From Candidatus Moraniibacteriota bacterium (lineage in GTDB: Bacteria; Patescibacteriota; Minisyncoccia; Moranbacterales; UBA1568), in contig JAHFOO010000003.1 in the NCBI GenBank assembly GCA_023261645.1, forward strand, positions 31,951 to 95,950: a DNA stretch of 64,000 nucleotides, written 5' to 3'. Made by a program: the position numbers and the translations under genes. Numbering within the stretch: the first letter of the stretch is position 1; each line of letters begins with the position of its first letter. Shown piece after piece: positions 1 through 64,000 of this stretch. Under the pieces are notes generated by a model. It was not told the origin of the DNA. It saw only the letters and a list, made by a program, of their open reading frames with translations, and ran no database searches.

Positions 1-463
1 AGAAATCTTCTCGGTAAGCCAAAACGATCAATGCCCGATACAACTCCGGGACTTTTTCCAATGCTCGATCCAAATCTTCAGTTTTTTCAGCCTTTTCCAA
101 AATCTCATCCGGCAACGGTACGTTCTCATCGATTACTTCCAGTGTCATCTTCCCCTCTCCATCTTCGAAAGAAGAGAATGGGATACTCTGCTTCTTCTTG
201 AAAGAATCAAATGTCGTATTTTTGGCAATGGTGAAAATCCAAGTTTTGAAACTCCTCTTCTGATCAAAACGAGCGATATGCCTCCATACTTTGATGAATG
301 TATCCTGCACCAAGTCCTCTGCTATATTTCGATCGTGAGTAAACAGAAAAATGAAATTATAGAGTGGCGATAGATACTTCTTTACAAGTTGTTCGAAGGC
401 TCTGTCATCGCCGGAGAGAAAATCTTGCACCAATTGTTGATCATCTTGCAACATACCATTCAT
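1..463 (-). CDS. RNA polymerase ECF-type sigma-70 factor (C-terminus lies outside the window)
   Basis: Reverse-strand translation starts at the ATG at 463-461: MNGMLQDDQQLVQDFLSGDDRAFEQLVKKYLSPLYNFIFLFTHDRNIAEDLVQDTFIKVWRHIARFDQKRSFKTWIFTIAKNTTFDSFKK... This is a typical sigma-70 region 2 of ECF factors. The ORF runs off the window start and is therefore missing from the ORF track. Confidence 0.7.
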   Translation of the reverse strand, partial: MNGMLQDDQQLVQDFLSGDDRAFEQLVKKYLSPLYNFIFLFTHDRNIAEDLVQDTFIKVWRHIARFDQKRSFKTWIFTIAKNTTFDSFKKKQSIPFSSFEDGEGKMTLEVIDENVPLPDEILEKAEKTEDLDRALEKVPELYRALIVLAYREDF

Positions 464-492
464 AATTACAGAAAGAATCCACTTCAAAAATT

Positions 493-1602
493 CTATTCAA
501 TAGTAATAGCGACTATTTCAGACTGTGTGCCGATACGCATCGCGGGTCCCCACGTACCGACGCCACTCGTCGTGTACAAAGCGAAATCCCCAAAAGTATA
601 TAGTCCGTAATCGAAGCCTTTATGTATTATGTGTGTAATAAACTGAAAAGGAAACTGCTGACCCTGATGTGTGTGCCCGGCCAAAAAGAGATTTACTCCA
701 CTTTGCCTCACCTCATCGATATTCTTGGGGGCATGATAGAGGAGCACACTCGGTTTTCCGGAAAACTGATCCTTCAAAGATGCGAGAGTCGTGATGATAT
801 CTTTCTCCTCCCCTCGGTTCGGATAATTCACTCCGATTAATTTGAGACCATCGACATCCAAAACCTCATCTTGCATCAGGATCACCTTTGTCTTCCGTAA
901 AACAGCTAAAGATTTTTCGACTCCCAAGTAGGTTTCGTGATTGCCACTCACGAAAAATATTCCGTTTTCTGTTTCGATACTATCCAATGGTTGTACGAGA
1001 GAATCCAAGTGGCCATCCATTCCATCGAAGAGATCTCCGGTAATCACCACTATCTTCGGATGAAGCGTGTTTACCTTTTCGACAACGTCTTTGAGAAAAC
1101 CTGCCTGATATATGTGTCCCAAATGCACGTCAGAAAGCTGAACGATCGTTTTTCCTTTCCATACATCCGGAATACCGGGAATACGGACAGAAATATGTTT
1201 CACAACCGGATGAAAAGCATTCCAGACCCCGTACAAAGAGACAAATAAAGCCAATCCGAAGAAAAATAATCCCAATAATCCCTTGTCTACACCAAGATTT
1301 GCATACCTATTGATCCACAAAATAAGCCATACGGCGATAAGGGCCAGCATACTATTCACCAATAGTCCCAGCCAGAATCCGGAAAGGAAATAGAGTGCTC
1401 GTGTGAAAATATTCTCATATAGATGAGCGAGTACGGAGGAAAGAAAGAAACTCATCGAAAGAAAGATCAGGATACAAGCAAGAATATATTTCTGGGTAAT
1501 GTCCGTTATCGAGAAAAAATGTATGAAAGAAACATACACAATACTATGAGCTCCAAGCAAAATTGTAAGAAATGAAAGAAGAAAAAAAACGACTTGCATC
1601 AT
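493..1602 (-). CDS. Membrane-anchored calcineurin-like metallophosphoesterase
   Basis: The N-terminus has several hydrophobic helices. The C-terminal domain carries metallophosphoesterase motifs: VQLSDVHLG, ITGDLFDG, GNHE, GHTHQ. Confidence 0.8.
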   Translation of the reverse strand: MMQVVFFLLSFLTILLGAHSIVYVSFIHFFSITDITQKYILACILIFLSMSFFLSSVLAHLYENIFTRALYFLSGFWLGLLVNSMLALIAVWLILWINRYANLGVDKGLLGLFFFGLALFVSLYGVWNAFHPVVKHISVRIPGIPDVWKGKTIVQLSDVHLGHIYQAGFLKDVVEKVNTLHPKIVVITGDLFDGMDGHLDSLVQPLDSIETENGIFFVSGNHETYLGVEKSLAVLRKTKVILMQDEVLDVDGLKLIGVNYPNRGEEKDIITTLASLKDQFSGKPSVLLYHAPKNIDEVRQSGVNLFLAGHTHQGQQFPFQFITHIIHKGFDYGLYTFGDFALYTTSGVGTWGPAMRIGTQSEIVAITIE

Positions 1603-1632
1603 ATGCTTATGTATTACTTTTGGATATATCTT

Positions 1633-2259
1633 TTATGTTCGTGGATTTCCTTTCTTCCACTCGGCAATGCTCCCCATTTTTCTTTCAAGTGGGCTCGCTT
1701 TCCGTATAAGTCTTTTATTTTTTTTCGGCACGATCGGAAAGTGCCTCACATCATCGAGTGCGTGTGCAATATACCAGACATCTTCCGAGGAAGTGATCCA
1801 CTCCATACCGAAACGCTTGAGGGAAATCGGTACTGAATAACTCTGAAGCGTCTTCCGTCCTGTGGTGATCATAAAGTATTCGTGAAAGTAAGACAATGCC
1901 AATTCGCGAATCGTCCGATATATCGGATCACGAAACCTCAGCACTGAGTGATTCGTCTTGCTTATTGCGCCCCAGTAGCCATTCCGCTTATATAAAGCCA
2001 CTACATGGTCGTCATCATACCGAAGCGTCGTCAGATCAAGAAGGAGCGGTTCTTCGCCGTGAAGCCACAGTGCCGTAGCAGCCAGCATCGCCCCTTCGAT
2101 ACAGTGCGCCTTTTTCTCACGAAGTACCTGGCGTGGCGACAAACAAGTATCACCATTTTTCTCGTGATTGATGGGCAACCTATCGAGAAAATCCTGGATT
2201 TTTTCCGGTGTAGAAAGCTTCTTCAGAACGGTCAACTCTTTTTTTGATAATCCGAACAT
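1633..2259 (-). CDS. Transglutaminase-like superfamily putative cysteine peptidase
   Basis: A Cys motif (KKAHCIEGAMLAATALWLHG) is followed by DDDHVVALYKRNGYWGAISKTN, arranged like a transglutaminase-core Cys-His-Asp triad. The assignment is by pattern only. Confidence 0.35.
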   Translation of the reverse strand: MFGLSKKELTVLKKLSTPEKIQDFLDRLPINHEKNGDTCLSPRQVLREKKAHCIEGAMLAATALWLHGEEPLLLDLTTLRYDDDHVVALYKRNGYWGAISKTNHSVLRFRDPIYRTIRELALSYFHEYFMITTGRKTLQSYSVPISLKRFGMEWITSSEDVWYIAHALDDVRHFPIVPKKNKRLIRKASPLERKMGSIAEWKKGNPRT

Positions 2260-2358
2260 ACGTCTATTATAGCATCACCTCTTAAGCACATTCTCACCAC
2301 ATAAAAACGCCATCAAAGAAAGATGGCGTTCCAAATGTCATTATTAAAATCAAAAATA

Positions 2359-2901
2359 TTATTTAGACCAGTCAGCCGGTGCTTGCACCACATTCCCTCC
2401 TGCATCTACGACAACGCCTGTGTCATCCTTGATATTGGCTTCTGAACCATTTTGATCATCCTGCAGAAATCTATCGATGAAATACAGTTGTTCACCTGTC
2501 TTCAATATATATTGCTGATCATGATACTCTGCTTTCTGTGCCTTGAGTGATATTTCTGTCGTTCCGTCGGTCAAAGCTTTTTTGGTCATTACAAAACCGG
2601 ACAAAGCTGTCTTTGCATCAGCACTAAGCGGTGCATCTCCAGAAATGAGATACGCATTCTTTGCATATTCCTGTTCAGAGAATTTTGTTGCTGTTACGAC
2701 AGGCACTTTCGCTTTTTTTTCTTTACTTGTCTGTTCAGTGCCATTTTTCAGCAGTCCCAGATTGGAAAGCTTGTTCTTCTCATATTTCGCTCCGATATAA
2801 AAGATTCCTCCTGCGACTACAACCAGTATCAAACCGATAGTAAGCGTCTTCTTGTTATATCCCCAGATTTTTCCATCTTCTTCCATAATATTTATTCTCA
2901 C
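2359..2901 (-). CDS. Hypothetical membrane-anchored exported protein
   Basis: A 180-aa ORF with one N-terminal transmembrane helix (LTIGLILVVVAGGIFYIGA) and a hydrophilic remainder. No recognisable domain. Confidence 0.4.
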   Translation of the reverse strand: MRINIMEEDGKIWGYNKKTLTIGLILVVVAGGIFYIGAKYEKNKLSNLGLLKNGTEQTSKEKKAKVPVVTATKFSEQEYAKNAYLISGDAPLSADAKTALSGFVMTKKALTDGTTEISLKAQKAEYHDQQYILKTGEQLYFIDRFLQDDQNGSEANIKDDTGVVVDAGGNVVQAPADWSK

Positions 2902-2999
2902 TGATTAAGCACTCGCTATTGTATCATAGAAATATATCCTTTGCATATCTATATCCGATTGTATTTTCCGTAAAAAAAGTGTATCTTAAGAGGAGATAT

Positions 3000-3908
3000 A
3001 TGCTTCATTCAACAATAAAAGGAGCCGATTTCGGAGAAGAAGAGACTGCTTTCTATGCAGAGGCTTTCATGCGGAATATCGGACTACTGAAAGAGGAAGA
3101 ACAAGAAAAATTACACAACGCCCATATTGCGATAGCTGGTCTCGGTGGTGTCGGGGGCATTCACGCACTGAGTTTCGCACGCTTGGGAGTGGGAAGATTC
3201 AGTATTTCTGATAAGGATACTTTCGAAACTGCCAATATCAACCGTCAAGCCGGTGCCACGCAGGATACTTTCGGACAAGATAAAGCAGAGGTACTGGAAA
3301 AAATGATTCATGCTATCAACCCCTTTGCAGAAGTACGCCGATTCTCTCATGGTATTTCAGAAGAGACAGTGGACGCCTTCTTGGCCGATGCTTCTCTCGT
3401 CATCGATGGTTTGGATTTTTTTGAAATCGGTGTACGGCGGCTTCTCTTTCGCAAGGCCCAAGAAAAAAATCTCTCCGCCATCACCGCCGGTCCGGTCGGT
3501 TTCGGAGGAGCGATGCTTGTCTTCGATCCGCAAGGAATGAGTTTCGATGCTTATTTCGATCTCCACGATGGGATGAGCGAAGAAGAGATGGTGCTCCTCT
3601 TCGGTATCGGTCTCGCTCCGGCCCTCCTGCAGAGGAAATATTTCAAACCGGACACCATCGATCTCAAAAAAAGATCGGCGCCTTCCCTCGTCACAGGGAC
3701 GCTTTTTGCTTCCGGTCTTGTCACTTGTGAGGCGGTAAAAATTCTCCTTGGAGAAAAAGTCTACCCTGCACCGCACTTCTCCCAATTTGATCCGTACGTC
3801 CGTCGATATAAAAAAGGGTATCTCTGGGGAGGAAATCGCCATCCTCTTCAACGCTTCAAGAAATGGTATATCCTACGGAAATTGAAGCAACAACAAAAAA
3901 TTTCTTAA
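3000..3908 (+). CDS. ThiF/MoeB/HesA-family E1-like adenylyltransferase
   Basis: Rossmann nucleotide-binding motif IAIAGLGGVGGIHALSFARLGVGRFSISDKDTFETANINRQ. The track ORF starts at a TTG at 2919. The in-frame ATG at 3000 is preceded by AAGAGGAGA and is taken as the likely start. Confidence 0.8.
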   Translation: MLHSTIKGADFGEEETAFYAEAFMRNIGLLKEEEQEKLHNAHIAIAGLGGVGGIHALSFARLGVGRFSISDKDTFETANINRQAGATQDTFGQDKAEVLEKMIHAINPFAEVRRFSHGISEETVDAFLADASLVIDGLDFFEIGVRRLLFRKAQEKNLSAITAGPVGFGGAMLVFDPQGMSFDAYFDLHDGMSEEEMVLLFGIGLAPALLQRKYFKPDTIDLKKRSAPSLVTGTLFASGLVTCEAVKILLGEKVYPAPHFSQFDPYVRRYKKGYLWGGNRHPLQRFKKWYILRKLKQQQKIS

Positions 3909-5035
3909 AAACGCTTATGCCATCCCTTTCTCCAGAACTTCTGAAACAGATTCTTGAAGAAGCGCGTTTCGCTCCTTCCGGAGATAATATCCAGCCCTGG
4001 CTTTTCAAGATGTATCCTGATCATTCCCTCGTTCTCCATAGGAACGAGCCGGAAAATCTCCTTGCTTCCGATTATTTTCTGAATGCATCGTTTGTCGCAC
4101 TCGGTTGCATATTGGAGAATGTCGCCATCGCTTCGGAACATTATGGCTTTTCCAGTACTGTCGTTATCCACGAAGATTGTGTTTCTGATGAAACCCCTCA
4201 AGCTACCATCCATTTCATACCAACCACGCTTTCCGCTGAACAACAGGAATCGAATGAGAGACTTTTCCAGGTGATGTGCAAACGACATACTGATCGACGC
4301 CCCTACAAGAAGCAACCGCTCGATGATACGACGAAACGGCTTTTCGAAAAGACAGCCTTGGAGGGAGGCGGGAAACTCCACTTGATAGAAGGCGAAGAAA
4401 TGCTCGATGCTTTTGGAAAAACTCTCGGTAGTCACGATACGTATCTCTGGAATGATGCCACTCTGCGTGATAACCTGATCAGGTTCATTCATTTCTCCCA
4501 ATCAAATCATAGTGCCACAAGCGGAATGCCTCTCGATACGCTCGGTCTCGGAACGCTCAGCATTTTCTTCAAAACCGCCATTCTACTCGCGTACCGCATT
4601 CCTCTCCTGTGGAAAGTCATCTGTTTTGCTTCCCGATTCGGTACGCAAAAAACGCTTTCTGCTTCGAGCGCCTTGGTTTTTCTCACGCTCCCGAAACAGA
4701 AAATTCAGACGAGTCCGTTATCAGACACACCTACCAAAGACCTGGTACGCGGAGGAAGGATAGCGGAACGTCTCTGGTTACTGGCAGAAACGCTCGGATT
4801 GTCGCTCCAACCGCAATACGCCTTTGTCGCTATGGCTCATAATGCCGGGAATGAAAAATTGGGACAGTCTTTCCTTTCTGCCAACAAAAAAATCATCGCT
4901 TTTCTCAGATCTCACTGTCCGTGGTTCGAAAAAGAATCTCTCGTCTTCGCCTATCGCATCGGTTTCGTGGTGTCGAAGAAGAGAGCCTCTACGACAGAAC
5001 GCAAGAGCGTTGAAGAAATCCTGTGGCACACATAA
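3863..5035 (+). CDS. Tandem nitroreductase-fold (SagB/McbC-like FMN dehydrogenase) protein
   Basis: N-terminal domain shows RFAPSGDNIQPW (nitroreductase APSxxNxQPW signature). A second nitroreductase-like half ends ...GGRIAERLWLLAETLGLSLQP. It overlaps the 3' end of the ThiF-like gene by 46 nt. An alternative start is the ATG at 3917. Confidence 0.6.
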   Translation: MVYPTEIEATTKNFLKTLMPSLSPELLKQILEEARFAPSGDNIQPWLFKMYPDHSLVLHRNEPENLLASDYFLNASFVALGCILENVAIASEHYGFSSTVVIHEDCVSDETPQATIHFIPTTLSAEQQESNERLFQVMCKRHTDRRPYKKQPLDDTTKRLFEKTALEGGGKLHLIEGEEMLDAFGKTLGSHDTYLWNDATLRDNLIRFIHFSQSNHSATSGMPLDTLGLGTLSIFFKTAILLAYRIPLLWKVICFASRFGTQKTLSASSALVFLTLPKQKIQTSPLSDTPTKDLVRGGRIAERLWLLAETLGLSLQPQYAFVAMAHNAGNEKLGQSFLSANKKIIAFLRSHCPWFEKESLVFAYRIGFVVSKKRASTTERKSVEEILWHT

Positions 5036-5051
5036 ACTCAAATGTCTTTTC

Positions 5052-5819
5052 TTACTCGGATTTTTTCGGTGGAATGGCCCACGGACAGGTGTTATCGACA
5101 GCCAATTGAGCCCATATCTCACGATACCAGAGGCGATACCCTGCACTGCTCGGATGAAGCATATCGGGTGCGAAGTATTTCTTCGGTTCTTTTTCGAAAA
5201 AATAAAATTGACTGAAAAGATCCACGCAGGCGATGTCTCTCTCTTTGGCGACACGCGTGAAGATATTTTGAACACAAAGGGCGCGCGTACCGAGAAAACG
5301 TCGTAGCATCTTCGGAAAAAACGGGGCGAAACCAATATTGCTGTACACGAGCAGGATAGTCTTCCGACCGGAAAGAATATTCGCTAGATCGAGTACCCGT
5401 ACGATATCTTTTTCCAGACGGGCATACGCGCTCAAATGCCAGACATCGTTACCGCCGATACTGATGATGACAAGATCATACCGCTTCTCTTTTTTCTTCT
5501 CAAAAATGGCAATCAAGTCACGTGTCCGAAAGCCGTTTTCTGAAAGATTCTCAATCTCTACTCTCGGCAGATCGTGAGCAAGAAGACCACTTAGAGATTC
5601 TTCCGGTCTTGTTGCTCCGGTACCATAGCTCGTGCTGTCTCCGACGATGAGGATTCTTTTCTGTGCTCCTTTTGGATGCACGGAATATGAATGACTCATC
5701 AAAGAAAGACTCTTGTTGAGAGCTATACGCCACAGCATCCTCAGTGCCGTTACAACGATGAAACTATCCAAAAGGATGAAAAATATCGAAAAAAAATCGA
5801 GTCCGTTGAAAAAATCCAT
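5052..5819 (-). CDS. SGNH/GDSL-family hydrolase, membrane anchored
   Basis: N-terminal transmembrane helix, then the GDS block ILIVGDSTSYGTGA, the IGGNDV block and DMLHPSSAGY (the DxxH catalytic block). Confidence 0.75.
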   Translation of the reverse strand: MDFFNGLDFFSIFFILLDSFIVVTALRMLWRIALNKSLSLMSHSYSVHPKGAQKRILIVGDSTSYGTGATRPEESLSGLLAHDLPRVEIENLSENGFRTRDLIAIFEKKKEKRYDLVIISIGGNDVWHLSAYARLEKDIVRVLDLANILSGRKTILLVYSNIGFAPFFPKMLRRFLGTRALCVQNIFTRVAKERDIACVDLFSQFYFFEKEPKKYFAPDMLHPSSAGYRLWYREIWAQLAVDNTCPWAIPPKKSE

Positions 5820-5824
5820 ATTTT

Positions 5825-6628
5825 TTATTGATGCTTCAGCAATTCATCATAGCGCTCTGTAGAGAGTACTTCACGAAGTTTAGTATACCACAAGCCATAA
5901 CCCTCTCCGTTCGGATGAATCCCATCGGAAGCGAAAAGAAGATGTGGGGATTGCCTGAATGGGTCCGCTGCTTTCTCTTCAAAAAGATCGACGTAACTGA
6001 CTTCTGCAGATTCTGTCGCTTCCAGGAATAGTGCACGAATCTTTCTTGTCCTTTCTTCGAAATAACAGCTCAAAGGAAAACGAAAAAAAGGAATCGTGCC
6101 AAGATTGGCAGATGAAGATACCACAACCCTCCCAGCGCTTATTTTTTTTGCACTGGCGAAAATATAATCGAGTCTCCTCGAAAAATGCGTCAATGGTCTG
6201 AGTGTAAGCGTGTCTATCCCACCGATCTGGATGATGACAAGATCAGCCTTCATATCCGGATGATCTCTCAGAAAAACGGCTAGTTCTCTCGTCCCCATAC
6301 CTACCTTGGCATAGTTCCTGATGGAAATGAGAGGAAATTCCGCTCCCAATCGCCCAGCCAAAGAGAATTCCGGACGTTCCGATCCCGTGCCGGCTACCGT
6401 GCTGTCACCAAGAATAATGACTGTTTTTCCACTGCGCTCTCTCCTATACGGATGAGTCGTATAGCCTAAATACTTGGCAATACTGCCAAAAAGAATCAAA
6501 GAAAAAATCTCAAAAAGAGCATAACAAAAGATGATAAGTCCCAACCATTGAAGAAAAAGGAGAATGAGCATAAACAAGTGTTCCCCACATTGTAAAGAAT
6601 ATCGCTCCAAAAAGCAACTTACTCCCAA
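5825..6628 (-). CDS. SGNH/GDSL-family hydrolase, membrane anchored (tandem paralogue)
   Basis: VIILGDSTVAGTGS, IQIGGIDT and DGIHPNGEGY. Same architecture as the adjacent gene. Confidence 0.75.
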   Translation of the reverse strand: MGVSCFLERYSLQCGEHLFMLILLFLQWLGLIIFCYALFEIFSLILFGSIAKYLGYTTHPYRRERSGKTVIILGDSTVAGTGSERPEFSLAGRLGAEFPLISIRNYAKVGMGTRELAVFLRDHPDMKADLVIIQIGGIDTLTLRPLTHFSRRLDYIFASAKKISAGRVVVSSSANLGTIPFFRFPLSCYFEERTRKIRALFLEATESAEVSYVDLFEEKAADPFRQSPHLLFASDGIHPNGEGYGLWYTKLREVLSTERYDELLKHQ

Positions 6629-6702
6629 GGAACGCCCGACTTTCCCTGCAATAAAGAACTCTATTCTTGAGGAAATATGATATACTGGACAGAAATGCCT
6701 CT

Positions 6703-7320
6703 ATGGAAAATAGCTTTCTGCTGTTCCTCGGTCCGTGGTTACAATCGCACATCATTTTGTGGGGTCCTATCGCTATCTGGGTCACGGTCTTTCTCTTCGG
6801 TGAAAATGGAGCCTTGATCGCTTTTGCCTTCTCAGCACAAGGATTTATTTCACCAGCGGATGCTCTCATTTTTTCCTTCCTTGGATCCTTTTCTGCAGAT
6901 CTTTTCTGGTATTTCATCATAGTCAGCACCTTCCGTTCCTGGTATGAACGACATTTCAAGAAAACTCTCCGGGCATCAGACACCAAACGATCTTTCCTAA
7001 GTCTTGCAGACAATCACCCTTATGCCCTCTTGATTCTCCTGAAGTTCTTGGTCGGAGTGAGACTTATCTTGACTTTTTATATTCTTACCAAGAAAAAACT
7101 CCCCTTTCAGGCGTATTTTTTCTGTATCCTTCTCGGAAATATTCTCTTTGTAGCGGTACTATTCCCCATCGGATGGCTTCTTGGCACGGGTGCCAAAGAG
7201 GCTCTGCTCATAGGACAAGGCTTATCGAGCATCCTGACCACTCTCGTCATTGTCGGTATCACCAGTCAAGCTCTCCTGTATCTCATCCGTCGCGCCCTGC
7301 TTCGTTTTTCCAAAAAATAA
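6703..7320 (+). CDS. DedA/VTT-domain-like integral membrane protein
   Basis: Polytopic membrane protein. KFLVGVRLILTF resembles the DedA R-[FL]-[IV]-P-x-x-R region. The track ORF starts at a TTG at 6667. The ATG at 6703 (MENSF...) is the likelier start. Confidence 0.45.
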   Translation: MENSFLLFLGPWLQSHIILWGPIAIWVTVFLFGENGALIAFAFSAQGFISPADALIFSFLGSFSADLFWYFIIVSTFRSWYERHFKKTLRASDTKRSFLSLADNHPYALLILLKFLVGVRLILTFYILTKKKLPFQAYFFCILLGNILFVAVLFPIGWLLGTGAKEALLIGQGLSSILTTLVIVGITSQALLYLIRRALLRFSKK

Positions 7321-7496
7321 ATCCGGTGCAACCCGATTCGATTCAAATCAAGGCGAGTAAAATCGGATGTTCTAATTCATTATCCGGACATTCCTCCACG
7401 ATCGACTTCCATTTTTGTGCTATACTGAAAACAAAAGAATCACTATTATAAGGGCTTATTTCTCGAAGAAAATAAGAAAAAAATCACTCTAAAAAA

Positions 7497-8684
7497 ATGC
7501 CTTCTTTCTCTCTTCTTTGGATGTACGTAGCACGTGATATCGGTCGGAGCAAGGCGCTCTTCGCACTCATCATTTTCAGTCTGGCCGTTGCTTCAACGGC
7601 GCTCCTTCTTACCGTAGGAATCTTGGACGGTTTCCGAGTAATGCTGACCGATGGTGAACGTGGTTGGCTCGGCGACATCGTCATCACACCGCAAGACGAC
7701 GACCGTTCCATCGAACAAGTACGTTTCATAGAGGAACAACTCCAATCATTGCCGGAAGTAGAAGCTTTCAGCCTAAGAAGTCGAAGTCAGTCTGTACTCC
7801 GTTATGAAAACAGAAAAACGACTCCTTTTCAAATCTTGGGTATCGACCCAGCTTCGGATAGCAGAGTAACATGGCTCCAATCGAAAATAATCGAGGGAAC
7901 CTATTTCGAAAATTCCACCGCCGATGAAGTGATTCTGGGGAAAAACCTGAGTGACAGTCTCATCGGATCTTTGGATGACAACAAAAGTATTCATCCTGGT
8001 GAAGATATCTATGTTCTTTCGTCTTCCGGTGAATACAAACCCTACAGAGTGCGTGGCATCGTCGATGCAAAGACATTCTTCCCGAACTGGAGCCTCTTCT
8101 TCACGAAAGATCGTCTGGAGAAGATCGACGCGAGCAGCCGTAATTCACAACTGATCGTGAAAATCTCTGATGAAAAACAGGTGCTCGGTGTACGCGATTC
8201 ATTACGTGCACAATTTCCCGGGGCGACTGTAAAAACATGGGAAGAAGAGTCAAGCTACACTCGGGATATTCTCCAAACAGTGACATTTATCACACGCTCC
8301 ATCCATGATCTGCTCGTCCTGACGGTATTTATGGTCATCAGCATCGTCATCTTCATCAATGTCAACCAAAAGAAAAAACAGATCGGTATACTGAAGGCGA
8401 TGGGTACGAACAATTCTTTCATCGTCACCGCCTATATAACGCAGGCATCGATTTACGCAATCTTTGGTTTCATCATCGGCCTTGGTCTGTTCTTCATCTT
8501 CTTTTGGTGGTCCATCAATCATCCTATCCCCCTCCTTATCGGTGATTTCCGTTTACAAGTTTCTCTTATGACAGGTCTGAGTTCTTTCATCACTCTTGCT
8601 GTAGCGTCTATCGGCGGAGCCCTTATTCCATCCTTCTTGGCAGCCCGGATGCGTATTATCGATGTTATCCGCAACAATAATTGA
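7497..8684 (+). CDS. ABC transporter permease, FtsX/MacB-type
   Basis: N-terminal transmembrane helix, a periplasmic domain, and a C-terminal FtsX domain (ILKAMGTNNSFIVTAYITQASIYAIFGFIIGLGLF). Confidence 0.8.
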   Translation: MPSFSLLWMYVARDIGRSKALFALIIFSLAVASTALLLTVGILDGFRVMLTDGERGWLGDIVITPQDDDRSIEQVRFIEEQLQSLPEVEAFSLRSRSQSVLRYENRKTTPFQILGIDPASDSRVTWLQSKIIEGTYFENSTADEVILGKNLSDSLIGSLDDNKSIHPGEDIYVLSSSGEYKPYRVRGIVDAKTFFPNWSLFFTKDRLEKIDASSRNSQLIVKISDEKQVLGVRDSLRAQFPGATVKTWEEESSYTRDILQTVTFITRSIHDLLVLTVFMVISIVIFINVNQKKKQIGILKAMGTNNSFIVTAYITQASIYAIFGFIIGLGLFFIFFWWSINHPIPLLIGDFRLQVSLMTGLSSFITLAVASIGGALIPSFLAARMRIIDVIRNNN

Positions 8685-8690
8685 ACATCT

Positions 8691-9500
8691 ATGTTTCCCG
8701 CACATCTGCACCAACAAAGCTCGCAAATGACTCCCTACGCTTCAGGAAGAGATCATTCTTCTTCATCTCTGCCAGCACTTGTCAGTATCCGAAACATTGT
8801 GAGACGCTATGAACCTCCAGAAGGAGTTCCTATCACAGCCTTAAACGGTGTCAGTCTGGAAATTTACAAAGGTGAGTTCCTCGCAGTGACAGGTCATTCC
8901 GGTTCAGGCAAAAGTACTTTTTTGAACCTCATCGGACTCATTGATGAACCGAGCAGTGGCGATATCATCATAAACGGTCGCAATACCTCCCTTTTCAACG
9001 AAAAAGAACGTACCGAATTTCGATTGAATGCCTTGAGTTTCGTCTTCCAATCCTTCAATCTCATAGAAAATTTCACGGCACTCGAAAATATCGCCTTTCA
9101 ACTCCGTTTGCAAGGATATAGTAAAAGAGACGCTCACAAACAAGCTCAGGAAACACTGAACTATCTCGGCCTTCAAGACCGGGCCCGTCTCTACCCACGA
9201 GAATTGTCCGGAGGAGAACAACAGCGTATCGCCATCGGACGAGCGCTCGTCAAAGATTCCTTCCTTCTGTTGGCCGATGAACCAACGGCTCATCTCGATT
9301 CCAAGAATTCTCAAAATGTTATGGAACTTCTCTCCCAAGTCAATCGTGAATTCGGACGGACCATCGTTCTGGTCACTCACGAAACGGAAGAAACAGCATT
9401 CGCCAACCACACAGTCACGTTCCGCGATGGCCGGATAACCAGTGATGAGAGAGCAGAAACGGAAAATTCTGCTATAATACGGAAAACATCCTATGTTTAA
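8691..9500 (+). CDS. ABC transporter ATP-binding protein (MacB/LolD-type)
   Basis: Walker A GHSGSGKST, ABC signature LSGGEQQRIAIGRAL, Walker B LLADEPTAHLD. Its stop overlaps the next gene's start (ATGTTTAA). Confidence 0.9.
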   Translation: MFPAHLHQQSSQMTPYASGRDHSSSSLPALVSIRNIVRRYEPPEGVPITALNGVSLEIYKGEFLAVTGHSGSGKSTFLNLIGLIDEPSSGDIIINGRNTSLFNEKERTEFRLNALSFVFQSFNLIENFTALENIAFQLRLQGYSKRDAHKQAQETLNYLGLQDRARLYPRELSGGEQQRIAIGRALVKDSFLLLADEPTAHLDSKNSQNVMELLSQVNREFGRTIVLVTHETEETAFANHTVTFRDGRITSDERAETENSAIIRKTSYV

Positions 9501-11049
9501 ATTCATTCTTTCTTTCCTTATTATCGGAATATGCATCGCTTCGGGAATACTTTTTTGGTATCGGCCGGATTTTCTTCTCTGGCTGTCACCGGGAAACACC
9601 TCTGAACTCTCTGTACCCGTGGAATACAAATCAGGAGCGCTCGCACTCGAAGTGAACAATGCACAGATTGTCTCCAAAGATGAGTACAACCTTACCTTTC
9701 CGCTCTCTGGTACCGTGGATGAAGTATTTGCACAGGAAGGGACCGTAACGGATGTAGGTACCAAACTCGTGAAATTAGAAACACGCGAATTGGAATTGGA
9801 ACTCAAAAAGAACGAGGCTCTCTTGGCAGAAGCGGAAGCAAATCTCGCCAAACTCCGAAAGGGAACGCGTCTCGAAGAAATAGCCGTGTACGTCGATAAG
9901 AAGAACAGCTCCGAAACTACCCTGAAAAATCAGAAACAAGCAGCCATCGATACTGCCTACGATGCTTTCATTCAATCAGACGACGCTATACACAACAAAA
10001 CAGACCCTCTCTTCACGAATCCGAATACCGCTCCCCAACTCACGTTCACGCCGAGCGACAGTGGTCTTGAAAACGATATTGAATCCGAACGCTTGTCGCT
10101 CGAAAGCAAGCTCAACGACTGGAAGAATAGTGCCAAAGATATGAAAACATCCGGTGATATACAGAAGTATATCAATACTGCGAGAAATAACCTTGGAGAT
10201 GTTACCTCGTATTTGGACAAGATAGCTCTCGCTGTAAATGCTCTTGTGGCTGGCAGTATTACCCAAAACACGATTGACTCATGGAAAGTTTCCACTATCG
10301 CGGCACGTACCGCTGTCAGTACGGCGACATCGAATGTAGGCACTGCGGAAGCTTCTTTCAATGGTGCTCGTAAAGATCTCTCTGTAGCCGAAAGTGAGCT
10401 CGATTTGAAAGTAGCAGGAACACAATCCGATGACGTCATAGCAGCAGTGAATGCCGCCGAAGTTGCAAAAAATCAAATGGAGGTAGTCAAAGAACATATG
10501 CGACAATCGATCCTCACGGCTCCTGAGACGGGACTGACCATCGAGAAAATCTATCCGAAAAAAGGTGAGTACGTACAAAGCGGTATGCCTGTCGCCATCG
10601 TTTCACAATCGACCCTCGAAATACAGGTTGATGTCCCAGAAGAAGACATCAGCTCTGTTTCCATCGGGAATACGGCAACCCTCACGCTTTCCGCTCTTCC
10701 TCGTGAGAAAATTTCAGGTACCGTTTCCTCCATCGAACGGAAAGAAATAGAAAAGGAAGGGAGTATTTATTTTCGTTTCCATATTTCTCTTCAGTCAGAA
10801 TGGGAAAAGAACGAACGCTTACGTCCAGGAATGACAGGAAATATTCTCATCTTCGGAACGAATATCGGCAAGGCGCTCCGCATACCACAGTCCGCTCTCT
10901 ATACTCGGGACGGAGTGATCTATGTGAAAGTCATCCGTCCATCCAAAAAAATTGAGGAGGTGGGAGTGAAAGTAGGTGCCGAAGGAGAAGGCTACGCGCA
11001 GATTATGGCCGGTCTCGGTGCAGGAGACAAAGTAATACTCAAACCCTGA
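9493..11049 (+). CDS. HlyD/MacA-family periplasmic adaptor with a long coiled coil
   Basis: N-terminal transmembrane helix, an extended coiled-coil region, and a C-terminal beta-barrel/lipoyl-like segment (LRPGMTGNILIFGTNIGKALRIPQSALYTRDGVIYVKV). Translationally coupled to the ABC ATPase. Confidence 0.7.
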   Translation: MFKFILSFLIIGICIASGILFWYRPDFLLWLSPGNTSELSVPVEYKSGALALEVNNAQIVSKDEYNLTFPLSGTVDEVFAQEGTVTDVGTKLVKLETRELELELKKNEALLAEAEANLAKLRKGTRLEEIAVYVDKKNSSETTLKNQKQAAIDTAYDAFIQSDDAIHNKTDPLFTNPNTAPQLTFTPSDSGLENDIESERLSLESKLNDWKNSAKDMKTSGDIQKYINTARNNLGDVTSYLDKIALAVNALVAGSITQNTIDSWKVSTIAARTAVSTATSNVGTAEASFNGARKDLSVAESELDLKVAGTQSDDVIAAVNAAEVAKNQMEVVKEHMRQSILTAPETGLTIEKIYPKKGEYVQSGMPVAIVSQSTLEIQVDVPEEDISSVSIGNTATLTLSALPREKISGTVSSIERKEIEKEGSIYFRFHISLQSEWEKNERLRPGMTGNILIFGTNIGKALRIPQSALYTRDGVIYVKVIRPSKKIEEVGVKVGAEGEGYAQIMAGLGAGDKVILKP

Positions 11050-11053
11050 AGTT

Positions 11054-11671
11054 ATGTCTCTTGTTTGTAAAAAAGCAACTACCATCGGAGAAAAAAATCG
11101 GGCTCGCTCCATCGTAGAACACGAATATCTCAAGATGGGTTATCTCATACACAAAGAGGCAACACCTCCACAGATACCCAGTACTCCCTATCTCAGGGAA
11201 GCAACATCCGAAACATATGCTCTCTATTTAGACAAGAAAATCATCGGCACCATTTCGATAATTATGGACTCGGTACACGGACTGCCGATGGACGCGCTTT
11301 TCAAAAGCGAACTTGATACCTTTCGGAAGAAAGACGAGCACCTCGCAGAAGTGGTACAGCTCGCCATCGATGAAGAGATACTCGCTCAATCAGGAATGCT
11401 CAAGAAAAACATTGAGCGTCTCCGTTTCCTTACTTCATTGTTTCAAGCAGTACTCCGATCTGCTCATCGGGCACATATCAGCACATTATGCATTATGGTA
11501 AACCCAAAGCACGATACTTTTTATGAACACATCGGTTTCCGGACCATTGGAGAGGAGAAATCCTATCCCCCTCTCCAGAATGCACCGGCTGTACCGAAAG
11601 TGCTCACACTCAAAAACAAGCTAAATAGTATCGTAAAAAGCCACATCCTAAGCCAAATATTATATATTTAG
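11054..11671 (+). CDS. N-acyl amino acid synthase-like GNAT-fold N-acyltransferase (OlsB/FeeM family)
   Basis: A 205-aa protein. Its size and pattern (RSIVEHEYLKMGYL...) fit the acyl-ACP-dependent N-acyltransferase (Acetyltransf_5, autoinducer-synthase-like) family. It sits directly upstream of the PlsC-like, PPTase and ACP genes. Confidence 0.45.
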   Translation: MSLVCKKATTIGEKNRARSIVEHEYLKMGYLIHKEATPPQIPSTPYLREATSETYALYLDKKIIGTISIIMDSVHGLPMDALFKSELDTFRKKDEHLAEVVQLAIDEEILAQSGMLKKNIERLRFLTSLFQAVLRSAHRAHISTLCIMVNPKHDTFYEHIGFRTIGEEKSYPPLQNAPAVPKVLTLKNKLNSIVKSHILSQILYI

Positions 11672-11737
11672 AAAGACATTCTGAGTAAGGACAAAGGTGC
11701 TATAATAGAAGTACGCTTTGATGATCATAGAGCTCTT

Positions 11738-12421
11738 ATGGCTGATGACGATAAACAGACAATGTCTCTTTTCAGAAAGATGAAGGATGGTACCATCGTC
11801 TTTTTCCAATTACTTTCGTATTTTTTCTTTCTTTTTTTCTTCCGCCCGTTTCTTCATATTAAACGCACATTACCGGATAATATCTCACGATTGAATCGCG
11901 GATCGCTCCTGGTAGCGAACCATCAGGCAAAAACCGACCCATTCATCGTTATGGGATATCTGCCGTTGCTTTCGTTTCTGAAACTTATTCCTGTACGTTT
12001 CCCAGCAGACAATCATTATATGAAAATTCCTCTCGTCGGTTCCGTTCTCCGGCTTTTCGGATGTTATGATGTCGGAGGGAACACACGTGAACGAATGCTT
12101 GTGCTTCTCCGTACATGTGAGCTCATCCGGTCCGGAAAAACAGTCTTTCTTTTCCCTGAAGGAGAGATTGCTCAATCGGAGAGAGTTCCATTTCAGAAGG
12201 GCATCAACTTTTTCATACGCGAAGCGAAAGCAGTCATTTTCGTAAGAATAGATGGCTTCAACCCTCAGAATATTGCGTCACTGGAAGAAAAGGAACGTCG
12301 ACTCTCCTATGGAGAAGTATGCGATACCGAGCTCACCAGCCTCGATGTCGTCAAACTGCAGGATTATTTCGACCTCCTGACAGAAAGCCGTTCCCCATTC
12401 ATTATCCGCAATGATAAATAG
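11738..12421 (+). CDS. Lysophospholipid/1-acylglycerol-3-phosphate O-acyltransferase family (PlsC/OlsA-like)
   Basis: HX4D motif NHQAKTDPF and FPEGE motif (LFPEGEIAQSERV). Confidence 0.75.
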   Translation: MADDDKQTMSLFRKMKDGTIVFFQLLSYFFFLFFFRPFLHIKRTLPDNISRLNRGSLLVANHQAKTDPFIVMGYLPLLSFLKLIPVRFPADNHYMKIPLVGSVLRLFGCYDVGGNTRERMLVLLRTCELIRSGKTVFLFPEGEIAQSERVPFQKGINFFIREAKAVIFVRIDGFNPQNIASLEEKERRLSYGEVCDTELTSLDVVKLQDYFDLLTESRSPFIIRNDK

Positions 12422-12431
12422 ATAGTGCCTT

Positions 12432-13103
12432 ATGCAGATTTCCTTCTGCGAATATTCCTCAGTAGCCACCGTATCACCGGAACAGTTCCTCAATAAGGAA
12501 GAATACCTTCGGTGGTCGAAGCTTCCTCAAAAGAAAAAAATGAGTTCCCTCATCGGCAAGGTGACTGCGAAACGAGCGACGCAAGCTCTCTGGGAAAAAC
12601 ATTGCGGAGCAATACTTCCATATCATACTATCAATATACGACATACCTCTGCCGGTATGCCACGCATACATACATATCCGATTCTCCTCAGCATCAGCCA
12701 TACCGATGACTGTGGCATCGCTCTGGTCGCTTTGGATAAGCCTCATCTTAGGATAGGAATAGATATCGAACGCATCCGCACCTTCAATCAGAAATTCATC
12801 GATGGCTTCCTCACAAAAAATGAACAATCCTGGTGCGAAGAGAAGTCTGCCGATGAAAAAAAGAGACGACAGACGCTCTCTTGGTCTTACAAAGAAGCCT
12901 TCCTCAAAGCTCTCGGCACAGGATTACGAGAACATCCGAAAACTGTTGAGATTTCTCCCATAACTTCTGCAAAGGTTTTCCTCTCTTGCAACGGCTATCG
13001 AGGAGAAGGCAGGGAGATAACACTCCCAGGAAAATGGGGGAACTATGTCGCTACTGTAGTAGAAATATATCCATTCACAAAAAAAGAATCCCTGTATCAA
13101 TAA
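12432..13103 (+). CDS. 4'-phosphopantetheinyl transferase
   Basis: GIDIERI and WSYKEAFLKALGTG motifs. Confidence 0.75.
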   Translation: MQISFCEYSSVATVSPEQFLNKEEYLRWSKLPQKKKMSSLIGKVTAKRATQALWEKHCGAILPYHTINIRHTSAGMPRIHTYPILLSISHTDDCGIALVALDKPHLRIGIDIERIRTFNQKFIDGFLTKNEQSWCEEKSADEKKRRQTLSWSYKEAFLKALGTGLREHPKTVEISPITSAKVFLSCNGYRGEGREITLPGKWGNYVATVVEIYPFTKKESLYQ

Positions 13104-13116
13104 TATCTCTGCGACT

Positions 13117-13362
13117 ATGCCACACACTGACACTCTCACAACCAAGGTATATGAAATCATACACCAAGCGACACGAGTCCCCCTCGAAAAGATTTCACTA
13201 AATGCCGAACTTGAAGACCTTGTTGATGATTCCATACAACTGTTCCAGCTCATCCTTTCTTTCGAAGAGGCTTTCGGAATGCGCGCGAAGTATCAAGATC
13301 TTATGAAAATCATCACGGTCGGCGATATTGTCGATTATCTGAAAAAAATACAGTCTCTTTGA
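13117..13362 (+). CDS. Acyl carrier protein
   Basis: An 81-aa protein with the DLVDDSIQLFQLI motif (DS serine attachment site) in an ACP-like helical context. Confidence 0.8.
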   Translation: MPHTDTLTTKVYEIIHQATRVPLEKISLNAELEDLVDDSIQLFQLILSFEEAFGMRAKYQDLMKIITVGDIVDYLKKIQSL

Positions 13363-13406
13363 AGCGAATATATATATATATCCTCTATGAAGCAGTCCGG
13401 TGGATA

Positions 13407-14750
13407 TCACTCATACCTCAAGGCTTCCAAAGCATGAATTTTTGAGGCGCGCATAGCAGGAAATATCCCCGTCACCAATCCGAGGAAAAAGATGAAGACA
13501 ATGATAGAAATAATGAATATGGAAGGGACTTCCACAAATGACAATGGGGTAACATTATATTTCTCCCCCAAAAAATTGATAACATAATTTACACCTCTGG
13601 CCACTCCATAACCACCGAGCAACCCGATGCTTCCGCCAAAAAAACTGATCAGAAACGCTTCAAAAATAAACATTTTAAATATATCAGCTCGCTTGGTTCC
13701 GAGCGCTTTGAGGATACCAACCTCCTTGGTACGTTGCAAAAGAGAGATACTCAAAGTATTCAACATTCCCATTGCAGAAATAGACATTATGATGGTACCG
13801 AAAATCACCAGAATAATCCGAACTATCAGAAAAAATGAATTGATTTCGGTAATAGTATCGATAATACTCTCTGTAGTGAAGGCTGTCTGCTCTATCTGAA
13901 GACGTACCGACTCAATGACACTGTCATCCTTGACACGTACTTTTGCAAACTGTCCTGCGACATTGCCATATCGTTTCTGAAACTCTTCAAAAGAAAGAAA
14001 TGCGTACACAGCATCATCCTTGGTTTGGTCTTTCACAATACCCACTATCGTAAGCGTATCATCAGTATCTCTCTTGGACGTTTCTTCCGGTGTTGATTCT
14101 GTATCATTAGCAAACATATCAGCTGTCACAGTACTCGTGTATGTTATCTGTTTTCCGATGCTCTCTTCCGGTTTCTCAAAACCGAGGAGATTGGCAAGTT
14201 TTGGTGTGATAAGGACGCCATTCGATTCAGTAAAAATCTTGCTCCCTATTTCTTGATTGATGTCAGAACGAGCCAAATCAAGATAGTGTCGACTGATCAC
14301 ATTGATAACAACATCCGTCTGTGTATCACCATTTGAAAATTTTCCTCCGACACTTGTTCGTGTTTCCACTTGCTCAACTCCTCCGATATTTCTCATTCTC
14401 TCAAGTGCGACATTGTCCATCAAAATAAAATTATCGAGACTCTTATTGCTCACATCGATGATATTGCTCGGATTATTCTTGGTCACCTCTCGAATGACCA
14501 TATCCTGGATTCCGAATCCAAGCGAGATGAGTAAAGTAATGATGCCGATGCCGATGCCAACACCTCCAATCGTCAGGATAGAACGGAGTTTGTTTGAAAT
14601 CATATTCCGATATCCGATCAATAATACCGATGAAAATTTCATATGAGCAAAAGGTTCTCTCTTTGTCGAGCGCGTGCGAACGAAAAGATTCCTCTTCCTA
14701 TCCGGAGGAGATGCTGGTTGTTGGTTGCTGTTTCGTAATGAAGAATGCAT
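13407..14750 (-). CDS. ABC transporter permease, MacB/FtsX-type with large periplasmic domain
   Basis: N-terminal transmembrane helix, a roughly 220-aa periplasmic domain, and a C-terminal FtsX four-helix region (ILKALGTKRADIFKMFIFEAFLISFFGGSIGLLGG). Confidence 0.8.
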   Translation of the reverse strand: MHSSLRNSNQQPASPPDRKRNLFVRTRSTKREPFAHMKFSSVLLIGYRNMISNKLRSILTIGGVGIGIGIITLLISLGFGIQDMVIREVTKNNPSNIIDVSNKSLDNFILMDNVALERMRNIGGVEQVETRTSVGGKFSNGDTQTDVVINVISRHYLDLARSDINQEIGSKIFTESNGVLITPKLANLLGFEKPEESIGKQITYTSTVTADMFANDTESTPEETSKRDTDDTLTIVGIVKDQTKDDAVYAFLSFEEFQKRYGNVAGQFAKVRVKDDSVIESVRLQIEQTAFTTESIIDTITEINSFFLIVRIILVIFGTIIMSISAMGMLNTLSISLLQRTKEVGILKALGTKRADIFKMFIFEAFLISFFGGSIGLLGGYGVARGVNYVINFLGEKYNVTPLSFVEVPSIFIISIIVFIFFLGLVTGIFPAMRASKIHALEALRYE

Positions 14751-14756
14751 ATTTTT

Positions 14757-15497
14757 TTAACTTTTTTTCATATCTTCCTCGATCATATCAAACGAATTCT
14801 GATTAATGACATCAGAAACGATTTTCCCATCCACCATACTGACAATTCTCGAACTGAACTTATACTGATCCGTGTTGTGCGTCACCATCAGAATGGTGAT
14901 GCCAAACTGCTTTGAAATATTTCTCACAAGTGTCATCAGTACCTCTCCTGCTTTCATATCGAGGTTGCCAGTCGGCTCATCAGCAATGATGAACTTCGGA
15001 TTAAGCAGGAGCGAACGAGCAAGAGCGATCCGTTGTTGCTGACCTCCGGAAAGATCGAATGGACGATGATTTGCCCACTCTCCCATCCCCACAAGTTCAA
15101 TCAGTTTGGCAGCAATAGTGACGCTTTCGTGAAATGTCTTGCCAGCGATAACTCCTGGAATGGCGATATTTTCGATTACTGTCAATGATTTGATCCAAAA
15201 TGGCTGTTGCGGAATAAAACCAATATTTTTATTCCTGAAATTTGCTCTCCAGTCCTTGCTCTGGGTCCAAATATCGTCGAGCTCGATAGTAACCGTTCCT
15301 TCTGTGGGGCTTTCGAGACCATAAATGGTATGAAGAAGCGTCGATTTTCCACAACCGGAAGGACCAACTAACAATATGAACTCACCTTTACGAACTTCAA
15401 GGTTGATACCGTGTAACACCTGAATGTCTTGAGTTCCTACGCGAAAAGACTTCTTCAGATTCATCACTTTGATAACAATTTCTTTTTCTTCGACCAT
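14757..15497 (-). CDS. ABC transporter ATP-binding protein (MacB/LolD-type)
   Basis: Walker A GPSGCGKST, signature LSGGQQQRIALARSL, Walker B IIADEPTGNLD. Confidence 0.9.
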   Translation of the reverse strand: MVEEKEIVIKVMNLKKSFRVGTQDIQVLHGINLEVRKGEFILLVGPSGCGKSTLLHTIYGLESPTEGTVTIELDDIWTQSKDWRANFRNKNIGFIPQQPFWIKSLTVIENIAIPGVIAGKTFHESVTIAAKLIELVGMGEWANHRPFDLSGGQQQRIALARSLLLNPKFIIADEPTGNLDMKAGEVLMTLVRNISKQFGITILMVTHNTDQYKFSSRIVSMVDGKIVSDVINQNSFDMIEEDMKKS

Positions 15498-15515
15498 ATG
15501 TATTTCTTAGAAAGT

Positions 15516-18500
15516 CTAATTGCCACGAAGTCTCGACATCCATCCGAAATTATTGAGAAAGGTTCTCGTCACCACTTCAGCCGCGCTGGATGTAGCTTGT
15601 TCTACCGGAACAGTAACTGCATCAGAGACCGTTACATTTTCTGCCTCATCATACGCTTCTATCTGATAACTATACACATCCCCCGCCTCCGCCGGAATAG
15701 TAATGAGATGGTAGGTATTGTAAGTATCGTCGCTCGTCGACTGCTCAAATGATTTTGTTACGATTCCCTTCGCATATGCCACGTGTATACGTGATGCTTC
15801 GTCGGTTTCGATTCTGATATACACATTGGCCTGAGCATTTGTGCCTCGTCCAGACACTCGTCCCATTGCCTTGTTTGAAATAATTCTTGGTGGGCGAGAA
15901 TCAGTACGTGTCGTAACCTTTTGTTCGAAGGGTCTCGCCTGAATATGATACTGGTCATTTCCGGTCACGGTAACCATATATTCTACCGCAGGATCAAGAC
16001 TGGAAATCTCCGCCGTATGTTCTGTCGTCAAATCTTCTGTCAAATATGTGTGGTTGTCTCCCGATCCTGATTTATAGTATATCAGAGTCGATGTTGGTAC
16101 ATTGGTCTTGTACGTGATAGTCACTGTCGGTAAATCGACATTTTCTTTGTTTTCTATAATCACCTCAGACACTACCGGTTCTTCCGGCGTACTGAATGAA
16201 TACTGGTCCGAAGAGAACGTGTTCAAATCACCATCGATACAGTCTATCTGTGCCGAATAATCAGAAGTAGGCTGAAGATTGTCTATCTTCTGGATATGAC
16301 TCGATCCCCCCGATGTTTCCTCGATACTATACGAACCATATTTCAGAGTACAGGTAGCGCTCACGTTTGTCTTCCAATTGACATAGGCTGTGTACAATTG
16401 AATGTCAGTAATCGTCAAATCAGAAATGACCGGCGGTGGCAACGTCGTGAATGTATCCACTGTTGACGTACCGATATTGCCATCCGGATCGATATACTTC
16501 ACGCTATAAAAATATTTCGTCCCAGCATCCAGCCCTTTCACCAAGACTCCGTGTGTCGTCACTGAATCCACCTGTCCAGTTGTCTCACCAAGCGAGATGG
16601 ACTTTCCATATTCGATAAATGAACTCGCCACTCTATCGGTCGCCCACTCGAAAGTCGCTTGAAAAGATTGTGTCGTATAGCTCGGCGTACCGACTAATTT
16701 TGGCGCGGTCGTGTATTTTCCTGTCGGAATAATCGAGACTGTCGAAGAAGCGGCGGAATAATTATTCGTCTTGTCTTTGGACTTCACATAATAATAATAC
16801 AGCTTACTTTCCAAAGTAGTATCACCGGATGCAAGGAGGATCTCGCCGGAATCGACATAAGCACTTCCTGTCGTCTTGGCAATTTCGGTGAATGTAACGT
16901 TATCTTCGGAACGATAAATGACAAACCCATCAAAGTTGGCAACATTGATGCTATCCGGACGAGCCCACTTCACTGCGACACCATATTTGGCGTTTTCTCT
17001 GTCTGAAGTATCAAAAACCTGTACATTACCCGGAATAGGCGGGTTACTAGTATCAGCCGTAAATGTTACTGTAGCATAGTTCCCCCATTCGATATTTCCC
17101 GATTCGTCCCCAGCCACCACGAAGAAGAGGTTGTCACCCTTCTGAGTCGCAAAGGCGCTCGGGCCAGCCGCTTTGGCCGTCGTCGCCACTGAGTTGTTTG
17201 CCGTTGGCAACATATTGATCGAATAATGATAAATAATTTTCGTCGGATCCCCTGCGTACGAAGCTGGTGTATCCCAGGAAAAAGTAAATGAGTTATTCGT
17301 AGAAGAAGATGGTGTCGCAGTCAAACTCTGTGGTGGTGTCGGCGCGCTGGCGCTGTAATAGTATTCCTGCGGAAGTGGCGGAGAAACATTACCAGCACCA
17401 TCCACCACTCGAATATAAAATTTATTCTTACCAGATTGATAGGCACCAACGATATGATTCACATTCGGAATAGTCAGTGCCACTTGGTTGACATCAGGGA
17501 TATCTACCCAGACATTTGGAACATCACCATCAGTACGATACTGTAGTTTCGCCACACCGGAAAACAGATCAGCTGAATCAGCTGACCAGGTGAAAGCAAA
17601 ATTATCCGTCGCCGTATAGCCGGTCGGGAGAACAGAAACAACAGACGGGTTGGTCGGAGCGATATTATCAAACTTGTAGATGAACGCACTGTACGAAGTA
17701 GATGTGATCATTCCCGCATTATCTTTTGTCATTATCTTCAAATAGTATGTCTGTCCTGCTGACAAACTGCTCGCCGTATAATTATTCGCTGTTTGAAAAT
17801 TCACCGGGTCGGCATTTATGTCTATACCGAAGTACACATAGTAGCCAGCAACTCCTGATCCGCCTACACCATCAGTCGCGCCATCGGCGACATCGACAGC
17901 TGGCCACTCAAAGTACGGCGCCGTATGATTGTACCAGGTATCCGTCGTCATACTCGTTACCTTTGTTCCGTCAGTATACGCACTGATGGCACTTGGATTG
18001 GTCGGTTCCGTGATGTCCTGATAGTAACTCACTGCATAATCAGTGATGAGTGGTGAGAAAATCTGATCCGATGATGAAAGATTCGCTCGTACTTGAAAAA
18101 AACCATTCGGTAGAGAGTTTATTTTGAATGTATGTGTTGTCCCCAATACCTGTTCATTGGAAACATTTGTCCAATTCTCCCACGTCGCTCCATCAGCAGA
18201 AGTTCTCGTTTCAAATGTGACAAAAGTATTGTTTGGTAACGTGTAGTTGACTGAAAAATTCGCCCACTTGTACACAGAAACGAGATTGATAGTCTCCGAA
18301 GTATAAACCCCCGTCTTCTGAAAACCAGTGCCGTTATCACTCGAACTCACCACGTAACTATAAAGTCCGTCTGGATAGGAGTTGGTGCCGTTTCCGGCGA
18401 TGACCCAGTTCCGATTGCTTGCGTGCTTCTGAAAACCACCAGTATTCACTTGCGCAGGAATATCCGTCACAGCACTCCAAGTACCTGAAAGACCATCGGC

Positions 18501-21500
18501 GATCCGATACCGATAATAATTCGAGGTGTTGAAACCACGAGTCATATAGATATATCCGTCTCCTCCATCGGCAATACTGCCACCGGTACTGATGGTGGCC
18601 GGTAGTATCGGCATCGCCGCCCAAGTACCCGCCCCGATATCATAGCGGTAATCCGTATTGTTTCCTCCACGAACCGAATAGATATACCCTCCATTATATA
18701 TCATCTCTCCACCGGTCGTAACAGTGGGTGCTCCGACTGTAGAAAGTGCCGACCATCGAGAGCCATCACTCCCATTCAGATCATAGCGCCACCAAGTCGC
18801 CTGACCCACTCCACGTGTGAGGTAGATATATCGTAACCCATCATAGGTCATACTCGATCCGGTGCCGACCTGAATCGGAGGGCGATCTGTCGTCACCTCG
18901 CTCCAGGTATTGGTCGGGATATCGTATTTATAGAAATAATTACTGGCCCCGCTCCGTGAAGTGCGAATTGTTCCGGGAGAATAGTAGATCTCACTATGAT
19001 TCCCGACATACACAAGACTTGATCCATCATACGCTCCTACTGGCAATCGAGCCATTTCCGTTGTTGTTCCTGTTCTTATATTGTACCGGACAAAAACATT
19101 ATCATAACTGCCACGAATCATATACATATTTTCATTGTCATCAGTGACCGCAAATGTTCCGGCACCGAATGGGAAGTATGTCGTCGCATTGATTACTGCC
19201 GGCCCGAACAGTCCGCGGGTTGGTACCTGCCAGGAACTCTCAGCGATACTGTAACGATAAAAATTCGTCGTGTTCGCACCACGCAAGGCATAAATATAAC
19301 CGTGATACACCACCTGGGAAGCGCCGTGATCAAATGTTCCTGGAGTATCTGGCAATTGAGACCATTCATTGATGGCGACATTGTAACGGTAATAATTGTT
19401 TTTCCAATTACCACGAGTCATATAGACGCTGTTCGATGTCGCATCAAAGGCCAGGCTTCCTCCCGTATACACACCCGTCGGCGCCGAAGCCAGTACCGTC
19501 CAGGTATTGGCGACTTCGCCATGCGCTACATCCGTCGCGATGGAATATTTTGCAAAGTACGGGTAATAATTTCCTTGAACGACATAAACATTATTGCGCC
19601 CATCATATACGCTGTCAGAGCCATAATTGACCGTCTGCCCATCCGTGGCATTCGGATTGCCGAATTGCGCATTGACTTTGGCACTCCAAGAATCATTGAT
19701 CGTATCATACCGATAAAAGGCGTCATCACTCCCCGGCAAACCATAGATATACTGCGATCCATCATAGGAGATCGACCCGCCAGCGTAGAAATTCTTCGGC
19801 GCACTCGAAACAGTGGACCAAATATCAAGTGCGATATCATACTTCCAAAATGTCGGCAAATTCCCTCCTTGTGTGGCATAGAGAAACCCATTCGGACCCC
19901 TCTCGATCGATCCTCCATATCCGACCACCCCCGGTGTCACGGCTAGAGCAGTCCAGGTGTCTGTCGCCAGAGCATAGCGATAAAATCCAGTGGTATTACC
20001 ACCCCGAAGTGCAAAAATATAGTCACTTCCATCATAGGTCACTTGAACACTGTCACTACCATAATACATCAAAGCAGGAGCATTGGTTATACGCGACTGA
20101 TTCCAGAATCCGGTACCATCACTGGCACTGAGCCTAAGAGCATCGGTAACATCAGTCGCTGAAACATCTGAGAGTGTCCCCGCCGAAAAATCGGCCTGGC
20201 TCGTTTTCGTTGCAACCAATGCCGGCGCCACTCCGTTATACACATAGGTAAAAGCCGAATAAGTTGTGGCACTCACATTACCATTATTGTCTTTGGTCTT
20301 GATCCGGAGATAATAGGAAGTGGCAGTAAGAGCAGTATTTGCTTCATACGCAGTACTCGTTTGATACGATCCATCCACTGCCGGATCAGCACCGGCATTG
20401 GTACCAAAATAGACGTAGTACCCTTCTACTCCCGCCTCCGGACTACTCGCGCCAGAAAAGGAAAAGTACGGGTGTTCATATGAGTAGGATGATCCGGAAG
20501 TAAGCGTCACACCTCCGGTGTTTTTCGAGTAAGCGTTGACCGCAGTCGGATTGATGGGCAGTGTATCGGAGTTATTATAGGTTATGGTGTAATCAGAAGC
20601 CGTCGGTGTATTCGCGCCATCCGTCGTAGAAAGGGTGATCCGCACCTGGATATAGCGTTCTGGAGGCGAAGCAATGGCTGTACCACTCACTGCCTCCCAA
20701 TCCGACCACGTCTCGGCATCAGTACTCGTCCGAGTCTCATAGACGATGCTCGTACCGGCAGGTGTCGTACTGTTTGCGACAAACGACACCCAGTTCGATG
20801 CTTGTGATACATCAAGAGGTTCGCTCACATAACTCCCTGTACTCACGAAATTATTTGTTCCAGCCGTGAAGCTCCACATATCTGTCGTTGCCTGACCGGT
20901 CAGAGCATAGAAAGAATTGCCTCCAGCGTATTCGATGTTCGCACCATTGTACGGTCCACGTCCATAGAGGTATTTTTGATTTGATGGCAACATCCGCCAC
21001 GTATCAGTCGTAATGGTATACTCCCAGGTTTCGTCCTTATAGTACCCGGCGAGCGCATAAATCTTACCATTCGCAAATGTCAGACTAGTACCATAGTACT
21101 GGGCGAAAGGTGTTGAGGAAAGAGTTGACCACGTATTACTCCCCGTATTGAAACGAAGAAATGCCGTTTCGCCATCACCAAAGGTCGCGTACAGATTCGT
21201 ACCATCGGAAACCATTTTGGCACCGATATTCGCATTGTAAGTAACACCGCTCACCACCGAAGTAGCCAGCGTCGTCCAAGCCAACGTTGTGGAATTCAAA
21301 CTGCTGTACAAATTAGGAGTCCCATTCCCTCTCAAAACATACACTTTGTTATCCGAAGCATTATACACAGCACTTCCACCGTTTGATACTGTTCCCGGCA
21401 ATACCGTCATTACTGCCCAGGTATTCGTGGAAATTGTATATCGGTAGAAAGTTGTTGTTCCATTGCCGAGAGGATAATAAATGTAATTACCCACCAATGT

Positions 21501-23213
21501 CCCTGTCGTATCGGTCGGCGGAACTGTCGGCAGATTCGCCAGAGCCGTCCAGGTATTGGTGGCGGTCTCATATCGATAGAATCCCGCCGTACCGCCCCGT
21601 ATCGCATAAACATATGCTCCAGCCCCGGTTACTCCGTTCCAGAGAAGATCACTTCCTGTCCCCATAGTGATGGTGTTGTTCATCACCTGTTGTGGTCCCA
21701 CCCAATCCCCCGTCGTCCCAAGAGCTGGATTAAATTTCCACAGATCATAAGTGCCATTGCCACGAAGCATATAGATCAGATTGTCATTGGCATTGAACGC
21801 GAGAGAGGCATAGTTGGCCGCGGCTGGTGTCGTCGCCAGTACTGTCCAGCTATTGCCAGTGATATCATAGCGCAAGAATCCAGTCTGACCCGCAGACCGC
21901 GCATAATAGATATATCCATTGGCATAGGCTCCCTTCTCATCACCGTTGAAATTCTGACCGGTCGTGATGTCGGTGCGGGCACTCCACGTGTTGCTGGCGA
22001 TATTATAGCGATAGAATGTCAAAGTATTCGCACCACGTGGCGTATAGAAATTCCCATCATACCCATAGACCAGATTGGCACCGGCCGATACCGTGGCCGA
22101 TACCGGTGCGAGACTCTGCCACTCGCCAAGTGAAACATTGTAACGCCAGAAATCCGTACTGCTATTCCCTCGCATTACATAGGGGTTGGTCCCGTCAAAT
22201 CCGATACTCCCACCCGTATAGATGGTGTCGAGAAGATCAGGGAGGGCCGTCCAGGTATCGGTCGCCACGTCATAAGAATAAAACTTTTTCGAATACCCTC
22301 CAAAAATCACATAAATGAGGCCATTGGCGCTATCACTGACCATGTCTGCCCCGTAATACACCGGGAATGGCAGATCAGACAGCTCCGTCCATTCATTGAG
22401 CACCGAATCATACTTCCAAAATGCCTTATCCGACAATCCGCGCATGACATAGAGATTATTGCCCACGAAGATCGAGCTTGATCCCGCGCTCACCGTATCG
22501 GGAGGTACCGCCCAGGTGCGTGCCGACCAACTCCCATCCGATGCCAATTGTAACGCGTCAGTAGCACTATCGAGAGAAATATCTGCCGTCGTTCCCATTC
22601 CCCATTCTGTTTCAGTGGTGATAGTACGTGCAAATGGAGCCCCTGATACACTGACTCCACCTATATATACCGCCACAACGACCACTCCCACCACAATAGC
22701 ACTTCGCCACGTTATAGAATGAGCTATTTGCATGCACCGACGAATTTTCTTGTACCACCACCCGAAAAAGAGTGCTCCATAATAACGCCTGAAGTATGCT
22801 TTGCCATAACTTCTCTTCTGGGCAGGAGTATATTTATTCAAGAATTCACTCAGGCTCTCTTCTTCAACTATCAGACGTTTTTTCGGCATTTCCTCTGAGA
22901 GAAATCTTTTTTTGAAATTGATTTGGTATTTTTGTGCAAAAAGAGAAAAGCGACACCGTAATAGAGTAAAGAGACCAGATGGTTTTTTTACCTTTATTTC
23001 TGTCATTTTTTTCGAAATATCTTTTGTCACTGACTTTTCCGCCCAACAGTGCAAACGAGAAGATGGCTCTTTTTGTATGTCAACCTTCTTCCGTAACACC
23101 TTTCTTACAGACGTTGCCTTCCGTGATGCTTTTACCTCCCGGCCAGTAGCAGAAAACAGGTTCTCTGATAACGAGAGTCTTCTGATGTTTGTTTTTCTTT
23201 TTACGATAGCCAT
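15516..23213 (-). CDS. Giant (2565 aa) membrane-anchored surface protein with about 45-50 tandem Kelch-like beta-propeller repeats and C-terminal Fn3/Ig-like modules
   Basis: A basic N-terminal tail and one transmembrane helix (SAIVVGVVVVAVYIGGVSV) precede many roughly 50-aa repeats of the form Y[VI]Y..RG......F.RY[DN]...N.W. The C-terminal third is made of beta-sandwich-like T/S-rich modules. Start codon is the ATG at 23213. An in-frame ATG at 22889 is an alternative. Confidence 0.8.
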   Translation of the reverse strand: MAIVKRKTNIRRLSLSENLFSATGREVKASRKATSVRKVLRKKVDIQKEPSSRLHCWAEKSVTKDISKKMTEIKVKKPSGLFTLLRCRFSLFAQKYQINFKKRFLSEEMPKKRLIVEEESLSEFLNKYTPAQKRSYGKAYFRRYYGALFFGWWYKKIRRCMQIAHSITWRSAIVVGVVVVAVYIGGVSVSGAPFARTITTETEWGMGTTADISLDSATDALQLASDGSWSARTWAVPPDTVSAGSSSIFVGNNLYVMRGLSDKAFWKYDSVLNEWTELSDLPFPVYYGADMVSDSANGLIYVIFGGYSKKFYSYDVATDTWTALPDLLDTIYTGGSIGFDGTNPYVMRGNSSTDFWRYNVSLGEWQSLAPVSATVSAGANLVYGYDGNFYTPRGANTLTFYRYNIASNTWSARTDITTGQNFNGDEKGAYANGYIYYARSAGQTGFLRYDITGNSWTVLATTPAAANYASLAFNANDNLIYMLRGNGTYDLWKFNPALGTTGDWVGPQQVMNNTITMGTGSDLLWNGVTGAGAYVYAIRGGTAGFYRYETATNTWTALANLPTVPPTDTTGTLVGNYIYYPLGNGTTTFYRYTISTNTWAVMTVLPGTVSNGGSAVYNASDNKVYVLRGNGTPNLYSSLNSTTLAWTTLATSVVSGVTYNANIGAKMVSDGTNLYATFGDGETAFLRFNTGSNTWSTLSSTPFAQYYGTSLTFANGKIYALAGYYKDETWEYTITTDTWRMLPSNQKYLYGRGPYNGANIEYAGGNSFYALTGQATTDMWSFTAGTNNFVSTGSYVSEPLDVSQASNWVSFVANSTTPAGTSIVYETRTSTDAETWSDWEAVSGTAIASPPERYIQVRITLSTTDGANTPTASDYTITYNNSDTLPINPTAVNAYSKNTGGVTLTSGSSYSYEHPYFSFSGASSPEAGVEGYYVYFGTNAGADPAVDGSYQTSTAYEANTALTATSYYLRIKTKDNNGNVSATTYSAFTYVYNGVAPALVATKTSQADFSAGTLSDVSATDVTDALRLSASDGTGFWNQSRITNAPALMYYGSDSVQVTYDGSDYIFALRGGNTTGFYRYALATDTWTALAVTPGVVGYGGSIERGPNGFLYATQGGNLPTFWKYDIALDIWSTVSSAPKNFYAGGSISYDGSQYIYGLPGSDDAFYRYDTINDSWSAKVNAQFGNPNATDGQTVNYGSDSVYDGRNNVYVVQGNYYPYFAKYSIATDVAHGEVANTWTVLASAPTGVYTGGSLAFDATSNSVYMTRGNWKNNYYRYNVAINEWSQLPDTPGTFDHGASQVVYHGYIYALRGANTTNFYRYSIAESSWQVPTRGLFGPAVINATTYFPFGAGTFAVTDDNENMYMIRGSYDNVFVRYNIRTGTTTEMARLPVGAYDGSSLVYVGNHSEIYYSPGTIRTSRSGASNYFYKYDIPTNTWSEVTTDRPPIQVGTGSSMTYDGLRYIYLTRGVGQATWWRYDLNGSDGSRWSALSTVGAPTVTTGGEMIYNGGYIYSVRGGNNTDYRYDIGAGTWAAMPILPATISTGGSIADGGDGYIYMTRGFNTSNYYRYRIADGLSGTWSAVTDIPAQVNTGGFQKHASNRNWVIAGNGTNSYPDGLYSYVVSSSDNGTGFQKTGVYTSETINLVSVYKWANFSVNYTLPNNTFVTFETRTSADGATWENWTNVSNEQVLGTTHTFKINSLPNGFFQVRANLSSSDQIFSPLITDYAVSYYQDITEPTNPSAISAYTDGTKVTSMTTDTWYNHTAPYFEWPAVDVADGATDGVGGSGVAGYYVYFGIDINADPVNFQTANNYTASSLSAGQTYYLKIMTKDNAGMITSTSYSAFIYKFDNIAPTNPSVVSVLPTGYTATDNFAFTWSADSADLFSGVAKLQYRTDGDVPNVWVDIPDVNQVALTIPNVNHIVGAYQSGKNKFYIRVVDGAGNVSPPLPQEYYYSASAPTPPQSLTATPSSSTNNSFTFSWDTPASYAGDPTKIIYHYSINMLPTANNSVATTAKAAGPSAFATQKGDNLFFVVAGDESGNIEWGNYATVTFTADTSNPPIPGNVQVFDTSDRENAKYGVAVKWARPDSINVANFDGFVIYRSEDNVTFTEIAKTTGSAYVDSGEILLASGDTTLESKLYYYYVKSKDKTNNYSAASSTVSIIPTGKYTTAPKLVGTPSYTTQSFQATFEWATDRVASSFIEYGKSISLGETTGQVDSVTTHGVLVKGLDAGTKYFYSVKYIDPDGNIGTSTVDTFTTLPPPVISDLTITDIQLYTAYVNWKTNVSATCTLKYGSYSIEETSGGSSHIQKIDNLQPTSDYSAQIDCIDGDLNTFSSDQYSFSTPEEPVVSEVIIENKENVDLPTVTITYKTNVPTSTLIYYKSGSGDNHTYLTEDLTTEHTAEISSLDPAVEYMVTVTGNDQYHIQARPFEQKVTTRTDSRPPRIISNKAMGRVSGRGTNAQANVYIRIETDEASRIHVAYAKGIVTKSFEQSTSDDTYNTYHLITIPAEAGDVYSYQIEAYDEAENVTVSDAVTVPVEQATSSAAEVVTRTFLNNFGWMSRLRGN

Positions 23214-23481
23214 GAGATTTCTATACTCGTTTTTCCTCGAGAAAGGTCTTTTTCAAAAAGCGAATTCCACACACAAAACAAAGAGTTTCCAAGAACCTTC
23301 TGGTTATAGTATACCACACAATGAAAAGAAAAAAAGTAAGAAATCCCCTTACAAATGCAAAAAAGAGCCATTCTCCAATAATGATACCTCACAACTATTT
23401 CCTCTCTCTTTCCTCTTGACAGATAATTGGTTTACTGATAAACTAGGAAACTGTTTTGTTGATAATTTTAAGAAATTTTTT

Positions 23482-23949
23482 ATGTATACAAATGACTCTC
23501 TCTCCCCTATTCTTCCTATCATTCATATTGCCCATCGATTCGAGGCGATCGCCCAAAGATATATCTTCCAACCGACAGGCTTCTCCCCTATGAGTATGAA
23601 TATCTTGCGATTGTTGCGTGACAATGGACCTCTGATTGCGAGTGATCTGATACGAATGACGGCCACAACCAAGTCGAATATGAGCCAACGACTGAGTTTC
23701 CTCGAAAAAGAACACCTCGTTTCAAGGATGCCTGCAAAAGAAAATGGCGACAAACGAAAAACAATGATTTCTCTCACAACATCAGGAAAGAAGAAAATCG
23801 CCACTCTTGAAGAAAGAATCAAAAAGGCTGAGATATCATTCGAAAAAAAATTCACCCCAAAAGAATTAGCCGACCATAAAGCCTTCTTTGAAAAACTCAG
23901 CATAATCCTCGACAATGGTGAATGTGAATTAACCAAAATATTTAAATAA
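23482..23949 (+). CDS. MarR-family transcriptional regulator
   Basis: Winged-helix region MNILRLLRDNGPLIASDLIRMTATTKSNMSQRLSFLEKEHLVSRMPAKENGDKRKTMISLT. The track ORF from 22912 extends over the divergent promoter region. The in-frame ATG at 23482 gives a typical 155-aa MarR. Confidence 0.7.
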   Translation: MYTNDSLSPILPIIHIAHRFEAIAQRYIFQPTGFSPMSMNILRLLRDNGPLIASDLIRMTATTKSNMSQRLSFLEKEHLVSRMPAKENGDKRKTMISLTTSGKKKIATLEERIKKAEISFEKKFTPKELADHKAFFEKLSIILDNGECELTKIFK

Positions 23950-23954
23950 CCGGC

Positions 23955-25067
23955 ATGAAATCTATGCACAAGAAAAAAATCATCGTCACTCTTCTTTCAA
24001 TTCTGATACTCTTTATTCTCGCTTCGAATTTTTCTCGCAAGAAAACAGTTTCTGTCGAAGAAATACCCAAAAAACCTCTCACGGTCTCTGTTCAAAGTGT
24101 TTCTGAGAGCAAAACTATCACGCAAAAAAGAAGTTTCCCGGCCAGCATCGTCTCCGACCAAGAAGTAAAAATTACCGCGAAAATTGCCGGAACAGTTACC
24201 ATAGCTCCTGGCGCTCTCGGAGAAAAGATATCCAAAGGATCACTTCTCGCACGCATAGACGATCTGGGAGCACAGGCTATCGGAGATCAAGGACTGAGAA
24301 ATCTTCAAGTCCAACAATCCTCTCTCAGCGTCGAACAAGCCAAAAAATCGTACAATCTCACAAAACAAACCTACGATGATCTGAAGAAATCTTCGAGTGC
24401 TACCAGCGCACAAAAGGATACTGCCAAAACACAGAGAGATATCGCCAAATTACAGTATGAAAGCGCCATACTGGGATTAAATGGCACTATCGACAATCAT
24501 TCCGTCCTCTCTCCTCTCTCGGGCACCATCACAAGCAGAGCCGTTTCAGTCGGAGATTCCGTTTCGGTCGGACAGCTGATAGCCACAGTCAGTCAGTCTT
24601 CCACAGTGAAGGTTCAATTTTTTGTCGATGCCGAAGAAAGGAGTACACTCACGCGGGGACAGGAAATTTCTGCAATTGATACTGCTGGCACTTCTTTCCC
24701 ACTCGTAATAAAAAATATCGCTATCACAGCTGACCCTGTCACCAGACACTTTCTCATTGAAGCCTATCCGAAGAAACAAGATGCTTCTCTCCTCGCCGGT
24801 ACGATCATGACTGTCTCTTTTGAGACAATTATCAGACCAAAGACGGAAGATGCCCTTCTTCTACCATTGTCTGCTCTCAGTATCAGCCAAAATGAAAGCT
24901 CTCTTTTTATCGTAGAAAATAATACCGCGAAAAAAGAAGTGATTACCATACAAAACATCAGCGGAGAGAATGCTGAAGTCCTCTCTCATATTCCATCCGA
25001 ATCACTCATCATCATAGAAGGAAGCAAGCTCGTCACCGATGGACAACCAGTCGTCGTGGAAAACTAA
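23955..25067 (+). CDS. Efflux RND periplasmic adaptor subunit (HlyD/MFP family)
   Basis: N-terminal transmembrane/lipobox-like segment, a coiled coil, a lipoyl-like VSPLSGTITSRAVSVGDSVSVGQLIATV, and a beta-barrel C-terminus. Confidence 0.75.
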   Translation: MKSMHKKKIIVTLLSILILFILASNFSRKKTVSVEEIPKKPLTVSVQSVSESKTITQKRSFPASIVSDQEVKITAKIAGTVTIAPGALGEKISKGSLLARIDDLGAQAIGDQGLRNLQVQQSSLSVEQAKKSYNLTKQTYDDLKKSSSATSAQKDTAKTQRDIAKLQYESAILGLNGTIDNHSVLSPLSGTITSRAVSVGDSVSVGQLIATVSQSSTVKVQFFVDAEERSTLTRGQEISAIDTAGTSFPLVIKNIAITADPVTRHFLIEAYPKKQDASLLAGTIMTVSFETIIRPKTEDALLLPLSALSISQNESSLFIVENNTAKKEVITIQNISGENAEVLSHIPSESLIIIEGSKLVTDGQPVVVEN

Positions 25068-25094
25068 TCTCCCTCTAAAAATATCTCTCATCGT

Positions 25095-28000
25095 ATGGAA
25101 CATCCGAAAGAACCTCTCTCAACCGACAGCGTATATCTGAGTACACTCGAATTCACCCCCGAAAAACGCCATACCTGGCTCAATTTTTTCGTTTCAAATT
25201 TCCGTGTCGTCATCCTTCTTATTATGCTTATCTCGGGCTGGGGCATTTATTCCTTCCTCAACCTCCCTCGGGAATCCAACCCGGAAGTGAAAATCGCCAC
25301 AGCGATAGTCAGCGTCACTTATCCGGGGGTTTCCCCTTCTGATATGGAGGAACTCATCACCAAGAAAATCGAAACGGACATCTCCAGTGTCACTGGCGTG
25401 AACAAAATCACTTCTACTTCTGCCAACTCATCTGCCACGGTGGTCGTGGAATTCGATGCTGATCAGAATGTCGATGATGCCGTAAGAAGGTTGCGTGACA
25501 CGCTTCCGACCATCAGAAGAGATATCCCGACAGACGCCAATGATCCTGTGGTCAAAGAAATTTCCTTCGATGATACTCCTATCGTCACTTTTGCACTCAG
25601 TGGGCCTTACGATGGTTTCATACTGAGGACATACGCCGAAAAGATTCAAGACGAACTCGAGAAGATTCCAGGCGTCCGTGAGGTGGATATTTCTGGTGGC
25701 GATCAAAGTGAATTTGAAGTGGCCTATGATCCGAAGAAGCTTGTTCTCTTCGGCATCACGGCAGACCAAGCCAATCAAGCCATAACCACCGCCAACAAAG
25801 CCATTCCTGCTGGAAACTTTGAAGGCTCGACATTCAGTTATTCTCTCCGCTCTGACGGCCGTTTCTATGATAGAGAGACACTGCGTACGATTCCTCTCAT
25901 TCATACCTCTTTAGGCGCTATCGTGTATTTGAAAGACATCGCGGATGTGAAAGAAAAAGCCAGAGAGAAAACAACCTACTCGCGTTTTTCCCTAAGTGGT
26001 GAAATGCCGGAAAACGCCGTCACACTTCAAATCATCAAGAGAACAGGAGGATCGATCATTGATACTGTGGGCAGTGCCCGCATCAAAATCGATGAACTCC
26101 TCAAGACTTTCCCATCTGATATCACTATTTCAGACACGGTCAATCAGTCCGATCGTATCAAAAAAGATTTTGATCAACTTACTCATGATTTCCTCCTCAC
26201 ACTTATTCTCGTCGTCGGTCTCCTCTTTCTTATCGTTGGACTGAAAGAAGCGTTTGTCGCTGGTATCGCTATTCCTCTCGTTTTTTTCGTCACCTTCGGA
26301 GTGATGCAAGCGACAGGAACATCACTCAATTTCCTTTCCATTTTCGCTCTGCTTCTCTCGCTCGGACTCTTGGTAGACGATGCTATCGTGGTAGTTTCCG
26401 CTACCAAACAATATATGAAAACAGGCAAATATACGCCTGAGGAAGCCGTTTTGCTCGTTCTTTCTGATTTCAAAGTTGTCCTTGTTTCGACGACGCTTGC
26501 CACCGTTTGGGCCTTCCTTCCGCTCCTTCTCGCATCCGGAATGATCGGAAAATTTATCAAATCAATTCCCATCACAGTTTCAACAACACTCATCGCCTCT
26601 CTCCTCATCGCTCTTATGATCAACCATCCGTTGGCGGCTGTCCTCGAGAGGATCCGACTCACAAAAAAATTCTTCTGGATTATCTTCATTTCCATACTCG
26701 CTCTTGGAGCATTCTCCACGATACAGCATTCTTCTCTCGGATTCATTTTCACATTTTTTTCTTTCATACTTCTCGCATGGATGCTTTTCTGGTATTTCGG
26801 AAAAGGAACAAACATTCTTGAAAAGAATACGCTCCTCACGGAAGAAGAATGGGAGAGTGATGATAGTATCAAAGAAAAACTTCGCTCCCAAGGAGATCGA
26901 GAAAATTCCAGCTTCGGAAGCAAACTCATCCACGGCATCTTTCATTTCGACCGTATTCTTCCTGTATACGAGAAATACCTCCGCATTGCCACCAATACCC
27001 GAAAACACCGCATCATCACGCTTCTTTCTACGCTTGCATTGTTCATCTTTGCAGTAACCCTTCCGATTATCGGTGTTGTCAAATCAGAATTTTTCCCGCC
27101 TGCCGATGGCGATGCTTTGTATATAAGCCTGCGTGCTCCTATCGGCCTCAATCTTGATCAGACGGATATTCTGACACGAGAAGTTGAGAAAAGACTTTCA
27201 ACCACTCCAAACATAGTGAACTTCTCTACGATTATTGGAAACCCAGGATCAGGTGGTGGCTTCGGAGGAGGGAGTTCCAGCACATCGAATACCTCTTCTA
27301 TCACTATCAAACTCGTTCCAGAAGAAGAGCGCACTATCAAGGCGTATGATATCGCACAGCAGATACGCACGGAGCTTTCCGATATCGAAGGAGCTACCAT
27401 CACTGTTTCCACTCCTAGCGGTGGACCGCCATCCGGCAGTGCCTTCCAGGCTCAGATCGCCGGAGAAGATTTACAGACATTGGATAAAATTGCCACTGAT
27501 CTGAAACCGATCGTCGCTTCTCTTCCCGGTATTGTCAATGCAGATATTTCCCTCAAAGACGCTCCGGCTGAATATACATTTGCTCTTGATAACGCCAAAA
27601 TGGAGCTGTATGATATCAACGCGGTAGTTGTCGGTGGAACACTGCGAACAGCTCTTTCCGGCACGACCGTGACGACCATCATCCGTGACAATAAAAATAT
27701 CGATGTCGTCGCTCGTTTCGACAAAGATTCTCTTCCTACACTGGAAACTATCCAGAATTTACAGATTCTCAACCTCAAAAAACAACCGGTATTCATCAAA
27801 GATGTCGCCACGGTACAACTCACTCCGACAGTCGATGCCATCACGCGTATCGATCAAAAAAGAACCGTTCTTCTGACCGCTGACGTCAGCGGTACGACCA
27901 ATGCTACTCAAGTCGTCAAAGAGTTTCAGGACAAAATCGCCAAAGAGTATGTCCTTCCCGAAGGGTATGCCATCACTTACGGCGGAGAGAATGAACAGAA

Positions 28001-28496
28001 TGCCGAATCGGTATTTTCCATCATCCGTGCAATGGCGATTGCAGCCGTACTCATCATCTCTACTCTCGTCATCCAATTCAATTCTTTCCGTAAAGCATTG
28101 ATCGTTCTTGTCACCCTTCCTCTCGCTCTTATCGGGGTGTTCATCGGTATGGCGATTCTCAATGTCAGCTTGAGCTTCCCAGGACTGATCGGTATTTTGG
28201 CACTCTTCGGTATTGTCGTGAAAAATGCCATCATTTTGATCGATAAGATAAATCTCAACGTGAAAACCGGTATTCCTTTCGATGATGCCATCATCGATGC
28301 TGGAAAATCTCGTCTCGAAGCTATCATCATCACGTCCATCGTCACTATCGCCGGCATCATACCGATTACCCTTTCGAATGCCACGTGGACAGCTCTCGGC
28401 TCAGTCATCATTTTCGGATTGTCTATCTCCTCTTTCTTCACTCTCTTCATCATTCCGACTCTCTATATGACATTCATCAATAAAAAAGAAAGATAA
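25095..28496 (+). CDS. RND-superfamily efflux transporter permease (AcrB/HAE family)
   Basis: A 1133-aa protein with 12 transmembrane segments, two large periplasmic loops, and the typical duplicated halves. Confidence 0.9.
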   Translation: MEHPKEPLSTDSVYLSTLEFTPEKRHTWLNFFVSNFRVVILLIMLISGWGIYSFLNLPRESNPEVKIATAIVSVTYPGVSPSDMEELITKKIETDISSVTGVNKITSTSANSSATVVVEFDADQNVDDAVRRLRDTLPTIRRDIPTDANDPVVKEISFDDTPIVTFALSGPYDGFILRTYAEKIQDELEKIPGVREVDISGGDQSEFEVAYDPKKLVLFGITADQANQAITTANKAIPAGNFEGSTFSYSLRSDGRFYDRETLRTIPLIHTSLGAIVYLKDIADVKEKAREKTTYSRFSLSGEMPENAVTLQIIKRTGGSIIDTVGSARIKIDELLKTFPSDITISDTVNQSDRIKKDFDQLTHDFLLTLILVVGLLFLIVGLKEAFVAGIAIPLVFFVTFGVMQATGTSLNFLSIFALLLSLGLLVDDAIVVVSATKQYMKTGKYTPEEAVLLVLSDFKVVLVSTTLATVWAFLPLLLASGMIGKFIKSIPITVSTTLIASLLIALMINHPLAAVLERIRLTKKFFWIIFISILALGAFSTIQHSSLGFIFTFFSFILLAWMLFWYFGKGTNILEKNTLLTEEEWESDDSIKEKLRSQGDRENSSFGSKLIHGIFHFDRILPVYEKYLRIATNTRKHRIITLLSTLALFIFAVTLPIIGVVKSEFFPPADGDALYISLRAPIGLNLDQTDILTREVEKRLSTTPNIVNFSTIIGNPGSGGGFGGGSSSTSNTSSITIKLVPEEERTIKAYDIAQQIRTELSDIEGATITVSTPSGGPPSGSAFQAQIAGEDLQTLDKIATDLKPIVASLPGIVNADISLKDAPAEYTFALDNAKMELYDINAVVVGGTLRTALSGTTVTTIIRDNKNIDVVARFDKDSLPTLETIQNLQILNLKKQPVFIKDVATVQLTPTVDAITRIDQKRTVLLTADVSGTTNATQVVKEFQDKIAKEYVLPEGYAITYGGENEQNAESVFSIIRAMAIAAVLIISTLVIQFNSFRKALIVLVTLPLALIGVFIGMAILNVSLSFPGLIGILALFGIVVKNAIILIDKINLNVKTGIPFDDAIIDAGKSRLEAIIITSIVTIAGIIPITLSNATWTALGSVIIFGLSISSFFTLFIIPTLYMTFINKKER

Positions 28497-28630
28497 GAAA
28501 GCTTCATTCATAAGGATAGGGAGCAATTGGTATGATCCATCCGTTATCGCGAGCATCCTCTTCGAGAGAAAAATTGAAGCAACCGATTACAATCGAAACA
28601 GTAATTCGTATCTCGACAAAAAAATCAAAA

Positions 28631-28657
28631 AGAGCCCCGGGTGAGGCTCTTTTTTTG
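28631..28657. terminator. Rho-independent terminator (bidirectional hairpin)
   Basis: AGAGCC...GGCTCT stem followed by a T7 run. Preceded by an A-run, so it can also terminate the convergent minus-strand gene. Confidence 0.5.
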
Positions 28658-28672
28658 AGAAAGATAATCTCT

Positions 28673-29467
28673 TTATCTTCCTATCTGGTTTTTATAGCGC
28701 TTATAGAGCTTGTATCCGCGATAATTCTTGTAGAGGCTGTAATCACGCTGAATACTCAAACTCAATCCTTCCCGTTCCTTGTTTTTTAAACTCTTATATT
28801 TCGCATACATTGCTTTCAATCTCTCGAATTCAGCTCTATTCGTATTTTTTAGATTTTTTACTTTTGCATAATCGTCTTTATCTTTATCGCTCGTATATAT
28901 GCTCTTATAGTGTCTATACAATACCCATCTTCTTCCGTGGTGGTCATTATCTGTCGGAGTGGTGACAGATATCACTTCAGCTATGACTGGTACAATCGTA
29001 TCGATACTGAAAGCATCAATCTCAAGAAAATCTTCCTGTACGCTTCCTGTCAGGTTCTGAGCCCCCGTCACTCGTATATCTATATCATCCACTTTCTCCC
29101 CAGGGTAATCTGTTCCGCCCAAGGCACAAGGGAACAGATACTGCGTCTCCGATATCCAGCTACCACCGCAATCACCGGCCTGGAGTCCTGATGGGTATGA
29201 ATTTACCAAAGATGGGCTTTCATACGAAATGACCGGCTTTATCGTCTGATCCATCGCTTCACTGTAATTCACATACACTTCAAGCGCAGGCATTCTCCCT
29301 CCTATATCACTTCTCGTCAATAGTGTTTTGGTAAGAGTGATGCCCGTGACAGTGACAGCAGAAGGACCTACCCCAATTGCCTTAGACGTTTCCGGTATAA
29401 TCAAGACTCCCAATATAGCCACGAGGCCAAAAGTAACCAATTTTATTTTTATCATTATTTTTATCAT
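28673..29467 (-). CDS. Secreted hypothetical protein with Lys/Tyr-rich C-terminal tail
   Basis: Signal peptide (KLVTFGLVAILGVLIIPETSKA) and a C-terminal segment rich in YK/KY dipeptides (KNYRGYKLYKRYKN). The MIKIMIKIK N-terminus is encoded by a 12-bp tandem duplication. Confidence 0.5.
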   Translation of the reverse strand: MIKIMIKIKLVTFGLVAILGVLIIPETSKAIGVGPSAVTVTGITLTKTLLTRSDIGGRMPALEVYVNYSEAMDQTIKPVISYESPSLVNSYPSGLQAGDCGGSWISETQYLFPCALGGTDYPGEKVDDIDIRVTGAQNLTGSVQEDFLEIDAFSIDTIVPVIAEVISVTTPTDNDHHGRRWVLYRHYKSIYTSDKDKDDYAKVKNLKNTNRAEFERLKAMYAKYKSLKNKEREGLSLSIQRDYSLYKNYRGYKLYKRYKNQIGR

Positions 29468-29496
29468 TATTTTTTTAAAAAAGCGTTAGAGACTTG

Positions 29497-30756
29497 TCAT
29501 CCTGAGAGGACTCTTTCTTCGATCAGCATCAAGCGGTTGTATTTGCAGATTCTTTCGGTTCTAGAAAGCGATCCTGATTTGATGAGAGGACAAGCCAGTC
29601 CCACTGAGAGATCGGCAATGAACGTATCCTCTGTCTCTCCCGAACGATGCGAGACAAATGGTTTCCAGCCCTGTGCTTTCGTCATCCTCACCGCATCGAT
29701 GGTCTCGGTCACCGTACCGATTTGATTCAATTTGATAAGGACGGAGTTCACTGCATTTTTTTCGATAGCTTGCTCGATTCTCTTGATATTGGTTACGAGC
29801 AAATCATCACCAACATTCGTTATCGTATCACCCAGTACCTTGTTGAACTTTTGGAAGCCTTCCCAGTCATCTTCGGCGAAAGCATCCTCGATGAGAATGA
29901 TAGGAAACATATCAACAATTTCCTGATACCATACCAAGAGCTGATCGCTCTTCAAATTCTTCTTCTCTCCAGCAATTTTCAAATCATACAGCTTTGTCTC
30001 GGTATTAAAAAAACTGCTTGCTGCACAATCCAAACCGATTTTCACATCAGCTATCGTGTAACCAGCCTTTTCGATAGCTTCAACGATGAGCTGAAGCGCT
30101 TCCTCATTGGATTGCAATTCTGGGGCAAAACCGCCCTCATCTCCCACACTCGTCTTGTAACCACGCTCTTTCAAAATATCGGCCAAAGTATGAAAAATTT
30201 CAGAGCCTACTCGTAGTTTCTCATGAAAATCCGGAAAACCGATAGGAGCGAGCATAAATTCCTGAATATCGAGTCCGCTATCAGCGTGCTTGCCACCGTT
30301 TATGACGTTGAACATCGGCTGAGGAAGTTTCATTTCCGTATCCCCTATCAAGCTATTGAGATATTCATACAATTCCTGATGTTCTGCATCAGCTGAAGCT
30401 CTAGCAAAAGCCATCGAGACACCGAGAATGGCATTGGCTCCTAAATTGGCTTTATTTTCCGTCCCGTCCAGATCAATGAGAAATTTATCAAGAGATGTTT
30501 GGTCAAACTCCTTGTTCATTATCGTTTCTCTGATTTTTCCTTCTACGTTATGAACCGCCTTCAAAACTCCCTTACCTCGATAACGACTCGGGTCCTCATC
30601 CCGGAGTTCCACTGCTTCATATTTTCCGGTGCTCGCGCCACTCGGTACGGCAGCTATCCCAATGGATCCATTTTCCAGATGGAGCTCTACTGATATGGTA
30701 GGATTGCCTCGTGAATCGAGGATTTCGCGAGCTGAAAGAAAAGCTATCTTTTGCAT
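29497..30756 (-). CDS. eno: Enolase (phosphopyruvate hydratase)
   Basis: MQKIAFLSAREILDSRGNPTISVELHLENGSIGIAAVPSGASTGKYEAVELRD... matches canonical enolase over its full length. Start taken at the internal ATG (30756), not the track's upstream extension. Confidence 0.95.
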   Translation of the reverse strand: MQKIAFLSAREILDSRGNPTISVELHLENGSIGIAAVPSGASTGKYEAVELRDEDPSRYRGKGVLKAVHNVEGKIRETIMNKEFDQTSLDKFLIDLDGTENKANLGANAILGVSMAFARASADAEHQELYEYLNSLIGDTEMKLPQPMFNVINGGKHADSGLDIQEFMLAPIGFPDFHEKLRVGSEIFHTLADILKERGYKTSVGDEGGFAPELQSNEEALQLIVEAIEKAGYTIADVKIGLDCAASSFFNTETKLYDLKIAGEKKNLKSDQLLVWYQEIVDMFPIILIEDAFAEDDWEGFQKFNKVLGDTITNVGDDLLVTNIKRIEQAIEKNAVNSVLIKLNQIGTVTETIDAVRMTKAQGWKPFVSHRSGETEDTFIADLSVGLACPLIKSGSLSRTERICKYNRLMLIEERVLSG

Positions 30757-30780
30757 ATTTGTTTTTCTTCTGTAAATAAA

Positions 30781-30817
30781 AAGAAAAAAGACGGGTTCTG
30801 TCACCACCCGTCTTTAT
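30781..30817 (-). terminator. Rho-independent terminator downstream of the ABC exporter pair
   Basis: GACGGGT...ACCCGTC hairpin. On the minus strand it is followed by a T-rich run (rc of AAGAAAAAAG). Confidence 0.45.
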
Positions 30818-30918
30818 TACTTATCCATTCTAGCATATTTTTTCACTCTTGTCCAATAGAACTGATGGAGAAAGAAATGAATGGAGGAGTCTGGTGGATT
30901 TAGATTCTCAAAATAATA

Positions 30919-32715
30919 TCAGCTCTGTCTTTCCCCGTGCAAAAGCATATCCATCGCATGTTGCATAGATCCGGCACGGATAACTTCTCCTGCGTTTACA
31001 AAAAATATGTCATCAGCATTCTCAATGGTATTGAGCCGATGTGCAATAATGACTTTTGTCGTTTTTTCCGGCAACTTATCAATGATTTCTTGGAGTAACT
31101 GTTCTGTAACAGTATCTATATTTGCCGTAGCTTCATCCAAAATCAATATGTCGGGACTGCGTAGGACTGCCCGAATGAACGCAATCAGCTGTTTCTGTCC
31201 CAAACTGATAGCATCCCCGCTTGAAACTACTTTGGTATCCAGCCCCTCAGAAAATCTCGCGAGTAGCTTCGTCAGTTGCGCCTCCTCCAAAACATTCGAT
31301 AACTCAGCATCGGTATATCTGCTATATTCCTCATTTCCATAGAGGATATTTTCACGTACCGTGCCATTAAACAAAAATGGTTCTTGCAAAATAAAGCCGA
31401 TTTTTGCTACCCGCTCGGAAGATTCATAACGACGGATATCCTTCCCTTCAAGATAAATCGTACCCTTACTTGGATCATAAAGTCTCGCCATCAGAGATGC
31501 TGTTGTTGTTTTGCCACCGCCCGTCGGTCCTACCAGTGCATACGTTTTCCCTTTTTCGAGCGTAAAGTTGATATTTTTCAAAACATCCTTTCCTTCCGTA
31601 TATTGAAAAGACACATCCTTGAATTCCATACTAGCAGCCGGATCAGAAGGCGCTGATATTCTTTCCTCTTTATTGGATATGGTTCTCACATCTGATTCGA
31701 GACTCAATACTTCGGAAATACGATCTAAACCCGCAAGCGCCAGCTGAAGCGACGGCCATACGGCTGCAAGTTGTCTCAGTGGACTGTAAAAATTGTTGAC
31801 ATAGAGCAAGAATCCGATGAGCAAACCAACACTGAAATGACCCAAAGATATAAGATATATTCCGTAGACCAATACGGCAAGTTGTGCCAAAGACGAAGCT
31901 AACACATAAACAGGATTGAATACATTGCTTGCAATACCGGCCGAAACTGAGGCGGAGTAGTTGGTCTCATTGACCTCTTTGAATTTATTCCTGAAATAGT
32001 CGAGACGATTGAACGCCACGATCACTTTGAAATTATTGATACTTTCTTGAATTTCTCCACTCATACCACCCAGTGCACGAAGGCTTTTCAGGCTCGCACG
32101 TTTGACCCAAGGATTGAGTATCTGTGTAACAACAAGCGCGATACCTGCGGGCACCAGCGCGATAAGTCCGAGCTGGAAATTGATAAAGAGAATGAATACT
32201 CCTGTGCCTACTATAAGAATGACACCACTGATAAATTGCATCAGTGCCTGCGAAAAAAATTGATTGAGCTTGTCAGTATCATTATTTATGCGAGAGATAA
32301 GGTCACCGGCTTTGTTTTGATTAAAAAATGCTACTGGAAGCTCCTGAAGCTTACTGAATATCTTGCCACGTAAGTTGAAAAGTAGCCGTCTGCCCACACC
32401 TCCCATAGTTATGATCTGGATATAGTTTGAAACAAGATTAGCAATAAAAATACCCGCTAAAAGTCCTGAAAACAATAAGACTCCATGGAAGTTCTTCCCG
32501 ACAATATAGACATCTACAATGTGAGCGATAATAATCGGCACGACAAGTGAAGCAGCGGAGCTTACCAATATAGCAACGATTGAAATCGTCACTGAACGTT
32601 TCTCTTCGACCATCAAAGGCACCAACCTGTGCCAAGCAGTGGTGAGCACGCCCTTTTGTTTTTCTTTTTCTATGTCCGTCTTGGTAAGAGAGTAATTCAC
32701 ATTATTATTTTTCAT
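30919..32715 (-). CDS. ABC exporter, fused permease-ATPase (type I exporter half-transporter)
   Basis: Six-transmembrane domain plus an NBD with GPTGGGKTT and the LSGGQKQ signature. Overlaps the upstream paralogue by 11 nt. Confidence 0.9.
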   Translation of the reverse strand: MKNNNVNYSLTKTDIEKEKQKGVLTTAWHRLVPLMVEEKRSVTISIVAILVSSAASLVVPIIIAHIVDVYIVGKNFHGVLLFSGLLAGIFIANLVSNYIQIITMGGVGRRLLFNLRGKIFSKLQELPVAFFNQNKAGDLISRINNDTDKLNQFFSQALMQFISGVILIVGTGVFILFINFQLGLIALVPAGIALVVTQILNPWVKRASLKSLRALGGMSGEIQESINNFKVIVAFNRLDYFRNKFKEVNETNYSASVSAGIASNVFNPVYVLASSLAQLAVLVYGIYLISLGHFSVGLLIGFLLYVNNFYSPLRQLAAVWPSLQLALAGLDRISEVLSLESDVRTISNKEERISAPSDPAASMEFKDVSFQYTEGKDVLKNINFTLEKGKTYALVGPTGGGKTTTASLMARLYDPSKGTIYLEGKDIRRYESSERVAKIGFILQEPFLFNGTVRENILYGNEEYSRYTDAELSNVLEEAQLTKLLARFSEGLDTKVVSSGDAISLGQKQLIAFIRAVLRSPDILILDEATANIDTVTEQLLQEIIDKLPEKTTKVIIAHRLNTIENADDIFFVNAGEVIRAGSMQHAMDMLLHGERQS

Positions 32716-34504
32716 CAGTTAATTCATATTGACTGGTACTTCGCTGTGATTGGAAAATCTGCACATATTCCGGTGACGAATGCATCAACTGCTCATGTGT
32801 GCCCTTGGCCAGCAATTCTCCTTCCATAAGCACTATGATCTGATCATAGTGTTCAATGGATGAAATTTTTTGGGTGACAGATATGAGCGTAAGTTCAGGA
32901 TAATTCTTGGCAACATTGCTCAAAATCTTTTTTTCAGTATGCGCATCGACGCGTGCGGTGAAATCATCCAGGAGCAGTACTTTGGGATCGAGCGCCAGTG
33001 CGCGAGCAAGCATAATGCGCTGTTTTTGACCTCCTGAAAGGCTGGTCCCTCTTTCTGAAACTATTGTATCCAATTTTTTCGGCAAAGCCTCGATATAGTC
33101 TTTCAGCTCTGCGGTTTCTATCGCTTTTTCAATATATTCATCGGAAGCAGTGTTGCTGAACGCGATATTTTCTCTGAGACTCAGGTTGAATATCACACTG
33201 TCTTGAAAAACAAATCCGACTTGACTGTGCAAGCTTTCTTTATTGTATTCATTGATATTCTTACCATCAAAACACACTTCGCCTTCTGTCGGGGCAAGAA
33301 GTCCCGTAAGCAAGTACAGTAGCTGAGTCTTGCCGGCGGCTGTTGGACCAATAATAGCCGTTTTGCTTCCGGATTTCACTGAAAATGAGATGTCTTTGAG
33401 TACTCTTTTTTCTCCGAAATGTACGGACACATTCTTCACTTCGATATCACCTCGAAGAACCGCTTTGATTCCTCCGGTTTTCTTCTCGACCGGTGCATTG
33501 AGTACCTGCAAGATGCGTCCATAGGAAGCCCCAGCCTGGGCGATAAGGTTGCTTATGAATCCAAGGATGAGTATCGGGAAAATAAGGATAGCAAGATAAC
33601 TATTGAAAGCTGTAAAATTGCCGAGCGACATTGTGCCTGTTATGACAAAATGTCCTCCTAGGAGGACTATGGCCAGTGTTGCGATATTTGTAAAAAAGGT
33701 GATAACAGGAATAAGACCGGAGAATAATCTCAATATCTCAAGGCTGATATTTTTTGCTTCCATATTCGCGCCGAGGAATTTTTCACTTTCGTGATGCTGA
33801 GAGTTGAGCAAACGGATCAAGGCACTTCCCAGAATACTTTCGCTAATAACTTTGTTCAGCCAGTCTATGGCCTCTTGGGATCTGATGAAAAGCTTGCGAA
33901 CTTTTTTCAATACGAAAAAGAATGTCGCTGCAATGATAGGAGTAACCGAGAGCACTGCCAGTGCCAGCTTCCAATCAGTAATGAGGAGGAGTACCGATAC
34001 ACCGATGATCAAAAATGCAGACGAAATGATAGACGAAACAGCCGTTGAGACAAATGTTTTGACCGCATCAACATCCGAAGTCAGGTTGGTCAAGAGTTTT
34101 GCTGGTGTGGCACTTTCGATGTACGAGTACGGCTGTACTGATATCTTGGCTGCAATATCATTGCGAATATCGTGTGCTACTCGCTCTGATGCCAAGACCT
34201 GTACGATATTTTGCAGATAAGTAAATATGAAAATAAGCAGAGCAATAATGGAGAATTCAACAATGAGCGGTGCTATGAAGAAATTGCCACTCGTGTAACT
34301 ATCAATGGTGTGCGCAATGATTTTCGGCACAGCAATACTCAGTCCATTGGCACTTATAGTAAGCACCACAAGAAGAGTGATAATACCCGTGTATTTTCCA
34401 AGCAATCCAAAAAGGCTCGGGGCCAATACTCCTATATCATTGTCATTACTTTTGTATTCTTTTTTTCGTTGCATAATAAATTGATTATCATTTTTCAACA
34501 ACAA
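32705..34504 (-). CDS. ABC exporter, fused permease-ATPase (heterodimer partner)
   Basis: Six-transmembrane domain plus an NBD with GPTAAGKT and LSGGQKQRIMLARAL. Together with 30919..32715 it forms a LmrCD/MdlAB-like heterodimeric exporter. Confidence 0.9.
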   Translation of the reverse strand: MLLKNDNQFIMQRKKEYKSNDNDIGVLAPSLFGLLGKYTGIITLLVVLTISANGLSIAVPKIIAHTIDSYTSGNFFIAPLIVEFSIIALLIFIFTYLQNIVQVLASERVAHDIRNDIAAKISVQPYSYIESATPAKLLTNLTSDVDAVKTFVSTAVSSIISSAFLIIGVSVLLLITDWKLALAVLSVTPIIAATFFFVLKKVRKLFIRSQEAIDWLNKVISESILGSALIRLLNSQHHESEKFLGANMEAKNISLEILRLFSGLIPVITFFTNIATLAIVLLGGHFVITGTMSLGNFTAFNSYLAILIFPILILGFISNLIAQAGASYGRILQVLNAPVEKKTGGIKAVLRGDIEVKNVSVHFGEKRVLKDISFSVKSGSKTAIIGPTAAGKTQLLYLLTGLLAPTEGEVCFDGKNINEYNKESLHSQVGFVFQDSVIFNLSLRENIAFSNTASDEYIEKAIETAELKDYIEALPKKLDTIVSERGTSLSGGQKQRIMLARALALDPKVLLLDDFTARVDAHTEKKILSNVAKNYPELTLISVTQKISSIEHYDQIIVLMEGELLAKGTHEQLMHSSPEYVQIFQSQRSTSQYELTDEK

Positions 34505-34934
34505 TCGTATTCTCTATTATCTTATTCAGTAAGTAACAATACGATTCAAATTCATCATCAGTCAGTACATCAAAAATATGTTCCATATATTGGATACGTT
34601 TATTTCTGAGTGCCTCCATACGTTTTTTGCTCTTCTCTGAAAGAGAAAGACTGAGCGCCCGCTTATCATCACTACTCGTTTTCTTGATCACATATTTTTT
34701 CTGAACCAGAGATTCGACAAGCTGGGTTGTCGCACTCGAAGTGATACTGAGCGCCTTGGCCAATTCTTTAATTGTCACTTTTTCATTTTTTCGCAAATGT
34801 TGAAGAACGAGCCACTGAGAGGCGGTGATGTGCGTACCTTTCAAACAATGAGAAGCTACACCGATACTCATCTTGCGTTTTATGGTATGAAAATCTTCGA
34901 CCAGCTTCTCAATCTGTTTCCTCCGTTGTGTCAT
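34488..34934 (-). CDS. MarR-family transcriptional regulator
   Basis: A 148-aa protein with a winged helix (ITASQWLVLQHLRKNEKVTIKELAKALSITSSATTQLVESLVQKKYV). Sits at the head of the ABC exporter operon. Confidence 0.8.
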   Translation of the reverse strand: MTQRRKQIEKLVEDFHTIKRKMSIGVASHCLKGTHITASQWLVLQHLRKNEKVTIKELAKALSITSSATTQLVESLVQKKYVIKKTSSDDKRALSLSLSEKSKKRMEALRNKRIQYMEHIFDVLTDDEFESYCYLLNKIIENTIVVEK

Positions 34935-35081
34935 ACTATTTTTTTAAATTGTGTAAGTATATTAACTAATTTTGATACATCTGTCAATGAAATTATACTT
35001 TACAGACTCAAATATCAGCCACAAACAACAAAAAACAAGGCTTGCCACGACCTTGAATTCGACGGAGAGAGAATAGGAGGA

Positions 35082-35357
35082 TCACGGACGATGTGAGCAG
35101 CCAGCCCAACAACAAGGCCGACGCATTCCTGATTTAAGCTTCGAAAGACCAACCTCGATCCGACGCTTTCTCGTTTCTGGTTTCTTAGCATCAAGAATCC
35201 AGCAAATCCATTCGTTGCGTGCGAGCGGTGTGATATCCTCCCAGAGAATATGTGCCGAGGGTGTTATCATTAGTGCTTTCCGCCAATCAGCGGGTACTGC
35301 GTGTACGACGCCAGTTGATACCTTGTTTTGTGTCATAATTTTAACAATAGCCAACAC
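35082..35357 (-). CDS. YdeI/OmdA-domain protein (bacteriocin-protection family)
   Basis: DITPLARNEWICWILDAKKPETRKRRIEVGLSKLKSG matches the OmdA/YdeI C-terminal signature. Confidence 0.5.
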   Translation of the reverse strand: MLAIVKIMTQNKVSTGVVHAVPADWRKALMITPSAHILWEDITPLARNEWICWILDAKKPETRKRRIEVGLSKLKSGMRRPCCWAGCSHRP

Positions 35358-35556
35358 TATTTCTAATATACACTATTCTAATATCCTATCAAAGTCTCAA
35401 AGCTTTACTCCTTCAGATTGAAGAAGTTTATGGAGCAAAGTGTGTGAGATTTACCCCGCTCTGCTTTTCGCTATGTCTGTACCCAGTTATGAAATTGGTA
35501 CGGTATATTCTTCTCATCGTTATCCATACCGTATTCTAAATCTTTACTTCTTTTCG

Positions 35557-36540
35557 CTATTTCAAATATGTCTCAATATTTGCCTTGTGTTCATCGTACG
35601 TTTTGGCACAATGGATTTGCCGATTGTTATCGTGGAGATAATACAAACAATCTGTTTCCGTAGGGTGCAGAACGGCCTCGATAGCATCCGTTCCAGGATT
35701 ATCGATAGGAAACGGAGGCAATCCTTTGTATTTGTAAGTATTGTAAGAAGAATCGATATTAGTTATGTCCACTGATTCGATAGGCGCCCACCAGCCAGCC
35801 TCGGTCTTCCCTCGAGCATATTGGACAGTCGCATCAATTTCCAGATTCATTCCTTGATTCAATCGATTCCAAAGAATTCCAGCAATCAAGGGCATATCGT
35901 CTTTCCCTCCCGCTTCCCGCTGGATAATCGAAGCTAATTTCAAGCCAGTTGTCCACAAGATATTCTGTTGTGCGAATTGGCTGATATAGGGAGCGAATTT
36001 TTCATCAAAATGCCTTGTCATCCGATTGGCAATTTCGAATCCGCTTTCACCTACCGGAATAAGATATGTGTCGGGAAAATATGTTCCTTCGATATAGTCT
36101 ATCCTCATTTTTGTGTACTCCGTATTCCATTTATCGAGTTCATTATCGCTCCAGGAAAACGTTTTCGTCAAAATTTCACCTATCTGTTCTTTTCGGAGTC
36201 CCTCAGGGACAACTACCCATTTCATATCTGGAGAGGCGGTCAATTTCTTGGCGAGTTGCCAAATACTCATATTTTTTGACACATTGTAACCGCCGGATTC
36301 TATCGTATGATTATTCGTGAGAAACAGAGCTAGTTTGAAAGCTGCTTTGTTTCTAATCAATCTCTGACTTTTCAATTTATCTACTGTTTGAACCTCGGTT
36401 TGATTCCGATTAACGATGAAAACAGTATTCTCCTCCTGCGATTGAGGCGCACTGAAAAACAAGTAGTTCACTAGAAACAGACCCGTCATTATGACCAGGA
36501 CCAATCCTATTATAATTCCAAATTTCCTTTTTTTGTCCAT
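35557..36540 (-). CDS. mltG: Endolytic murein transglycosylase MltG (YceG family)
   Basis: N-terminal transmembrane helix, then a YceG-like domain (VVPEGLRKEQIGEIL...YNTYKYKGLPPFPIDNPGTDAIEAVLHP). Confidence 0.8.
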   Translation of the reverse strand: MDKKRKFGIIIGLVLVIMTGLFLVNYLFFSAPQSQEENTVFIVNRNQTEVQTVDKLKSQRLIRNKAAFKLALFLTNNHTIESGGYNVSKNMSIWQLAKKLTASPDMKWVVVPEGLRKEQIGEILTKTFSWSDNELDKWNTEYTKMRIDYIEGTYFPDTYLIPVGESGFEIANRMTRHFDEKFAPYISQFAQQNILWTTGLKLASIIQREAGGKDDMPLIAGILWNRLNQGMNLEIDATVQYARGKTEAGWWAPIESVDITNIDSSYNTYKYKGLPPFPIDNPGTDAIEAVLHPTETDCLYYLHDNNRQIHCAKTYDEHKANIETYLK

Positions 36541-36809
36541 ATCTTCTCTTCTTTATAAATTTTTTGTATATGCTTTTTGATTGCTCTTGATCCCATTTTA
36601 GCACAGGTCTCAGCATCCATCAGGGGTAACAAAAATAGAGACTCAGATAAATCTCTGTTCATATATGTTTGCTTGGAAAAATAGCTTTCGAACTTTTCAG
36701 TGAGAAATAGTATTTTTCAATGCATCGAATGAATCGATTATCAACCTTCGTTGAACGACAAACCAATAAACAATACGGTTGTGCTCATAAATCAAAAGAG
36801 ACTTTATCT

Positions 36810-38294
36810 CTATTCAACAAAAACTTTTTCCTTTGATTCATGATCGACCCTGATCCAGTATGCACCCGCCGCACCAAACATCGCCAAGGCCGCCGCCACT
36901 ACGAAAACATGATCATATGCAGCAACCTGTGCTTTCAAAATGATCAAATCAATCCCTGTCTTGATCACATTGGGATCCAAAGATCTGATAACGCTATTTT
37001 GAGCGATTTCTGTCACCTTGCTGTTTACGGCGTTTTGTAGAAATGTTCCAAATGCCGCAATACCGAAGGCGCCCGCGATATTACGTGCTAAAGCCAGAAC
37101 TGAAGAGGCGCTTCCTATCTCGTTTTGCGGTACAGCTGAAGCGATGATACTTGTCCGCTGAGCCATACCAAATCCCATACCGAACGCCATAATTATCAAA
37201 GGAATGATGATATCGATGGATGTCGAACGAGGATCGAGATAGGAAAACAAATAGAGCCCCACGCCAGCAACGAACGTGCTTGCCATAATAACAACGCGGG
37301 CTGACACTTTCCCTACCAGATTGCCACCGATCGGCGCAGCTAAAAGCAAAGCGAAGGCCATCGGCATAAAAAGATAGCCAGTCTGGGTCGCATCCAAACC
37401 GAGATATGTCTGAGCAAAAACCGGAATCAGAAACATCGATCCCATCATCGTCATAAATACGATAAAATTATTCAACAAAACATTTACAAAAACCGTATTC
37501 TTGAAAAAATTCAAATCAATGATAGCATCCTTATGCTCCTGTTCGATACGGATAAAAATATATCCGAATATGATAGTCACCAAATAAGCAGTCAGACTCG
37601 GAATAGAAAACCATCCCCAGCTCAGCCCCTTATCAAGAACGAGGACAAGTGAACTAAGCGCTATTCCCAAAACGATTGCCCCCCACCAATCAAAGCCGTG
37701 TTCTTTTTCCTTTTTTTTGCTTTCATGAATATAGGTCATAGCCATAAGCAGACCCACGATTCCTACTGGAAGGTTTACCAGAAAGACACTACGCCAACCG
37801 AAATTATCGATGAGCGGACCTCCTATAAGTGGCCCAAATACTGATGCCGCTGCAAAAGACGAAGACCAGATGCCCAAAGCCTGAGCTCTTTCTTTGCCTG
37901 GCTTGAAAGTGATGGCCAAGATTGCCATGGCTGTCGGGTAATCTGCTGATCCGGCAATGGCTTGGATCACTCGAAAGGCGATCATCGAGTTCAGATTCCA
38001 AGACAATCCGGCCAATATCGATCCGAAGATAAACAAAGAAAAACCGACGATATAGATTTTCTTTTGCCCATATATATCGCCAAGCTTTCCCCAAATAGGG
38101 ACAAAGATGGCATTGGCCAGGATATATGCTGTTGCGATCCAGCCAGCAGAAGAAACAGTGATTCCGAAATCACCGATAATTTTTGGGATGGCTAGATTCA
38201 CGATTGTCTGATCAAGACGCCCAAGAAAAGTTCCAACGATCACCGTAAACAATATCATCCAGCGCAAATTTTTTGGATCTTTGAATATTTTCAC
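36810..38294 (-). CDS. MFS transporter, DHA2/EmrB-like drug:H+ antiporter (14 TMS)
   Basis: A 494-aa protein. MFS signature GRLDQTIVNLAIPKI and 14 predicted transmembrane segments. Confidence 0.85.
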   Translation of the reverse strand: MKIFKDPKNLRWMILFTVIVGTFLGRLDQTIVNLAIPKIIGDFGITVSSAGWIATAYILANAIFVPIWGKLGDIYGQKKIYIVGFSLFIFGSILAGLSWNLNSMIAFRVIQAIAGSADYPTAMAILAITFKPGKERAQALGIWSSSFAAASVFGPLIGGPLIDNFGWRSVFLVNLPVGIVGLLMAMTYIHESKKKEKEHGFDWWGAIVLGIALSSLVLVLDKGLSWGWFSIPSLTAYLVTIIFGYIFIRIEQEHKDAIIDLNFFKNTVFVNVLLNNFIVFMTMMGSMFLIPVFAQTYLGLDATQTGYLFMPMAFALLLAAPIGGNLVGKVSARVVIMASTFVAGVGLYLFSYLDPRSTSIDIIIPLIIMAFGMGFGMAQRTSIIASAVPQNEIGSASSVLALARNIAGAFGIAAFGTFLQNAVNSKVTEIAQNSVIRSLDPNVIKTGIDLIILKAQVAAYDHVFVVAAALAMFGAAGAYWIRVDHESKEKVFVE

Positions 38295-38311
38295 AGAACC
38301 TGTTCCTTTTG

Positions 38312-38962
38312 TTAATTCGTATAAATGGTCACTTTTGCAGACATACCGTTCTTTAGTTCGGGATACTGCTTCACATCAAAACGGATTTTCACATCAAACT
38401 GGCGCACCTCCCGCTGATCAGAAATATTGAATACCACTCCAGATTGGCGCGAGGTCGAACTAACTTCCTCAACGATCCCGGAATATTTTTTTGAACCGAA
38501 AGCATCAACCGTAAATACCGCACTTTGCCCAATATGTATATCGCTTAAACCACTGTTCTCATCAATATGTGCTACCACGCGAAGTTGTGCTGGATTGATA
38601 ACCGTCACTATCGACTCACCAACACCGACTGTCTTGCCCACATTGTTCTGAGCGCTTATGACTAGACCAACATCTTTGGTCTTCAAAATCTGATCCGAAA
38701 CCTGCGCGACACTTGCATTGGATGAAACCAGATCACCCTCTTTGACAAATATTTTCTGAATAACTCCACCTTGTTCTGACGCAATTGTAATGCTTGGTGC
38801 TTCAATATCTGCTTTGTCGGTAACAATTTGATTTTTCGTGATTGCAAAGAAAAACAATCCCACTACCGCAATAACCGCAAGCAACACAAATCCTAGCAAC
38901 GCAGTGCTTCGCGCCGAACTTCTTTTCGAGACTTCTTGTGGCACGGACAGTTCTTGTTCCAT
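38312..38962 (-). CDS. HlyD-family secretion adaptor (short, lipoyl + beta-barrel)
   Basis: Transmembrane helix, a biotin-lipoyl-like segment (GGVIQKIFVKEGDLVSSNASVAQV) and HlyD_3-like beta strands. Confidence 0.6.
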   Translation of the reverse strand: MEQELSVPQEVSKRSSARSTALLGFVLLAVIAVVGLFFFAITKNQIVTDKADIEAPSITIASEQGGVIQKIFVKEGDLVSSNASVAQVSDQILKTKDVGLVISAQNNVGKTVGVGESIVTVINPAQLRVVAHIDENSGLSDIHIGQSAVFTVDAFGSKKYSGIVEEVSSTSRQSGVVFNISDQREVRQFDVKIRFDVKQYPELKNGMSAKVTIYTN

Positions 38963-38987
38963 ATGATTGATCTTGAAAAAATAATAA

Positions 38988-40043
38988 TTACTTCGCGATA
39001 TATTCTCCTTCAGAAAGCCCGCTAACGATCTCTACCATCCCGTCGACGCCGGTGATTCCGGTGATTATCTCTTTTTCCTGTCCTGTACCATTCTCTGAAA
39101 CAAGTACAAGTTGCTTGCCATCTCGACTGATAATCGACGTGGAAGGAACCCTGACGACATTTTCCTTTTTGCTCGTCTTAAACAAGATATTCACGGTCAT
39201 TCCTGATTTGATACGATCGTCATTTCCTGAAAATACGCATGTCACCTTATACGTAGGCACTCCATTTTTCGTCGTTTCACCAGGATCAATCGCCACTACC
39301 TGAGCCGAAAATATAGCTGAGTTGCCATAGGCATCAAACGTCACATCGGCCGTATCACCAACCTTTATTTTCGTAACATCCTGCTCAGAAACAAAAGACT
39401 GGATCTCAAAAATATCCTTGCCGGTAATAAACGTAGCCACCGGTACTCCAGGCGCCACCACATCTCCAACTTCAACGTTTTGTTTGGCAACAATCCCATC
39501 AAATGGCGCTCGAATGATTGTTTTTTGGAGCTGTGCCAGTGCATTTCTCAAACCAGCCTGAACACCAAGCAACGTCGCCTCTTGTACCACAACGCTTTTT
39601 TCCGTCACAGTCACCTGAGCTTTCTGTACTTTCTTGGCATTCGAGCTCAAGCCTTTGAGTTTCAACTTTTCCATTTTCACAGATGCATTAAGCTCATCGA
39701 GTAACAGTCGAGCGCTGGAAACGCTCGCTAGAACCTGGTCATATTGTGCTTGTACATCTGCATTTTCTGATTGAGCAATCATGGCACCGGCCTTCACAGA
39801 GTCTCCCGCTTTTGTGAAAAGTTTCGTTATGGTTGCCGGGAAAGCACTTCCAAAACCTAAATCAGCTTGCTTTTGAGATCTCACTGTACCAGAGAGGGAG
39901 ATTCCCTCGACAACGTCTCCCCGAGAAACCTGGATCATTCCAACACTCGGATGACCGGAATAGTTCAAATATATGAACGCTATCGCCAAAGCACCAATTG
40001 AGATAATAGCCATAAGCAATCTGTTCGCTATTTTCTTATTCAT
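38988..40043 (-). CDS. HlyD/EmrA-family membrane fusion protein
   Basis: Transmembrane helix, a coiled coil, lipoyl and beta-barrel domains. Lies in an operon with the MFS pump. Confidence 0.7.
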   Translation of the reverse strand: MNKKIANRLLMAIISIGALAIAFIYLNYSGHPSVGMIQVSRGDVVEGISLSGTVRSQKQADLGFGSAFPATITKLFTKAGDSVKAGAMIAQSENADVQAQYDQVLASVSSARLLLDELNASVKMEKLKLKGLSSNAKKVQKAQVTVTEKSVVVQEATLLGVQAGLRNALAQLQKTIIRAPFDGIVAKQNVEVGDVVAPGVPVATFITGKDIFEIQSFVSEQDVTKIKVGDTADVTFDAYGNSAIFSAQVVAIDPGETTKNGVPTYKVTCVFSGNDDRIKSGMTVNILFKTSKKENVVRVPSTSIISRDGKQLVLVSENGTGQEKEIITGITGVDGMVEIVSGLSEGEYIAK

Positions 40044-40066
40044 AGAATATATTCTCTTAAAATAAA

Positions 40067-40489
40067 TTACCTGGTGATATTCGTTACTTTTTCTAAAATG
40101 GCTGTCAACTGCTTCTGTTCATCGATTGTCAGCCTCCTTAAATTCTTTCGCAGTGTTTCGGCCGCATTCTGCTTATATATTTCCAAATACTCCTCACCTT
40201 TCTTCGTAATCACGATACGTACCGTTCTGCGATCTTTCTCATCTGCTTGCCTCTCTACCAGCCGTGCCCTAACAATCGTGTTAACGAGTGAAGTTGCTGA
40301 GGGCGGAGTAATTCCCAATAAACCGGCAATCTCTCTCATAAATGGTTTTTTCTTCTTCACATATGCGAGTGTCACCATATGCAGATAAGAACACGCTTTC
40401 TCGCTCTTTTGCTCCCGTTGCTCGTGCAAGAGTTTGTTGGTCTCAAAAATAAGTCGTATGATACGATCAATAGAATTTTCCATATTCAT
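40067..40489 (-). CDS. MarR-family transcriptional regulator
   Basis: A 140-aa protein with winged helix MREIAGLLGITPPSATSLVNTIVRARLVERQADEKDRRTVRIVITKKG. Confidence 0.8.
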   Translation of the reverse strand: MNMENSIDRIIRLIFETNKLLHEQREQKSEKACSYLHMVTLAYVKKKKPFMREIAGLLGITPPSATSLVNTIVRARLVERQADEKDRRTVRIVITKKGEEYLEIYKQNAAETLRKNLRRLTIDEQKQLTAILEKVTNITR

Positions 40490-40812
40490 TAGAATAAAAA
40501 ATTATTAGAAGCTCTAATATACCAATCTTCTCTTTTTTTGTCAATATTCCATCAAGAACCAAGGCTCAAATCCTGCCAGAATAACAAAACAAGGCTTGTT
40601 ACAGACTTTTTTTATTAGCTCTCCCTAGTAGATAAACTTAGAACTTTTGATTGGGGAAATATTAGAAAGGTAATGGAAGAAATGGAGAAAATTTTGATAT
40701 AAAAAACGCCATCCAATAACCAGGATGGCTCGGTTGGGCACTAATTCCTGACCCCTTTTCTGCTCCTAAAAATATGCGGTGACTCCAATATCGAAAGGGG
40801 TATCAAAATCAG

Positions 40813-41397
40813 TTATTGAAGATAAGCTTCTTTCAATTTGTAGGCTATGTCGTGAAGTTCTTCATGCCGTTCTTTCCCGATGACGTTTTTGTCCACGTCT
40901 TCAAAGCCTTTGTCCAGTTCTTTTAATTTGCTTTCCGAAAGTGTTTTTTCCGTCATCGGGAAAAGCACTTTATTTTCACGATCTATATGCTGGTCGAGAA
41001 GTTTGATATACGCCTTTGTGTTCTCACCGAAAGCGGAAACATCGTCGCTTTCAATGGCATCGGCCATATTTTTCACGAATCCTCTGCCGATAGTGTGTTC
41101 TTCGATAAAACCATCAACGAGAGCGATTTCTTCCGGTATATTGTTTTCCCTTACGGCTGGAAAATACAAAGCCTCTTCTTTTCCATGGTGACACTTGTCC
41201 GCGAATTCCCGGATAAATGTGATGGCGAGTTGCATATGTTCTTTATTGAGAGGCTTTCCAGATTCAAGTTGCTCGCATACTTTTTCCAGAACACGAAGCA
41301 CCATTTTGATCAATCCGTGTTCTCTTTCCATATCTTTAATGGGATCTGGAAAATCGAATTCGACAGGATTCATAGAATTTATTTGACCGTATAACAA
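40813..41397 (-). CDS. Hemerythrin-like metal-binding (HHE cation-binding) domain protein
   Basis: Repeated H/E-containing helices (EHGLIKMVL, FADKCHHGKEEALYFP, EEHTIGR, HIDRENKVLFP) typical of hemerythrin domains. Confidence 0.65.
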   Translation of the reverse strand: MLYGQINSMNPVEFDFPDPIKDMEREHGLIKMVLRVLEKVCEQLESGKPLNKEHMQLAITFIREFADKCHHGKEEALYFPAVRENNIPEEIALVDGFIEEHTIGRGFVKNMADAIESDDVSAFGENTKAYIKLLDQHIDRENKVLFPMTEKTLSESKLKELDKGFEDVDKNVIGKERHEELHDIAYKLKEAYLQ

Positions 41398-41486
41398 TTA
41401 ACAATACTCATTATAGCACAAAAAAACTCCCCCGACTCCACAACAAGATCAGATGCCCTTACAAAAAGAGTGATTTTCACTTGTTA

Positions 41487-41508
41487 CTCTGGCGGCAGGA
41501 TTCGAACC
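41487..41508. repeat. 22-bp direct repeat (distal copy) identical to the 3' end of tRNA-Asn; putative att site of a degraded integrated islet
   Basis: CTCTGGCGGCAGGATTCGAACC matches 43637..43658 exactly. Those bases are tRNA-Asn T-loop through discriminator on the minus strand. Confidence 0.6.
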
Positions 41509-41729
41509 GCCTCAAAAAGTCCGGAAACACCCCTTCCGATTGGTTTCCATCCTAGCTTACATCTCGGATCCTGCGAAGTAGCCTTTTGTTGACTTCGTGG
41601 CTTAATATTGATATATTGGCTTGATCTCAAAATACCGAGATCGTATAGCAGTTGTTTTACAATCCCATCAACCTTTGAGCCACACAACCTGCCTTTGGGC
41701 AGGCCGATGCTCAACAAAGGAGATTCATC

Positions 41730-43070
41730 ATGGAAACACCAAGCGTTTTGATTCGTGACGCACAAGCAGACGATTTCGAGTGGGTCGCCGAACTCATGCA
41801 TAACGCCCTTGAATCGTACTACGGGGGCGATCACCGCGCACATGCGAGACGTATCTTCGATGCGCATATCGCTGGCGGTCACGATCATATCGGATTTTTC
41901 TCGTTCGAACAGCACATGTCCATCCTTGAGGTGGACGGTGTCCGAGCAGGAATCATCCATGTGGTCGGTAAACGTCAGTCGACGTACAAGATCAGCCCGC
42001 TTATCCTTGCGCCAGAATATCAGAGCAAGGGCGGATTCGGAACGATCCTTCTCGACTATGCGGAAGGCTATGCGCGCAAACACGAGGCACGGCAGCTCTA
42101 CTGCACGGTCGCGGAAAAGAACGTGTCCGCCATGCAGTTCTTTCTTCGGAAAGGATTCATCCGCGCAGGGAGCTCAGACAGTCACTACAAGACCGGCGTC
42201 ACGGAAACGATGCTCTATAAGCCTCTTTACGAGACAAGCCTGATCACATCGCTGGATCAATTGCATGTGTCGGTCTTACCGCTTGATGAAGTGGACTCCG
42301 AAGTGAAAGCTGAAGTGGCACGACTTTTGCTCGAAACGCTGCCAAACTCATTCGAGGGTATCACTCCCGAATGGATTTCGGCGCTTTTCGACGGATACGC
42401 GAGAAGGAATAGCGCCGACATCAATGCCAAGTACAAGCTGATTTTTGTCGCTTTCGACAGCACTGGGCAAGTAATCGGCGTGGCGGGAGCGACTCCCAAG
42501 AAAGGGAGTCCGATAAAAATCATGCCCTTCATCGCGAAAAGTAACATCGCGTTCGAAGCACTTCTGATCGACATTCCACATCAGCTGGTTCTGTACGGCC
42601 ACAAACTGTACGTCCACATCAACCCGACCGCCGATGAGGTGGTCTCGCTCCAGCGTCTCGGATGGAGGCTTGACTCGGCCTTGCCAAACGCTTACCGTCA
42701 GAACATCGTTACCCAGCAATGGAGTCTCAACATTGGAGAAACACTCATGCGAACCATGCGAATCAAACAACGGTTTTTCGATCTCATCAAGTCTGGAAAG
42801 AAGCCGCTCGAAGTCCGTGTCGGTTACGATTCGATCAAGCGGATCAGAGCCGGCGAGCAGGTCAATCTCGAGACTCACACATCGAGACTCACCGTCAGGA
42901 TCGCCGCCGTCCGGAACTACGGTAGTTTCGAAGCGATGCTCAAGAAGGAGTCCTTCGGGAAGATTGCGCCGGACGTTTCGTCGGAAGCAGAACTCCTTGA
43001 CCTGCTCAAGCAAATCTATCCGCCAAACAAGGAGGCGCTCGGGGTCATAGTGTTTGAGCTCACAAAGTAG
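41730..43070 (+). CDS. Tandem GNAT acetyltransferase - ASCH domain fusion protein
   Basis: N-terminal GNAT motif A (ISPLILAPEYQSKGGFGTILLDYAEGYARK). A second GNAT-like domain lies mid-protein. The C-terminal 105 aa form an ASCH-type fold (MRIKQRFFDLIKSGKKPLEVRVGYDSIKRIRAGEQVNLE...). The gene is much more GC-rich (about 54%) than its neighbours. Confidence 0.6.
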   Translation: METPSVLIRDAQADDFEWVAELMHNALESYYGGDHRAHARRIFDAHIAGGHDHIGFFSFEQHMSILEVDGVRAGIIHVVGKRQSTYKISPLILAPEYQSKGGFGTILLDYAEGYARKHEARQLYCTVAEKNVSAMQFFLRKGFIRAGSSDSHYKTGVTETMLYKPLYETSLITSLDQLHVSVLPLDEVDSEVKAEVARLLLETLPNSFEGITPEWISALFDGYARRNSADINAKYKLIFVAFDSTGQVIGVAGATPKKGSPIKIMPFIAKSNIAFEALLIDIPHQLVLYGHKLYVHINPTADEVVSLQRLGWRLDSALPNAYRQNIVTQQWSLNIGETLMRTMRIKQRFFDLIKSGKKPLEVRVGYDSIKRIRAGEQVNLETHTSRLTVRIAAVRNYGSFEAMLKKESFGKIAPDVSSEAELLDLLKQIYPPNKEALGVIVFELTK

Positions 43071-43083
43071 CCACAAACCAAAA

Positions 43084-43119
43084 GCCCGGACACATAATAT
43101 GGTCCGGGCCTCTTTTTTT
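43084..43119. terminator. Rho-independent terminator
   Basis: GCCCGGAC...GTCCGGGC 8-bp stem followed by CTCTTTTTTT. A-rich on the other side, so bidirectional. Confidence 0.55.
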
Positions 43120-43459
43120 ATCTTTGAAGTTCGATTCGTATCCCGACTACCCCATACTTTTGCTGCTCTTCCTTCGGATAGAATCGGCTGATTTCTTCAA
43201 ACAAAGCTTCCTTGGAATCTCCGCCAAAATATTCCGGCGGAAAATCCGAGAAGAGATTTTCGAATGAATCATACCGATACAATGCCTTTACTTTTGTCTT
43301 TACTTTTTCCCTAAGATTGTCATTCTGTGAAAACTCGATTTCGTCACCAATATTGATCAATTGACGTTTTTCATCAAAAAGTCGAGATTCGATTATTTTC
43401 TTCCCATTTGCTATTTTCTCAAACGGCTCCTTGGCAAGTTTCATCTGATGAACATTCAT
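43118..43459 (-). CDS. ASCH-domain protein
   Basis: MKLAKEPFEKIANGKKIIESRLFDEKRQLINIGDEIEF fits the ASCH (ASC-1 homology, PUA-like) N-terminal consensus. It is paralogous in fold to the C-terminus of 41730..43070. Confidence 0.55.
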   Translation of the reverse strand: MNVHQMKLAKEPFEKIANGKKIIESRLFDEKRQLINIGDEIEFSQNDNLREKVKTKVKALYRYDSFENLFSDFPPEYFGGDSKEALFEEISRFYPKEEQQKYGVVGIRIELQR

Positions 43460-43674
43460 ACAAAGACATTTATAGGTTAATAATTGAGTCTCTCAGGTTC
43501 AAATCCGGTTGCTGGCCTGGAATGTAAAACCTATATAAGAGGAAAGAAAAATCGCCACTTTCCGTGACGATTCTCTCTTTCTCTCTGGACTTTCCCCACG
43601 GATAGGAACCGGTCACTTGAGAAATACTGATGTTGGCTCTGGCGGCAGGATTCGAACCTGCGACCAAGTGATTA

Positions 43675-44222
43675 CATTTCCCTCTTTGTTTCCAAAAAGA
43701 ATGGACTATATCATCTCCATCGCACGAAGCATTAGGAGTGAGGGGCTTCCCCTTCTATTCATCAGGGTACTCTCTCGCGAGATAGTCTCTGAACCTTCCT
43801 ACTCCTCTAGTAGGCTTGGCTGCTGATTACCATAATCGTGCTGAACAATCGTAGGCTTCCAGCAATTCACCTCATTCTTCACTTCTCGATTTCTCGAGAA
43901 GGCTGCGTAATTTGGAATGTTCTTCTCTGTGACAATTCGCACATATCAGAATACACTTATCTATTTCCTTCTGAACCCTTTCCCAGCTTCGGGTGAGTCC
44001 ATCTTGAGAGATCCCGAAATCCTTTCCGCCGAGAGCGTGATGGAATTCGAGTGCATCTTGACACTGCTTGTAACCACACAAAGAACATTCTCCGCCTTTA
44101 TACATAATCGCTTTTTGACGAATAGCCTTTCGGCGTTTCGCAACAGCGCGTTTTATGTACTCTCGGCGATCAGCATAGGATCTTTTTTCTGGCATATAGT
44201 GTCATATACCATAAATGTTTTC
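43675..44222 (-). ncRNA. Group I self-splicing intron (IC3-like) inserted between anticodon positions 35/36 of tRNA-Asn
   Basis: Minus-strand sequence after the HNH ORF stop contains the four group I core elements. P-like is AATTGCTGGAAG. Q-like is AATCAGCAGCC. R is the exact GTTCAGAGACTA. S-like is GATATAGTCC. The intron starts with G after an exon U and ends in G. Confidence 0.7.
43872..44195 (-). CDS. HNH homing endonuclease encoded within the group I intron
   Basis: CSLCGYKQCQDALEFHHALGGKD...ICANCHREEH is the classic HNH motif with two Cys pairs and HH. The ORF begins 27 nt into the intron and ends immediately before the P element. Confidence 0.8.
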   Translation of the reverse strand: MPEKRSYADRREYIKRAVAKRRKAIRQKAIMYKGGECSLCGYKQCQDALEFHHALGGKDFGISQDGLTRSWERVQKEIDKCILICANCHREEHSKLRSLLEKSRSEE

Positions 44223-44361
44223 ACAGTCACCTGCTCTACCGCTGAGCTACGCCAGAACGTGTTGCCTCTTATAGGCAATGTAACTATTCTAAAGCAAAAA
44301 AAAGAAAAAGGCAACTATACTTGATAATTGCCTCAAAAAAACATTTTATACCGCTGGTATA

Positions 44362-44868
44362 TCAACCGAAAGTGGATTCCAGTCGAGGATGGGAATAATA
44401 AGACTCTATTTTACGTATAGGTCTCCCTAAATCATCTCTTTCGAACAGCAGATGCAATTTTGGACTACCCAAAGCAGCATTATTGCTTACGACGCTATCG
44501 TCGCCGACAAAAAATCCTATATGCCGGTGACCGGGTCCACGTCTACGGAGCTTTTTCCCCCAGACAACAATACATCCGGGACGCGGAGAAGGTATTTTCT
44601 TCTAACCGGACATTTCAAGGTCACGGATTGTTTCATTTACTGTCGTATGCACCCTGCCTTTCGTCAGTCTGAAAAGTGTCAATATCGAAGACACAAAGTA
44701 AGCACAAGCGAGGTCTCCATTCTCGATGACGTCCCTTGGTCCGATGACCGTTTGCACATACAGATGTCTGTATTGATTCGAGCCGACGCTTCCCTGAATC
44801 ATCGCAAAATACGTCTTGAAAAAGGCGAGAGGGTATCCCTCTTCTTTATGAATTGTTTTCATCGTCAT
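44362..44868 (-). pseudogene. CHAP/NlpC-P60-like papain-fold peptidase gene interrupted by an in-frame TAG
   Basis: N-terminal segment MTMKTIHKEEGYPLAFF...GDLACAYFVSSIL...EMSG ends at the TAG at 44602-44604. The same frame continues KKIPSPRPGCIVVWGKK...GPGHRHIGFFVGDDSVVSNNAAL... to the TGA at 44362-44364, giving a Cys...His arrangement. RBS AGGAGAAA precedes the ATG at 44868. Confidence 0.45.
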
Positions 44869-45083
44869 TTTCTCCTGGTAAGGTACTATTGTAAGAACTG
44901 AAAAAGAAAATTTGCCACAGATACTGTCACTCGAAATGAGTGTCTGTACCCATAACGTCTTTCTTCTCTCAAACTCTCGGGAAAGCTTGAGTAAGAAAAA
45001 TATAGCAAATGAAGAGGGTTTTAGCAACACCGAAAGGAGAATTATCAAAAACCCCTCCAAGGAGGAGGGGTTCTGAAAAATCT

Positions 45084-46502
45084 CTAATAGTCTCTAAGTT
45101 TCCGAATATCCGCGTGCTCACGGATCTTTTCGAGAGCCTTGGCTTCAATCTGGCGGATACGTTCACGCGTCACACCGAATTCCTGCCCCACCTCTTCGAG
45201 AGTATGTGTCACGCCGTCTTCCAATCCGAAACGGATACGGAGAATTTTCTGTTCTCGCGGAGTGAGTTCGTCCAAAATATCAGAAATATGCGATTTCAAA
45301 AGTTTCCGTGAAGCAGATTGATTTGGCATCACTGTTTCGGTATCTTCGATGAAGTCCCCGAGCACACTATCGTCTTCATTATCACCGACGGATGTTTCGA
45401 GAGAAACAGTTTCTTGTGAAATTTTCTGGATGTGGCGAATCTTCTCGACTTCGATGTTCATCTCCGCGGCGATTTCCTCTGCCAATGGTTCGCGTCCGAG
45501 TTCCTGTACCAAACGACGGGTCACCTGGGCGTATTTGTTGATCGTTTCCACCATATGCACCGGGATACGGATCGTACGCGATTGATCAGCAAGTGCTCGC
45601 GTGATAGCCTGACGGATCCACCACGTAGCATAGGTAGAAAACTTATAGCCTTTGCGATAATCAAATTTTTCGACAGCTCGGAACAGTCCTATATTGCCTT
45701 CTTGGATGAGGTCAAGAAGCGAGAGATTGTGCGATCGACCGACATACTTCTTGGCAATCGACACGACCAATCGCAAGTTGGCTTCCGTCAGACGCTGTTT
45801 CGCAGGGATATCACCTTTTTCGATCAGTTTGGCGAGACGCACTTCTTCTTCTCCGTTGAGCAGAGCCACGCGTCCGATTTCTTTCAGATACATCTGCACC
45901 AGATCGGACGTATTCTCTTCACCAAGATCCATCATCTTGTCTTTAGCTTTCGGCGCCGCTTTACTTTTTTCTTTACCCTTGTCCTTTCCTTTGCCTTTCT
46001 CTTTTTCTTTCTTACCGAAATTCGCCCCTTCCTTCTCTATATCGAGTTTCAACATTTCTTCCGAACCGATGACACGGATTCCAGATGTCTCGAGTTTTTC
46101 ATACAGACTTTCCAGATGATCCAAATCCTGTTCCACATCGGGCAAGATATGAATGATCTCATCTTCCGTCACGAAACCGCGTTGCTTCCCGCGCGCGAGC
46201 AATTCCGTCACAGCATCTTGCTGTTCTTCGATGCGTTCCCTGCTCTGAGAAGCTCTTTTCTTCACCGGCTTCACATATTTTTTATGAGCGACTTTCGATT
46301 TTTTGGAAACGATCTTTGTTTTTTTTGATGCCGTTTTTTTCGTCTGCTTTTTCTTCACGACAACCTGTTTCTTTTTCTTGCCGATCGGATGAATCTTTTT
46401 CTGCACTTTTTTATGAAGCACCTTTTTGGCAGACTTCTTCATAGGTTTCTTTCCCTTATTCAAGGGTTTTTTTGCACCTTTCTTCATAATCTTTTTTGTC
46501 AT
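45084..46502 (-). CDS. rpoD: RNA polymerase primary sigma factor RpoD (sigma-70) with lysine-rich N-terminal extension
   Basis: Regions 2-4 are conserved ([60 protein letters not shown]). The N-terminal 90 aa or so are about 45% Lys ([21 protein letters not shown]...). Confidence 0.9.
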
Positions 46503-46590
46503 AAGATCTTATTTATTAGAAAATAGCGAAACCCCCTCTTGTGAGTCTCGGATGATTATCATTTATGAATACCGTATCCTAGCAACATTC

Positions 46591-48486
46591 TTAGGATTTG
46601 TCCAAAGAAATTTCCGTGAATTGAGCCAAAAGCTTCTTCTCCAATTCATTATCATTTTTCTCTCGTGCTTCTCTCAATGCTCGTTCCAGTGCGATGAGTT
46701 TCTCACGTTTGGTAATCTCCCTTTTCAAATCTTCGAAATAACTCTTGGCTATTTCGAGCATCTTCCCTGTCCGGTCTTCTTCCGGCACATCGATGAAATC
46801 CGGTAATTCCAAAATATGAAATATCAGTCTCGTCGCCTCATTCTTCAGCACAGAATCCTCTATGAGGGTCAGTGGATCCCTTATTCCTGCCTGAACCAGA
46901 AAGAAGTAGAGGGGGTGTTTTTCGAGAAATGATTTGGTCTCATCATCGAGAAGAAGATTGAAAAAGGTTTCACGGACGACGCTATCCGCATACATAAATC
47001 CTACCAATTCCTCCCGTAACAATTCAGAACGTTTTCCAAATGGAATCGTACCCTTGAGAGGCTCTCCTCTTCCTGTCTCAAATGGAGTATACCTCTCCCG
47101 GCGTTCCCGCGACTGGATGACTGTATTTACTACACCCAGCACGAGTTTTTCTTCCATCTGTATCGCTTCCGAGAGTTCTTTGACCCAAAAAGCCCGTTCG
47201 ATGGGATTCTTCACAAACACCAGAAGCTCGGCGTATTCTTCCGCTATTTTCCGTTTCCCATCAGGCGTATTCTGATCATATTGTTTCAAACTGGTTTGGA
47301 GGAAATACCGTAGTGCCGGAATCGAAGCCTTGACCGCCTCTCTTAGTCCTTCCGGGTTCTCTTTGCCCATATCCGAAGCGTCTTTGCCGGATGTAAGGGC
47401 GACGACTGAGACAATCATCTCTTTCGAGAGTGCCGATTCCGCGCTTTTCCTCGCCGCCTTTTGTCCTGCTCCATCCATATCGAAAAACAATTTCACTTCA
47501 CTACCATAGCGTTTCATCGTCGTCAACTGCTCATCAGTGAGAGCGGTACCGGAAACGGCCACTGTATTTTTGATACCTGCTTGATGCATCGCGATGACGT
47601 CCATATTCCCCTCCACAATCACCGTTATGCCTTCCTGCTTCATCGCCATTTTTGCCTGAAACAAGCCATACAAAGCTCGGCTTTTGTGGTAGACTGGAGT
47701 CTCGGGCGTATTGATATATTTCGCCTGTGTCTCATCGCCACCCGGTGCCACCCGTGCCGAATACCCGATCACCCGACCGAGGATATCAAAGATAGGAAAC
47801 ATAATGCGATCACGGAAACGATCATAGTGAGTAGAATCTTGAGTCTTGAATCTTGAATCTTGGTTTCCTTCGTTGGATTTTTTTATAACGAGTCCGGCGC
47901 TCTCCATTTCTTGCACAGAAAAACCTCTACTCGTGAGAAATTCCAACAAATGTCGCCAACCATCCGGCGCATAGCCGAGACGAAATGTTGCGATGCTCTC
48001 CTGTGAGAGACCGCGTTCGGAAAGATATGTCCCTATTTTTTTCTGTCCGACTTCTCCTGCCAATTGTTTTTCGAAAAATTTTGTAGCCAGCTCGAGAAGT
48101 TCATATACACGGTCTTTGGTTTCTTTGTTTTTCTCTTCTCCTTTGTACTGTGGCAATTCCACTCCGGCACGTTCTGCCAGCATCTTGAGAACTTCACGAA
48201 ATTCGAGGCCCTCCATTTCCATCACGAACGCGAATACGTCTCCGCCCTTGCCACAACCGAAGCAGTGCCACATATTCTTCTCTTCGTTCACCATAAAAGA
48301 TGGTGTCCGTTCCTGATGGAATGGGCAACACGCTTTGTAATGCACGCCGGACTTGTCCAGATGAACATACGATCCGATAAGGTCGACGATGTTCAGTCGT
48401 GCTTTGATTTCGTCAATGGTTCCGTCTGACATAGTATTTTTTATCTCACTGACTGAATAATAGCTCTCAATAGGGCTAAAAAGCAA
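46591..48486 (-). CDS. dnaG: DNA primase DnaG
   Basis: Zinc ribbon CPFHQERTPSFMVNEEKNMWHCFGCGKGGD and a TOPRIM domain. Lies immediately upstream of rpoD, the classic macromolecular-synthesis operon order. Confidence 0.9.
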   Translation of the reverse strand: MLFSPIESYYSVSEIKNTMSDGTIDEIKARLNIVDLIGSYVHLDKSGVHYKACCPFHQERTPSFMVNEEKNMWHCFGCGKGGDVFAFVMEMEGLEFREVLKMLAERAGVELPQYKGEEKNKETKDRVYELLELATKFFEKQLAGEVGQKKIGTYLSERGLSQESIATFRLGYAPDGWRHLLEFLTSRGFSVQEMESAGLVIKKSNEGNQDSRFKTQDSTHYDRFRDRIMFPIFDILGRVIGYSARVAPGGDETQAKYINTPETPVYHKSRALYGLFQAKMAMKQEGITVIVEGNMDVIAMHQAGIKNTVAVSGTALTDEQLTTMKRYGSEVKLFFDMDGAGQKAARKSAESALSKEMIVSVVALTSGKDASDMGKENPEGLREAVKASIPALRYFLQTSLKQYDQNTPDGKRKIAEEYAELLVFVKNPIERAFWVKELSEAIQMEEKLVLGVVNTVIQSRERRERYTPFETGRGEPLKGTIPFGKRSELLREELVGFMYADSVVRETFFNLLLDDETKSFLEKHPLYFFLVQAGIRDPLTLIEDSVLKNEATRLIFHILELPDFIDVPEEDRTGKMLEIAKSYFEDLKREITKREKLIALERALREAREKNDNELEKKLLAQFTEISLDKS

Positions 48487-48543
48487 ATCCTCACGAAGCG
48501 ACTTGCTCCGCGAGGAAGATGAAAATATTTATCCTTCCGTTCC

Positions 48544-49398
48544 CTACTTCTGTCCAACAATCACAAGGATATCAGTACCGGGATTTACTTCTCCATCCGG
48601 GAGTGTCGCTACGATTTTTCCGCCAATAGTTTCTGCAAGCTTGGTAACAAAATCGGCATTTTTTCCCGAGAGATCAATAACCTGTGTCTCCGTATAATCA
48701 CTTTTTACTGCTTTCTCTTTCTTTTCCACTGTTACTGCGGGAAATTTCGCTATAATACTGTCTTCGAGCGTATTAGTGGCACCAATTTTCATCGTCCCAT
48801 TATACAAGGCCAGCCTCAATGAAATAGGAGTCTCTGCCGGTGTAGTCGTTTGTTCGCCGACTACCGCCTCTTTTGGTACGTCTACGGCAGACGATACATC
48901 CGTGACAGGAGCAGTTGCCTTGATGTCAGTCACATTGATTGTCGTAACATCAATAATTTTCCCAGTTGAAGGTCTGTACAGAATGGCTTTCTTCGCATTC
49001 GTATAAAGGAGCACCTTATCGCCATTCTCGGCCCTATCGAAAAAAGATGATTTTTCAAGTTTTGATTTATCATTAATCGTAGCCAGTGTCGGTGTCTCAT
49101 CGGGTAATTCCATCAATTTTCCGATACTATTTTTTACCTGTGCCAATTCATCTTCTGCCGTCTTGGTGACAGGAACATTTTTATACTGAAAATAAAAATA
49201 TACGGCTACTCCGGAGGCAACTACAAATAGAATAAAAAGAGTGAGGAAAGACGAGATGAGAAGGGTGTTTTTTTTCTGATTACCACTTAATGGTACTGAT
49301 TTGACAGTCGCATCTCTCAACCCTTCTCCCTTCTTTTTCGAAAAAAAAGACATATGTTTATTTATTTTAAATTTATCCACCTTCAGTATAACAAACAA
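48544..49398 (-). CDS. Membrane-anchored LytR_C (LytR/CpsA/Psr C-terminal) domain protein
   Basis: Transmembrane helix, then a C-terminal ISLRLALYNGTMKIGATNTLEDSIIAKFPAVTV...DILVIVGQK matching the LytR_C domain pattern. The likely start is the internal ATG giving MSFFSKKKG (49353). Confidence 0.5.
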   Translation of the reverse strand: MFVILKVDKFKINKHMSFFSKKKGEGLRDATVKSVPLSGNQKKNTLLISSFLTLFILFVVASGVAVYFYFQYKNVPVTKTAEDELAQVKNSIGKLMELPDETPTLATINDKSKLEKSSFFDRAENGDKVLLYTNAKKAILYRPSTGKIIDVTTINVTDIKATAPVTDVSSAVDVPKEAVVGEQTTTPAETPISLRLALYNGTMKIGATNTLEDSIIAKFPAVTVEKKEKAVKSDYTETQVIDLSGKNADFVTKLAETIGGKIVATLPDGEVNPGTDILVIVGQK

Positions 49399-49422
49399 AC
49401 TCCCTTCTTTGAAGAGTCTTCA

Positions 49423-50208
49423 CTACTCCGAAACACCTGTTTCTGGTGAAGTGACAACATGAGGTGTTTCAACTGTAGTCTGCCCAGCAACTGGCAGGAC
49501 AGTTTCGTTTGTTTGTACATCTCCGCTTACCGTCCCATCCGTAGGCTGTACCACATTTGTCGAATCCTCCGGCACTACTTGGGTTGATGTATCGTCAGGA
49601 ATGACTGGCGTATTCACATCTGGAGTAACCTGGACCTCCGATGGGCGGATAATGCTTTCTTCTGACGTAAAATCACCAAAAAACTGAGCAAGAGTGTCGA
49701 GTGTCGTACGAAGAAATCCAATCAATGTACGTTTGACGGTATCTTTCACATAATCGGCTTGGGGGAGGTTTTCTTCCATCACGCCAAGAGACTTGCTCAT
49801 CTGTGCTAAATTACTACCAAAGTCATTTACGGCTTGTTCAAAGGTATTCTTTGGTGGTTGATTCTCTTTTTTAGGGGCAACTTGCACAGCAGGAACAATG
49901 ACGATTTTTTTCATTGTGATTCTTTTCTCAGCCGGATCACCATTGACCCAGAGGGTATACTGACCATCTGGAATATTCCACTGCGACAAATCATCCGAGA
50001 AAGAAAATACGCCATCTTTACACGGTGTGCCAGAAGAATAGACTGATTCCTGGTCACTGTTCACGTGAGTGAGTGTGAATTTCACATCCATCGAACAAAC
50101 ACCGGACAATGTCAAGACATTTTCGGTCGATTGCAAAGTGTATTTCTCTTTCGCAAAAATCGGTATCGGAATCGAAAGAAGAAACAAGGCAAAAATGATT
50201 TTTTTCAT
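49423..50208 (-). CDS. Secreted hypothetical protein
   Basis: Signal peptide MKKIIFALFLLSIPIPIFA and a T/P/V-rich C-terminus. No recognised domain. Confidence 0.45.
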   Translation of the reverse strand: MKKIIFALFLLSIPIPIFAKEKYTLQSTENVLTLSGVCSMDVKFTLTHVNSDQESVYSSGTPCKDGVFSFSDDLSQWNIPDGQYTLWVNGDPAEKRITMKKIVIVPAVQVAPKKENQPPKNTFEQAVNDFGSNLAQMSKSLGVMEENLPQADYVKDTVKRTLIGFLRTTLDTLAQFFGDFTSEESIIRPSEVQVTPDVNTPVIPDDTSTQVVPEDSTNVVQPTDGTVSGDVQTNETVLPVAGQTTVETPHVVTSPETGVSE

Positions 50209-50325
50209 GAGATTTCTATATCTTTTTTCTTCATTGTAGCATAAAAACCACATCTTATCCAAAGAAAACCTTTAAATAGAGAGAGAAAGGTGCTATTATA
50301 ACAATGCTCAAAATCTCCATTATTT

Positions 50326-51315
50326 ATGTATTCCATCAAAAAATATCTCTTCACTCTTTTCATACTTATTATCGGAATTGCTGTTACTGTCGCCTTTTTC
50401 AAGTTGGAAGAATCGAAGGAAAATAAAAAAAATAGCGGTTTCAAAAGCTGTCAGAATCAATACAACCTCATCAACCCAGAGATTGATTGTGAAACGATTG
50501 ATGATGACATTACCAAGACTCAAGGAATTAATAATACGATTGAAGATTTTGTTGCTCTTGAAAAAAAGACAGGCAAAGCAGACGAAATATCTGTCTTTTA
50601 TCGGAACCTCACTACCCGTCAGTGGTTCGGTATCGACGAGAACAGGCAATTCTACCCCGCCAGTGTTGCGAAACTCCCTACTGCTATGATGTTCTATAAG
50701 GTTGCCGAGGTCGATAAGGAGATTCTCGAAACACCAAACACCATCACCGAGGAAGATACCAAATTAAACGATGGCCAACACTATAAACCTCCGGAAAAGC
50801 TGGGGGCCGGAAAAGACTATTCAACGAGAGAACTTCTTCGAAGAATTCTGACATATTCTGACAATATCCCGCTTCGGATACTTATGGAATCGGCCCTTCC
50901 CTTCAGCGCTCCTGTTTTCTTGGATCTCGGTGTGACATTCCCGGCCAAGGAAGGTGATACTGTCGCACAATGGAACACAACAACAAAAACTATTTCTAAC
51001 CTTTTTCGCGTCCTTTACAATGCATCGTATATTCGTCCAGAATATTCGAATGTTATCCTTGAACAGCTCGCCGATTCAAGTTTCAAAAACGGTCTTGTTG
51101 CCGGTGTTCCTGCCGAGACAAAAGTTGCACACAAATATGGTGAGGCTTCGGAAACCGATGAAAAGACGGGTGAGGTTTATATCGTACTCAATGATTGCGG
51201 GATTGTTTACAAAGAAAGCAGCCCGTATATCATTTGTGTGATGACTCAGGGAAAAAGTTTTGATGACCTTGAAACAATCATCAAAACAATCTCTGAAAAA
51301 GTATATTCTTTCTGA
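50326..51315 (+). CDS. Serine hydrolase of the class A beta-lactamase/PBP fold
   Basis: N-terminal transmembrane helix. SxxK motif (PASVAKLP), SDN motif (YSDN) and a KxG-like motif (HKYGEAS). Confidence 0.55.
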   Translation: MYSIKKYLFTLFILIIGIAVTVAFFKLEESKENKKNSGFKSCQNQYNLINPEIDCETIDDDITKTQGINNTIEDFVALEKKTGKADEISVFYRNLTTRQWFGIDENRQFYPASVAKLPTAMMFYKVAEVDKEILETPNTITEEDTKLNDGQHYKPPEKLGAGKDYSTRELLRRILTYSDNIPLRILMESALPFSAPVFLDLGVTFPAKEGDTVAQWNTTTKTISNLFRVLYNASYIRPEYSNVILEQLADSSFKNGLVAGVPAETKVAHKYGEASETDEKTGEVYIVLNDCGIVYKESSPYIICVMTQGKSFDDLETIIKTISEKVYSF

Positions 51316-51334
51316 CCGATCTTCCAACAAAAAA

Positions 51335-51368
51335 CCCTGAGAGTGCTTTGTTCTCAGGACTTTTTATT
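51335..51368. terminator. Rho-independent terminator (bidirectional)
   Basis: CCTGAGAG...CTCAGG hairpin followed by ACTTTTTATTT. Sits between convergent genes. Confidence 0.55.
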
Positions 51369-51379
51369 TAGATTCAGGT

Positions 51380-54300
51380 TTAATAATCCGTCTCTACATA
51401 CAGCGATGCAACGTCGATTCCAACAGCAAGAGCTGTGAGATTGTTGGTTCTCCAAAATCTTGCTGCCAAAAAAGTGGTACTGGCAGGAAGCTGTGTCCCA
51501 GCCGTCGCTGCAGTAATCGTGCCCGTAGCGACATCTCCGGTATTAAGTCTTGTTACTCGATAATTTACAACATTATTAACATTAGTAGGAGCATAAAGTA
51601 TCAATTCATACATATCAACCGAGAGAGTGTTTGCTGGGAAGTTAACACCCAGATCAATTGGAGTCTGTGGTGCGGAACCACCATAACATAATTTCATATT
51701 AGTATCAGCCGCACCACTACAAAGTCCTATGCTATTCGTAAGCGTGCTCGGCTCGACATTTGTCGGCGCAGCCGTTGCAGAAGACAGCCCTACAAACTCT
51801 CGGGCACCGGTTACAGTAGCGGCATCACTCGATCCAAAACGAGAGACATAGGTAAAGCCTCCTAATCCCGCACCATCACCGATTGTATATTGCATACTAC
51901 CTTGACGCAGGCTTCCCAATGTTCCAGCTACCGCAGTTGAAACTACTCCTGCTCTTTTAAGACGCGTAAACATACGGGTAGTTGCGACACTTCTTGTTGT
52001 CATAGTGGTCCCACCATTTGAAACTACAGTCATTGCCGCCATACCAAGAACTCCAGGTGCTGTCGTCGCATTTCCAGGTGGATTCCACCATGCTACTTTG
52101 TTCATTGCCACCATTGGTTGCACAATGGAATCAAGCCCCGATGGACCAATCCATTTCGGCATCATTCTGCCTGCGACTGATTTTGAATAGAGAAGCATCT
52201 TTCCAGTAGCTGGAGCCGATGGTTCATTGGTTATTCCATTTAATAATACCTCACCATCTGTACCATTGATTCCCAAGGTTTGTGTTGTCTTGTTGAAGGT
52301 AAATCCTGCATCACCACTTTCTGTTCCGGCGTCATTGAAAGCAACCTGTGTATCACTTCCGATCGGACCGCCACCACCCGCTCCGATACAATCGGTCCAA
52401 GTTGTATTTTGATAGCAACGAAACTTGTTACTGTTCTGATTGTAATACATCGTTCCTTCGATGGCTGTAGCTGGATCACCAGCGTCACTCTTGGCATCAA
52501 GAGCGAGGAGGTCTGGCGTAGTAGATCCTGCTCCACCCGTACCGATCTGCACGTTACCTTCTGCAGTATCTTCTGGGACGAGGTTGATACCACCAGTGCC
52601 CGATTTGATGGTCGTCGTCGATGACGTCGTTGATGAACCAAAGGTAACCGTCTTGATAGCAGCCCCCGTAGCGATATTGATGGTTTCGTTTGATGCGTCA
52701 TCACCAATAGAGAGTGCTCCTGTCGTACCCGAATTGATCGTAAGAGCTGATGCTGTAGCAGAAGAGAGAGTCACGATACCCGCACCGGTATATGATTGAT
52801 TGTTCGCAATAGAAACACCGCCGGTATCCGTAGTGACTGAATCAGCATTCAAAATATCCTGGATATCGACGGTACCACCGGCATTCACTACCATCGTCGC
52901 CTGATTACTGGTGATACCGGTCGCGTTGTTGATAGCCAATGCTCCAGCCGTGATTGTCATTCCGCCAGAAGCAATAGAGATACCGGTTGTCACGCCCGTG
53001 CCGATAGCGATACCGGTACCGACATTGTTACCGATATTGATACCAGTTGCGATAGATCCGGCTGTTTCTGTAATCTGGATGCCACTCGTCATCGTACCGG
53101 CTCCGGTCTGCTCAATGAGCATCCCGTTGGTGAGAGTGCCTGAAGCAATAGAGTTAAAAATTCTTTCTGCTGAAACACCAGCCGTATCCTGATTTTCTAC
53201 CGTAAATGAAGTTGGCGTCGCCACTTCACCAAGAGTATAAGCAATGTTTCTTCCTGTTGTAGTCAGAATGGTATTACCACTGGCGGTATCATACGAAGTT
53301 TGGAGAGTGCTACTACCGCCCGCTCCAATACAATTCGTCCAAGTAGCTCCCTGATAACAACGAAATACATTATCAAACGTGTTGTAATACAGCGCACCCT
53401 CAAAACCACCGGCAGGATCTCCTGTAGTTGATTTCACATCAAGAGCGAGGTAGTCAGGCGTCGTCGAACCAGCACCGCCAGCCCCAATCTGAACCGTAGC
53501 GATCGTACCCGAACCTGCTGGCTGCAATGTGAGGTTCCCTGAAGTATTAGTAATGCTCACATTCGGTGCCAACGTCATTGTGGCAATACCAGAAGCTGTC
53601 AAAGCGGTGTCAGAAGAAGCAATCGTGAGAGTGTTTGAGCCTGAATCAAGGGTCAACCCAGTTGTCGTCGAGGCAATAGTCCCTGTTCCTGCAAAAGTGA
53701 GTGCTGTAGCACTTGTTGCAATCGTATCCAGAGAAGCCACACCAGTAAGAGCGCCTCCAGTCGTGACATTGAGGCCACCAGATGAAGTCAAAGCAAAAGT
53801 ACCGGTGGCATTGCCGATGGTCGTGGTGGCTGTACCGGTTGAGTTGATAAGGGTTGTACCTGTAATCGTCGTAGCATCATTGAGACTGATGATGCCAGCA
53901 CCATTAGCAACAAGAGTGAGATCTTCACCGGTTCCGGTGGTGATATCGGTTGTCGCACCCGTAAAAGTAAGTCCAGTCGAGCCAATAATTTTGTTGGTCA
54001 GTGTCTGACTCGTACCCAAATCAGCAAGCGTGATCGTACCCGACGGAAGCGTAGCTATTGTTGAAGCTGTGGCCGTTAATGTTAGGGGAAAAGCACCGGT
54101 CGTTGTGAATGCATCAGAAAACTGAATGGTCTTGCCATTTGGGATAGTAAGAGTACCAGTGGTATCCGTGACTGAGAGACCGTGTACTTTGTCGGCGTTC
54201 AGAGCATACGGTGCCGTGGTGAAGTGAACGAGCGGTGTCATCTGTCCGTTACTATTAAAGTTGATACCGAGGTAAATGTTATCGGTATTGAAATCGATGA

Positions 54301-54631
54301 GAGAAGCGAAAGCAGTCGTATCGCCGAGATTGGTCTGAAAAATACCATCAGCCGTGGTGATGCTTTTCGATTCTTTCCATACGGCGTCGTTATTGGAACC
54401 GGCTGTACAGGGTGTCACCGGACTGGCGGTCGTGTACACACAAAACAAGAAGTTATAACTGGCATTGGCGACGTTGGTACCATCGGTATTCGTAACTTTT
54501 CCTTGGAAGTTGATCTGTTTGTTGATACCCGTAGTCGCCTCTGCTGTTTGAACTACATAAAAAAAGAGAAGCAGGCTGGCCAAGGCCACCGCTTTACTTC
54601 TGAAGAAATTCTTTGTATTTTTGGTTTTCAC
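51380..54631 (-). CDS. Large (1083 aa) secreted Thr/Gly-rich repeat protein with an internally duplicated ~330-aa module
   Basis: Signal peptide and long G/T/A-rich beta-helix-like tracts. Two copies of a module end in GSTTPD[YL]LALD[VA]KS..GDPA...YYN....FRCYQ..TWT[ND]CIGAGG. Confidence 0.6.
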   Translation of the reverse strand: MKTKNTKNFFRSKAVALASLLLFFYVVQTAEATTGINKQINFQGKVTNTDGTNVANASYNFLFCVYTTASPVTPCTAGSNNDAVWKESKSITTADGIFQTNLGDTTAFASLIDFNTDNIYLGINFNSNGQMTPLVHFTTAPYALNADKVHGLSVTDTTGTLTIPNGKTIQFSDAFTTTGAFPLTLTATASTIATLPSGTITLADLGTSQTLTNKIIGSTGLTFTGATTDITTGTGEDLTLVANGAGIISLNDATTITGTTLINSTGTATTTIGNATGTFALTSSGGLNVTTGGALTGVASLDTIATSATALTFAGTGTIASTTTGLTLDSGSNTLTIASSDTALTASGIATMTLAPNVSITNTSGNLTLQPAGSGTIATVQIGAGGAGSTTPDYLALDVKSTTGDPAGGFEGALYYNTFDNVFRCYQGATWTNCIGAGGSSTLQTSYDTASGNTILTTTGRNIAYTLGEVATPTSFTVENQDTAGVSAERIFNSIASGTLTNGMLIEQTGAGTMTSGIQITETAGSIATGINIGNNVGTGIAIGTGVTTGISIASGGMTITAGALAINNATGITSNQATMVVNAGGTVDIQDILNADSVTTDTGGVSIANNQSYTGAGIVTLSSATASALTINSGTTGALSIGDDASNETINIATGAAIKTVTFGSSTTSSTTTIKSGTGGINLVPEDTAEGNVQIGTGGAGSTTPDLLALDAKSDAGDPATAIEGTMYYNQNSNKFRCYQNTTWTDCIGAGGGGPIGSDTQVAFNDAGTESGDAGFTFNKTTQTLGINGTDGEVLLNGITNEPSAPATGKMLLYSKSVAGRMMPKWIGPSGLDSIVQPMVAMNKVAWWNPPGNATTAPGVLGMAAMTVVSNGGTTMTTRSVATTRMFTRLKRAGVVSTAVAGTLGSLRQGSMQYTIGDGAGLGGFTYVSRFGSSDAATVTGAREFVGLSSATAAPTNVEPSTLTNSIGLCSGAADTNMKLCYGGSAPQTPIDLGVNFPANTLSVDMYELILYAPTNVNNVVNYRVTRLNTGDVATGTITAATAGTQLPASTTFLAARFWRTNNLTALAVGIDVASLYVETDY

Positions 54632-54649
54632 ACGCTTCTTTTTTTGTTT

Positions 54650-55135
54650 TTATCTCGGTAACACGACGTCTTGAGGCTGATTACTTTTTACTTCAAGTAC
54701 CGAAGAGTCAAACCCTGCCAAAGCGTCGGCCTGTGCTCGACTCACAGCGTTATTCTTCGCTTCAAGTTCAGAAATTCTATCCGACATTTGACTGAAAATG
54801 ACCGCTGTCACAATGAGAATGAGAGAAAGGACAAGTGTGATAGCTATCAACCAATACTTCCCAGAAAGCTCGTTTTTTCTTTTTTCAAAAAATTGGGTGG
54901 TTTTCCCCTGAGAGATGATAACTTCATCTGGTTTTTTGTCCGCAAGATACTCATTGAGCCATGAAATAGTGGTCAACCATTTATGCCCCTTCTTTTCCGC
55001 TTTGAGCAGTCCGCGCCGAGAAAGCAAACTTAGATACTCCTGACTATACGAGCAGAGTTTGGAAGCGTCCCACATAGAGAGATATTCGGTATTCATATAT
55101 TTTTTTGAGAGAGATACTCGTGATAGCAAGCTCAC
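54650..55135 (-). CDS. HTH (excisionase/MerR-like) domain membrane protein
   Basis: N-terminal YLSMWDASKLCSYSQEYLSLLSRRGLLKAEKKGHKWLTT resembles HTH_17/excisionase-type DNA-binding domains. It is followed by one transmembrane helix and a C-terminal coiled-coil tail. Confidence 0.4.
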   Translation of the reverse strand: MSLLSRVSLSKKYMNTEYLSMWDASKLCSYSQEYLSLLSRRGLLKAEKKGHKWLTTISWLNEYLADKKPDEVIISQGKTTQFFEKRKNELSGKYWLIAITLVLSLILIVTAVIFSQMSDRISELEAKNNAVSRAQADALAGFDSSVLEVKSNQPQDVVLPR

Positions 55136-55185
55136 GACCTGCTACTCCTTATCAGAAGTAGTGTTGTGCTTCTTTGTTCCTGCTA

Positions 55186-55212
55186 AAACAAAAAAACCGG
55201 GCATTCACCCGG
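55186..55212 (-). terminator. Rho-independent terminator for the minus-strand gene 55306..55908
   Basis: ACCGGG-CATTCA-CCCGGT hairpin. On the minus strand it is followed by TTTTTTTGTTTT. Confidence 0.5.
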
Positions 55213-55305
55213 TTTCTTGGCTGTATCGGATATATCCGATACTCAATCACCTGTCTATTATAGCAGGAAAATGCCCTCTTGTCAACGCGTACCAAATAAG
55301 GATCT

Positions 55306-55908
55306 CTATTCCTTCGTTTTCCATTCGAAATCTTTAAGAATATTTTCCAAATCTCCTCGTAATGTTTCAAGGGAAAATGGAGAAGTAGTAGAAATGCTCA
55401 GAATAGAATTATCTTTCTGGAAAAACACCGTCTGTTCGAATACTTGAGAGTTTTTCGTAAAAAGAGCTCCGTCAAGATCTTGCCATTTGAGTGACGACTG
55501 TTCGTATGTTTGGGAATCATTGCGACGCATCTGAAACGCCGGTGAAGCATTAAGTGTGTTTGTTTCGCGCTTCTCTGCAGTAATGGCTATTTTCTTTCCT
55601 TCCGTATCGATAGCGGAAAGGAGAAGACCTTCTTCAATCGGACCGGTCTCTGAAAATGTATGTGAGGTTTCTCGATATTTTCCAGGATACGAGAAACTGA
55701 AAGAGGTTCCCGAAAAGTGTTTGGTTTCCGTTTTTTGATCAAAACTCTCCTCTTGCTTGGGGAGTGTTCCAGAACGAATTACGCCGACAGCAGAAGTTCG
55801 AAGGAAAATCCATAAAAAATACAGTCCCACACAAAGAAAGGTCGCTATGAAAAAGAATATCGAAAACTTGTACTTTCGCTTCATCTTATTTCGTTTATTT
55901 TGTCTCAT
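55306..55908 (-). CDS. Hypothetical membrane-anchored protein
   Basis: N-terminal transmembrane helix (FSIFFFIATFLCVGLYFLWIFL). No domain recognised. Confidence 0.4.
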   Translation of the reverse strand: MRQNKRNKMKRKYKFSIFFFIATFLCVGLYFLWIFLRTSAVGVIRSGTLPKQEESFDQKTETKHFSGTSFSFSYPGKYRETSHTFSETGPIEEGLLLSAIDTEGKKIAITAEKRETNTLNASPAFQMRRNDSQTYEQSSLKWQDLDGALFTKNSQVFEQTVFFQKDNSILSISTTSPFSLETLRGDLENILKDFEWKTKE

Positions 55909-56842
55909 TTGAGCCTTTTCTATGATATTTTACCACGAACCACACTACCAATACGACAAGAAGAATACCCGTCCCGATAGCAGGCAGAGGGATGAAATAA
56001 AATTGAAACGATGTGGATGAAAAATCGTCTTTTCCATCATATCGGAAACTCATATCCATCGTATAGCGTCCTGGTACGAAACTGAAGAGAAGCGTTTTGA
56101 GACGGACAGGATAGATACGGAATGTCTCAGGAAGAATAATTGATGATTCCTCATTGATGATACCTTTGGCAACAATGCGTCCAAAAGGATCAGTCACAGT
56201 TGCTATGCCCCGCGGTACAAGATGGACGTTACCATTATTCTGGAAACGTAGACGAAGCATATTCTGAAATCGTATCAGGGTATGCTCATAGTCCTGTCTG
56301 TTCAATCGAAGATCAGAGATTTCACCACCGACTTTCTTGACGAAAACGAGCGTCGAGAAGAGTTGATTGACAGAAACCGTCTCTCCTCCGGCGTTTTCTT
56401 CAGTGTTTCCTTGGCCACTCTTCTCTGTCTTGAATGTCAGGGCGCCATAGTGTCCGCCAGGAGACAGACCTTCGCGATTTTCTATGGTGATGAGAATCTT
56501 CTTCGTTTCATTGGGTTCGAGCATAAACACATCTTTTTCCGGGCGTATCCACGAAGCGAGAGCGTATTTTTTCTCCAGATCGTTCGTTGCACCGAGGAAA
56601 GCCACTCCGCCGGATTCATCCAAACTGCCGAAATCAAAAACAGCGATACGGAGTGTCACCGCTTCATCCGTGGTATTGGTGACAGAAACGAAAAAATCTG
56701 TTTTTGTATCTTTCGTCTCAAGGGTAATTTCTTGAAAGGCGGGGCTCAGAGTGATACCGCTTTGAACATTTTCAGCATAAACCATCCCTCGTGGGGAGAA
56801 CATTACCACAACGATAAAAAGAGTAAACAAAAAAAGCCTCAT
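55895..56842 (-). CDS. Cell-surface protein, DUF916/DUF3324-like (signal peptide + beta-sandwich + C-terminal TM anchor)
   Basis: Signal peptide and Ig-like beta-rich domains. C-terminal transmembrane helix and basic tail (FIPLPAIGTGILLVVLVVWFVVKYHRKG). Confidence 0.4.
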   Translation of the reverse strand: MRLFLFTLFIVVVMFSPRGMVYAENVQSGITLSPAFQEITLETKDTKTDFFVSVTNTTDEAVTLRIAVFDFGSLDESGGVAFLGATNDLEKKYALASWIRPEKDVFMLEPNETKKILITIENREGLSPGGHYGALTFKTEKSGQGNTEENAGGETVSVNQLFSTLVFVKKVGGEISDLRLNRQDYEHTLIRFQNMLRLRFQNNGNVHLVPRGIATVTDPFGRIVAKGIINEESSIILPETFRIYPVRLKTLLFSFVPGRYTMDMSFRYDGKDDFSSTSFQFYFIPLPAIGTGILLVVLVVWFVVKYHRKGSNETK

Positions 56843-56865
56843 GAAATTTAAATTTGGTTTGGTTT

Positions 56866-57951
56866 CTACTTCTTTATTCGTTTGAAAAGCTTATTCCAAA
56901 CAGTACGTACCGTGGAACGGAAACCTACGAAGAAAAAAATGGCAATAACAGTAAGTGCAATAAGCATCCGCCAAGGCACCACCCAAAAGGTCACCTCTCC
57001 TTCAATAGGTACGTCCCGATGTCCATCATCATAGATGAGGAGGAGATTGGCGGTATACTTTCCAAAACGGAGTTTGGACGTATTGTTCCAATCCCATTTG
57101 AGTTCATAGACAGGATTCCCCTCTCCATCAAGAACCGTCTTGCCGTCTTGTGTTTTCTCCGTATAGACAGGAAAGCCATCGTTCCATTTGGTATCGAATA
57201 TACGGCTTGAATTCGGCAATATATTGCCCTTTTCGCTGTTCACTTCAAGAATAGCAATATTCTTTGTATTCCCTTGATTGATGAAGATGTTTCCTCTCGG
57301 AGCGATATGGACACTTCCAGTGTTTTTCAGCTTCACGCTGAATGTTGTCGGAAGAAATTCATAGAATTTCTTGTCGACAGAGAATTCTGTCACACTCACT
57401 TCTCTCTTGGCATCCGGAACTCGCGCTTCAAGGAGAACGAGAATGGCCGTACCCCCGACAAGGGCTGTCTGTCGTGTTTCAAGCTGTGCTCCATCATCCG
57501 CTCGAGAGAAAACAAAGGCATAGTAATATCCGAAAGAGGCGGTCGATGGAACGACAAACGTCGCAGTGATCGTTTTCCATTCATCGGGAGCCAAAGTGAA
57601 TGTCGGTTCTGAGAATGTTACCCAGTTCAAGAAATCATCACCCGCTTCTCTCTCCAAGAGTTGTGGCTTGCCAGACTCTTCGTACGCATTGAATTTCATC
57701 AGGTCGATCTTGAGCGTTTCTTTCTGTGTACCACCATTCTTCACCTTGAGTTCCGTTGTGATGGTCTTGCCTGGTTCGGTGACAAGGTTGATAGGCAATG
57801 GTGAAGTGATGAGACGGAGTCCTGCATCGGTAGTTTGGGCGGAGACGGAAAAAGCAAGCGAAAGAGAACAAACAAAAAGAAAAAGGAGGCTGAAAAAAGT
57901 CACTTTGAAAGAAAAATTTGTAGGAAATATATGCATAAGGATTATCATCAT
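56866..57951 (-). CDS. Cell-surface protein, paralogue of 55895..56842 (C-terminal TM anchor)
   Basis: Same architecture. C-terminal WRMLIALTVIAIFFFVGFRSTVR plus a basic tail. Confidence 0.4.
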   Translation of the reverse strand: MMIILMHIFPTNFSFKVTFFSLLFLFVCSLSLAFSVSAQTTDAGLRLITSPLPINLVTEPGKTITTELKVKNGGTQKETLKIDLMKFNAYEESGKPQLLEREAGDDFLNWVTFSEPTFTLAPDEWKTITATFVVPSTASFGYYYAFVFSRADDGAQLETRQTALVGGTAILVLLEARVPDAKREVSVTEFSVDKKFYEFLPTTFSVKLKNTGSVHIAPRGNIFINQGNTKNIAILEVNSEKGNILPNSSRIFDTKWNDGFPVYTEKTQDGKTVLDGEGNPVYELKWDWNNTSKLRFGKYTANLLLIYDDGHRDVPIEGEVTFWVVPWRMLIALTVIAIFFFVGFRSTVRTVWNKLFKRIKK

Positions 57952-58169
57952 AATACCATATTCCTCTTTTTGTACCTAGAATTCACCTTTCATCAAGAGT
58001 CTCTTATCTCTAGAAATAATGGGCATTGAACCCCGGGGCAAGCCCTAGACACAATCCCTCCGCGGCAAGCCGCGGAGTATTGACCCAATTTTACTAGCAC
58101 TCGCTCGGTAATGAAAACCCTCCTTCCATCGAAGGAAAGAGGTCTATCTTTTTTAACGAGAACGGAAAA

Positions 58170-59285
58170 CTAGAATCGTCCAGCAGCCACAACTGTCAAC
58201 GTATCCGTATAATCCGTCGCTGCAGGTTGAATAGCGGTGATTTTGGCACGTTCGATGAGGGTCAGAACATCACCATCGGTCGTACCAGAGGATGCTGCAA
58301 TCGGTTGGAATGTCGTTGCAAGCGTACCTCCGGAAGTAGTATTGGTACCGTTGTACTCTGCCCCATAGTTAGAGGCCTGAGAAACCGTACCTGTACCCGT
58401 AGCACTATCAGTCGTGATATCCACATCAAGGACATATCCTACAAGAGAGGCAAGATCGGATGGTGCATTGTCGAGAGAGCCGGCCGTAGCGATAGTGGTA
58501 CTGGCTGAAGCGGAGGAAAGGCCAGCATTGGCACTCTTGACCCAAGCGACCCAACCTAAAGCGGCATTCGTTGCGATAGTGACTGTCTTACCGGCAGTAG
58601 AAGCGGTTGTCGTAGAAAGATTACCAGAGAAAGTGTCCGTATTCCCACTCAAAGCGAAGGTGAAAGTAGCAGGCACAGTGGCTGTCACCACGATCTGATC
58701 ATTGGTCACGATAGAGAGAGCAAAATTGGAGCTATCAATAGCAGTCGGTCCGGCGAGTTGCGTGGTGATAGTCCCTACCAAATTGTTCCCGGCAGTAGGA
58801 TTGGTCAATGTGGTTGTTCCGGTAAAATTGAAACAATACAGCGTTCCGACAACCATATCACCGCTCGGAAAAGTGACATCCTGACCAGTGGCTGCCGAAG
58901 CGGTACCGATACCGATCCACGCTGTCGCATCCGTAGGGATATTGGTCGTCGTCACGGTCCAGTTCGCAGGAGTATCCACCGTAGCGAATCCTGTCGGAAA
59001 GGTCACTTTGACCGTCGTTTCTATAGAAGCCGTGACAGATTTGGCACAAACCATCCCGCCCGTGGTCGTAGAGGCAGCCAAACGATCGAGACGAACAGAA
59101 GATTGCTGGAGTCCGGCTGCTTCAGCTTTCTCAACACCCAGAAAAAATGGAAAGACAAAAATAAACAAGAAAGAAAGAACCGCTACCGACATCACGCTTC
59201 GTGTCAACTGTTTCATAGAAAAAGGTTCGCAATTTATTTTTATTATTATGTATTGAGAGAATAAAAAGATTCTTTCTGCAGTCAT
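58170..59285 (-). CDS. Secreted Thr/Gly/Ala-rich surface protein with conserved C-terminal motif (WxL/SCPU-like)
   Basis: Signal peptide and T/A/G-rich beta-rich body. C-terminus is ...PAATDYTDTLTVVAAGRF. Confidence 0.4.
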   Translation of the reverse strand: MTAERIFLFSQYIIIKINCEPFSMKQLTRSVMSVAVLSFLFIFVFPFFLGVEKAEAAGLQQSSVRLDRLAASTTTGGMVCAKSVTASIETTVKVTFPTGFATVDTPANWTVTTTNIPTDATAWIGIGTASAATGQDVTFPSGDMVVGTLYCFNFTGTTTLTNPTAGNNLVGTITTQLAGPTAIDSSNFALSIVTNDQIVVTATVPATFTFALSGNTDTFSGNLSTTTASTAGKTVTIATNAALGWVAWVKSANAGLSSASASTTIATAGSLDNAPSDLASLVGYVLDVDITTDSATGTGTVSQASNYGAEYNGTNTTSGGTLATTFQPIAASSGTTDGDVLTLIERAKITAIQPAATDYTDTLTVVAAGRF

Positions 59286-59339
59286 TGTATCACTTTTTTC
59301 ACCGGAAGTTAATCCTTTGTCAAGACTGAAAAGAAAAAA

Positions 59340-60413
59340 TCAAAAGCTGGCAGAGGCGATAACAGTCAATGTTTCTGTGTAATCACTGGCAGAAGGAGTC
59401 ACTGCAGATGATTTCGCTTTGAGGAGGAATGACCCACGGCCATTGGTTGTCGGAGCGGAGGCGGTAAATATCTCACGAATACTCGTATCGATAATACCCA
59501 CGTTGCTCCCCGTCTGATCGTAGAGCGTTGCGATGGTCAACCCATTGGTAGCTGTCGATTTCTGTGCACCAAAACCTTCATCCAAAGCAGTCAAATTGCC
59601 TGTCACGGCATCGATCGTATACCCGGCACGGGTACTCGTTAGCCCTGCACTATTGGAAACGACATAGACACGTCCCCCGCTCTCACCATTGGTGATGAAA
59701 TCCACCCAGATCTTCTCCGGACTGTCTGTCACTGTCCCCGCAAATAAATCCCCAAAGTTTGTTGCTGTAACGTTGTTGTCTGCATCAGATGCCGAAACAT
59801 CGATATCAAAGGTCATCTGAGGATTGACGGTCGCCGTGGTCGCAGTCGGGCCATAACCGGTTTCGGTGAATTTTCCTTGCCATGCATTTACTTTTACTTG
59901 ATACGTCGTACCGGCCGTGAGACCTATGATAAGAGTGCCACCTGCTCCTCCCCAGGTCGTATATGTCTGGTAGTCTTCATTGCCACGTACTGCACCTACC
60001 GTATCATCACTTTGTACATAGCGTGTATCACTCACAAAACCATCCGTACTGATAGCAATAGAAAATTTCGTATCACTTGGATTGTTTCCTGTATCGAGGA
60101 CTATTTTCAATTTATTATAATAATTGCTCGGATTGGTAAATGTCGGAGCCGGAGGAACATTGGCCTGATTGGTGAAAAGAAGTCCTGAACCGAGACCGTA
60201 ATCCGTACTGGAAAGTTTTCCATTGCTTTGTTCGCCACTTACCCCATCCAAAGCATAGTTTGTGGATGTCGCATCTCCTGCTCCGCCTGTTCCAAAACCG
60301 AAATCCTTGAGCTGATAGTTCGTGCTGGCCGGAAAAACGAATATAAGAAAAAACCCTAGAGGAAGTGAAAAAAACTTTTTGTAAAAAGAAATAGTTGTGA
60401 AGCCTTTCCTCAT
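59340..60413 (-). CDS. Secreted Thr/Gly-rich surface protein, paralogue of 58170..59285
   Basis: Signal peptide. C-terminus is ...PSASDYTETLTVIASASF, sharing the DYT[DE]TLTV motif. Confidence 0.4.
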   Translation of the reverse strand: MRKGFTTISFYKKFFSLPLGFFLIFVFPASTNYQLKDFGFGTGGAGDATSTNYALDGVSGEQSNGKLSSTDYGLGSGLLFTNQANVPPAPTFTNPSNYYNKLKIVLDTGNNPSDTKFSIAISTDGFVSDTRYVQSDDTVGAVRGNEDYQTYTTWGGAGGTLIIGLTAGTTYQVKVNAWQGKFTETGYGPTATTATVNPQMTFDIDVSASDADNNVTATNFGDLFAGTVTDSPEKIWVDFITNGESGGRVYVVSNSAGLTSTRAGYTIDAVTGNLTALDEGFGAQKSTATNGLTIATLYDQTGSNVGIIDTSIREIFTASAPTTNGRGSFLLKAKSSAVTPSASDYTETLTVIASASF

Positions 60414-60428
60414 AAGTAAAGTATATCT

Positions 60429-61118
60429 CTATTTTCCGAGAACAATCGTGACTTGAGAAACGGAGGTTTCTTTATTTTTCGTATCGGCCGGTGATGTCTT
60501 CGCTTGTGGATATTTCTTGACGAAAGTAGATTTGATCATTTCTGCTTCCTTGTCGAGACCGGAAGCGAAATAAATGACGACTCCAGCGTAATCTTTCAAG
60601 GTATTCCCGGCTGTAACACTGGTATATCCTTCTCCCTTCAAGAAAGTAACGGCTACTCCGGCACTGCCTTTGGTTCCTCCGCCATTCAGGACGCTGATCG
60701 CTATTTTCTTGACGGTTGCGCTATCGATCGTATTCATTTTCTCATCAGGTTGTTTCGTCTGTTCTCCATCCGATGTCTTCGTTTCGTCGGCAGTACCGAC
60801 ATTTTGCTGTTCGTCCGCTTGCTGTGACAAGACGGATATGGATGGTTCGGCTTTCACCAAACGATTATTCCTCCATCCTACATAGACGCCCCATCCTATG
60901 GAAGCGATGCTCACTATCACGAAAAGTAGCATACAAGCAAACAAAATCCCTCCCCACAATGACTCGTATGAACGTTGAGAGGTTCTCTTCTCAGGTTGGG
61001 AATTGACTTCATTTTCTTCTGATTTTGTACTTGATATTTCCTCCGCCTCTGTTGGTATTTCTGACATAGATATTTTTCTTTTAAGTACTCTCATTATACC
61101 ACAGGAAACAAAGAACAA
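60429..61118 (-). CDS. Membrane-anchored LytR_C domain protein
   Basis: Transmembrane helix, then ISVLNGGGTKGSAGVAVTFLKGEGYTSVTAGNT...VVIYF typical of the LytR_C domain. Confidence 0.5.
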   Translation of the reverse strand: MFFVSCGIMRVLKRKISMSEIPTEAEEISSTKSEENEVNSQPEKRTSQRSYESLWGGILFACMLLFVIVSIASIGWGVYVGWRNNRLVKAEPSISVLSQQADEQQNVGTADETKTSDGEQTKQPDEKMNTIDSATVKKIAISVLNGGGTKGSAGVAVTFLKGEGYTSVTAGNTLKDYAGVVIYFASGLDKEAEMIKSTFVKKYPQAKTSPADTKNKETSVSQVTIVLGK

Positions 61119-61194
61119 AATTCAACAATGTCCTATTGAAAAAGATTCCAAAAGTTTTGGAATCTTTTTATGAGGAACATTGACATCTCAATCT

Positions 61195-62337
61195 TTACCG
61201 GATAGCTTTGGCGACAGCTTGTACCACTCGTTTATCGAAGGCTGTCGGCAGAATCGATTCCGCTGTCGGCTTCTTCATCAGTCCGGCCAAATTCTTTGCT
61301 CCTTCCATAAGCATCGCATCCGTAATCCTGCGTACCCGATGATCAAGTGCTCCACGGAAAATACCGGGAAAACCGAGCGAATTGTTGACCTGATTGGCGA
61401 AATCTGATCGTCCAGTGGCGACGACGAGAGCACCGGCATTCTTGGCCACATCGGGCATAATTTCCGGAACAGGATTGGCCAGAGCAAACACGATGGCTCC
61501 CGGCGCCATACTTTTGATATGGAGAGTGGTGACAGTACCTCCTTTTGATACACCGATAAATGCATCCGCACCGGAAAGGGCGGCACTCAAATCTCCATGA
61601 ATATTCCGTTTATTCGTTCGCTTCAAAAGCTTCTTCTTGTATGCATCCAAATCGGTACGTTTGCTACTGATGATGCCTTTGCTATCCACCAAAATGATAT
61701 TCCCTGCTCCGAAAAGAATGAGGAGATCCGCGATGGCCTGTCCTGCCGCACCCACGCCGGAGATGACGATGTTGGCCGTCTTCATATTTTTCTTCACTAC
61801 TCTGAAAGCATTGATCATTCCTGCGAGAACGACCATCGCCGTGCCGTGTTGGTCATCGTGCATCACAGGAATATCAAGCTCCTCTTGCAATCTTCTCTCG
61901 ATTTCGAAACAACGCGGAGCCGAGATGTCTTCCAGATTGATACCTCCGAATACTGGTGCGATATTTTTCACGGTCGCTATGATTTGTTCTGTATCCTGCG
62001 TAGCAAGCACGATCGGAAAGGCATCCACTCCAGCGAGTGCTTTGAAAAGCATCGCCTTACCCTCCATCACAGGAAGCGCTCCTTCTGCTCCGATATTCCC
62101 GAGACCCAGCACTGCTGAACCATCCGATACGATAGCTACCGTATTGCCTTTCATCGTATAGTCACGTACTTTGTCTTTGTGTTCTGCCAAATAGGTCGAG
62201 ACAGCACCCACGCCAGGCGTGTAATAAATACTCAGATCATCCTTGTTCTTCACGTTTGTTTTCGGTTTTATTTCGACTTTCCCTCGTAACTTTTTATGTA
62301 CTGCGAGTGCTCTTTTCCCGAAAACATTGGATGTCAT
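61195..62337 (-). CDS. NAD(P)-dependent malic enzyme (small, MaeB N-domain type)
   Basis: LSIYYTPGVGAVS, GSAVLGLGNIGAEGALPVMEGKAMLFKALAGVDAFPIVL and ISGVGAAGQAIADLL motifs. Confidence 0.85.
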   Translation of the reverse strand: MTSNVFGKRALAVHKKLRGKVEIKPKTNVKNKDDLSIYYTPGVGAVSTYLAEHKDKVRDYTMKGNTVAIVSDGSAVLGLGNIGAEGALPVMEGKAMLFKALAGVDAFPIVLATQDTEQIIATVKNIAPVFGGINLEDISAPRCFEIERRLQEELDIPVMHDDQHGTAMVVLAGMINAFRVVKKNMKTANIVISGVGAAGQAIADLLILFGAGNIILVDSKGIISSKRTDLDAYKKKLLKRTNKRNIHGDLSAALSGADAFIGVSKGGTVTTLHIKSMAPGAIVFALANPVPEIMPDVAKNAGALVVATGRSDFANQVNNSLGFPGIFRGALDHRVRRITDAMLMEGAKNLAGLMKKPTAESILPTAFDKRVVQAVAKAIR

Positions 62338-62357
62338 AAAATTTCAATATGAAAAAA

Positions 62358-62672
62358 TTACTTCTTTTTTGTCGTGTCAATTCCCAGTAGCTTGATAGTG
62401 AAATAAACAACCAGGGCAATGATAAAGAAGTCGATGGTCGTACTAATAAAATCCCCCCACAGAATCTCCACGTTCCGAATCATAAATTTTGCGTTCTTCA
62501 GATTTTCCGCATTCACCAATACCAACCCGATGAGCGGATTGATGATATCGGTCACGAGTGCCGTCACCATCTTGGCTACCGCACCGGCCAAGACGAACCC
62601 AACCGCCACCCCCACTACTCCTTGATTACGGATAAAATCCATAAACCCAGATACGTGTTCTTTGATATGCAT
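62358..62672 (-). CDS. mscL: Large-conductance mechanosensitive channel MscL
   Basis: MHIKEHVSGFMDFIRNQGVVGVAVGFVLAGAVAKMVTALVTDIINPLIG... with a K-rich C-terminus. Start placed at the ATG giving MHIKEH (62672), not at the track's longer ORF. Confidence 0.85.
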   Translation of the reverse strand: MHIKEHVSGFMDFIRNQGVVGVAVGFVLAGAVAKMVTALVTDIINPLIGLVLVNAENLKNAKFMIRNVEILWGDFISTTIDFFIIALVVYFTIKLLGIDTTKKK

Positions 62673-62742
62673 ACGAAAATATATTAACCGTTCCTTCCTT
62701 TTACAGTATAACATGAGGCGAAAGAACCCGTTCAAAGATCAT

Positions 62743-63468
62743 TTATTCTGAAGCCTTCATCGGTACATCAAGAGCCAAGATAAAGGCACCTTTCTTCGCT
62801 TGTACGTTGATTTTTTCCGTATCCCATATGCCGATGGCATCTCTTTTTTCCAGTTGCTTGCCCTCTGCAATCATCCCTCCTTCAATCACAAAAAAGTAGA
62901 CGCCATTCCCTCTTTTTTGCAGATCATACTCGATGCTCATATCGGTATCGAATCGCCCCAAAGAAAGAAATGCATCTTGATAGATGGGGAGATTTCCATT
63001 TTTCTCGCTTCCTTCCGGACCGACTATTTGATGAAAAGTATTTCTGAAAAGATGTGGGTTGAAAAGTTTCTGTGCATATCGCGGAGTAACACCCTTCACG
63101 CGTGTCAGTATCCAGATCTGAAGCAAAGAGATGCTCTCTGTTTCACTGGCATTGAATTCCGAATGCTCTACTCCCGTACCGGCACTCATCACCTGCACTT
63201 CGCCCGTCTCGATCGTTTCGACATTGCCCATACTGTCTTCGTGAGCGAGCGTACCCGAGAGAGGAATGGTGATAATTTCCATATCATTATGCGGATGTTT
63301 GCCAAAGCCTTCTCCCGAGGCGATTACATCATCATTGATCACACGAAGCACACCAAACCCCATTTTTTCAGGATTGTAATACGAAGCAAAACTAAAAGAA
63401 TGATGGGTTTCTAACCATCCCTGTTTCGCATATCCCCGTTCACTCGCTTTGTGTAAAACAGTCTGCAT
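62743..63468 (-). CDS. Pirin-family cupin protein
   Basis: GFGKHPHNDMEIITIPLSGTLAHEDSMGN and the double-cupin layout. Confidence 0.85.
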   Translation of the reverse strand: MQTVLHKASERGYAKQGWLETHHSFSFASYYNPEKMGFGVLRVINDDVIASGEGFGKHPHNDMEIITIPLSGTLAHEDSMGNVETIETGEVQVMSAGTGVEHSEFNASETESISLLQIWILTRVKGVTPRYAQKLFNPHLFRNTFHQIVGPEGSEKNGNLPIYQDAFLSLGRFDTDMSIEYDLQKRGNGVYFFVIEGGMIAEGKQLEKRDAIGIWDTEKINVQAKKGAFILALDVPMKASE

Positions 63469-63469
63469 A

Positions 63470-64000
63470 TTACTTATTGCGCGCGACTTTCAGAGCCTCG
63501 CCCCACCAGTGGAGCTGAGTAAACAGAGCTTCAGCCTTACTCTCCGACTGTTCGTCTACAGGCTTTCCATTTTCATCAAAGGCCTGCCACACTGAAGGAA
63601 TATAGAGCGCCTCGCGAATCGGTGCCATTTGCAGTTCTATTACCACCTGACGCAACTGTTCCACTGCTCGGCCACCGCCCAATCCTCCGCCATAACCGAC
63701 AAAAGCTACCGGCTTATTCACCCACTCGTTGTAGAGAAAATCCATGGCATTCTTCAAAACAGCCGAGTAACCATGATTATATTCAGGTGCCACTATGATA
63801 TAAGCATCTGCTTCTCCGATGGTAGCCGCCCATTTTTTGACCAAATCACCTTCGTATTCTCCAATCTTGGGGGCTTTGGCACTTGTAAAAAATGGTAGAT
63901 TCCATTCTTTAAGATCCAGGAGTTCTACTTCCCAATCCTGGCGCTTCCTGGCAAGCTCATAGATAAAATGAGCCGGCTTGTCACCGAACCTCCCATCACG
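63470..64000 (-). CDS. NAD(P)H-dependent FMN reductase family protein (N-terminus lies beyond the window end)
   Basis: Flavodoxin-like sequence YIIVAPEYNHGYSAVLKNAMDFLYNEWVNKPVAFVGYGGGLGGG. The reading frame stays open upstream of 63844 through 64000, so the gene is partial. Confidence 0.7.
   Translation of the reverse strand, partial: RDGRFGDKPAHFIYELARKRQDWEVELLDLKEWNLPFFTSAKAPKIGEYEGDLVKKWAATIGEADAYIIVAPEYNHGYSAVLKNAMDFLYNEWVNKPVAFVGYGGGLGGGRAVEQLRQVVIELQMAPIREALYIPSVWQAFDENGKPVDEQSESKAEALFTQLHWWGEALKVARNK

Follow-up and report, generated by a model that had tools for sequence, protein, structure and literature searches.

A 2.15-kb islet behind an intron-split tRNA-Asn gene in Moraniibacteriota as a candidate non-autonomous integrative element

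The window, the whole stretch of DNA analyzed here, comprises 64 kb of a metagenome-assembled contig from Patescibacteria (CPR), Moraniibacteriota. Directly behind its tRNA-Asn gene lies a unit of 2,150 bp carrying two genes, hereafter the islet, enclosed by two copies of a 22-bp sequence (Table 1). The islet interior (41509–43636) is tightly packed, with non-coding stretches of only 221, 47 and 177 nt.

Table 1. Features of the islet and its surroundings, in window positions
Feature	Position	Strand	Basis or detail
Third tRNA-Asn 3′-end remnant, degenerate and inverted (AGGCTCAAATCCTGCC..AGAAT), followed by native-type trailer and terminator	40561..40615	+	Inverted repeats I10, I15
Former native tRNA-Asn trailer with partly deleted intrinsic terminator	41440..41486	-	Comparison with contig L213
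Distal repeat (attR-like), remnant of the original tRNA-Asn 3′ end without the tRNA 5′ part	41487..41508	-	Exact copy of 43637-43658
Left arm, non-coding, exactly 80 nt in 4/4 islets	41509..41588	.	
Promoter of the GNAT-ASCH gene	41589..41617	+	TTGACT, 17 nt, TATATT, with TG; 10/12 consensus match
Conserved structured 5′ leader of the GNAT-ASCH gene	41618..41729	+	RNAalifold on 8 copies
Cargo gene 1, tandem GNAT–GNAT–ASCH protein, 446 aa	41730..43070	+	Pfam Acetyltransf_1 (4.5e-10), ASCH (8e-10)
Hairpin between the convergent cargo genes	43075..43118	.	Inverted repeat I19 (AAACCAAAAGCCCGGAC / GTCCGGGCCTCTTTTTT)
Cargo gene 2, stand-alone ASCH protein, 113 aa, convergent with gene 1	43118..43459	-	Pfam ASCH 1.6e-09
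Right arm, new tRNA trailer from the islet	43460..43636	-	
Right arm: degenerate inverted T-arm-like stretch	43495-43516		
Right arm: intrinsic terminator	43575-43547		Terminator scan
Right arm: conserved hairpin			
Right arm: encoded CCA	43634-43636		
Proximal repeat (attL-like), within the 3′ exon of the functional tRNA-Asn	43637..43658	-	
tRNA-Asn(GUU) gene	43634..44256	-	ARAGORN with introns allowed
tRNA-Asn 3′ exon, including encoded CCA	43674-43634		
tRNA-Asn intron, 548 nt	44222-43675		
Intron HNH reading frame, 107 aa	44195-43872	-	Pfam HNH E = 0.0034, 17.9 bits, below cut-off 21.4
tRNA-Asn 5′ exon	44256-44223		

The target gene is itself interrupted. Under default settings ARAGORN reported no tRNA in the whole window; the tRNA-Asn gene is split between U35 and U36 (position 35/36, junction actgt|taatc), and its spliced product adopts a canonical 75-nt fold. 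The insert is a group I intron (Rfam RF00028, 72.1 bits for a gathering score of 50), in which a CxxC...HH...CxxCH motif is visible beside the weak, sub-cut-off HNH match and whose reading frame has orthologues in contigs L104, L203, L194 and L201. According to the available text of Nakagawa et al. [quoted passage not shown] The window gene resembles this class in its tRNA, its insertion site (CUGU|UAA), its invisibility to default tRNA finders, and an intron longer than 500 nt with a putative HNH reading frame. The class is a match for the target gene and not for the islet, and the available text makes no mention of elements integrated at tRNA-Asn.

The 22-mer, CTCTGGCGGCAGGATTCGAACC, occurs exactly twice in the window, on the same strand and with 0 mismatches, and a search of the window allowing up to 3 mismatches returned no third copy. 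It spans the discriminator, the 3′ strands of the acceptor and T-stem, the T-loop and 2 nt of the T-stem 5′ strand, and in the distal copy identity to the tRNA ends at GG|TTCGAATCC. The initial annotation had described a perfect 22-bp duplication of the tRNA-Asn 3′ end, corresponding to the T-loop-to-discriminator segment of an intron-containing gene, and both the exact copies and the ARAGORN exon map bear this description out. We reject a chance repeat or assembly artefact as having virtually no probability, and nothing was found in its favour: dinucleotide shuffles gave a match to the 22-mer in 0/100 cases, the whole region, with every protein 100% identical, reappears in an independent Logan assembly (L081), and the islet architecture recurs in samples from other studies.

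An AF2 model of the gene 1 product (pLDDT 84.5) contains two GNAT-like halves and an ASCH domain; Foldseek matches the former to single and tandem GNATs, and the predicted fold resembles the tandem-GNAT acetyltransferases 2wpw (PDB) and VipF, while the ASCH domain matches the PDB ASCH proteins PF0455 and PH0355. Gene 1 has more than 788 homologues, of which the best 120, at 62–93% identity, are in Parcubacteria. The gene 2 protein matches PDB 1s04 and 2z0t, shares just 19% identity with the ASCH domain at the C-terminus of gene 1, and is encoded beside gene 1 in every complete copy of the two-gene module. Expression signals are conserved as well: TTGACTT and the −10 box are kept in 8/8 module copies, and across the same number of copies the leader folds with 21 pairs, 7 of them showing compensatory changes, into two covarying hairpins and an invariant helix (CCUUUGAGC / GCUCAA..AGG) that covers part of the Shine-Dalgarno sequence. 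Judging from its sequence, the hairpin between the genes is probably a bidirectional terminator.

The domain content suggests a function in acetyl chemistry. ASCH-domain N4-acetylcytidine amidohydrolases or "erasers", including YqfB, are described in the available text of two sources (PMC6972931; bioRxiv 10.64898/2026.02.27.708502), and ASCH domains have recently been implicated in removal of N4-acetylcytidine from tRNA. Both cargo proteins share the ASCH domain with these enzymes; a GNAT–GNAT–ASCH fusion with a separate ASCH partner is a difference from the ASCH/GNAT systems there, being unmentioned in the available text of both. Since the cargo joins acetyltransferase and ASCH domains, the pair is a candidate acetyl writer/reader or eraser worth testing, and it probably acts on acetylated nucleosides or RNA, with the GNAT domains predicted to transfer acetyl groups and the ASCH domains to bind or hydrolyze N4-acetylcytidine-type substrates. 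Assignment as a defence system was rejected, as PADLOC gave no meaningful match and NCBIfam only sub-threshold GNAT matches.

Both arms of the islet are better conserved than codon third positions. Among the four islets described below, pairwise identity of the left arm is 76–88%, compared with 55–72% at codon position 3, and the right arm (175–177 nt) is 76–84% identical, near-invariant beside the tRNA and folded with z = −3.2. The left arm contains a 9–10/11-nt inverted match to the T-loop/T-stem of the repeat; the corresponding fold is energetically not significant (z = −0.15, −0.94 and +0.71) and shows almost no covariation. Of the relatives in which RpoD lies near the tRNA, L104 included, only the islet-bearing L216 has an encoded CCA. 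No Rfam family matched the arms, the leader or the structured units considered below. An insertion sequence or MITE was rejected as a description of the islet, which lacks a transposase, has direct and not inverted ends, and is flanked by 22 bp of tRNA sequence and not by an arbitrary duplicated target.

Three other contigs that are Moraniibacteriota-like (L216, L083 and L087) contain the islet, bounded by the same ends and with matching arm lengths. In L216 both 22-mers are perfect and identity is 81.7% over 41484–43720; L083 holds both repeat copies (21/22), which share the local tRNA variant CTCCGG, and its homology to the window begins exactly at 41487, the distal repeat marking the start of homology for L083 and L216 alike. 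Window and L216 agree at 22/22 positions of the non-functional left 22-mer, though the adjoining arm is 79% identical (0.79^22 ~ 0.006). L087, a contig of 2,168 nt, reaches from within the left repeat into tRNA-Asn. We considered protein-bearing contigs of ~2.1–2.5 kb as possible circles and rejected them, as L087 has no terminal overlap and merely breaks off at the repeat or the tRNA. The integrase-less 2.15-kb layout is kept in four genomes ~18% apart in DNA. The distal flanks differ: the window has a hemerythrin gene there, L083 has DKNYY together with a 126-aa gene, and L216 has an apparent IS transposase C-terminus.

The closest relative, L104, is without the islet. Its RpoD is 99.2% identical to that of the window at the amino-acid level, versus 92.6% for L216, and its DnaG 88.5% versus 80.3%; the tRNA, the intron and the HNH reading frame are present, homology ends at 43636, one base past the repeat, and a terminator and then an unrelated gene follow downstream. 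No relative was found in which both original flanks are joined, L214 and L215 being too short to show a clean empty site with both flanks, and a DNA-pattern scan for the tRNA-Asn 22-mer (~108 loci with at least 200 nt downstream) revealed the islet at no other locus. The att-type geometry proposed in the initial annotation is upheld by a discrete unit with the same ends in three further contigs and absent from L104.

We interpret 41509–43636 as a small non-autonomous integrative islet that entered the 3′ end of tRNA-Asn(GUU) site-specifically, a reading to which we assign a probability of roughly 0.55. Recombination would have taken place within a core of at most 22 bp, from T-loop to discriminator. 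Islet-side DNA now completes the functional tRNA, providing the same 22 nt along with an encoded CCA, a replacement trailer and an intrinsic terminator of its own, and the displaced original 3′ end persists at the far side as 41487–41508 together with the old trailer and its partly deleted terminator. Insertion, and any excision, would depend on a recombinase from elsewhere, encoded by a helper element or the chromosome, for which the conserved arms and the perfect non-functional repeat may serve as cis-acting recombination sites.

The left flank records part of the history of the locus. The trailer beside the distal repeat begins like other non-CCA tRNA-Asn trailers, and its counterpart in L213 (94% identity), ...GGAG CAACAAGTG AAAATCACTC-TTTTT-GAGGTGATTTT, has an intact hairpin and T-run, of which the window copy is short by 11–12 nt. 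L213 is the closest hemerythrin-bearing contig (98% aa) and is homologous to the window over 40619–41502; there the left flank and the first 16 nt of the repeat are joined to Fic/DUF1428 DNA, with neither islet nor tRNA-Asn, so the history of this locus comprises more than one insertion. The third tRNA-Asn 3′-end remnant and the left repeat bracket the hemerythrin segment, and the first 15 bases of the trailer that follows this remnant equal the tRNA-Asn trailer of L149. Window and L104 further differ at the locus by an 11.8-kb indel. We rejected the L104 trailer as an orthologue of the window left flank: the match has p ~0.005 against shuffles, yet unrelated trailers match equally well, and the likeness is therefore generic.

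These trailers also bear on a quite improbable alternative, in which tRNA-Asn was once duplicated in tandem: the distal repeat would be the vestige of the second, downstream gene, and illegitimate recombination would have placed the two-gene module between the two. tRNA-Asn genes do lie 90 nt apart in L092 and L124, a precedent for such a duplication, but in four genomes the remnant breaks off at one and the same nucleotide, and conserved islet DNA adjoins it directly. Moreover, the intact tRNA is followed by an islet-specific trailer, CCA and terminator, and the remnant by a native-type trailer, an asymmetry expected of integration and not of duplication.

The cargo has a composition and distribution of its own. 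Gene 1 has 53.1% GC and 64.7% GC3, compared with 43.8 ± 2.6% and 44.1 ± 3.7% in 48 other ORFs (z = 3.5 and z = 5.6), and is the GC maximum of the whole window; GC is 38% in the ASCH gene and close to the window average in the arms. The initial annotation had called the islet GC-rich and had taken the GC content of gene 1 as consistent with foreign origin. Its composition claim holds for gene 1, for which it had given about 54%, and not for the ASCH gene or the arms; atypical composition and transfer stand, and a GC-rich donor does not. The GNAT-ASCH gene has 50–54% GC (about 52%) in every host examined, among CPR hosts of about 44–64% GC, so its composition is a trait of the gene family that points to transfer rather than to a GC-rich donor. 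In a host of 62–66% GC the gene is GC-poor, and its product is 93% identical to that of the window, with the module 87% identical in DNA; no database protein exceeds 63% identity to the MurJ of that host, and the matches named Moranbacteria lie at 42–51%. By these sequence comparisons the cargo is demonstrably mobile, horizontally, among CPR hosts of very different GC. The module also lies in unrelated contexts without a tRNA (L082, L084, L085/L086, L088 and L217), no flanking repeats were found around it in L082, L084, L085, L088 or L089, and a tRNA-Glu repeat bounding the L085 region was not found. Given these many tRNA-less and repeat-less loci, att-type recombination is not the sole route by which the module moves, a point that weighs against the integrative reading of the islet.

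We searched for a recombinase or carrier element that could act on the islet. Its only proteins are the GNAT–GNAT–ASCH and ASCH products, the non-coding stretches of at most 221 nt leave no space for an integrase remnant, and Pfam detected no recombinase domain among the 49 ORFs scanned across the window, nor in any window ORF of at least 150 aa, in agreement with the earlier description of an islet without integrase. The 64-kb window likewise holds no helper element with the same att specificity. IMG/VR, PLSDB plasmids and INPHARED phages contain no protein of the full architecture and returned only isolated GNAT or ASCH domains at ~30% identity. Two IMG/VR contigs, L211 and L212, carry a tRNA-Asn 3′ half with a one-base variant of the 22-mer directly beside Phage_integrase genes; integrases beside this core variant occur only in these unrelated, high-GC viral contigs.

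The lack of an integrase is equally what one would predict if a larger integrase-bearing element had integrated once, lost its integrase and other genes and left a 2.15-kb rest passed on by vertical descent; later rearrangements and deletions would then account for the unlike distal flanks and for the missing islet in L104. This account, close to the "decayed islet" of the initial annotation, agrees with the divergence of the islet between the window and L216 (82% in DNA, 86% in protein), which is about that of the core genes RpoD and DnaG (80% and 74% in DNA) and which vertical inheritance of one old insertion also predicts. It agrees too with a rearrangement-prone locus, as indicated by the remnant at 40561–40615, the L213 junction and the indel relative to L104. 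We nonetheless judge it unlikely. Decay should not preserve exact arm lengths, arms conserved above synonymous sites and a perfect non-functional 22-mer, and the retention of these together with the layout in four genomes leaves the label "degraded" unsupported. Loss in L104 would require an endpoint at most one base from the repeat boundary, the left copy in L083 shares the variant base of the local tRNA, and the cargo has been transferred between hosts of very different GC.

Site-specific integration of a non-autonomous islet remains our preferred reading, against which weigh, beside the core-like divergence from L216 and the module's other loci, the lack of a recombinase in islet and window, of a relative joining both original flanks, and of the module from IMG/VR, PLSDB and INPHARED. 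The gene downstream of tRNA-Asn in L104 is also unrelated to the window left flank, and L213 has 16 nt of the repeat on unrelated DNA.

Comparison with known systems places the islet near two classes of mobile elements. One comprises islands and prophages that target tRNA genes by means of tyrosine integrases (P4-type and similar), of which L211 and L212 are examples. The islet resembles them in lying immediately 3′ of a tRNA, in its tRNA-derived direct repeat and restored tRNA end, in atypical composition (gene 1 only) and in patchy presence among relatives, and the one-base core variant beside integrase genes in L211 and L212 extends this likeness. In contrast to such islands, it has no integrase, phage or conjugation genes, consists of 2.15 kb with two cargo genes, and resides in a CPR host, in which the targeted tRNA gene is interrupted by a group I intron. 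Cis-mobilizable elements (CIMEs) and "genomic islets" of Firmicutes ICE families are integrase-less, att-flanked and mobilized in trans. Like them, the islet has att-type repeats at both ends, no recombination or transfer genes, and the conserved ends expected of cis-acting sites; unlike them, it is much smaller than is typical, its mobilization is conjectural, and no cognate ICE or helper was found in the lineage. A literature search for integrative elements or integron-like sites at Patescibacteria tRNA genes found nothing. Almost nothing is known of gene exchange in CPR/Patescibacteria, which have tiny genomes and few recognizable mobile elements, and the islet offers a concrete potential route: a compact unit with precise tRNA-derived ends and conserved arms, and cargo that, at 87–93% protein identity, is common to hosts 20 GC points apart. 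Its recombinase, if found, would provide a natural site-specific integration system for organisms so far beyond genetic manipulation.

Copies of the tRNA-Asn 3′ end are not confined to the islet. About 25 of the 108 tRNA-Asn loci show one or both of two features, an inverted T-loop/T-stem copy and a direct copy of the tRNA 3′ end lying downstream, and ~12 of the loci contain units of 120–170 nt, some in tandem, in which the order of parts is tRNA, new trailer with terminator, inverted tRNA 3′-end copy, structured loop and direct copy. These units form 41 pairs, 19 with compensatory changes compared with 12.9 ± 1.8 in shuffles (0/500) and 3–8 in slid controls. A covariance model of the unit (R1), consisting of a closing stem of tRNA-Asn acceptor sequence, hairpin 1, a CAGGAUUCGAA/UCCUG helix and two inner hairpins, finds further members, and in L167, L117 and L158 units bracket genes. 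Tandem accumulation, a regenerated target, structure conserved over sequence, and the order direct copy, cargo, inverted copy, loop, direct copy recall folded-site recombination, as known from CTX-phage/IMEX attP hairpins and integron attC cassettes. The arrays differ from those systems in having no known IntI or Xer link and in targeting a tRNA 3′ end, and the window islet fails the unit model.

In a further alternative, the islet would be a gene-carrying member of a wider, undescribed system of cassettes accumulating at tRNA-Asn in Patescibacteria, which would use a folded hairpin site and a host recombinase much as CTX-phage/IMEX attP or integron attC sites do, each insertion regenerating the tRNA 3′ end and leaving a distal direct copy preceded by an inverted copy. 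The frequency of such copies, the structure of the units and their bracketing of genes speak for this idea, as do the islet's unit-like order of parts and the inverted match in its left arm. We consider it more doubtful still than a fossil insertion, and we rejected the islet as a structured unit: with filters off, R1 found no match in window positions 38000–46000, the best hit being the tRNA 5′ exon (8.6 bits, E = 0.76), and the left-arm inverted repeat lacks energetic significance and has hardly any covariation. Alternatively, the units may constitute a family of RNA genes or have arisen by template switching, and no recombinase was found linked to them. For Patescibacteria at large, we raise as a speculative and rather unlikely proposition an undescribed cassette system anchored at the tRNA-Asn 3′ end, into which small non-autonomous elements would insert successively. 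Such elements would range from cargo-less structured units of ~130 nt to islets of 1–3 genes like the GNAT-ASCH/ASCH module, each insertion regenerating the tRNA end and leaving a distal copy, by means of a recombinase from outside the element and of a site whose folded form imitates the T-arm/acceptor DNA of the tRNA gene. If it exists, this system would be a gene-capture platform functionally like integrons or IMEX in minimal-genome organisms; the structured units behind tRNA-Asn themselves would represent either a new class of recombination site or a new RNA family.

The 22-mer CTCTGGCGGCAGGATTCGAACC occurs in two exact copies on one strand of the window, at 41487-41508 (left repeat) and 43637-43658 (right repeat), with no third copy at ≤3 mismatches and no match in 100 dinucleotide-preserving shuffles. 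ARAGORN returned no tRNA anywhere in the 64 kb at default settings and, once introns were allowed, a tRNA-Asn(GUU) with a canonical 75-nt spliced product, interrupted by a group I intron (RF00028, 72.1 bits) that harbors an ORF of 107 aa, in which a CxxC...HH...CxxCH motif accompanies an HNH match below threshold. The repeated sequence therefore takes in the discriminator and the 3′ strand of the acceptor stem and, in the T-arm, the 3′ stem strand, the loop and two bases of the 5′ stem strand. These results bear out the initial annotation, which described a perfect direct repeat of the tRNA-Asn 3′ end whose second copy forms the T-loop-to-discriminator segment of an intron-containing gene. Patescibacteria tRNA-Asn genes with a 35/36 group I intron are a published class, which PMC13011429 describes as missed by standard tools and as carrying HNH genes in a few cases. 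An intron occupies this site in about 23 of 120 tRNA-Asn loci, and orthologs of the HNH-type ORF lie in the introns of L104, L203, L194, L201, L140 and others (L-numbers denote contigs from database searches).

We found the same islet, the segment between the two repeats, in three further contigs. L216 (JGI, 10.5 kb), with RpoD and DnaG further on, carries two perfect 22-mers identical to those of the window and shares 81.7% identity over 41484-43720; its tRNA-Asn is the same, with a 226-nt intron and no HNH ORF. In L083 (Logan), homology with the window starts exactly at 41487, and the left copy CTCCGGCGGCAGGATTCGAgCC and tRNA copy CTCCGGCGGCAGGATTCGAACC both contain the variant found in the local tRNA (C at position 4). 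The 2,168-nt contig L087 extends from within the left repeat into tRNA-Asn. Beyond the left repeat the window has a hemerythrin gene, unrelated to the DNA there in L083 (a DKNYY gene and a 126-aa gene) and L216 (an apparent C-terminus of an IS transposase). Arm lengths are fixed across the four islets, at exactly 80 nt for the non-coding left arm and 175-177 nt for the right. The left arms share 76-88% pairwise identity and the right arms 76-84%, compared with 55-72% at third and 92-95% at first and second codon positions of the 446-aa gene; the arms are more conserved than codon third positions and hence under purifying selection. The left 22-mer, which has no tRNA function, is identical between the window and L216 though the neighboring arm is only 79% identical (0.79^22 ~ 0.006), and islet divergence between the two approximates that of RpoD and DnaG (92.6% and 80.3% amino acid identity), a level that a single inherited insertion would also give.

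The two sides of the islet differ in their trailers. Behind the intact tRNA, on its own strand, come CCA, a hairpin region that hardly varies and a strong intrinsic terminator, all conserved among the four islets, and the right arm folds with z = -3.2. The encoded CCA is missing in L104, the closest relative found, and in the other relatives with RpoD near the tRNA, islet-bearing L216 excepted. The left repeat is followed by TAACAAGTGAAAATCAC..., and its counterpart in L213 (94% identity over 40619-41502) reads CAACAAGTG-AAAATCACTC-TTTTT-GAGGTGATTTT, a typical trailer and intrinsic terminator, of which 11-12 nt are lost in the window. This asymmetry is what integration into a tRNA 3′ end would produce: the displaced fragment retains the native trailer and the working gene gains an element-borne one. 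The fixed ends in four contigs and the native trailer at the left repeat uphold the proposed tRNA-associated inserted unit, and a domain scan of 49 window ORFs (described as 47 non-overlapping ORFs of ≥150 aa together with four shorter ORFs close to the islet) identified no recombinase, integrase or transposase domain, in agreement with the reported lack of an integrase. The islet is a genuine inserted unit that is associated with tRNA-Asn and lacks an integrase; its description as degraded or decayed is not supported, as its layout is conserved, its arms are constrained and it is compact rather than debris.

Coordinates of features in the window and in other contigs
Contig	Feature	Coordinates	Strand	Remarks
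Window	tRNA-Asn 5′ exon	44256-44223	-	ARAGORN with introns allowed
Window	tRNA-Asn intron	44222-43675	-	548 nt; inserted at CUGU|UAA, between positions 35 and 36
Window	tRNA-Asn 3′ exon	43674-43634	-	encoded CCA at its end
Window	HNH-type intron ORF	43872-44195	-	
Window	Intrinsic terminator 3′ of tRNA	43575-43547		
Window	5′ leader upstream of GNAT-ASCH gene	41618-41729	+	two covarying hairpins and an invariant helix; same position in L082-L089
Window	Third tRNA-Asn 3′ remnant	40561-40615	+	degenerate, inverted; then native-type trailer and terminator
L093	Units (tandem)	7202-7518		
L125	Units (tandem)	1385-1671		
L091	Units (tandem)	5092-5226		
L108	Unit	2027-2160		
L117	Units	9798-9933, 12035-12113		
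L158	Units	3365-3489, 6381-6509		
L167	Unit	1408-1540		
L186/L204	Units			just 3′ of their tRNA-Asn
L102, L116, L096, L147	Units			
L211	tRNA-Asn 3′ half beside Phage_integrase gene	2726-4038		IMG/VR
L212	tRNA-Asn 3′ half beside Phage_integrase gene	2943-4112		IMG/VR
L177	22-mer outside any detectable tRNA	2464		
L182	22-mer outside any detectable tRNA	783		
L184	22-mer outside any detectable tRNA	8266		
L178	22-mer outside any detectable tRNA	6		

An empty tRNA-Asn site, the comparison suggested initially, was sought in relatives. L104 (RpoD 99.2%, DnaG 88.5% amino acid identity to the window) aligns at 84.7% over 43636-48486, taking in the tRNA, intron and HNH ORF; homology ends at 43636, one base past the repeat, and the islet and a second 22-mer copy are absent, and the sequence beyond holds a terminator and an unrelated gene. 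The islet is also absent at about a dozen other loci with RpoD near tRNA-Asn, and at the remaining tRNA-Asn loci that a degenerate 22-mer scan recovered, of which about 108 have ≥200 nt downstream. Because the window and L104 are nearest neighbors and L216 lies outside them, this distribution requires either two gains or one gain and a loss ending at the repeat boundary.

Two further observations complicate this picture. In L213 the hemerythrin segment is kept, the repeat is represented by its initial 16 nt only (CTCCGGCGACAGGATT) and Fic/DUF1428 DNA follows, with no tRNA-Asn within 13 kb. The third remnant in the window is inverted relative to the left repeat, and the hemerythrin segment is therefore bracketed by inverted remnants; the first 15 bases of the trailer at this remnant equal the tRNA-Asn trailer of L149. 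The locus has a multi-step history, with several events that took place at sequences derived from tRNA-Asn. L213 shares the bracketed segment, 40619-41502, in a different context. Among the 22-mer copies outside any detectable tRNA, those in L177 and L182 are preceded by a repeated 'GGTTCGAGGGACCGAGA'-type sequence.

The cargo module comprises gene 1 (446 aa), with an N-terminal GNAT and a C-terminal ASCH domain (Pfam), and gene 2 (113 aa), a stand-alone ASCH protein 19% identical to the gene 1 ASCH domain. An AF2 model of gene 1 (pLDDT 84.5) contains a second GNAT-like half, with Foldseek matches to single and tandem GNATs. One promoter (TTGACT, 17 nt, TATATT) and a 5′ leader without an Rfam match accompany the pair in every case; in the leader, the invariant helix pairs CCUUUGAGC with GCUCAA..AGG, overlaps the ribosome-binding site and covers part of the Shine-Dalgarno sequence. 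The leader is a candidate cis-regulatory RNA. Among ASCH proteins are N4-acetylcytidine amidohydrolases and tRNA ac4C 'erasers' (PMC6972931; bioRxiv 10.64898/2026.02.27.708502), and we infer that the pair may take part in adding acetyl groups to nucleosides or RNA and removing them. PADLOC defense-system models gave no meaningful match to the module, and the whole module is absent from IMG/VR, PLSDB and INPHARED.

Gene 1 has more than 788 homologs, the best 120 at 62-93% identity, in many Parcubacteria lineages, and the module also occurs without a tRNA or flanking repeats in unrelated contexts (L082; L084, between MreB and an aminoacyl-tRNA synthetase; L085/L086; L088; L217). The copy in L082 shares 93% protein identity, and 87% DNA identity over the module, with that of the window. 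MurJ of L082 reaches ≤63% identity with any protein in the databases and 42-51% with hits named Moranbacteria. Together these values are strong evidence of horizontal transfer. Gene 41730-43070 is the GC maximum of the window (GC 53.1%, GC3 64.7%, compared with 43.8 +/- 2.6% and 44.1 +/- 3.7% in 48 other ORFs; z = 3.5 and 5.6), and the label of a GC-rich islet fits this gene but not the small ASCH gene (38% GC) or the non-coding arms. Gene 1 maintains 50-54% GC (GC3 57-66%) across host flanks of 44% to 64% GC, which shows that the value is characteristic of the gene family and not the mark of a GC-rich donor; the foreign origin first read from GC is retained as transfer of the module. The partner ASCH gene is 38-45% GC across hosts, conserving the internal contrast with gene 1 (window, L082-L089). 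Two other contexts, seen in L085 (679-9749, CP064974.1), L086 and an ENA contig carrying P0005, place a large serine recombinase at a distance of a few kb from the module; the L085 recombinase gene adjoins tRNA-Glu, with DUF4365 and LOOT RNA in between and no tRNA-Glu repeat within 17 kb.

The evidence best supports a non-autonomous integrative islet that would have inserted by site-specific recombination inside the 22-bp core and would be mobilized by a recombinase encoded elsewhere. The first observation is confirmed and its interpretation partly supported. Precedent for the core as an att site comes from L211 and L212, where a tRNA-Asn 3′ half without its 5′ half, holding a one-base variant of the 22-mer, lies directly beside an integrase gene. 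Both are high-GC viral contigs with tyrosine-type integrases and classical att sites on the tRNA-Asn 3′ end.

The search for empty sites brought to light structured sequences behind tRNA-Asn in other Patescibacteria. About 25 of 108 loci carry an inverted T-loop/T-stem copy, a downstream direct tRNA 3′-end copy, or both, and at about a dozen these copies build a 120-170-nt non-coding unit just 3′ of the tRNA trailer and terminator. Each unit consists of an inverted tRNA 3′-end copy interrupted by a hairpin (GCTCCGACGG, hairpin, CAGGATTCGAA), then a structured middle section, a hairpin whose loop is UGUAA, and a direct tRNA 3′-end copy followed by a native-type trailer. The consensus of ten units comprises five helices and 41 pairs, 90.8% of cells are paired, and 19 pairs show compensatory changes compared with 12.9 +/- 1.8 in shuffles (0/500) and 3-8 in slid controls. 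The units match no Rfam family, and a covariance model recovers members outside its training set (L167, L116, L102, L096, L147 and second copies in L158 and L117). Units bracket a 367-aa gene in L167 (order tRNA, gene, unit), three genes in L117, one a SAM methyltransferase, and a 532-aa gene and DUF817 in L158, with no recombinase among this cargo. Folded-site recombination systems include CTX-phage/IMEX attP and integron attC, which the part order shared by the units and the window islet recalls. The islet-unit link is topological only, because the window has no match to the covariance model and the energetics of the left-arm inverted match are not significant; a cassette reading would be novel and is unproven. 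In L203, two short tandem direct tRNA-Asn 3′-end copies (AAATCCTGTCGCCGGAG), ~98 nt apart at +95 and +193 nt 3′ of tRNA-Asn, are each followed by a terminator, without a structured unit.

Homologs and related loci identify the host as Candidatus Moraniibacteriota (Patescibacteria/CPR), and the gene neighborhood comprises DnaG, RpoD, a 152-aa unknown, tRNA-Asn, the islet, a hemerythrin-domain gene, MarR, two HlyD-type genes and an MFS transporter. A second variable region is an 11.8-kb block (48487-60328) between DnaG and a LytR_C gene, which contains a beta-lactamase-like gene, a 1083-aa unknown and WxLIP/Fn3-like surface proteins and is missing in L104, where 48486 runs into 60329. The window also encodes a cluster of HlyD, FeeM-like N-acyl amino acid synthase, acyltransferase and phosphopantetheinyl transferase genes (9493-13103) with a 2565-aa Kelch-repeat protein nearby (15516-23213), both unusual for a reduced CPR genome.

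Follow-up and report, generated by a model that had tools for sequence, protein, structure and literature searches.

The segment at positions 41509–43636 of the 64,000-nt stretch of DNA analysed here (the window), from a Candidatus Moraniibacteriota bacterium, is tentatively read as a self-contained two-gene module that moves horizontally and was inserted at the 3′ end of a tRNA-Asn gene. We hold this reading jointly with a proposed mechanism, and give the two together slightly less than an even chance: by analogy with known systems, an RNA-directed acetyltransferase would be opposed by an ASCH amidohydrolase in a selfish or conflict module. Below we describe the anatomy of this cassette, the linkage of its genes, its mobility signatures and the RNA structure ahead of its first gene, and weigh the mechanism against its rivals.

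The first gene, an open reading frame at 41730..43070 on the plus strand, encodes a 446-aa fusion in which a GNAT domain is followed by a degenerate GNAT fold and a basic ASCH domain. The second encodes an acidic, stand-alone ASCH protein, and only these two genes lie between the direct repeats (Table 1). They stand tail to tail; the original prediction had put a free-standing ASCH gene on the opposite strand 48 bp away, and gene and strand are right, with the gap corrected to 47 bp (43071–43117). The promoter-like site of the fusion gene, recognized purely by comparison with the consensus, matches it at 10 of 12 positions, and similar TTGAC..TAnnAT sites occur at an equal upstream distance in other loci; no conserved element was seen upstream of the free ASCH gene. 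The terminator (GCCCGGAC...GUCCGGGC, with an A-run ahead and a U-run behind) serves both convergent genes, and its fold of −18.8 kcal/mol (z −3.45) was not equalled in stability by any of 200 shuffles.

Table 1. Features of the cassette and of its integration target, in window positions.
Feature	Position	Strand	Basis or remark
Left direct repeat, displaced 22-nt copy of tRNA-Asn 3′ end (CTCTGGCGGCAGGATTCGAACC)	41487..41508	.	left insert edge
Promoter-like site of fusion gene: TTGACT, 17 nt, TATATT, TG extension	41589..41617	+	consensus match
Structured 5′ leader RNA of fusion gene	41623..41729	+	covariance model, covariation, folding
P1 hairpin of leader	41623–41642	+	
Anti-SD CCUUUG of leader	41672–41677	+	pairs with Shine-Dalgarno AAAGGAG 41716–41722
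P3 hairpin of leader	41688–41703	+	
GNAT domain 1 of fusion (GNAT1), aa 1–168, predicted catalytic acetyl-CoA-dependent N-acetyltransferase	41730..42233	+	
GNAT-fold domain 2 of fusion (GNAT2), aa 177–336, degenerate	42258..42737	+	AF2 topology, Foldseek
C-terminal ASCH of fusion, aa 340–446 + stop codon, basic, G356-K-K358-P-L-E361-V-R363	42747..43070	+	
Bidirectional intrinsic terminator	43084..43109	.	fold energy, inverted repeat I4
Stand-alone ASCH protein, 113 aa, acidic, G19-K-K21-I-I-E24-S-R26	43118..43459	-	Pfam, AF2, homologues
Right direct repeat, within tRNA-Asn 3′ exon	43637..43658	.	right insert edge
Integration target tRNA-Asn(GUU) gene, intron-split	43634..44256	-	Rfam, ARAGORN
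tRNA-Asn exon 2	43674–43634	-	
Group I intron of tRNA-Asn, 548 nt	44222–43675	-	Rfam Intron_gpI, 72 bits
HNH ORF in intron	43872–44195		phrog_2255, E 3e-26
tRNA-Asn exon 1	44256–44223	-	

Related loci came from one-genome-per-species data (185,579 species), in which a scan with two peptide patterns found 42. In 34 of these the fusion and the small ASCH gene form the same convergent pair, the latter 24–88 bp downstream on the opposite strand, and almost all hosts of this pair belong to the candidate phyla radiation (CPR/Patescibacteria). In L024 and L042 a different small ASCH gene follows the fusion immediately and in the same orientation, and two rare ASCH-less tandem GNATs (P0131 and P0391) each sit between two separate ASCH genes in an ASCH / tandem-GNAT / ASCH operon. 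Approached from the other side, all three contigs reached through the ASCH protein have its gene adjoining a fusion or a fusion remnant; given this and the 34 loci with a small ASCH gene downstream, the adjacency is not chance. The divergences of both genes from the window copies also correlate (r = 0.84), which, with pairing in three arrangements, bears out the earlier idea that the two genes form a functional unit. Between the same genomes both proteins are better conserved than RpoD or DnaG, in line with mobility: identities are 62–66% for the fusion and 66–68% for the ASCH protein, as against 51–58% for RpoD and 38–44% for DnaG. The fusion is truncated or frameshifted in L036, L037, L038 and L045, with ASCH kept in three of the four; a fusion with no ASCH gene within 2.3 kb, in L034, counts against the proposed opposition of the two proteins. 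A few other bins apart, all genomes in which the cassette was seen are of CPR type, and the nearest named homologues suggest a CPR/Moranbacteria affinity for the window as well.

The cassette lies between perfect 22-nt direct repeats 2150 nt apart; in 20 shuffles no match exceeded 12 nt. Within the tRNA, the right copy takes in the T-arm together with the acceptor-stem 3′ strand, and in L131 an 86%-identical cassette is bracketed by the same repeat (23 nt). Direct repeats of 17–154 nt flank the cassette in the window and in L001, L010, L019, L021, L022, L026, L044 and L131; those of L010, L021 and L131 are, like that of the window, tRNA-end repeats, and repeat length and sequence differ between loci (tRNA or intergenic). 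Within 450 nt there are 11 genes for tRNA or tmRNA where 1.2 would be expected (P = 8e-8); nearly all lie on the same strand, at the ASCH end. Copies of the cassette that are 86–93% identical sit between different flanks, and no neighbouring gene family is common to more than 6 of 43 loci. The pair is thus kept and its neighbours are not, and these contexts, together with the tRNA 3′-end repeats, support the original prediction of a horizontally acquired islet. No recombinase is encoded in the cassette and no recombinase family recurs in its flanks; a fixed att site would account for such variable repeats less well than would a single crossover that inserts a circle at a short stretch of homology. 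A gene cassette that inserts at tRNA ends while encoding no integrase bears on gene movement in very small genomes.

Several further signs of transfer were sought. A GC anomaly was discarded as transfer evidence because both genes track host GC, the fusion being GC-richer and the ASCH gene GC-poorer than the flanks in nearly all loci. No terminal inverted repeats of a transposon were found and, as to a phage origin, no relative turned up on the viral contigs of IMG/VR. A hemerythrin / tRNA-Asn junction without the cassette was looked for in metagenome contigs, where the best hemerythrin relative shared 59% identity and showed neither synteny nor a tRNA. On one contig, a serine recombinase lies 3 kb away.

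That the unit is small and patchily distributed, decays in some copies and inserts beside tRNA genes points to a selfish or conflict module rather than a housekeeping enzyme. On the opposite reading, the fusion would be a lineage-specific writer of ac4C or a similar mark on tRNA or rRNA and the free ASCH protein would recycle or tune that mark, as a housekeeping or adaptive pair that is neither selfish nor toxic. Protein conservation across CPR classes is indeed very high (62–93% identity), YqfB-clade ASCH genes stand in TmcA operons of several prokaryotes (10.64898/2026.08.01.741249), and a position next to tRNA genes could reflect co-expression. Such a role nevertheless appears distinctly improbable, given the rarity of the loci in the two-pattern scan of those species, contexts that differ even for near-identical copies, the flanking repeats, the pseudogenised copies, and a fusion with no TmcA-type helicase or GNAT_acetyltr_2 domain.

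The original prediction described two GNAT domains fused to ASCH, with a second ASCH protein nearby. The first GNAT domain and both ASCH assignments score above the curated Pfam cut-offs: Acetyltransf_1 (PF00583) matches fusion residues 56–143 with 40.2 bits (cut-off 20.7), and ASCH (PF04266) matches fusion residues 343–444 with 39.8 bits and residues 6–111 of the free protein with 38.8 bits (cut-off 21.2 for both). GNAT1 has the acetyl-CoA loop that follows strand 4 (Q/R-x-x-G-x-G/A) as Q98...G102-x-G104, the Q shifted by one residue, and G102 and G104 are invariant in 35 homologues. GNAT2 (about residues 177–336) has no Pfam match and no PDB sequence match, and has no acetyl-CoA pyrophosphate-binding loop (no counterpart of G102/G104). 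Its assignment to the fold comes from structure: in the AlphaFold2 model of the fusion (pLDDT 85.6; pTM 0.43, so that inter-domain geometry is unreliable), its strands and helices follow the same order as those of residues 6–165, in keeping with GNAT topology, and the best Foldseek matches in the PDB are tandem-GNAT proteins (2wpw/2wpx, VipF 6wqb, 5kf1 and 3tt2) aligned over 350–390 columns that cover both halves. Because the acetyl-CoA loop is missing, GNAT2 is read as a probably non-catalytic GNAT fold. Its sequence is strongly conserved, as at T255-P-K-K258 and K263, and the domain probably serves as a substrate-binding or scaffold domain. We dropped a sequence proof that GNAT2 duplicates GNAT1, as the profile alignment is weak (hhalign P = 0.03); the strands VGKRQSTYKISPLI and TPKKGSPIKIMPFI look alike, which is suggestive only. 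Family names could be given neither to distant tandem-GNAT relatives nor to the N-terminal extensions of high-GC homologues; the searches yielded only generic sub-threshold GNAT matches and one weak HTH_3 match of 19.6 bits, below its cut-off of 23.

GNAT1 resembles protein N-alpha-acetyltransferases and RimI, not TmcA/NAT10 and not the TacT/AtaT toxins, which counts against the writer that our mechanism proposes. No Pfam match at E ≤ 1 was found to the helicase/ATPase, GNAT_acetyltr_2 or tRNA-binding domains of TmcA/NAT10, no PDB match to TmcA or NAT10 at E ≤ 0.1, and no similarity to the TacT, AtaT or KacT structures was detected. A RimI/NAT-like domain might instead make the fusion an N-terminal or lysine acetyltransferase of proteins, docked by its ASCH domain on the ribosome or an RNA–protein particle, with the free ASCH protein acting separately on RNA breakdown products. 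We consider this improbable: similarity to RimI is the default outcome for many GNATs, a mobile, decaying and sporadic cassette would be odd for a modifier of ribosomal proteins, and the retention of a second ASCH with the GNAT in three independent arrangements would go unexplained.

Both ASCH parts carry the octapeptide G-x-K-x-x-[E/T/S]-x-R (residues in Table 1), with K21, E24 and R26 of the free protein invariant in 32 homologues. Only 19% identical to each other, they differ in charge: the fused domain is consistently basic (pI about 9.8, range 8.9–10.3) and the free protein acidic (pI 5.94; homologue median about 6.1). The AF2 model of the free protein (pLDDT 96) aligns with PH0355 at TM 0.86–0.89 and with YqfB (9kyf) at 0.72–0.79. 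The comparison with YqfB suggested by the original prediction thus confirms a shared beta-barrel fold and rejects membership of the YqfB type, as identity is about 15% and, in both ASCH parts, Glu replaces the Thr/Ser nucleophile of the YqfB octapeptide (GKTR). Both parts are PH0355/PF0455-like, with the Lys/Glu pair kept. Their closest solved relatives, PH0355, PF0455 and PF0469 (2z0t, 1s04, 1xne), are archaeal, stand-alone structural-genomics proteins with no assigned function and, from the evidence gathered, no known GNAT partner. Both parts also match PHROG 19935, annotated 'RNA-binding protein'.

Work on other ASCH proteins gives these features a possible meaning. The beta-barrel fold is shared with the ac4C amidohydrolases YqfB, TthASCH, Pyrococcus kukulkanii ASCH and EOLA1, and, like the active Glu-type enzymes, the cassette proteins keep the Lys and Arg of the octapeptide and have Glu at the Thr position. 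Glu-type ASCH proteins of Thermus, Archaeoglobus and Pyrococcus deacetylate ac4C in vitro, both in tRNA and as the nucleoside, and the motif Lys and Glu are essential for this (10.64898/2026.02.27.708502). The acetylation/deacetylation logic of the original prediction therefore has, by analogy, a basis in the literature (also 10.64898/2026.08.01.741249). Nucleic-acid-binding ASCH proteins have a pI above 9, whereas YqfB-type enzymes do not bind nucleic acid (10.64898/2026.02.27.708502). The EOLA1 preprint (10.64898/2026.08.01.741249) reports a Ser/Thr that all of the TRIP4-like clade share; in the cassette proteins K7 and R344 stand in its place, as judged by eye, which counts against the writer/eraser mechanism. 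Also counting against it, the assayed Glu-type proteins may lie outside the PF0455/PH0355 clade.

An acidic free ASCH protein could instead serve a mobile resistance or salvage unit, in which the tandem GNAT would acetylate a small amine (an antibiotic, a polyamine or a cytosine-containing nucleoside) and the free ASCH would be an N4-acyl-cytosine or nucleoside amidohydrolase. YqfB, acidic too, acts on free N4-acylcytosines and does not bind nucleic acid (PMC6972931), EOLA1 deacetylates ac4C in its free form only (10.64898/2026.08.01.741249), GNAT1 has weak sub-threshold matches to SpeG/PaiA and to streptothricin and aminoglycoside acetyltransferases, and mobility with a patchy distribution is typical of resistance genes. 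All the resistance-family matches, however, fall far below cut-offs, and the basic fused ASCH resembles nucleic-acid-binding members; moreover, the leader that occludes the ribosome-binding site and the degenerate GNAT2 would have no explanation, and the cassette occurs, a few other bins apart, in genomes of CPR type and did not turn up in the phage search. On balance we regard a small-molecule substrate as unlikely.

A conserved 5′ leader, supported by covariation, buries the ribosome-binding site of the fusion gene. The covariance model R1 matches the window at 41630–41730 (57 bits, E 9e-10) and the equivalent position in 36 related loci, 4 of them outside the seed, with no match in 368 kb of unrelated loci. 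Cells of the alignment are paired in 86% of cases, against 58% when shuffled and 35–49% when slid; double-change cells number 117 against 44, none of 500 shuffles reached the score, and the Shine-Dalgarno helix is paired in 78% of cells. Besides the hairpins in Table 1, the leader contains the conserved segment GUUGUUUUAC (in most loci, GUUCUUUAAC), a 4-bp helix and a conserved internal loop (YUACRCA / GUR), and folds with a minimum free energy of −31.6 kcal/mol (z −3.2). Rfam has no match for 41480–41800, even at E ≤ 10, and at gathering score nothing in the whole window except the group I intron. Few regulatory RNAs are, to our knowledge, known in CPR bacteria; this leader is a new one, with covariation support and a clear on/off logic.

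We infer the substrate, the direction of the chemistry, any toxicity and the trigger of the module as follows. The fusion would be an acetyl-CoA-dependent N-acetyltransferase, with GNAT1 catalytic and GNAT2 degenerate, led by its basic ASCH domain to a nucleic acid, in all likelihood an RNA such as tRNA. It would acetylate either cytidine at N4, to form ac4C, or an aminoacyl-tRNA at its alpha-amino group. Its antagonist would be the free ASCH protein (113 aa, acidic), which would strip off the mark or dispose of the nucleoside that bears it, and which keeps the Lys/Glu pair that other Glu-type ASCH proteins need for hydrolysis of the ac4C amide. Because the mRNA leader buries the ribosome-binding site, the writer would be off by default until some signal opens the leader; the two genes would have separate promoters and share the terminator. 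Like DarT/DarG, writer and eraser together might serve addiction or defence. The Lys/Glu pair is also kept in the fused ASCH, which counts against this mechanism by placing writer and eraser chemistry in one polypeptide, a situation that the model does not explain. Counting against it as well are the convergent orientation, unusual for toxin–antitoxin pairs, the lack of a match to known defence and toxin–antitoxin models in PADLOC (the best, E 0.0075, is meaningless), the lack of copies on the viral contigs searched, the restriction of obvious restriction–modification neighbours to L032, and the unreliable inter-domain geometry of the fusion model. The complete scheme, in which an ASCH-guided tandem GNAT writes a tRNA acetyl mark (ac4C, or an N-acetyl group on the charged amino acid), an ASCH amidohydrolase dedicated to that mark erases it, a new riboswitch-like or protein-responsive leader releases the writer, and the whole spreads without a recombinase at conserved tRNA 3′ ends between CPR genomes, is unlikely to hold in every part. 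The cassette is a compact case, with two genes in 2.1 kb and the same three modules held together by three independent arrangements, through which two questions can be tested: is reversible acetylation of RNA (or DNA) a bacterial conflict or addiction mechanism, and on what do the ASCH proteins of the large, uncharacterised PF0455/PH0355 clade act? The 2026 data on ac4C erasure by ASCH domains supply a concrete assay.

Among known systems, the (PIN-)GNAT-EVE fusions come close: an ASCH gene almost always stands alongside, and they are predicted toxin–antitoxin or conflict systems (Bell et al. 2020, PMC7641849). Like them, the cassette has a GNAT fused C-terminally to a PUA-like domain of the type that recognizes modified bases, a small ASCH protein encoded separately and a sporadic, island-like distribution. 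It differs in having a C-terminal ASCH with no EVE match, no PIN domain and no AAA_17 ATPase, a tandem GNAT with a degenerate second copy, a convergent partner instead of one in the same operon, and CPR hosts, and it adds the leader RNA and the tRNA-end repeats. These systems raise the possibility that the fusion acetylates a DNA base (for example, to N4-acetyl-deoxycytidine) as an epigenetic or anti-restriction mark that the free ASCH protein reads or erases, as in restriction–modification. Convergent gene pairs are common in restriction–modification systems, and L032 adjoins methylase and helicase genes. Iyer et al. 2013 also described (PIN-)GNAT-EVE with ASCH and, as cited in a later account, proposed DNA base acetylation for GNAT-EVE+ASCH operons (PMC7641849), and some ASCH proteins bind DNA (10.64898/2026.02.27.708502). 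We nonetheless judge a DNA substrate improbable, since obvious restriction–modification neighbours occur in L032 only, no effector, nuclease or otherwise, is encoded in the cassette, and the ASCH activities demonstrated to date concern RNA and nucleosides alone.

ASCH domains also occur in fusions or operons with NAT10/Kre33/TmcA-like acetyltransferases, for which comparative genomics predicts cytosine modification (10.64898/2026.08.01.741249). There too ASCH is physically linked to the acetyltransferase, and the pairing is read as a cytosine-acetylation writer with an ac4C-binding or -hydrolysing module; the cassette motif is Glu-type, as in the TRIP4-like clade of that comparison. In contrast, the cassette has a RimI/NAT-like GNAT1, none of the accessory domains of TmcA/NAT10, and a PF0455/PH0355-like ASCH in which, by eye, the TRIP4-clade Ser/Thr is apparently missing. 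Both the GNAT-EVE+ASCH and the NAT10-ASCH links have so far been predicted from genome context only, and we infer that the cassette is a new variant of these associations.

More distant parallels concern mode of action. The toxins TacT, AtaT and ItaT are GNATs that acetylate aminoacyl-tRNA, an alpha-amine chemistry compatible with the NAT-like fold of GNAT1, and DarT/DarG would resemble the proposed logic as small mobile modules that set a nucleic-acid-modifying enzyme against one that removes the mark. No sequence likeness of the cassette to these toxins was detected, and architecture, partner type and gene orientation differ, so that the resemblance is one of possible action and not of membership. 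Type II GNAT/RHH toxin–antitoxin systems (TacAT, AtaRT, KacAT) consist of a single-domain GNAT co-transcribed with a DNA-binding antitoxin, unlike a three-domain protein with a convergent ASCH gene. As in tRNA 3′-end genomic islands, the cassette lies immediately 3′ of a tRNA gene with the tRNA 3′-end direct repeat on both sides, but it spans only 2.1 kb and has no integrase.

The split tRNA gene agrees with the splice rule of group I introns, by which the exon ends in U and the intron in G. Once joined, its exons are folded by ARAGORN into tRNA-Asn(gtt), and the product is similar to the tRNA-Asn of both L005 and L029. A reading of the split gene as tRNA-His was set aside, as the splice rule, the discriminator G73 and the likeness to those two genes all favour Asn.

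The two open reading frames lie tail to tail, separated by 47 bp rather than the 48 bp originally given, and the intergenic hairpin is a predicted bidirectional terminator. Pfam assigned residues 56–143 of the fusion to a GNAT domain (GNAT1), residues 343–444 to an ASCH domain and the 113-aa protein on the opposite strand to ASCH along its entire length, all well over the cut-offs and as originally predicted. The middle third of the fusion (about residues 177–336) had no sequence-level match in Pfam or PDB sequence searches, and profile comparison detected weak similarity to GNAT1 (P = 0.03). In an AlphaFold2 model (pLDDT 85.6, pTM 0.43) this region shows the GNAT order of strands and helices again, and the best PDB matches in Foldseek were tandem-GNAT proteins with both halves aligned. 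The description 'tandem GNAT' is therefore correct as a fold, but this second copy (GNAT2) is without the acetyl-CoA loop (G102/G104) that is invariant in GNAT1 and is probably non-catalytic.

Features of the cassette and its surroundings in the window
Feature	Position	Strand	Remarks
MarR-family regulator, then two HlyD-like membrane-fusion proteins and an MFS transporter	36810-40489	-	
Hemerythrin-domain protein	40813-41397	-	adjoins the insert
Direct repeat, perfect, 22 nt	41487-41508 and 43637-43658		encloses exactly two genes; right copy is the tRNA 3' end
Promoter-like site	41589-41617		5' of leader
Fusion gene	41730..43070	+	446 aa
GC-rich hairpin, intergenic gap	43084-43109		A-run ahead, U-run behind; -18.8 kcal/mol, z -3.45
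Free-standing ASCH gene	43118..43459	-	113 aa
tRNA-3'-end-like fragment	43480-43535	+ (sense)	T-loop motif GGTTCAAATCC at 43496, then acceptor-like stretch
Terminator-like hairpin	43547-43575	-	directly downstream of tRNA-Asn 3' end, upstream of free ASCH gene
tRNA-Asn(GUU) gene	43634-44256	-	interrupted between anticodon positions 35 and 36 by 548-nt group I intron
HNH homing-endonuclease-like ORF	43872-44195		107 aa, in the group I intron
RpoD-like sigma factor	45084-46502	-	Lys-rich N-terminal extension, ~90 aa

Genomic context argues strongly that the tandem GNAT acts together with two different ASCH modules. The fusion family is compact, with only 60 clusters at E<1e-30 among 1.84 billion representatives, and the small-ASCH family is equally so; fusion homologues are 62–93% identical over their full length and occur in several CPR lineages. 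Scanning a single genome for each of 185,579 species recovered 42 loci, almost all in Patescibacteria. The predicted pair is kept in 34 of these, with a homologous small ASCH gene 24–88 bp downstream on the opposite strand, and the others are mostly decayed copies or contig ends; one locus (L034) has a fusion without any ASCH nearby. Two further arrangements were found. In L024 and L042, a different, 117-aa basic ASCH protein is encoded downstream on the same strand, and the only ASCH-less tandem GNATs found (P0131 and P0391) lie between two separate ASCH genes that share a strand, a split form of fusion plus partner. Searching from the small-ASCH side, a fusion or its remnant adjoined in all three contigs examined, and divergence from the window copies is correlated between the two genes (r = 0.84).

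Both ASCH modules carry the octapeptide G-x-K-x-x-E-x-R, with Glu where YqfB, the Escherichia coli N4-acetylcytidine (ac4C) hydrolase (PMC6972931), has Thr, and so are not YqfB-type. The free family never varies at Lys, Glu or Arg; among fused modules this holds for Arg, with Lys and Glu kept in at least 90% of homologues. The two share a mere 19% identity, and the fused module is basic (pI 9.87; median 9.8 across 35 homologues) whereas the free one is acidic to neutral (pI 5.94; family median 6.1). In a 2026 preprint, 19 ASCH proteins, including Glu-type members from Thermus, Archaeoglobus and Pyrococcus, stripped ac4C from tRNA in vitro, the motif Lys and Glu were essential for this removal, and nucleic-acid-binding ASCH proteins had a pI above 9 (10.64898/2026.02.27.708502). 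The ASCH parts described here are likewise Glu-type and keep the Lys and Glu, although the assayed set may not take in the clade of the Pyrococcus proteins PF0455 and PH0355, which they resemble. Bell et al. found that GNAT–EVE fusions nearly always have a neighbouring ASCH gene, and interpreted them as toxin–antitoxin or conflict systems (PMC7641849). The present locus is a further version of this predicted class, in which an acetyltransferase with a fused PUA-like domain has an ASCH partner.

Combining this literature with the anatomy of the cassette, we tentatively favour, as the best-supported model, an RNA-directed acetyltransferase opposed by a small ASCH amidohydrolase. GNAT1 would be the catalytic part and the basic fused ASCH its targeting head, the small ASCH protein would counter it, the leader described below would gate expression of the writer (the fusion), and the whole cassette would behave as a selfish or conflict module. 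Several points count against this model: the fused ASCH too retains the catalytic Lys/Glu pair, the fusion resembled neither the known RNA acetyltransferases nor any GNAT toxin in Pfam and PDB sequence searches, the defence database PADLOC gave no match worth noting for the cassette, and the L034 fusion has no ASCH close by. The acetyl acceptor could be cytidine N4 or, because the fold of GNAT1 is N-alpha-acetyltransferase-like, the alpha-amine of aminoacyl-tRNA; that the fusion is instead a ribosome-docked protein acetyltransferase seems doubtful. Another ASCH protein, EOLA1, takes the acetyl group off free ac4C (10.64898/2026.08.01.741249); a small-molecule cassette is unlikely here, if less so than the ribosome-docked enzyme, and acetylation of DNA bases is the least probable of the alternatives.

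Comparison of loci supports the original view of a horizontally acquired islet. Copies 86–93% identical to the window cassette have differing neighbourhoods, and the most widespread flanking gene family is common to at most 6 of 43 loci. In genomes with rpoD and dnaG nearby, identities are 62–66% for the fusion and 66–68% for ASCH, compared with 51–58% for RpoD and 38–44% for DnaG. Direct repeats similar to that in the window bracket the cassette in L001, L010, L019, L021, L022, L026, L044 and L131, with a spacing of about 1.9–2.3 kb throughout and lengths of 17–154 nt (shuffle maxima, 10–15 nt); the repeat is an entire duplicated tRNA-Leu in L010, a tRNA-Gln 3' end in L021 and the tRNA-Asn repeat of the window in L131. 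Within 450 nt of the cassette there are 11 genes for tRNA or tmRNA where 1.2 would be expected (P = 8e-8), almost all of them on the ASCH side with the 3' end towards the cassette. No terminal inverted repeats were found at the cassette ends, no recombinase is encoded within the two-gene unit, and no empty site (a hemerythrin/tRNA-Asn junction without the cassette) was found in metagenome contigs with hemerythrin as the query. Copies in L036, L037, L038 and L045 are decaying. We give a housekeeping RNA modifier less credence than a ribosome-docked enzyme, although more than DNA base acetylation. The original observation holds with corrections, and its interpretation is supported in part.

The GC offset at the window locus (0.53 versus 0.43) was rejected as a transfer signal: it recurs in nearly all hosts and follows host GC, and therefore reflects protein composition. 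In L032 (1-7656), the cassette sits directly behind restriction–modification-like genes (by eye, a methylase and a large protein resembling a helicase), and the P0005 contig encodes a 750-aa serine recombinase about 3 kb upstream.

Alignment of upstream regions across loci revealed a conserved, structured 5' leader ahead of the fusion gene. In order, it has a hairpin, a conserved segment resembling GUUCUUUAAC, the pairing partner of the Shine–Dalgarno (CCUUUG), a short helix followed by an internal loop that is also conserved, and a second hairpin whose stem sequence varies freely. A covariance model seeded with 30 sequences matched the window and 36 related loci (4 loci outside the seed), each time immediately 5' of the start codon, and had no match in 368 kb of unrelated loci. 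Pairs were retained in 86% of cells, compared with 58% when shuffled and 35–49% with slid partners, and double-change cells numbered 117 against 44 in the control (0 of 500 shuffles reached the score); fitting the alignment to the model biases these values towards structure, and the slid controls share that alignment. The minimum-energy fold of the window leader is the same structure, and Rfam gave no match even at a relaxed threshold. Because the leader buries the ribosome-binding site, translation of the fusion is predicted to be off by default. Neither the tandem-GNAT–ASCH unit as a CPR-wide mobile cassette, nor its integrase-less mark of insertion at tRNA ends, nor the covarying leader appears to have been described in the papers searched.

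The interrupted tRNA-Asn of the window was missed by ARAGORN; Rfam matched its intron at 72 bits, and the exons once joined fold as tRNA-Asn. In L131 (2290-2570, minus strand), tRNA-Asn is split at the identical position by an intron of about 225 nt without an ORF, and was called by neither ARAGORN nor Rfam at the gathering score; by this comparison, the HNH ORF appears to have entered the intron later. Because a terminator-like hairpin intervenes, the free ASCH gene is probably not simply co-transcribed with tRNA-Asn, and comparison across loci showed neither a promoter nor a leader conserved ahead of it. The tRNA-3'-end-like fragment between these two genes, opposite in orientation, may be a relic of earlier integration; isolated T-loop fragments of this kind border the cassette in L018, L019, L021 and L044.

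Six high-GC fusion homologues (P0121, P0122, P0123, P0130, P0137 and P0147) have an additional N-terminal region of 120–180 aa, one with a weak HTH_3 signal under threshold and the others with no family match. The hemerythrin-domain protein matches weakly the NCBIfam PA2171 'ribosome-binding persister protein' family (33.7 bits; cut-off 190). Beyond it lies what looks like an ordinary efflux operon (MarR domain tool-checked; HlyD-like and MFS genes judged by eye), whose genes have no association with the cassette in other genomes. On the tRNA side, an rpoD–dnaG pair is close to the cassette also in L019, L029, L037 and L131.

Follow-up and report, generated by a model that had tools for sequence, protein, structure and literature searches.

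What does this locus encode, if the usual search for tRNA genes sees nothing there? With its default settings, ARAGORN found no tRNA in the whole window, i.e. the 64-kb stretch of Candidatus Moraniibacteriota DNA analysed here. The initial annotation had proposed that the minus strand holds, at positions 43634-44256, a tRNA-Asn(GUU) gene split between anticodon nucleotides 35 and 36. When introns were allowed, ARAGORN called tRNA-Asn(gtt) at c[43634,44256] and placed an intron of 548 nt behind position 35; the exon and intron coordinates first proposed turned out to be right to the base. Our results indicate that the anticodon of this tRNA-Asn(GUU) gene is very probably split by a self-splicing group I intron of subgroup IA, which carries an HNH homing-endonuclease gene in the loop of its P1 helix (Table 1).

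Table 1. Features of the split tRNA-Asn locus, in positions of the window.
Feature	Position	Strand	Remarks
Promoter-like TTGCCT-17-TAGAAT	44286..44314	-	about 30 nt upstream of the tRNA 5' end; consensus match only, 9/12
tRNA-Asn exon 1	44223..44256	-	34 nt, tRNA nt 1-35; ARAGORN with introns allowed
Group I intron	43675..44222	-	548 nt, GAAAAC...GAAAUG; subgroup IA-like; omegaG at 43675
tRNA-Asn exon 2	43634..43674	-	41 nt, U36 to encoded CCA (UAAUCAC...GCCA); ARAGORN and L087 allele
Expected spliced junction of tRNA-Asn			GGTGACTGT/TAATCACTT
P1, 5' strand	44222..44226	-	exon C32 U33 G34 U35 and intron G1
Terminal pairing (candidate), 5' strand	44213..44218	-	intron nt 5-10, ACAUUU
HNH endonuclease gene	43872..44195	-	107 aa and stop, intact, in P1 loop
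Intron_gpI catalytic core	43682..43926	-	Rfam match and covariation
Candidate P10 partner AUUA	43908..43911	-	4 bp with 3' exon UAAU 43674..43671
Internal guide sequence CGCAG (P1, 3' strand)	43903..43907	-	G43906.U35 wobble
P2 hairpin CUUCUCGA-GAAA-UCGAGAAG	43882..43901	-	compensatory changes in 7/8 pairs
P3	43874-43870/43743-43739	-	
P4	43864-43859/43826-43821	-	
P5	43855-43854/43831-43830	-	
P6a	43814-43809/43803-43798	-	
P7	43787-43783/43708-43704	-	
P7.1	43782-43779/43774-43771	-	
P7.2	43767-43764/43753-43750	-	
P8	43738-43735/43718-43715	-	
P9	43699-43693/43688-43682	-	
Terminal pairing (candidate), 3' strand	43674..43679	-	AAAUG/U: last five intron nt including omegaG, and U36
Terminator-like hairpin, then T run	43547..43575	-	about 60 nt past the tRNA 3' end; consensus match only

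The joined exons form a canonical cloverleaf of 75 nt, with anticodon GUU and an encoded CCA, when ARAGORN is run on either the spliced or the genomic sequence, which bears out the identity and the 35/36 split proposed at the outset. Exon 1 ends in GACUGU, and its last nucleotide, U35, is the U-1 of the 5' splice site. The best full-length matches of the spliced sequence in E. coli are annotated as tRNA-Asn (82% identity over 97% of the query). To compare the locus with its counterparts we fetched contigs encoding close relatives of RpoD. One of them, hereafter L087 (GCA_028699965.1, Candidatus Moranbacteria), encodes an RpoD 88% identical to that of the window and has, in the syntenic place (L087:6053-6125), an uninterrupted tRNA-Asn(GTT), to which the Rfam tRNA model RF00005 gives 75.2 bits. 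This allele is identical to the joined exons at 72 of 73 positions, including the whole anticodon arm, so that the junction in the window is not a chance reconstruction; the only difference within exon 1 is one base of the D-loop. No second tRNA-Asn was seen by ARAGORN in the 64 kb with introns allowed.

The genes dnaG (48486..46591) and rpoD (46502..45084) lie upstream on the same strand, and the order dnaG-rpoD-tRNA-Asn is common to MAGs of Moranbacteria. The named relatives of RpoD, at 74-88% identity, bear the labels Moranbacteria or Moraniibacteriota, Minisyncoccota and Patescibacteria group, plus one labelled just 'bacterium'. The host can thus be placed in Patescibacteria, within the Moranbacteria lineage, and the locus is a genuine tRNA-Asn gene of this lineage with an intron inside its anticodon. 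The gene is probably a transcription unit of its own, just downstream of dnaG-rpoD. The neighbouring gene at 44862..44362 has a premature TGA in this assembly.

The intron itself has the core of a group I ribozyme. As the initial annotation had recommended, we searched with the Rfam model Intron_gpI (RF00028), which aligns over its full length (model positions 1-253) with 43926..43682 of the minus strand at 72.1 bits, above the gathering score of 50 (E = 2.4e-16), and which is the sole Rfam match in the window. The P, Q, R and S elements initially pointed out in the intron correspond to P4 (UGCUGG/UCAGCA) and P7 (GACUA/UAGUC), and the rule of an exon U and an intron-terminal G holds, with U-1 and omegaG (G 43675) both in place. 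We analysed covariation in an alignment of mini-introns from which the ORF had been deleted, comprising the window and 28 homologues, with the structure derived from the window. In these 29 sequences, standard pairs fill 89.6% of the cells, versus 36-44% after a displacement of the 3' partners by 1-3 columns. Both sides have changed in 42 of the 63 pairs, and none of 500 shuffles attains any of the observed measures. Helices P2, P3, P4, P5, P6a, P7.1, P7.2, P8 and P9 covary, GACUA/UAGUC of P7 is invariant across the set, and the P3/P7 pseudoknot is kept. The two small hairpins P7.1 (43782-43771) and P7.2 (43767-43750), where all four pairs of each show compensatory changes, lie between the 5' strand of P7 and the 3' strand of P3. 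This arrangement is the hallmark of subgroup IA, and on such architectural grounds the intron is IA-like.

The P1 helix and its guide had escaped identification by eye in the initial annotation. A P1 does exist: the guide, GCAG (43906..43903), lies on the 3' side of the ORF, whose last 35 nt run across the guide sequence, P2 and J2/3, and whose stop codon UGA (43874..43872) provides the first three bases of the 5' strand of P3. All 29 sequences have the pairing CUGU/GCAG unchanged, and its neighbour, the pair between intron nucleotide 1 and the position before the guide, covaries (GC in 23 sequences, AU in three, GU in one, unpaired in two). In the short relatives that lack the ORF (L029, L036 and L076), GCAG is found 8-12 nt past the splice site, where it closes a simple P1 hairpin, which indicates that in the window the ORF has been inserted into the P1 loop. 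The same four bases are translated as ...LRSL in the clade of the window, as ...TQLP in most other relatives and as ...AQSAA in a third group; since GCAG is thus read in all three frames across subclades, the bases are conserved as RNA and not as protein. The 'P1' aligned by Rfam, a local hairpin within the 3' end of the ORF, was rejected because its register fails to pair with the real exon. As for P10, the pairing UAAU/AUUA is formed in 56% of cases across the family, a value equal to that of shuffles, and its conservation is unsupported.

The 107-aa protein encoded in the intron had been assigned to the HNH nucleases from its motifs, an assignment upheld by PHROG families, phage HNH relatives and invariant residues. 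It has at least 277 homologues. Nine residues are invariant in 46 sequences (C37, C40, H52, H53, C85, N87, C88, H89 and H93), and they comprise the HH...N...H catalytic residues and the Cys4 zinc ligands. The Pfam profile PF01844 gives 17.9 bits on the window protein, under the cut-off of 21.4, and matches 35 of the 46 family members at E <= 0.01 (best E = 7.5e-6). Pfam alone is therefore insufficient to establish the HNH domain of the window protein, and PHROGs, tblastn against phages and a family profile were needed. The protein matches phrog_2255 (HNH endonuclease) with E = 3.3e-26, and eight other PHROG families among the ten matches are annotated as HNH endonucleases. Annotated HNH endonucleases of Bacillus phages are 62-66% identical to it over residues 32-89 (tblastn, E = 3e-17). 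With the family profile as query, matches were obtained to McrA and, at E = 1.2e-5, to the HNH (En) domain of 6me0_C, a group II intron maturase. The AlphaFold model has a pLDDT of 80.6, and HNH nucleases make up 28 of its first 30 Foldseek matches, all of them non-significant (E >= 0.27), T4 endonuclease VII (probability 0.82) included.

Compared with its homologues in L002-L007, the ORF has a pN of 0.14-0.18 and a pS of 0.74-0.89, and pN values so far under pS imply that it is maintained by purifying selection. No clear Shine-Dalgarno sequence was found upstream of the ORF. Of 65 relatives, 22 have a motif resembling an extended -10 element, TGnTAnnnT, ahead of the ORF; the window has an imperfect version of it (TGGTATATG), and we do not claim an internal promoter. 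At the nucleotide level, AATTGTCAC of the CANCH codons resembles the pattern of the group I P element.

Does the intron move? Its presence varies among close relatives of the host. It is absent from L087, and occupies the site in L083-85, with RpoD proteins 93% identical to that of the window, and in L086, with an RpoD at 88%. The intron of L083-85, which come from independent samples, is 96.4% identical to that of the window, and the L086 version 84.6%. The alternation of presence and absence at the same site, as read from these alleles, is what one expects of a mobile intron, and L087 would then represent an empty homing site. A more specific scenario of horizontal replacement, suggested by L006 (RpoD 95% identical, intron ORF only about 70%), was dropped because the RpoD match covers just the conserved C-terminal part.

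On a larger scale, a scan of one genome per species retrieved more than 600 matching stretches, at least 568 of which encode relatives of the window HNH protein. Among the best 80 of these HNH-relative loci, 71 consist of a tRNA-Asn split at 35/36 (CUGU / ... G / UAA), and the other nine are mostly ARAGORN miscalls or truncated contigs. The hosts are mostly labelled Patescibacteria, with some MAGs labelled Nitrospira, Omnitrophota, Scalinduaceae and Acidobacteriota; five introns from MAGs with labels outside Patescibacteria were submitted to Rfam and all five pass its threshold. Free-standing HNH relatives occur beside the ORF-less tRNA-Asn introns of L029, L036 and L076.

The initial annotation had regarded both the insertion site and the association of this site with an endonuclease as new, and neither is. 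The catalogue of Williams (bioRxiv 2020, 10.1101/2020.01.27.920355), which by its own account brings the known classes of tRNA group I introns from 4 to 21, already has the 35/36 site of tRNA-Asn, as the class 'Asn.4Ug' credited to it by Nakagawa, Amikura, Omae & Suzuki (mSystems 2026, PMC13011429; preprint 10.1101/2025.07.03.662931). The latter authors, according to their text, analysed 95 complete genomes of Patescibacteria and described 15 introns in tRNA-Asn(GUU) and three in tRNA-Asp at 35/36, four of the tRNA-Asn introns encoding HNH endonucleases of PF01844. They place 25 of 28 introns at 35/36, and nearly all tRNA introns of Patescibacteria, in subgroup IA, and report precise self-splicing in vitro at 35/36 of a Patescibacteria tRNA-Asn, with an omegaG-to-C change as control. 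Our locus shares with 'Asn.4Ug', as catalogued in 10.1101/2020.01.27.920355, a bacterial tRNA-Asn, an insertion after the fourth nucleotide of the anticodon loop, U-1 and omegaG, but the text of that catalogue holds no structure, endonuclease genes or experiments with which to compare it. The likeness to the introns described in PMC13011429 extends to host phylum, tRNA, position 35/36, U-1, omegaG, IA architecture, a length of more than 500 nt and an HNH protein of PF01844 type; the differences are that our copy, from a MAG, is not known to be among their 95 complete genomes, and that another tRNA-Asn intron served for their assay in vitro. The locus thus adds a member to a published class, in a published host phylum, and is not a discovery. 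It is a clean example of this recently described class, complete with the empty site of a near relative, and raises no new question by itself. The failures of ARAGORN and tRNAscan and the Thr(UGU) miscalls mentioned in PMC13011429 recur here, the miscalls at related loci. Since standard tRNA finders miss the gene, tRNA-Asn would seem to be missing from the genome, whose completeness would then be underestimated, a point also raised in that paper.

These elements suggest how the gene could work. In the precursor, CUGU of the exon and G1 of the intron would pair with CGCAG, about 310 nt downstream, to form a P1 in which U35 and G43906 make the wobble pair. An external guanosine would attack after U35, the terminal G (43675) would then take its place in the G site, and the exons would be joined into a normal tRNA-Asn. 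We infer self-splicing of the window copy by analogy with its relatives. The endonuclease activity of the window protein and its target are likewise predicted from other intron-encoded HNH enzymes, on which the proposed role in homing is modelled: the enzyme may cut or nick an intronless tRNA-Asn gene near the anticodon, and repair would copy the intron in.

Other readings of the locus have to be weighed against this one. For 36 of the 80 related loci, ARAGORN places the intron at 33/34 and reads Thr(tgt) or Thr(cgt), and the gene of the window could be parsed in the same way, as a tRNA-Thr(UGU) whose intron lies two bases further upstream, because the intron also ends in UG and the shift would likewise give a loop of 7 nt. 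We rejected this parsing, which has next to no chance of being correct. With the shift, the last intron base would be A and omegaG would be lost, all 71 loci show the arrangement CUGU / ... G / UAA at 35/36 alone, the uninterrupted allele of L087 reads GTT within an otherwise near-identical body (72/73), and the guide GCAG pairs with CUGU and not with the shifted exon end. In addition, the Thr(UGU) miscall is documented, and the spliced products were sequenced, by Nakagawa et al. (PMC13011429). Even with tRNA-Asn split at 35/36 as the correct reading, the intron might be a dead relic within a tRNA pseudogene, or its splicing might depend on proteins and not be autocatalytic. The weak P10, the need to form P1 across a 310-nt loop, and the premature TGA in the gene at 44862..44362, a sign of some decay or error at the locus, could be seen in this light. 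Yet, all core helices are intact and fit the covariation pattern, conservation extends to P7, U-1, omegaG and the guide sequence, the 64 kb show no other tRNA-Asn, and copies as close as 96.4% (L083-85) come from independent samples. Given also that relatives self-splice in vitro (PMC13011429), we consider a relic or a protein-dependent intron very unlikely.

One may also ask whether the HNH protein still serves homing. It could have been domesticated, as a splicing helper (maturase) or in some other role for the host, with the intron now inherited vertically. The strong purifying selection on the ORF, the very wide retention of the HNH-intron element in Patescibacteria and the interlocking of the ORF with the guide sequence, P2 and P3 would all fit such a role. 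But the catalytic residues and the zinc ligands of the HNH domain are all invariant, and strict vertical inheritance is at odds with the site being empty in L087 and occupied in L083-86. Relatives of the protein in MAGs labelled as several other phyla also argue against domestication, and free-standing copies beside ORF-less introns (L029, L036, L076) are the pattern of a mobile gene. To our knowledge, no HNH intron protein has maturase activity. Domestication is thus improbable, if less so than a dead or protein-dependent intron, and a self-splicing intron with an active homing endonuclease remains our preferred reading.

The combination of features at this locus recalls several classical systems. 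Most tRNA introns outside Patescibacteria belong to subgroup IC. The introns of cyanobacterial and plastid tRNA-Leu(UAA) and of Azoarcus tRNA-Ile are self-splicing, as ours probably is, and like ours they lie in the anticodon loop and build P1 from nucleotides of this loop, but they are IC3 introns of about 200-250 nt at other loop positions and have no ORF. Phage group I introns with the HNH endonucleases I-HmuI, I-HmuII and I-TwoI resemble it in associating an IA-type intron with an HNH-family enzyme, and the window protein matches phage HNH families. Unlike the intron of the window, they interrupt protein-coding genes, and their enzymes are larger, have extra DNA-binding modules and nick DNA, whereas the window protein is a minimal one of 107 aa with two CxxC pairs. 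A further parallel is the group I intron in the tRNA-fMet gene of Synechocystis, which encodes I-Ssp6803I, a homing endonuclease that targets the intronless tRNA gene. Here too an intron in the anticodon loop of a bacterial tRNA has its own endonuclease gene, but the enzyme is of the PD-(D/E)XK and not of the HNH type, and the site (33/34), the tRNA and the phylum are different. The text of PMC13011429 lists PF11645 in tRNA-fMet at 33/34, and gives 34/35 as the position of the tRNA-Leu intron.

Compared with the text of PMC13011429, our analysis goes slightly further on four points: the overlap of the ORF in the P1 loop with the ribozyme, the abundance in draft genomes, the free-standing HNH relatives and a pairing of the intron termini. 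The text and legends of that paper mention neither an ORF in the P1 loop, nor an overlap with the guide, nor terminal pairing. In draft genomes, with at least 568 stretches, the form that carries the HNH gene is much more frequent than the four cases reported from complete genomes (PMC13011429).

The terminal pairing, between the 5' end of the intron and its 3' terminus, is a minor new point and appears to covary. In 33 of 68 introns with an ORF, the first 12 nucleotides contain the reverse complement of the last three, omegaG included, a statistic inflated by shared ancestry. Permutations yield 13.6 +/- 2.8 such introns and 0 of 5000 reach 33, a contrast subject to the same inflation. The complement was found in none of four ORF-less relatives. 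When the alignment register is kept fixed, no more than 58.6% of the helix is paired across the 29 sequences, and we therefore take the pairing as a lead rather than a result. The terminal helix might tie the splice sites together across the 300-nt loop of the ORF and open before ligation. With the overlap between ORF and ribozyme, it might then constitute an undescribed switch between translation and splicing, or a substitute for the weak P10, an idea that we consider rather unlikely. If such a switch exists, translation of the endonuclease and splicing of the tRNA would be mutually exclusive.

The two ends of the intron may pair with each other. In the window, a hexamer near the 5' end is complementary to the last five intron nucleotides together with U36, and omegaG, the intron-terminal G, would on this complementarity be base-paired if the ACAUUU/AAAUG|U helix forms. 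Among the loci considered here (the window and L002-L081, fetched as relatives of the HNH gene), the complement of the last three intron nucleotides occurs within the first 12 in 33 of the 68 ORF-bearing relatives, against 13.6 +/- 2.8 under permutation, a statistic that is inflated by shared ancestry. The same comparison of the first 12 with the last three nucleotides gave no such complementarity in the four ORF-less relatives.

In 22 of 65 relatives an extended -10-like motif, TGnTAnnnT, lies near the start of the intron, its end 4-9 nt 5' of the start codon of the HNH gene. It suggests an internal promoter from which a leaderless or near-leaderless HNH mRNA may be made. The window has an imperfect version of the motif.

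Three relatives of the HNH gene are free-standing and adjoin a tRNA-Asn gene, directly upstream of it in L029 and L076 and directly downstream in L036. The tRNA-Asn genes at these loci hold group I introns of 209-251 nt without an ORF, a layout resembling the arrangements of free-standing endonuclease and intron known from phages.

HNH-bearing tRNA-Asn introns at position 35/36 were also found in metagenome-assembled genomes labelled as other than Patescibacteria: as Nitrospira, Nitrospiraceae or Nitrospiria (L037, L048, L057, L060, L079), Omnitrophota (L021, L069, L073, L077), Scalinduaceae (L058) and Acidobacteriota (L068, L072). These assignments are the labels of the records, and several of the "TPA_asm uncultured ..." ones look unreliable. 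A survey of complete genomes (Nakagawa et al., mSystems 2026, PMC13011429) places endonuclease-bearing subgroup IA introns at 35/36 in Patescibacteria only.

Features of the window and of related loci (L-numbers)
Feature	Location	Strand	Remark
Candidate terminal pairing, 5' strand ACAUUU	window 44213..44218	minus	complementary to intron 3' end
Candidate terminal pairing, 3' strand AAAUG|U	window 43674..43679	minus	complementarity; last five intron nt + U36
Extended -10-like motif, e.g. TGCTATAAT	intron nt about 10-27		upstream of ORF start; examples L030, L038, L042, L074, L081
Imperfect extended -10-like motif TGGTATATG	window 44209..44201	minus	
Free-standing HNH-relative gene	L029:4001-4306		tRNA-Asn with ORF-less group I intron
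Free-standing HNH-relative gene	L076:4001-4327		tRNA-Asn with ORF-less group I intron
Free-standing HNH-relative gene	L036:4001-4288		tRNA-Asn with ORF-less group I intron
135-aa ORF	window 43917..44324	plus	antisense to HNH gene and exon 1
Conserved hypothetical gene, 166 aa	window 44362..44862	minus	between rpoD and tRNA
2565-aa ORF	window 15516..23213	minus	

The antisense ORF is annotated as a gene on L082, a public contig near-identical to the window. This call is evidently a gene-calling artefact, and annotation of that contig can easily miss the tRNA and the true HNH ORF. The 2565-aa ORF had no NCBIfam match at E <= 1e-5. Codon 87 of the 166-aa gene is TGG (Trp) in L001 and L082, near-identical contigs of other samples, and reads as an in-frame TGA in the window; this stop is either a nonsense mutation at the strain level or an error of the assembly. 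In L087, a Candidatus Moranbacteria contig with an intronless tRNA-Asn, an ORF for a 76-aa GIY-YIG domain (5813-6043) ends 10 nt upstream of the tRNA gene.
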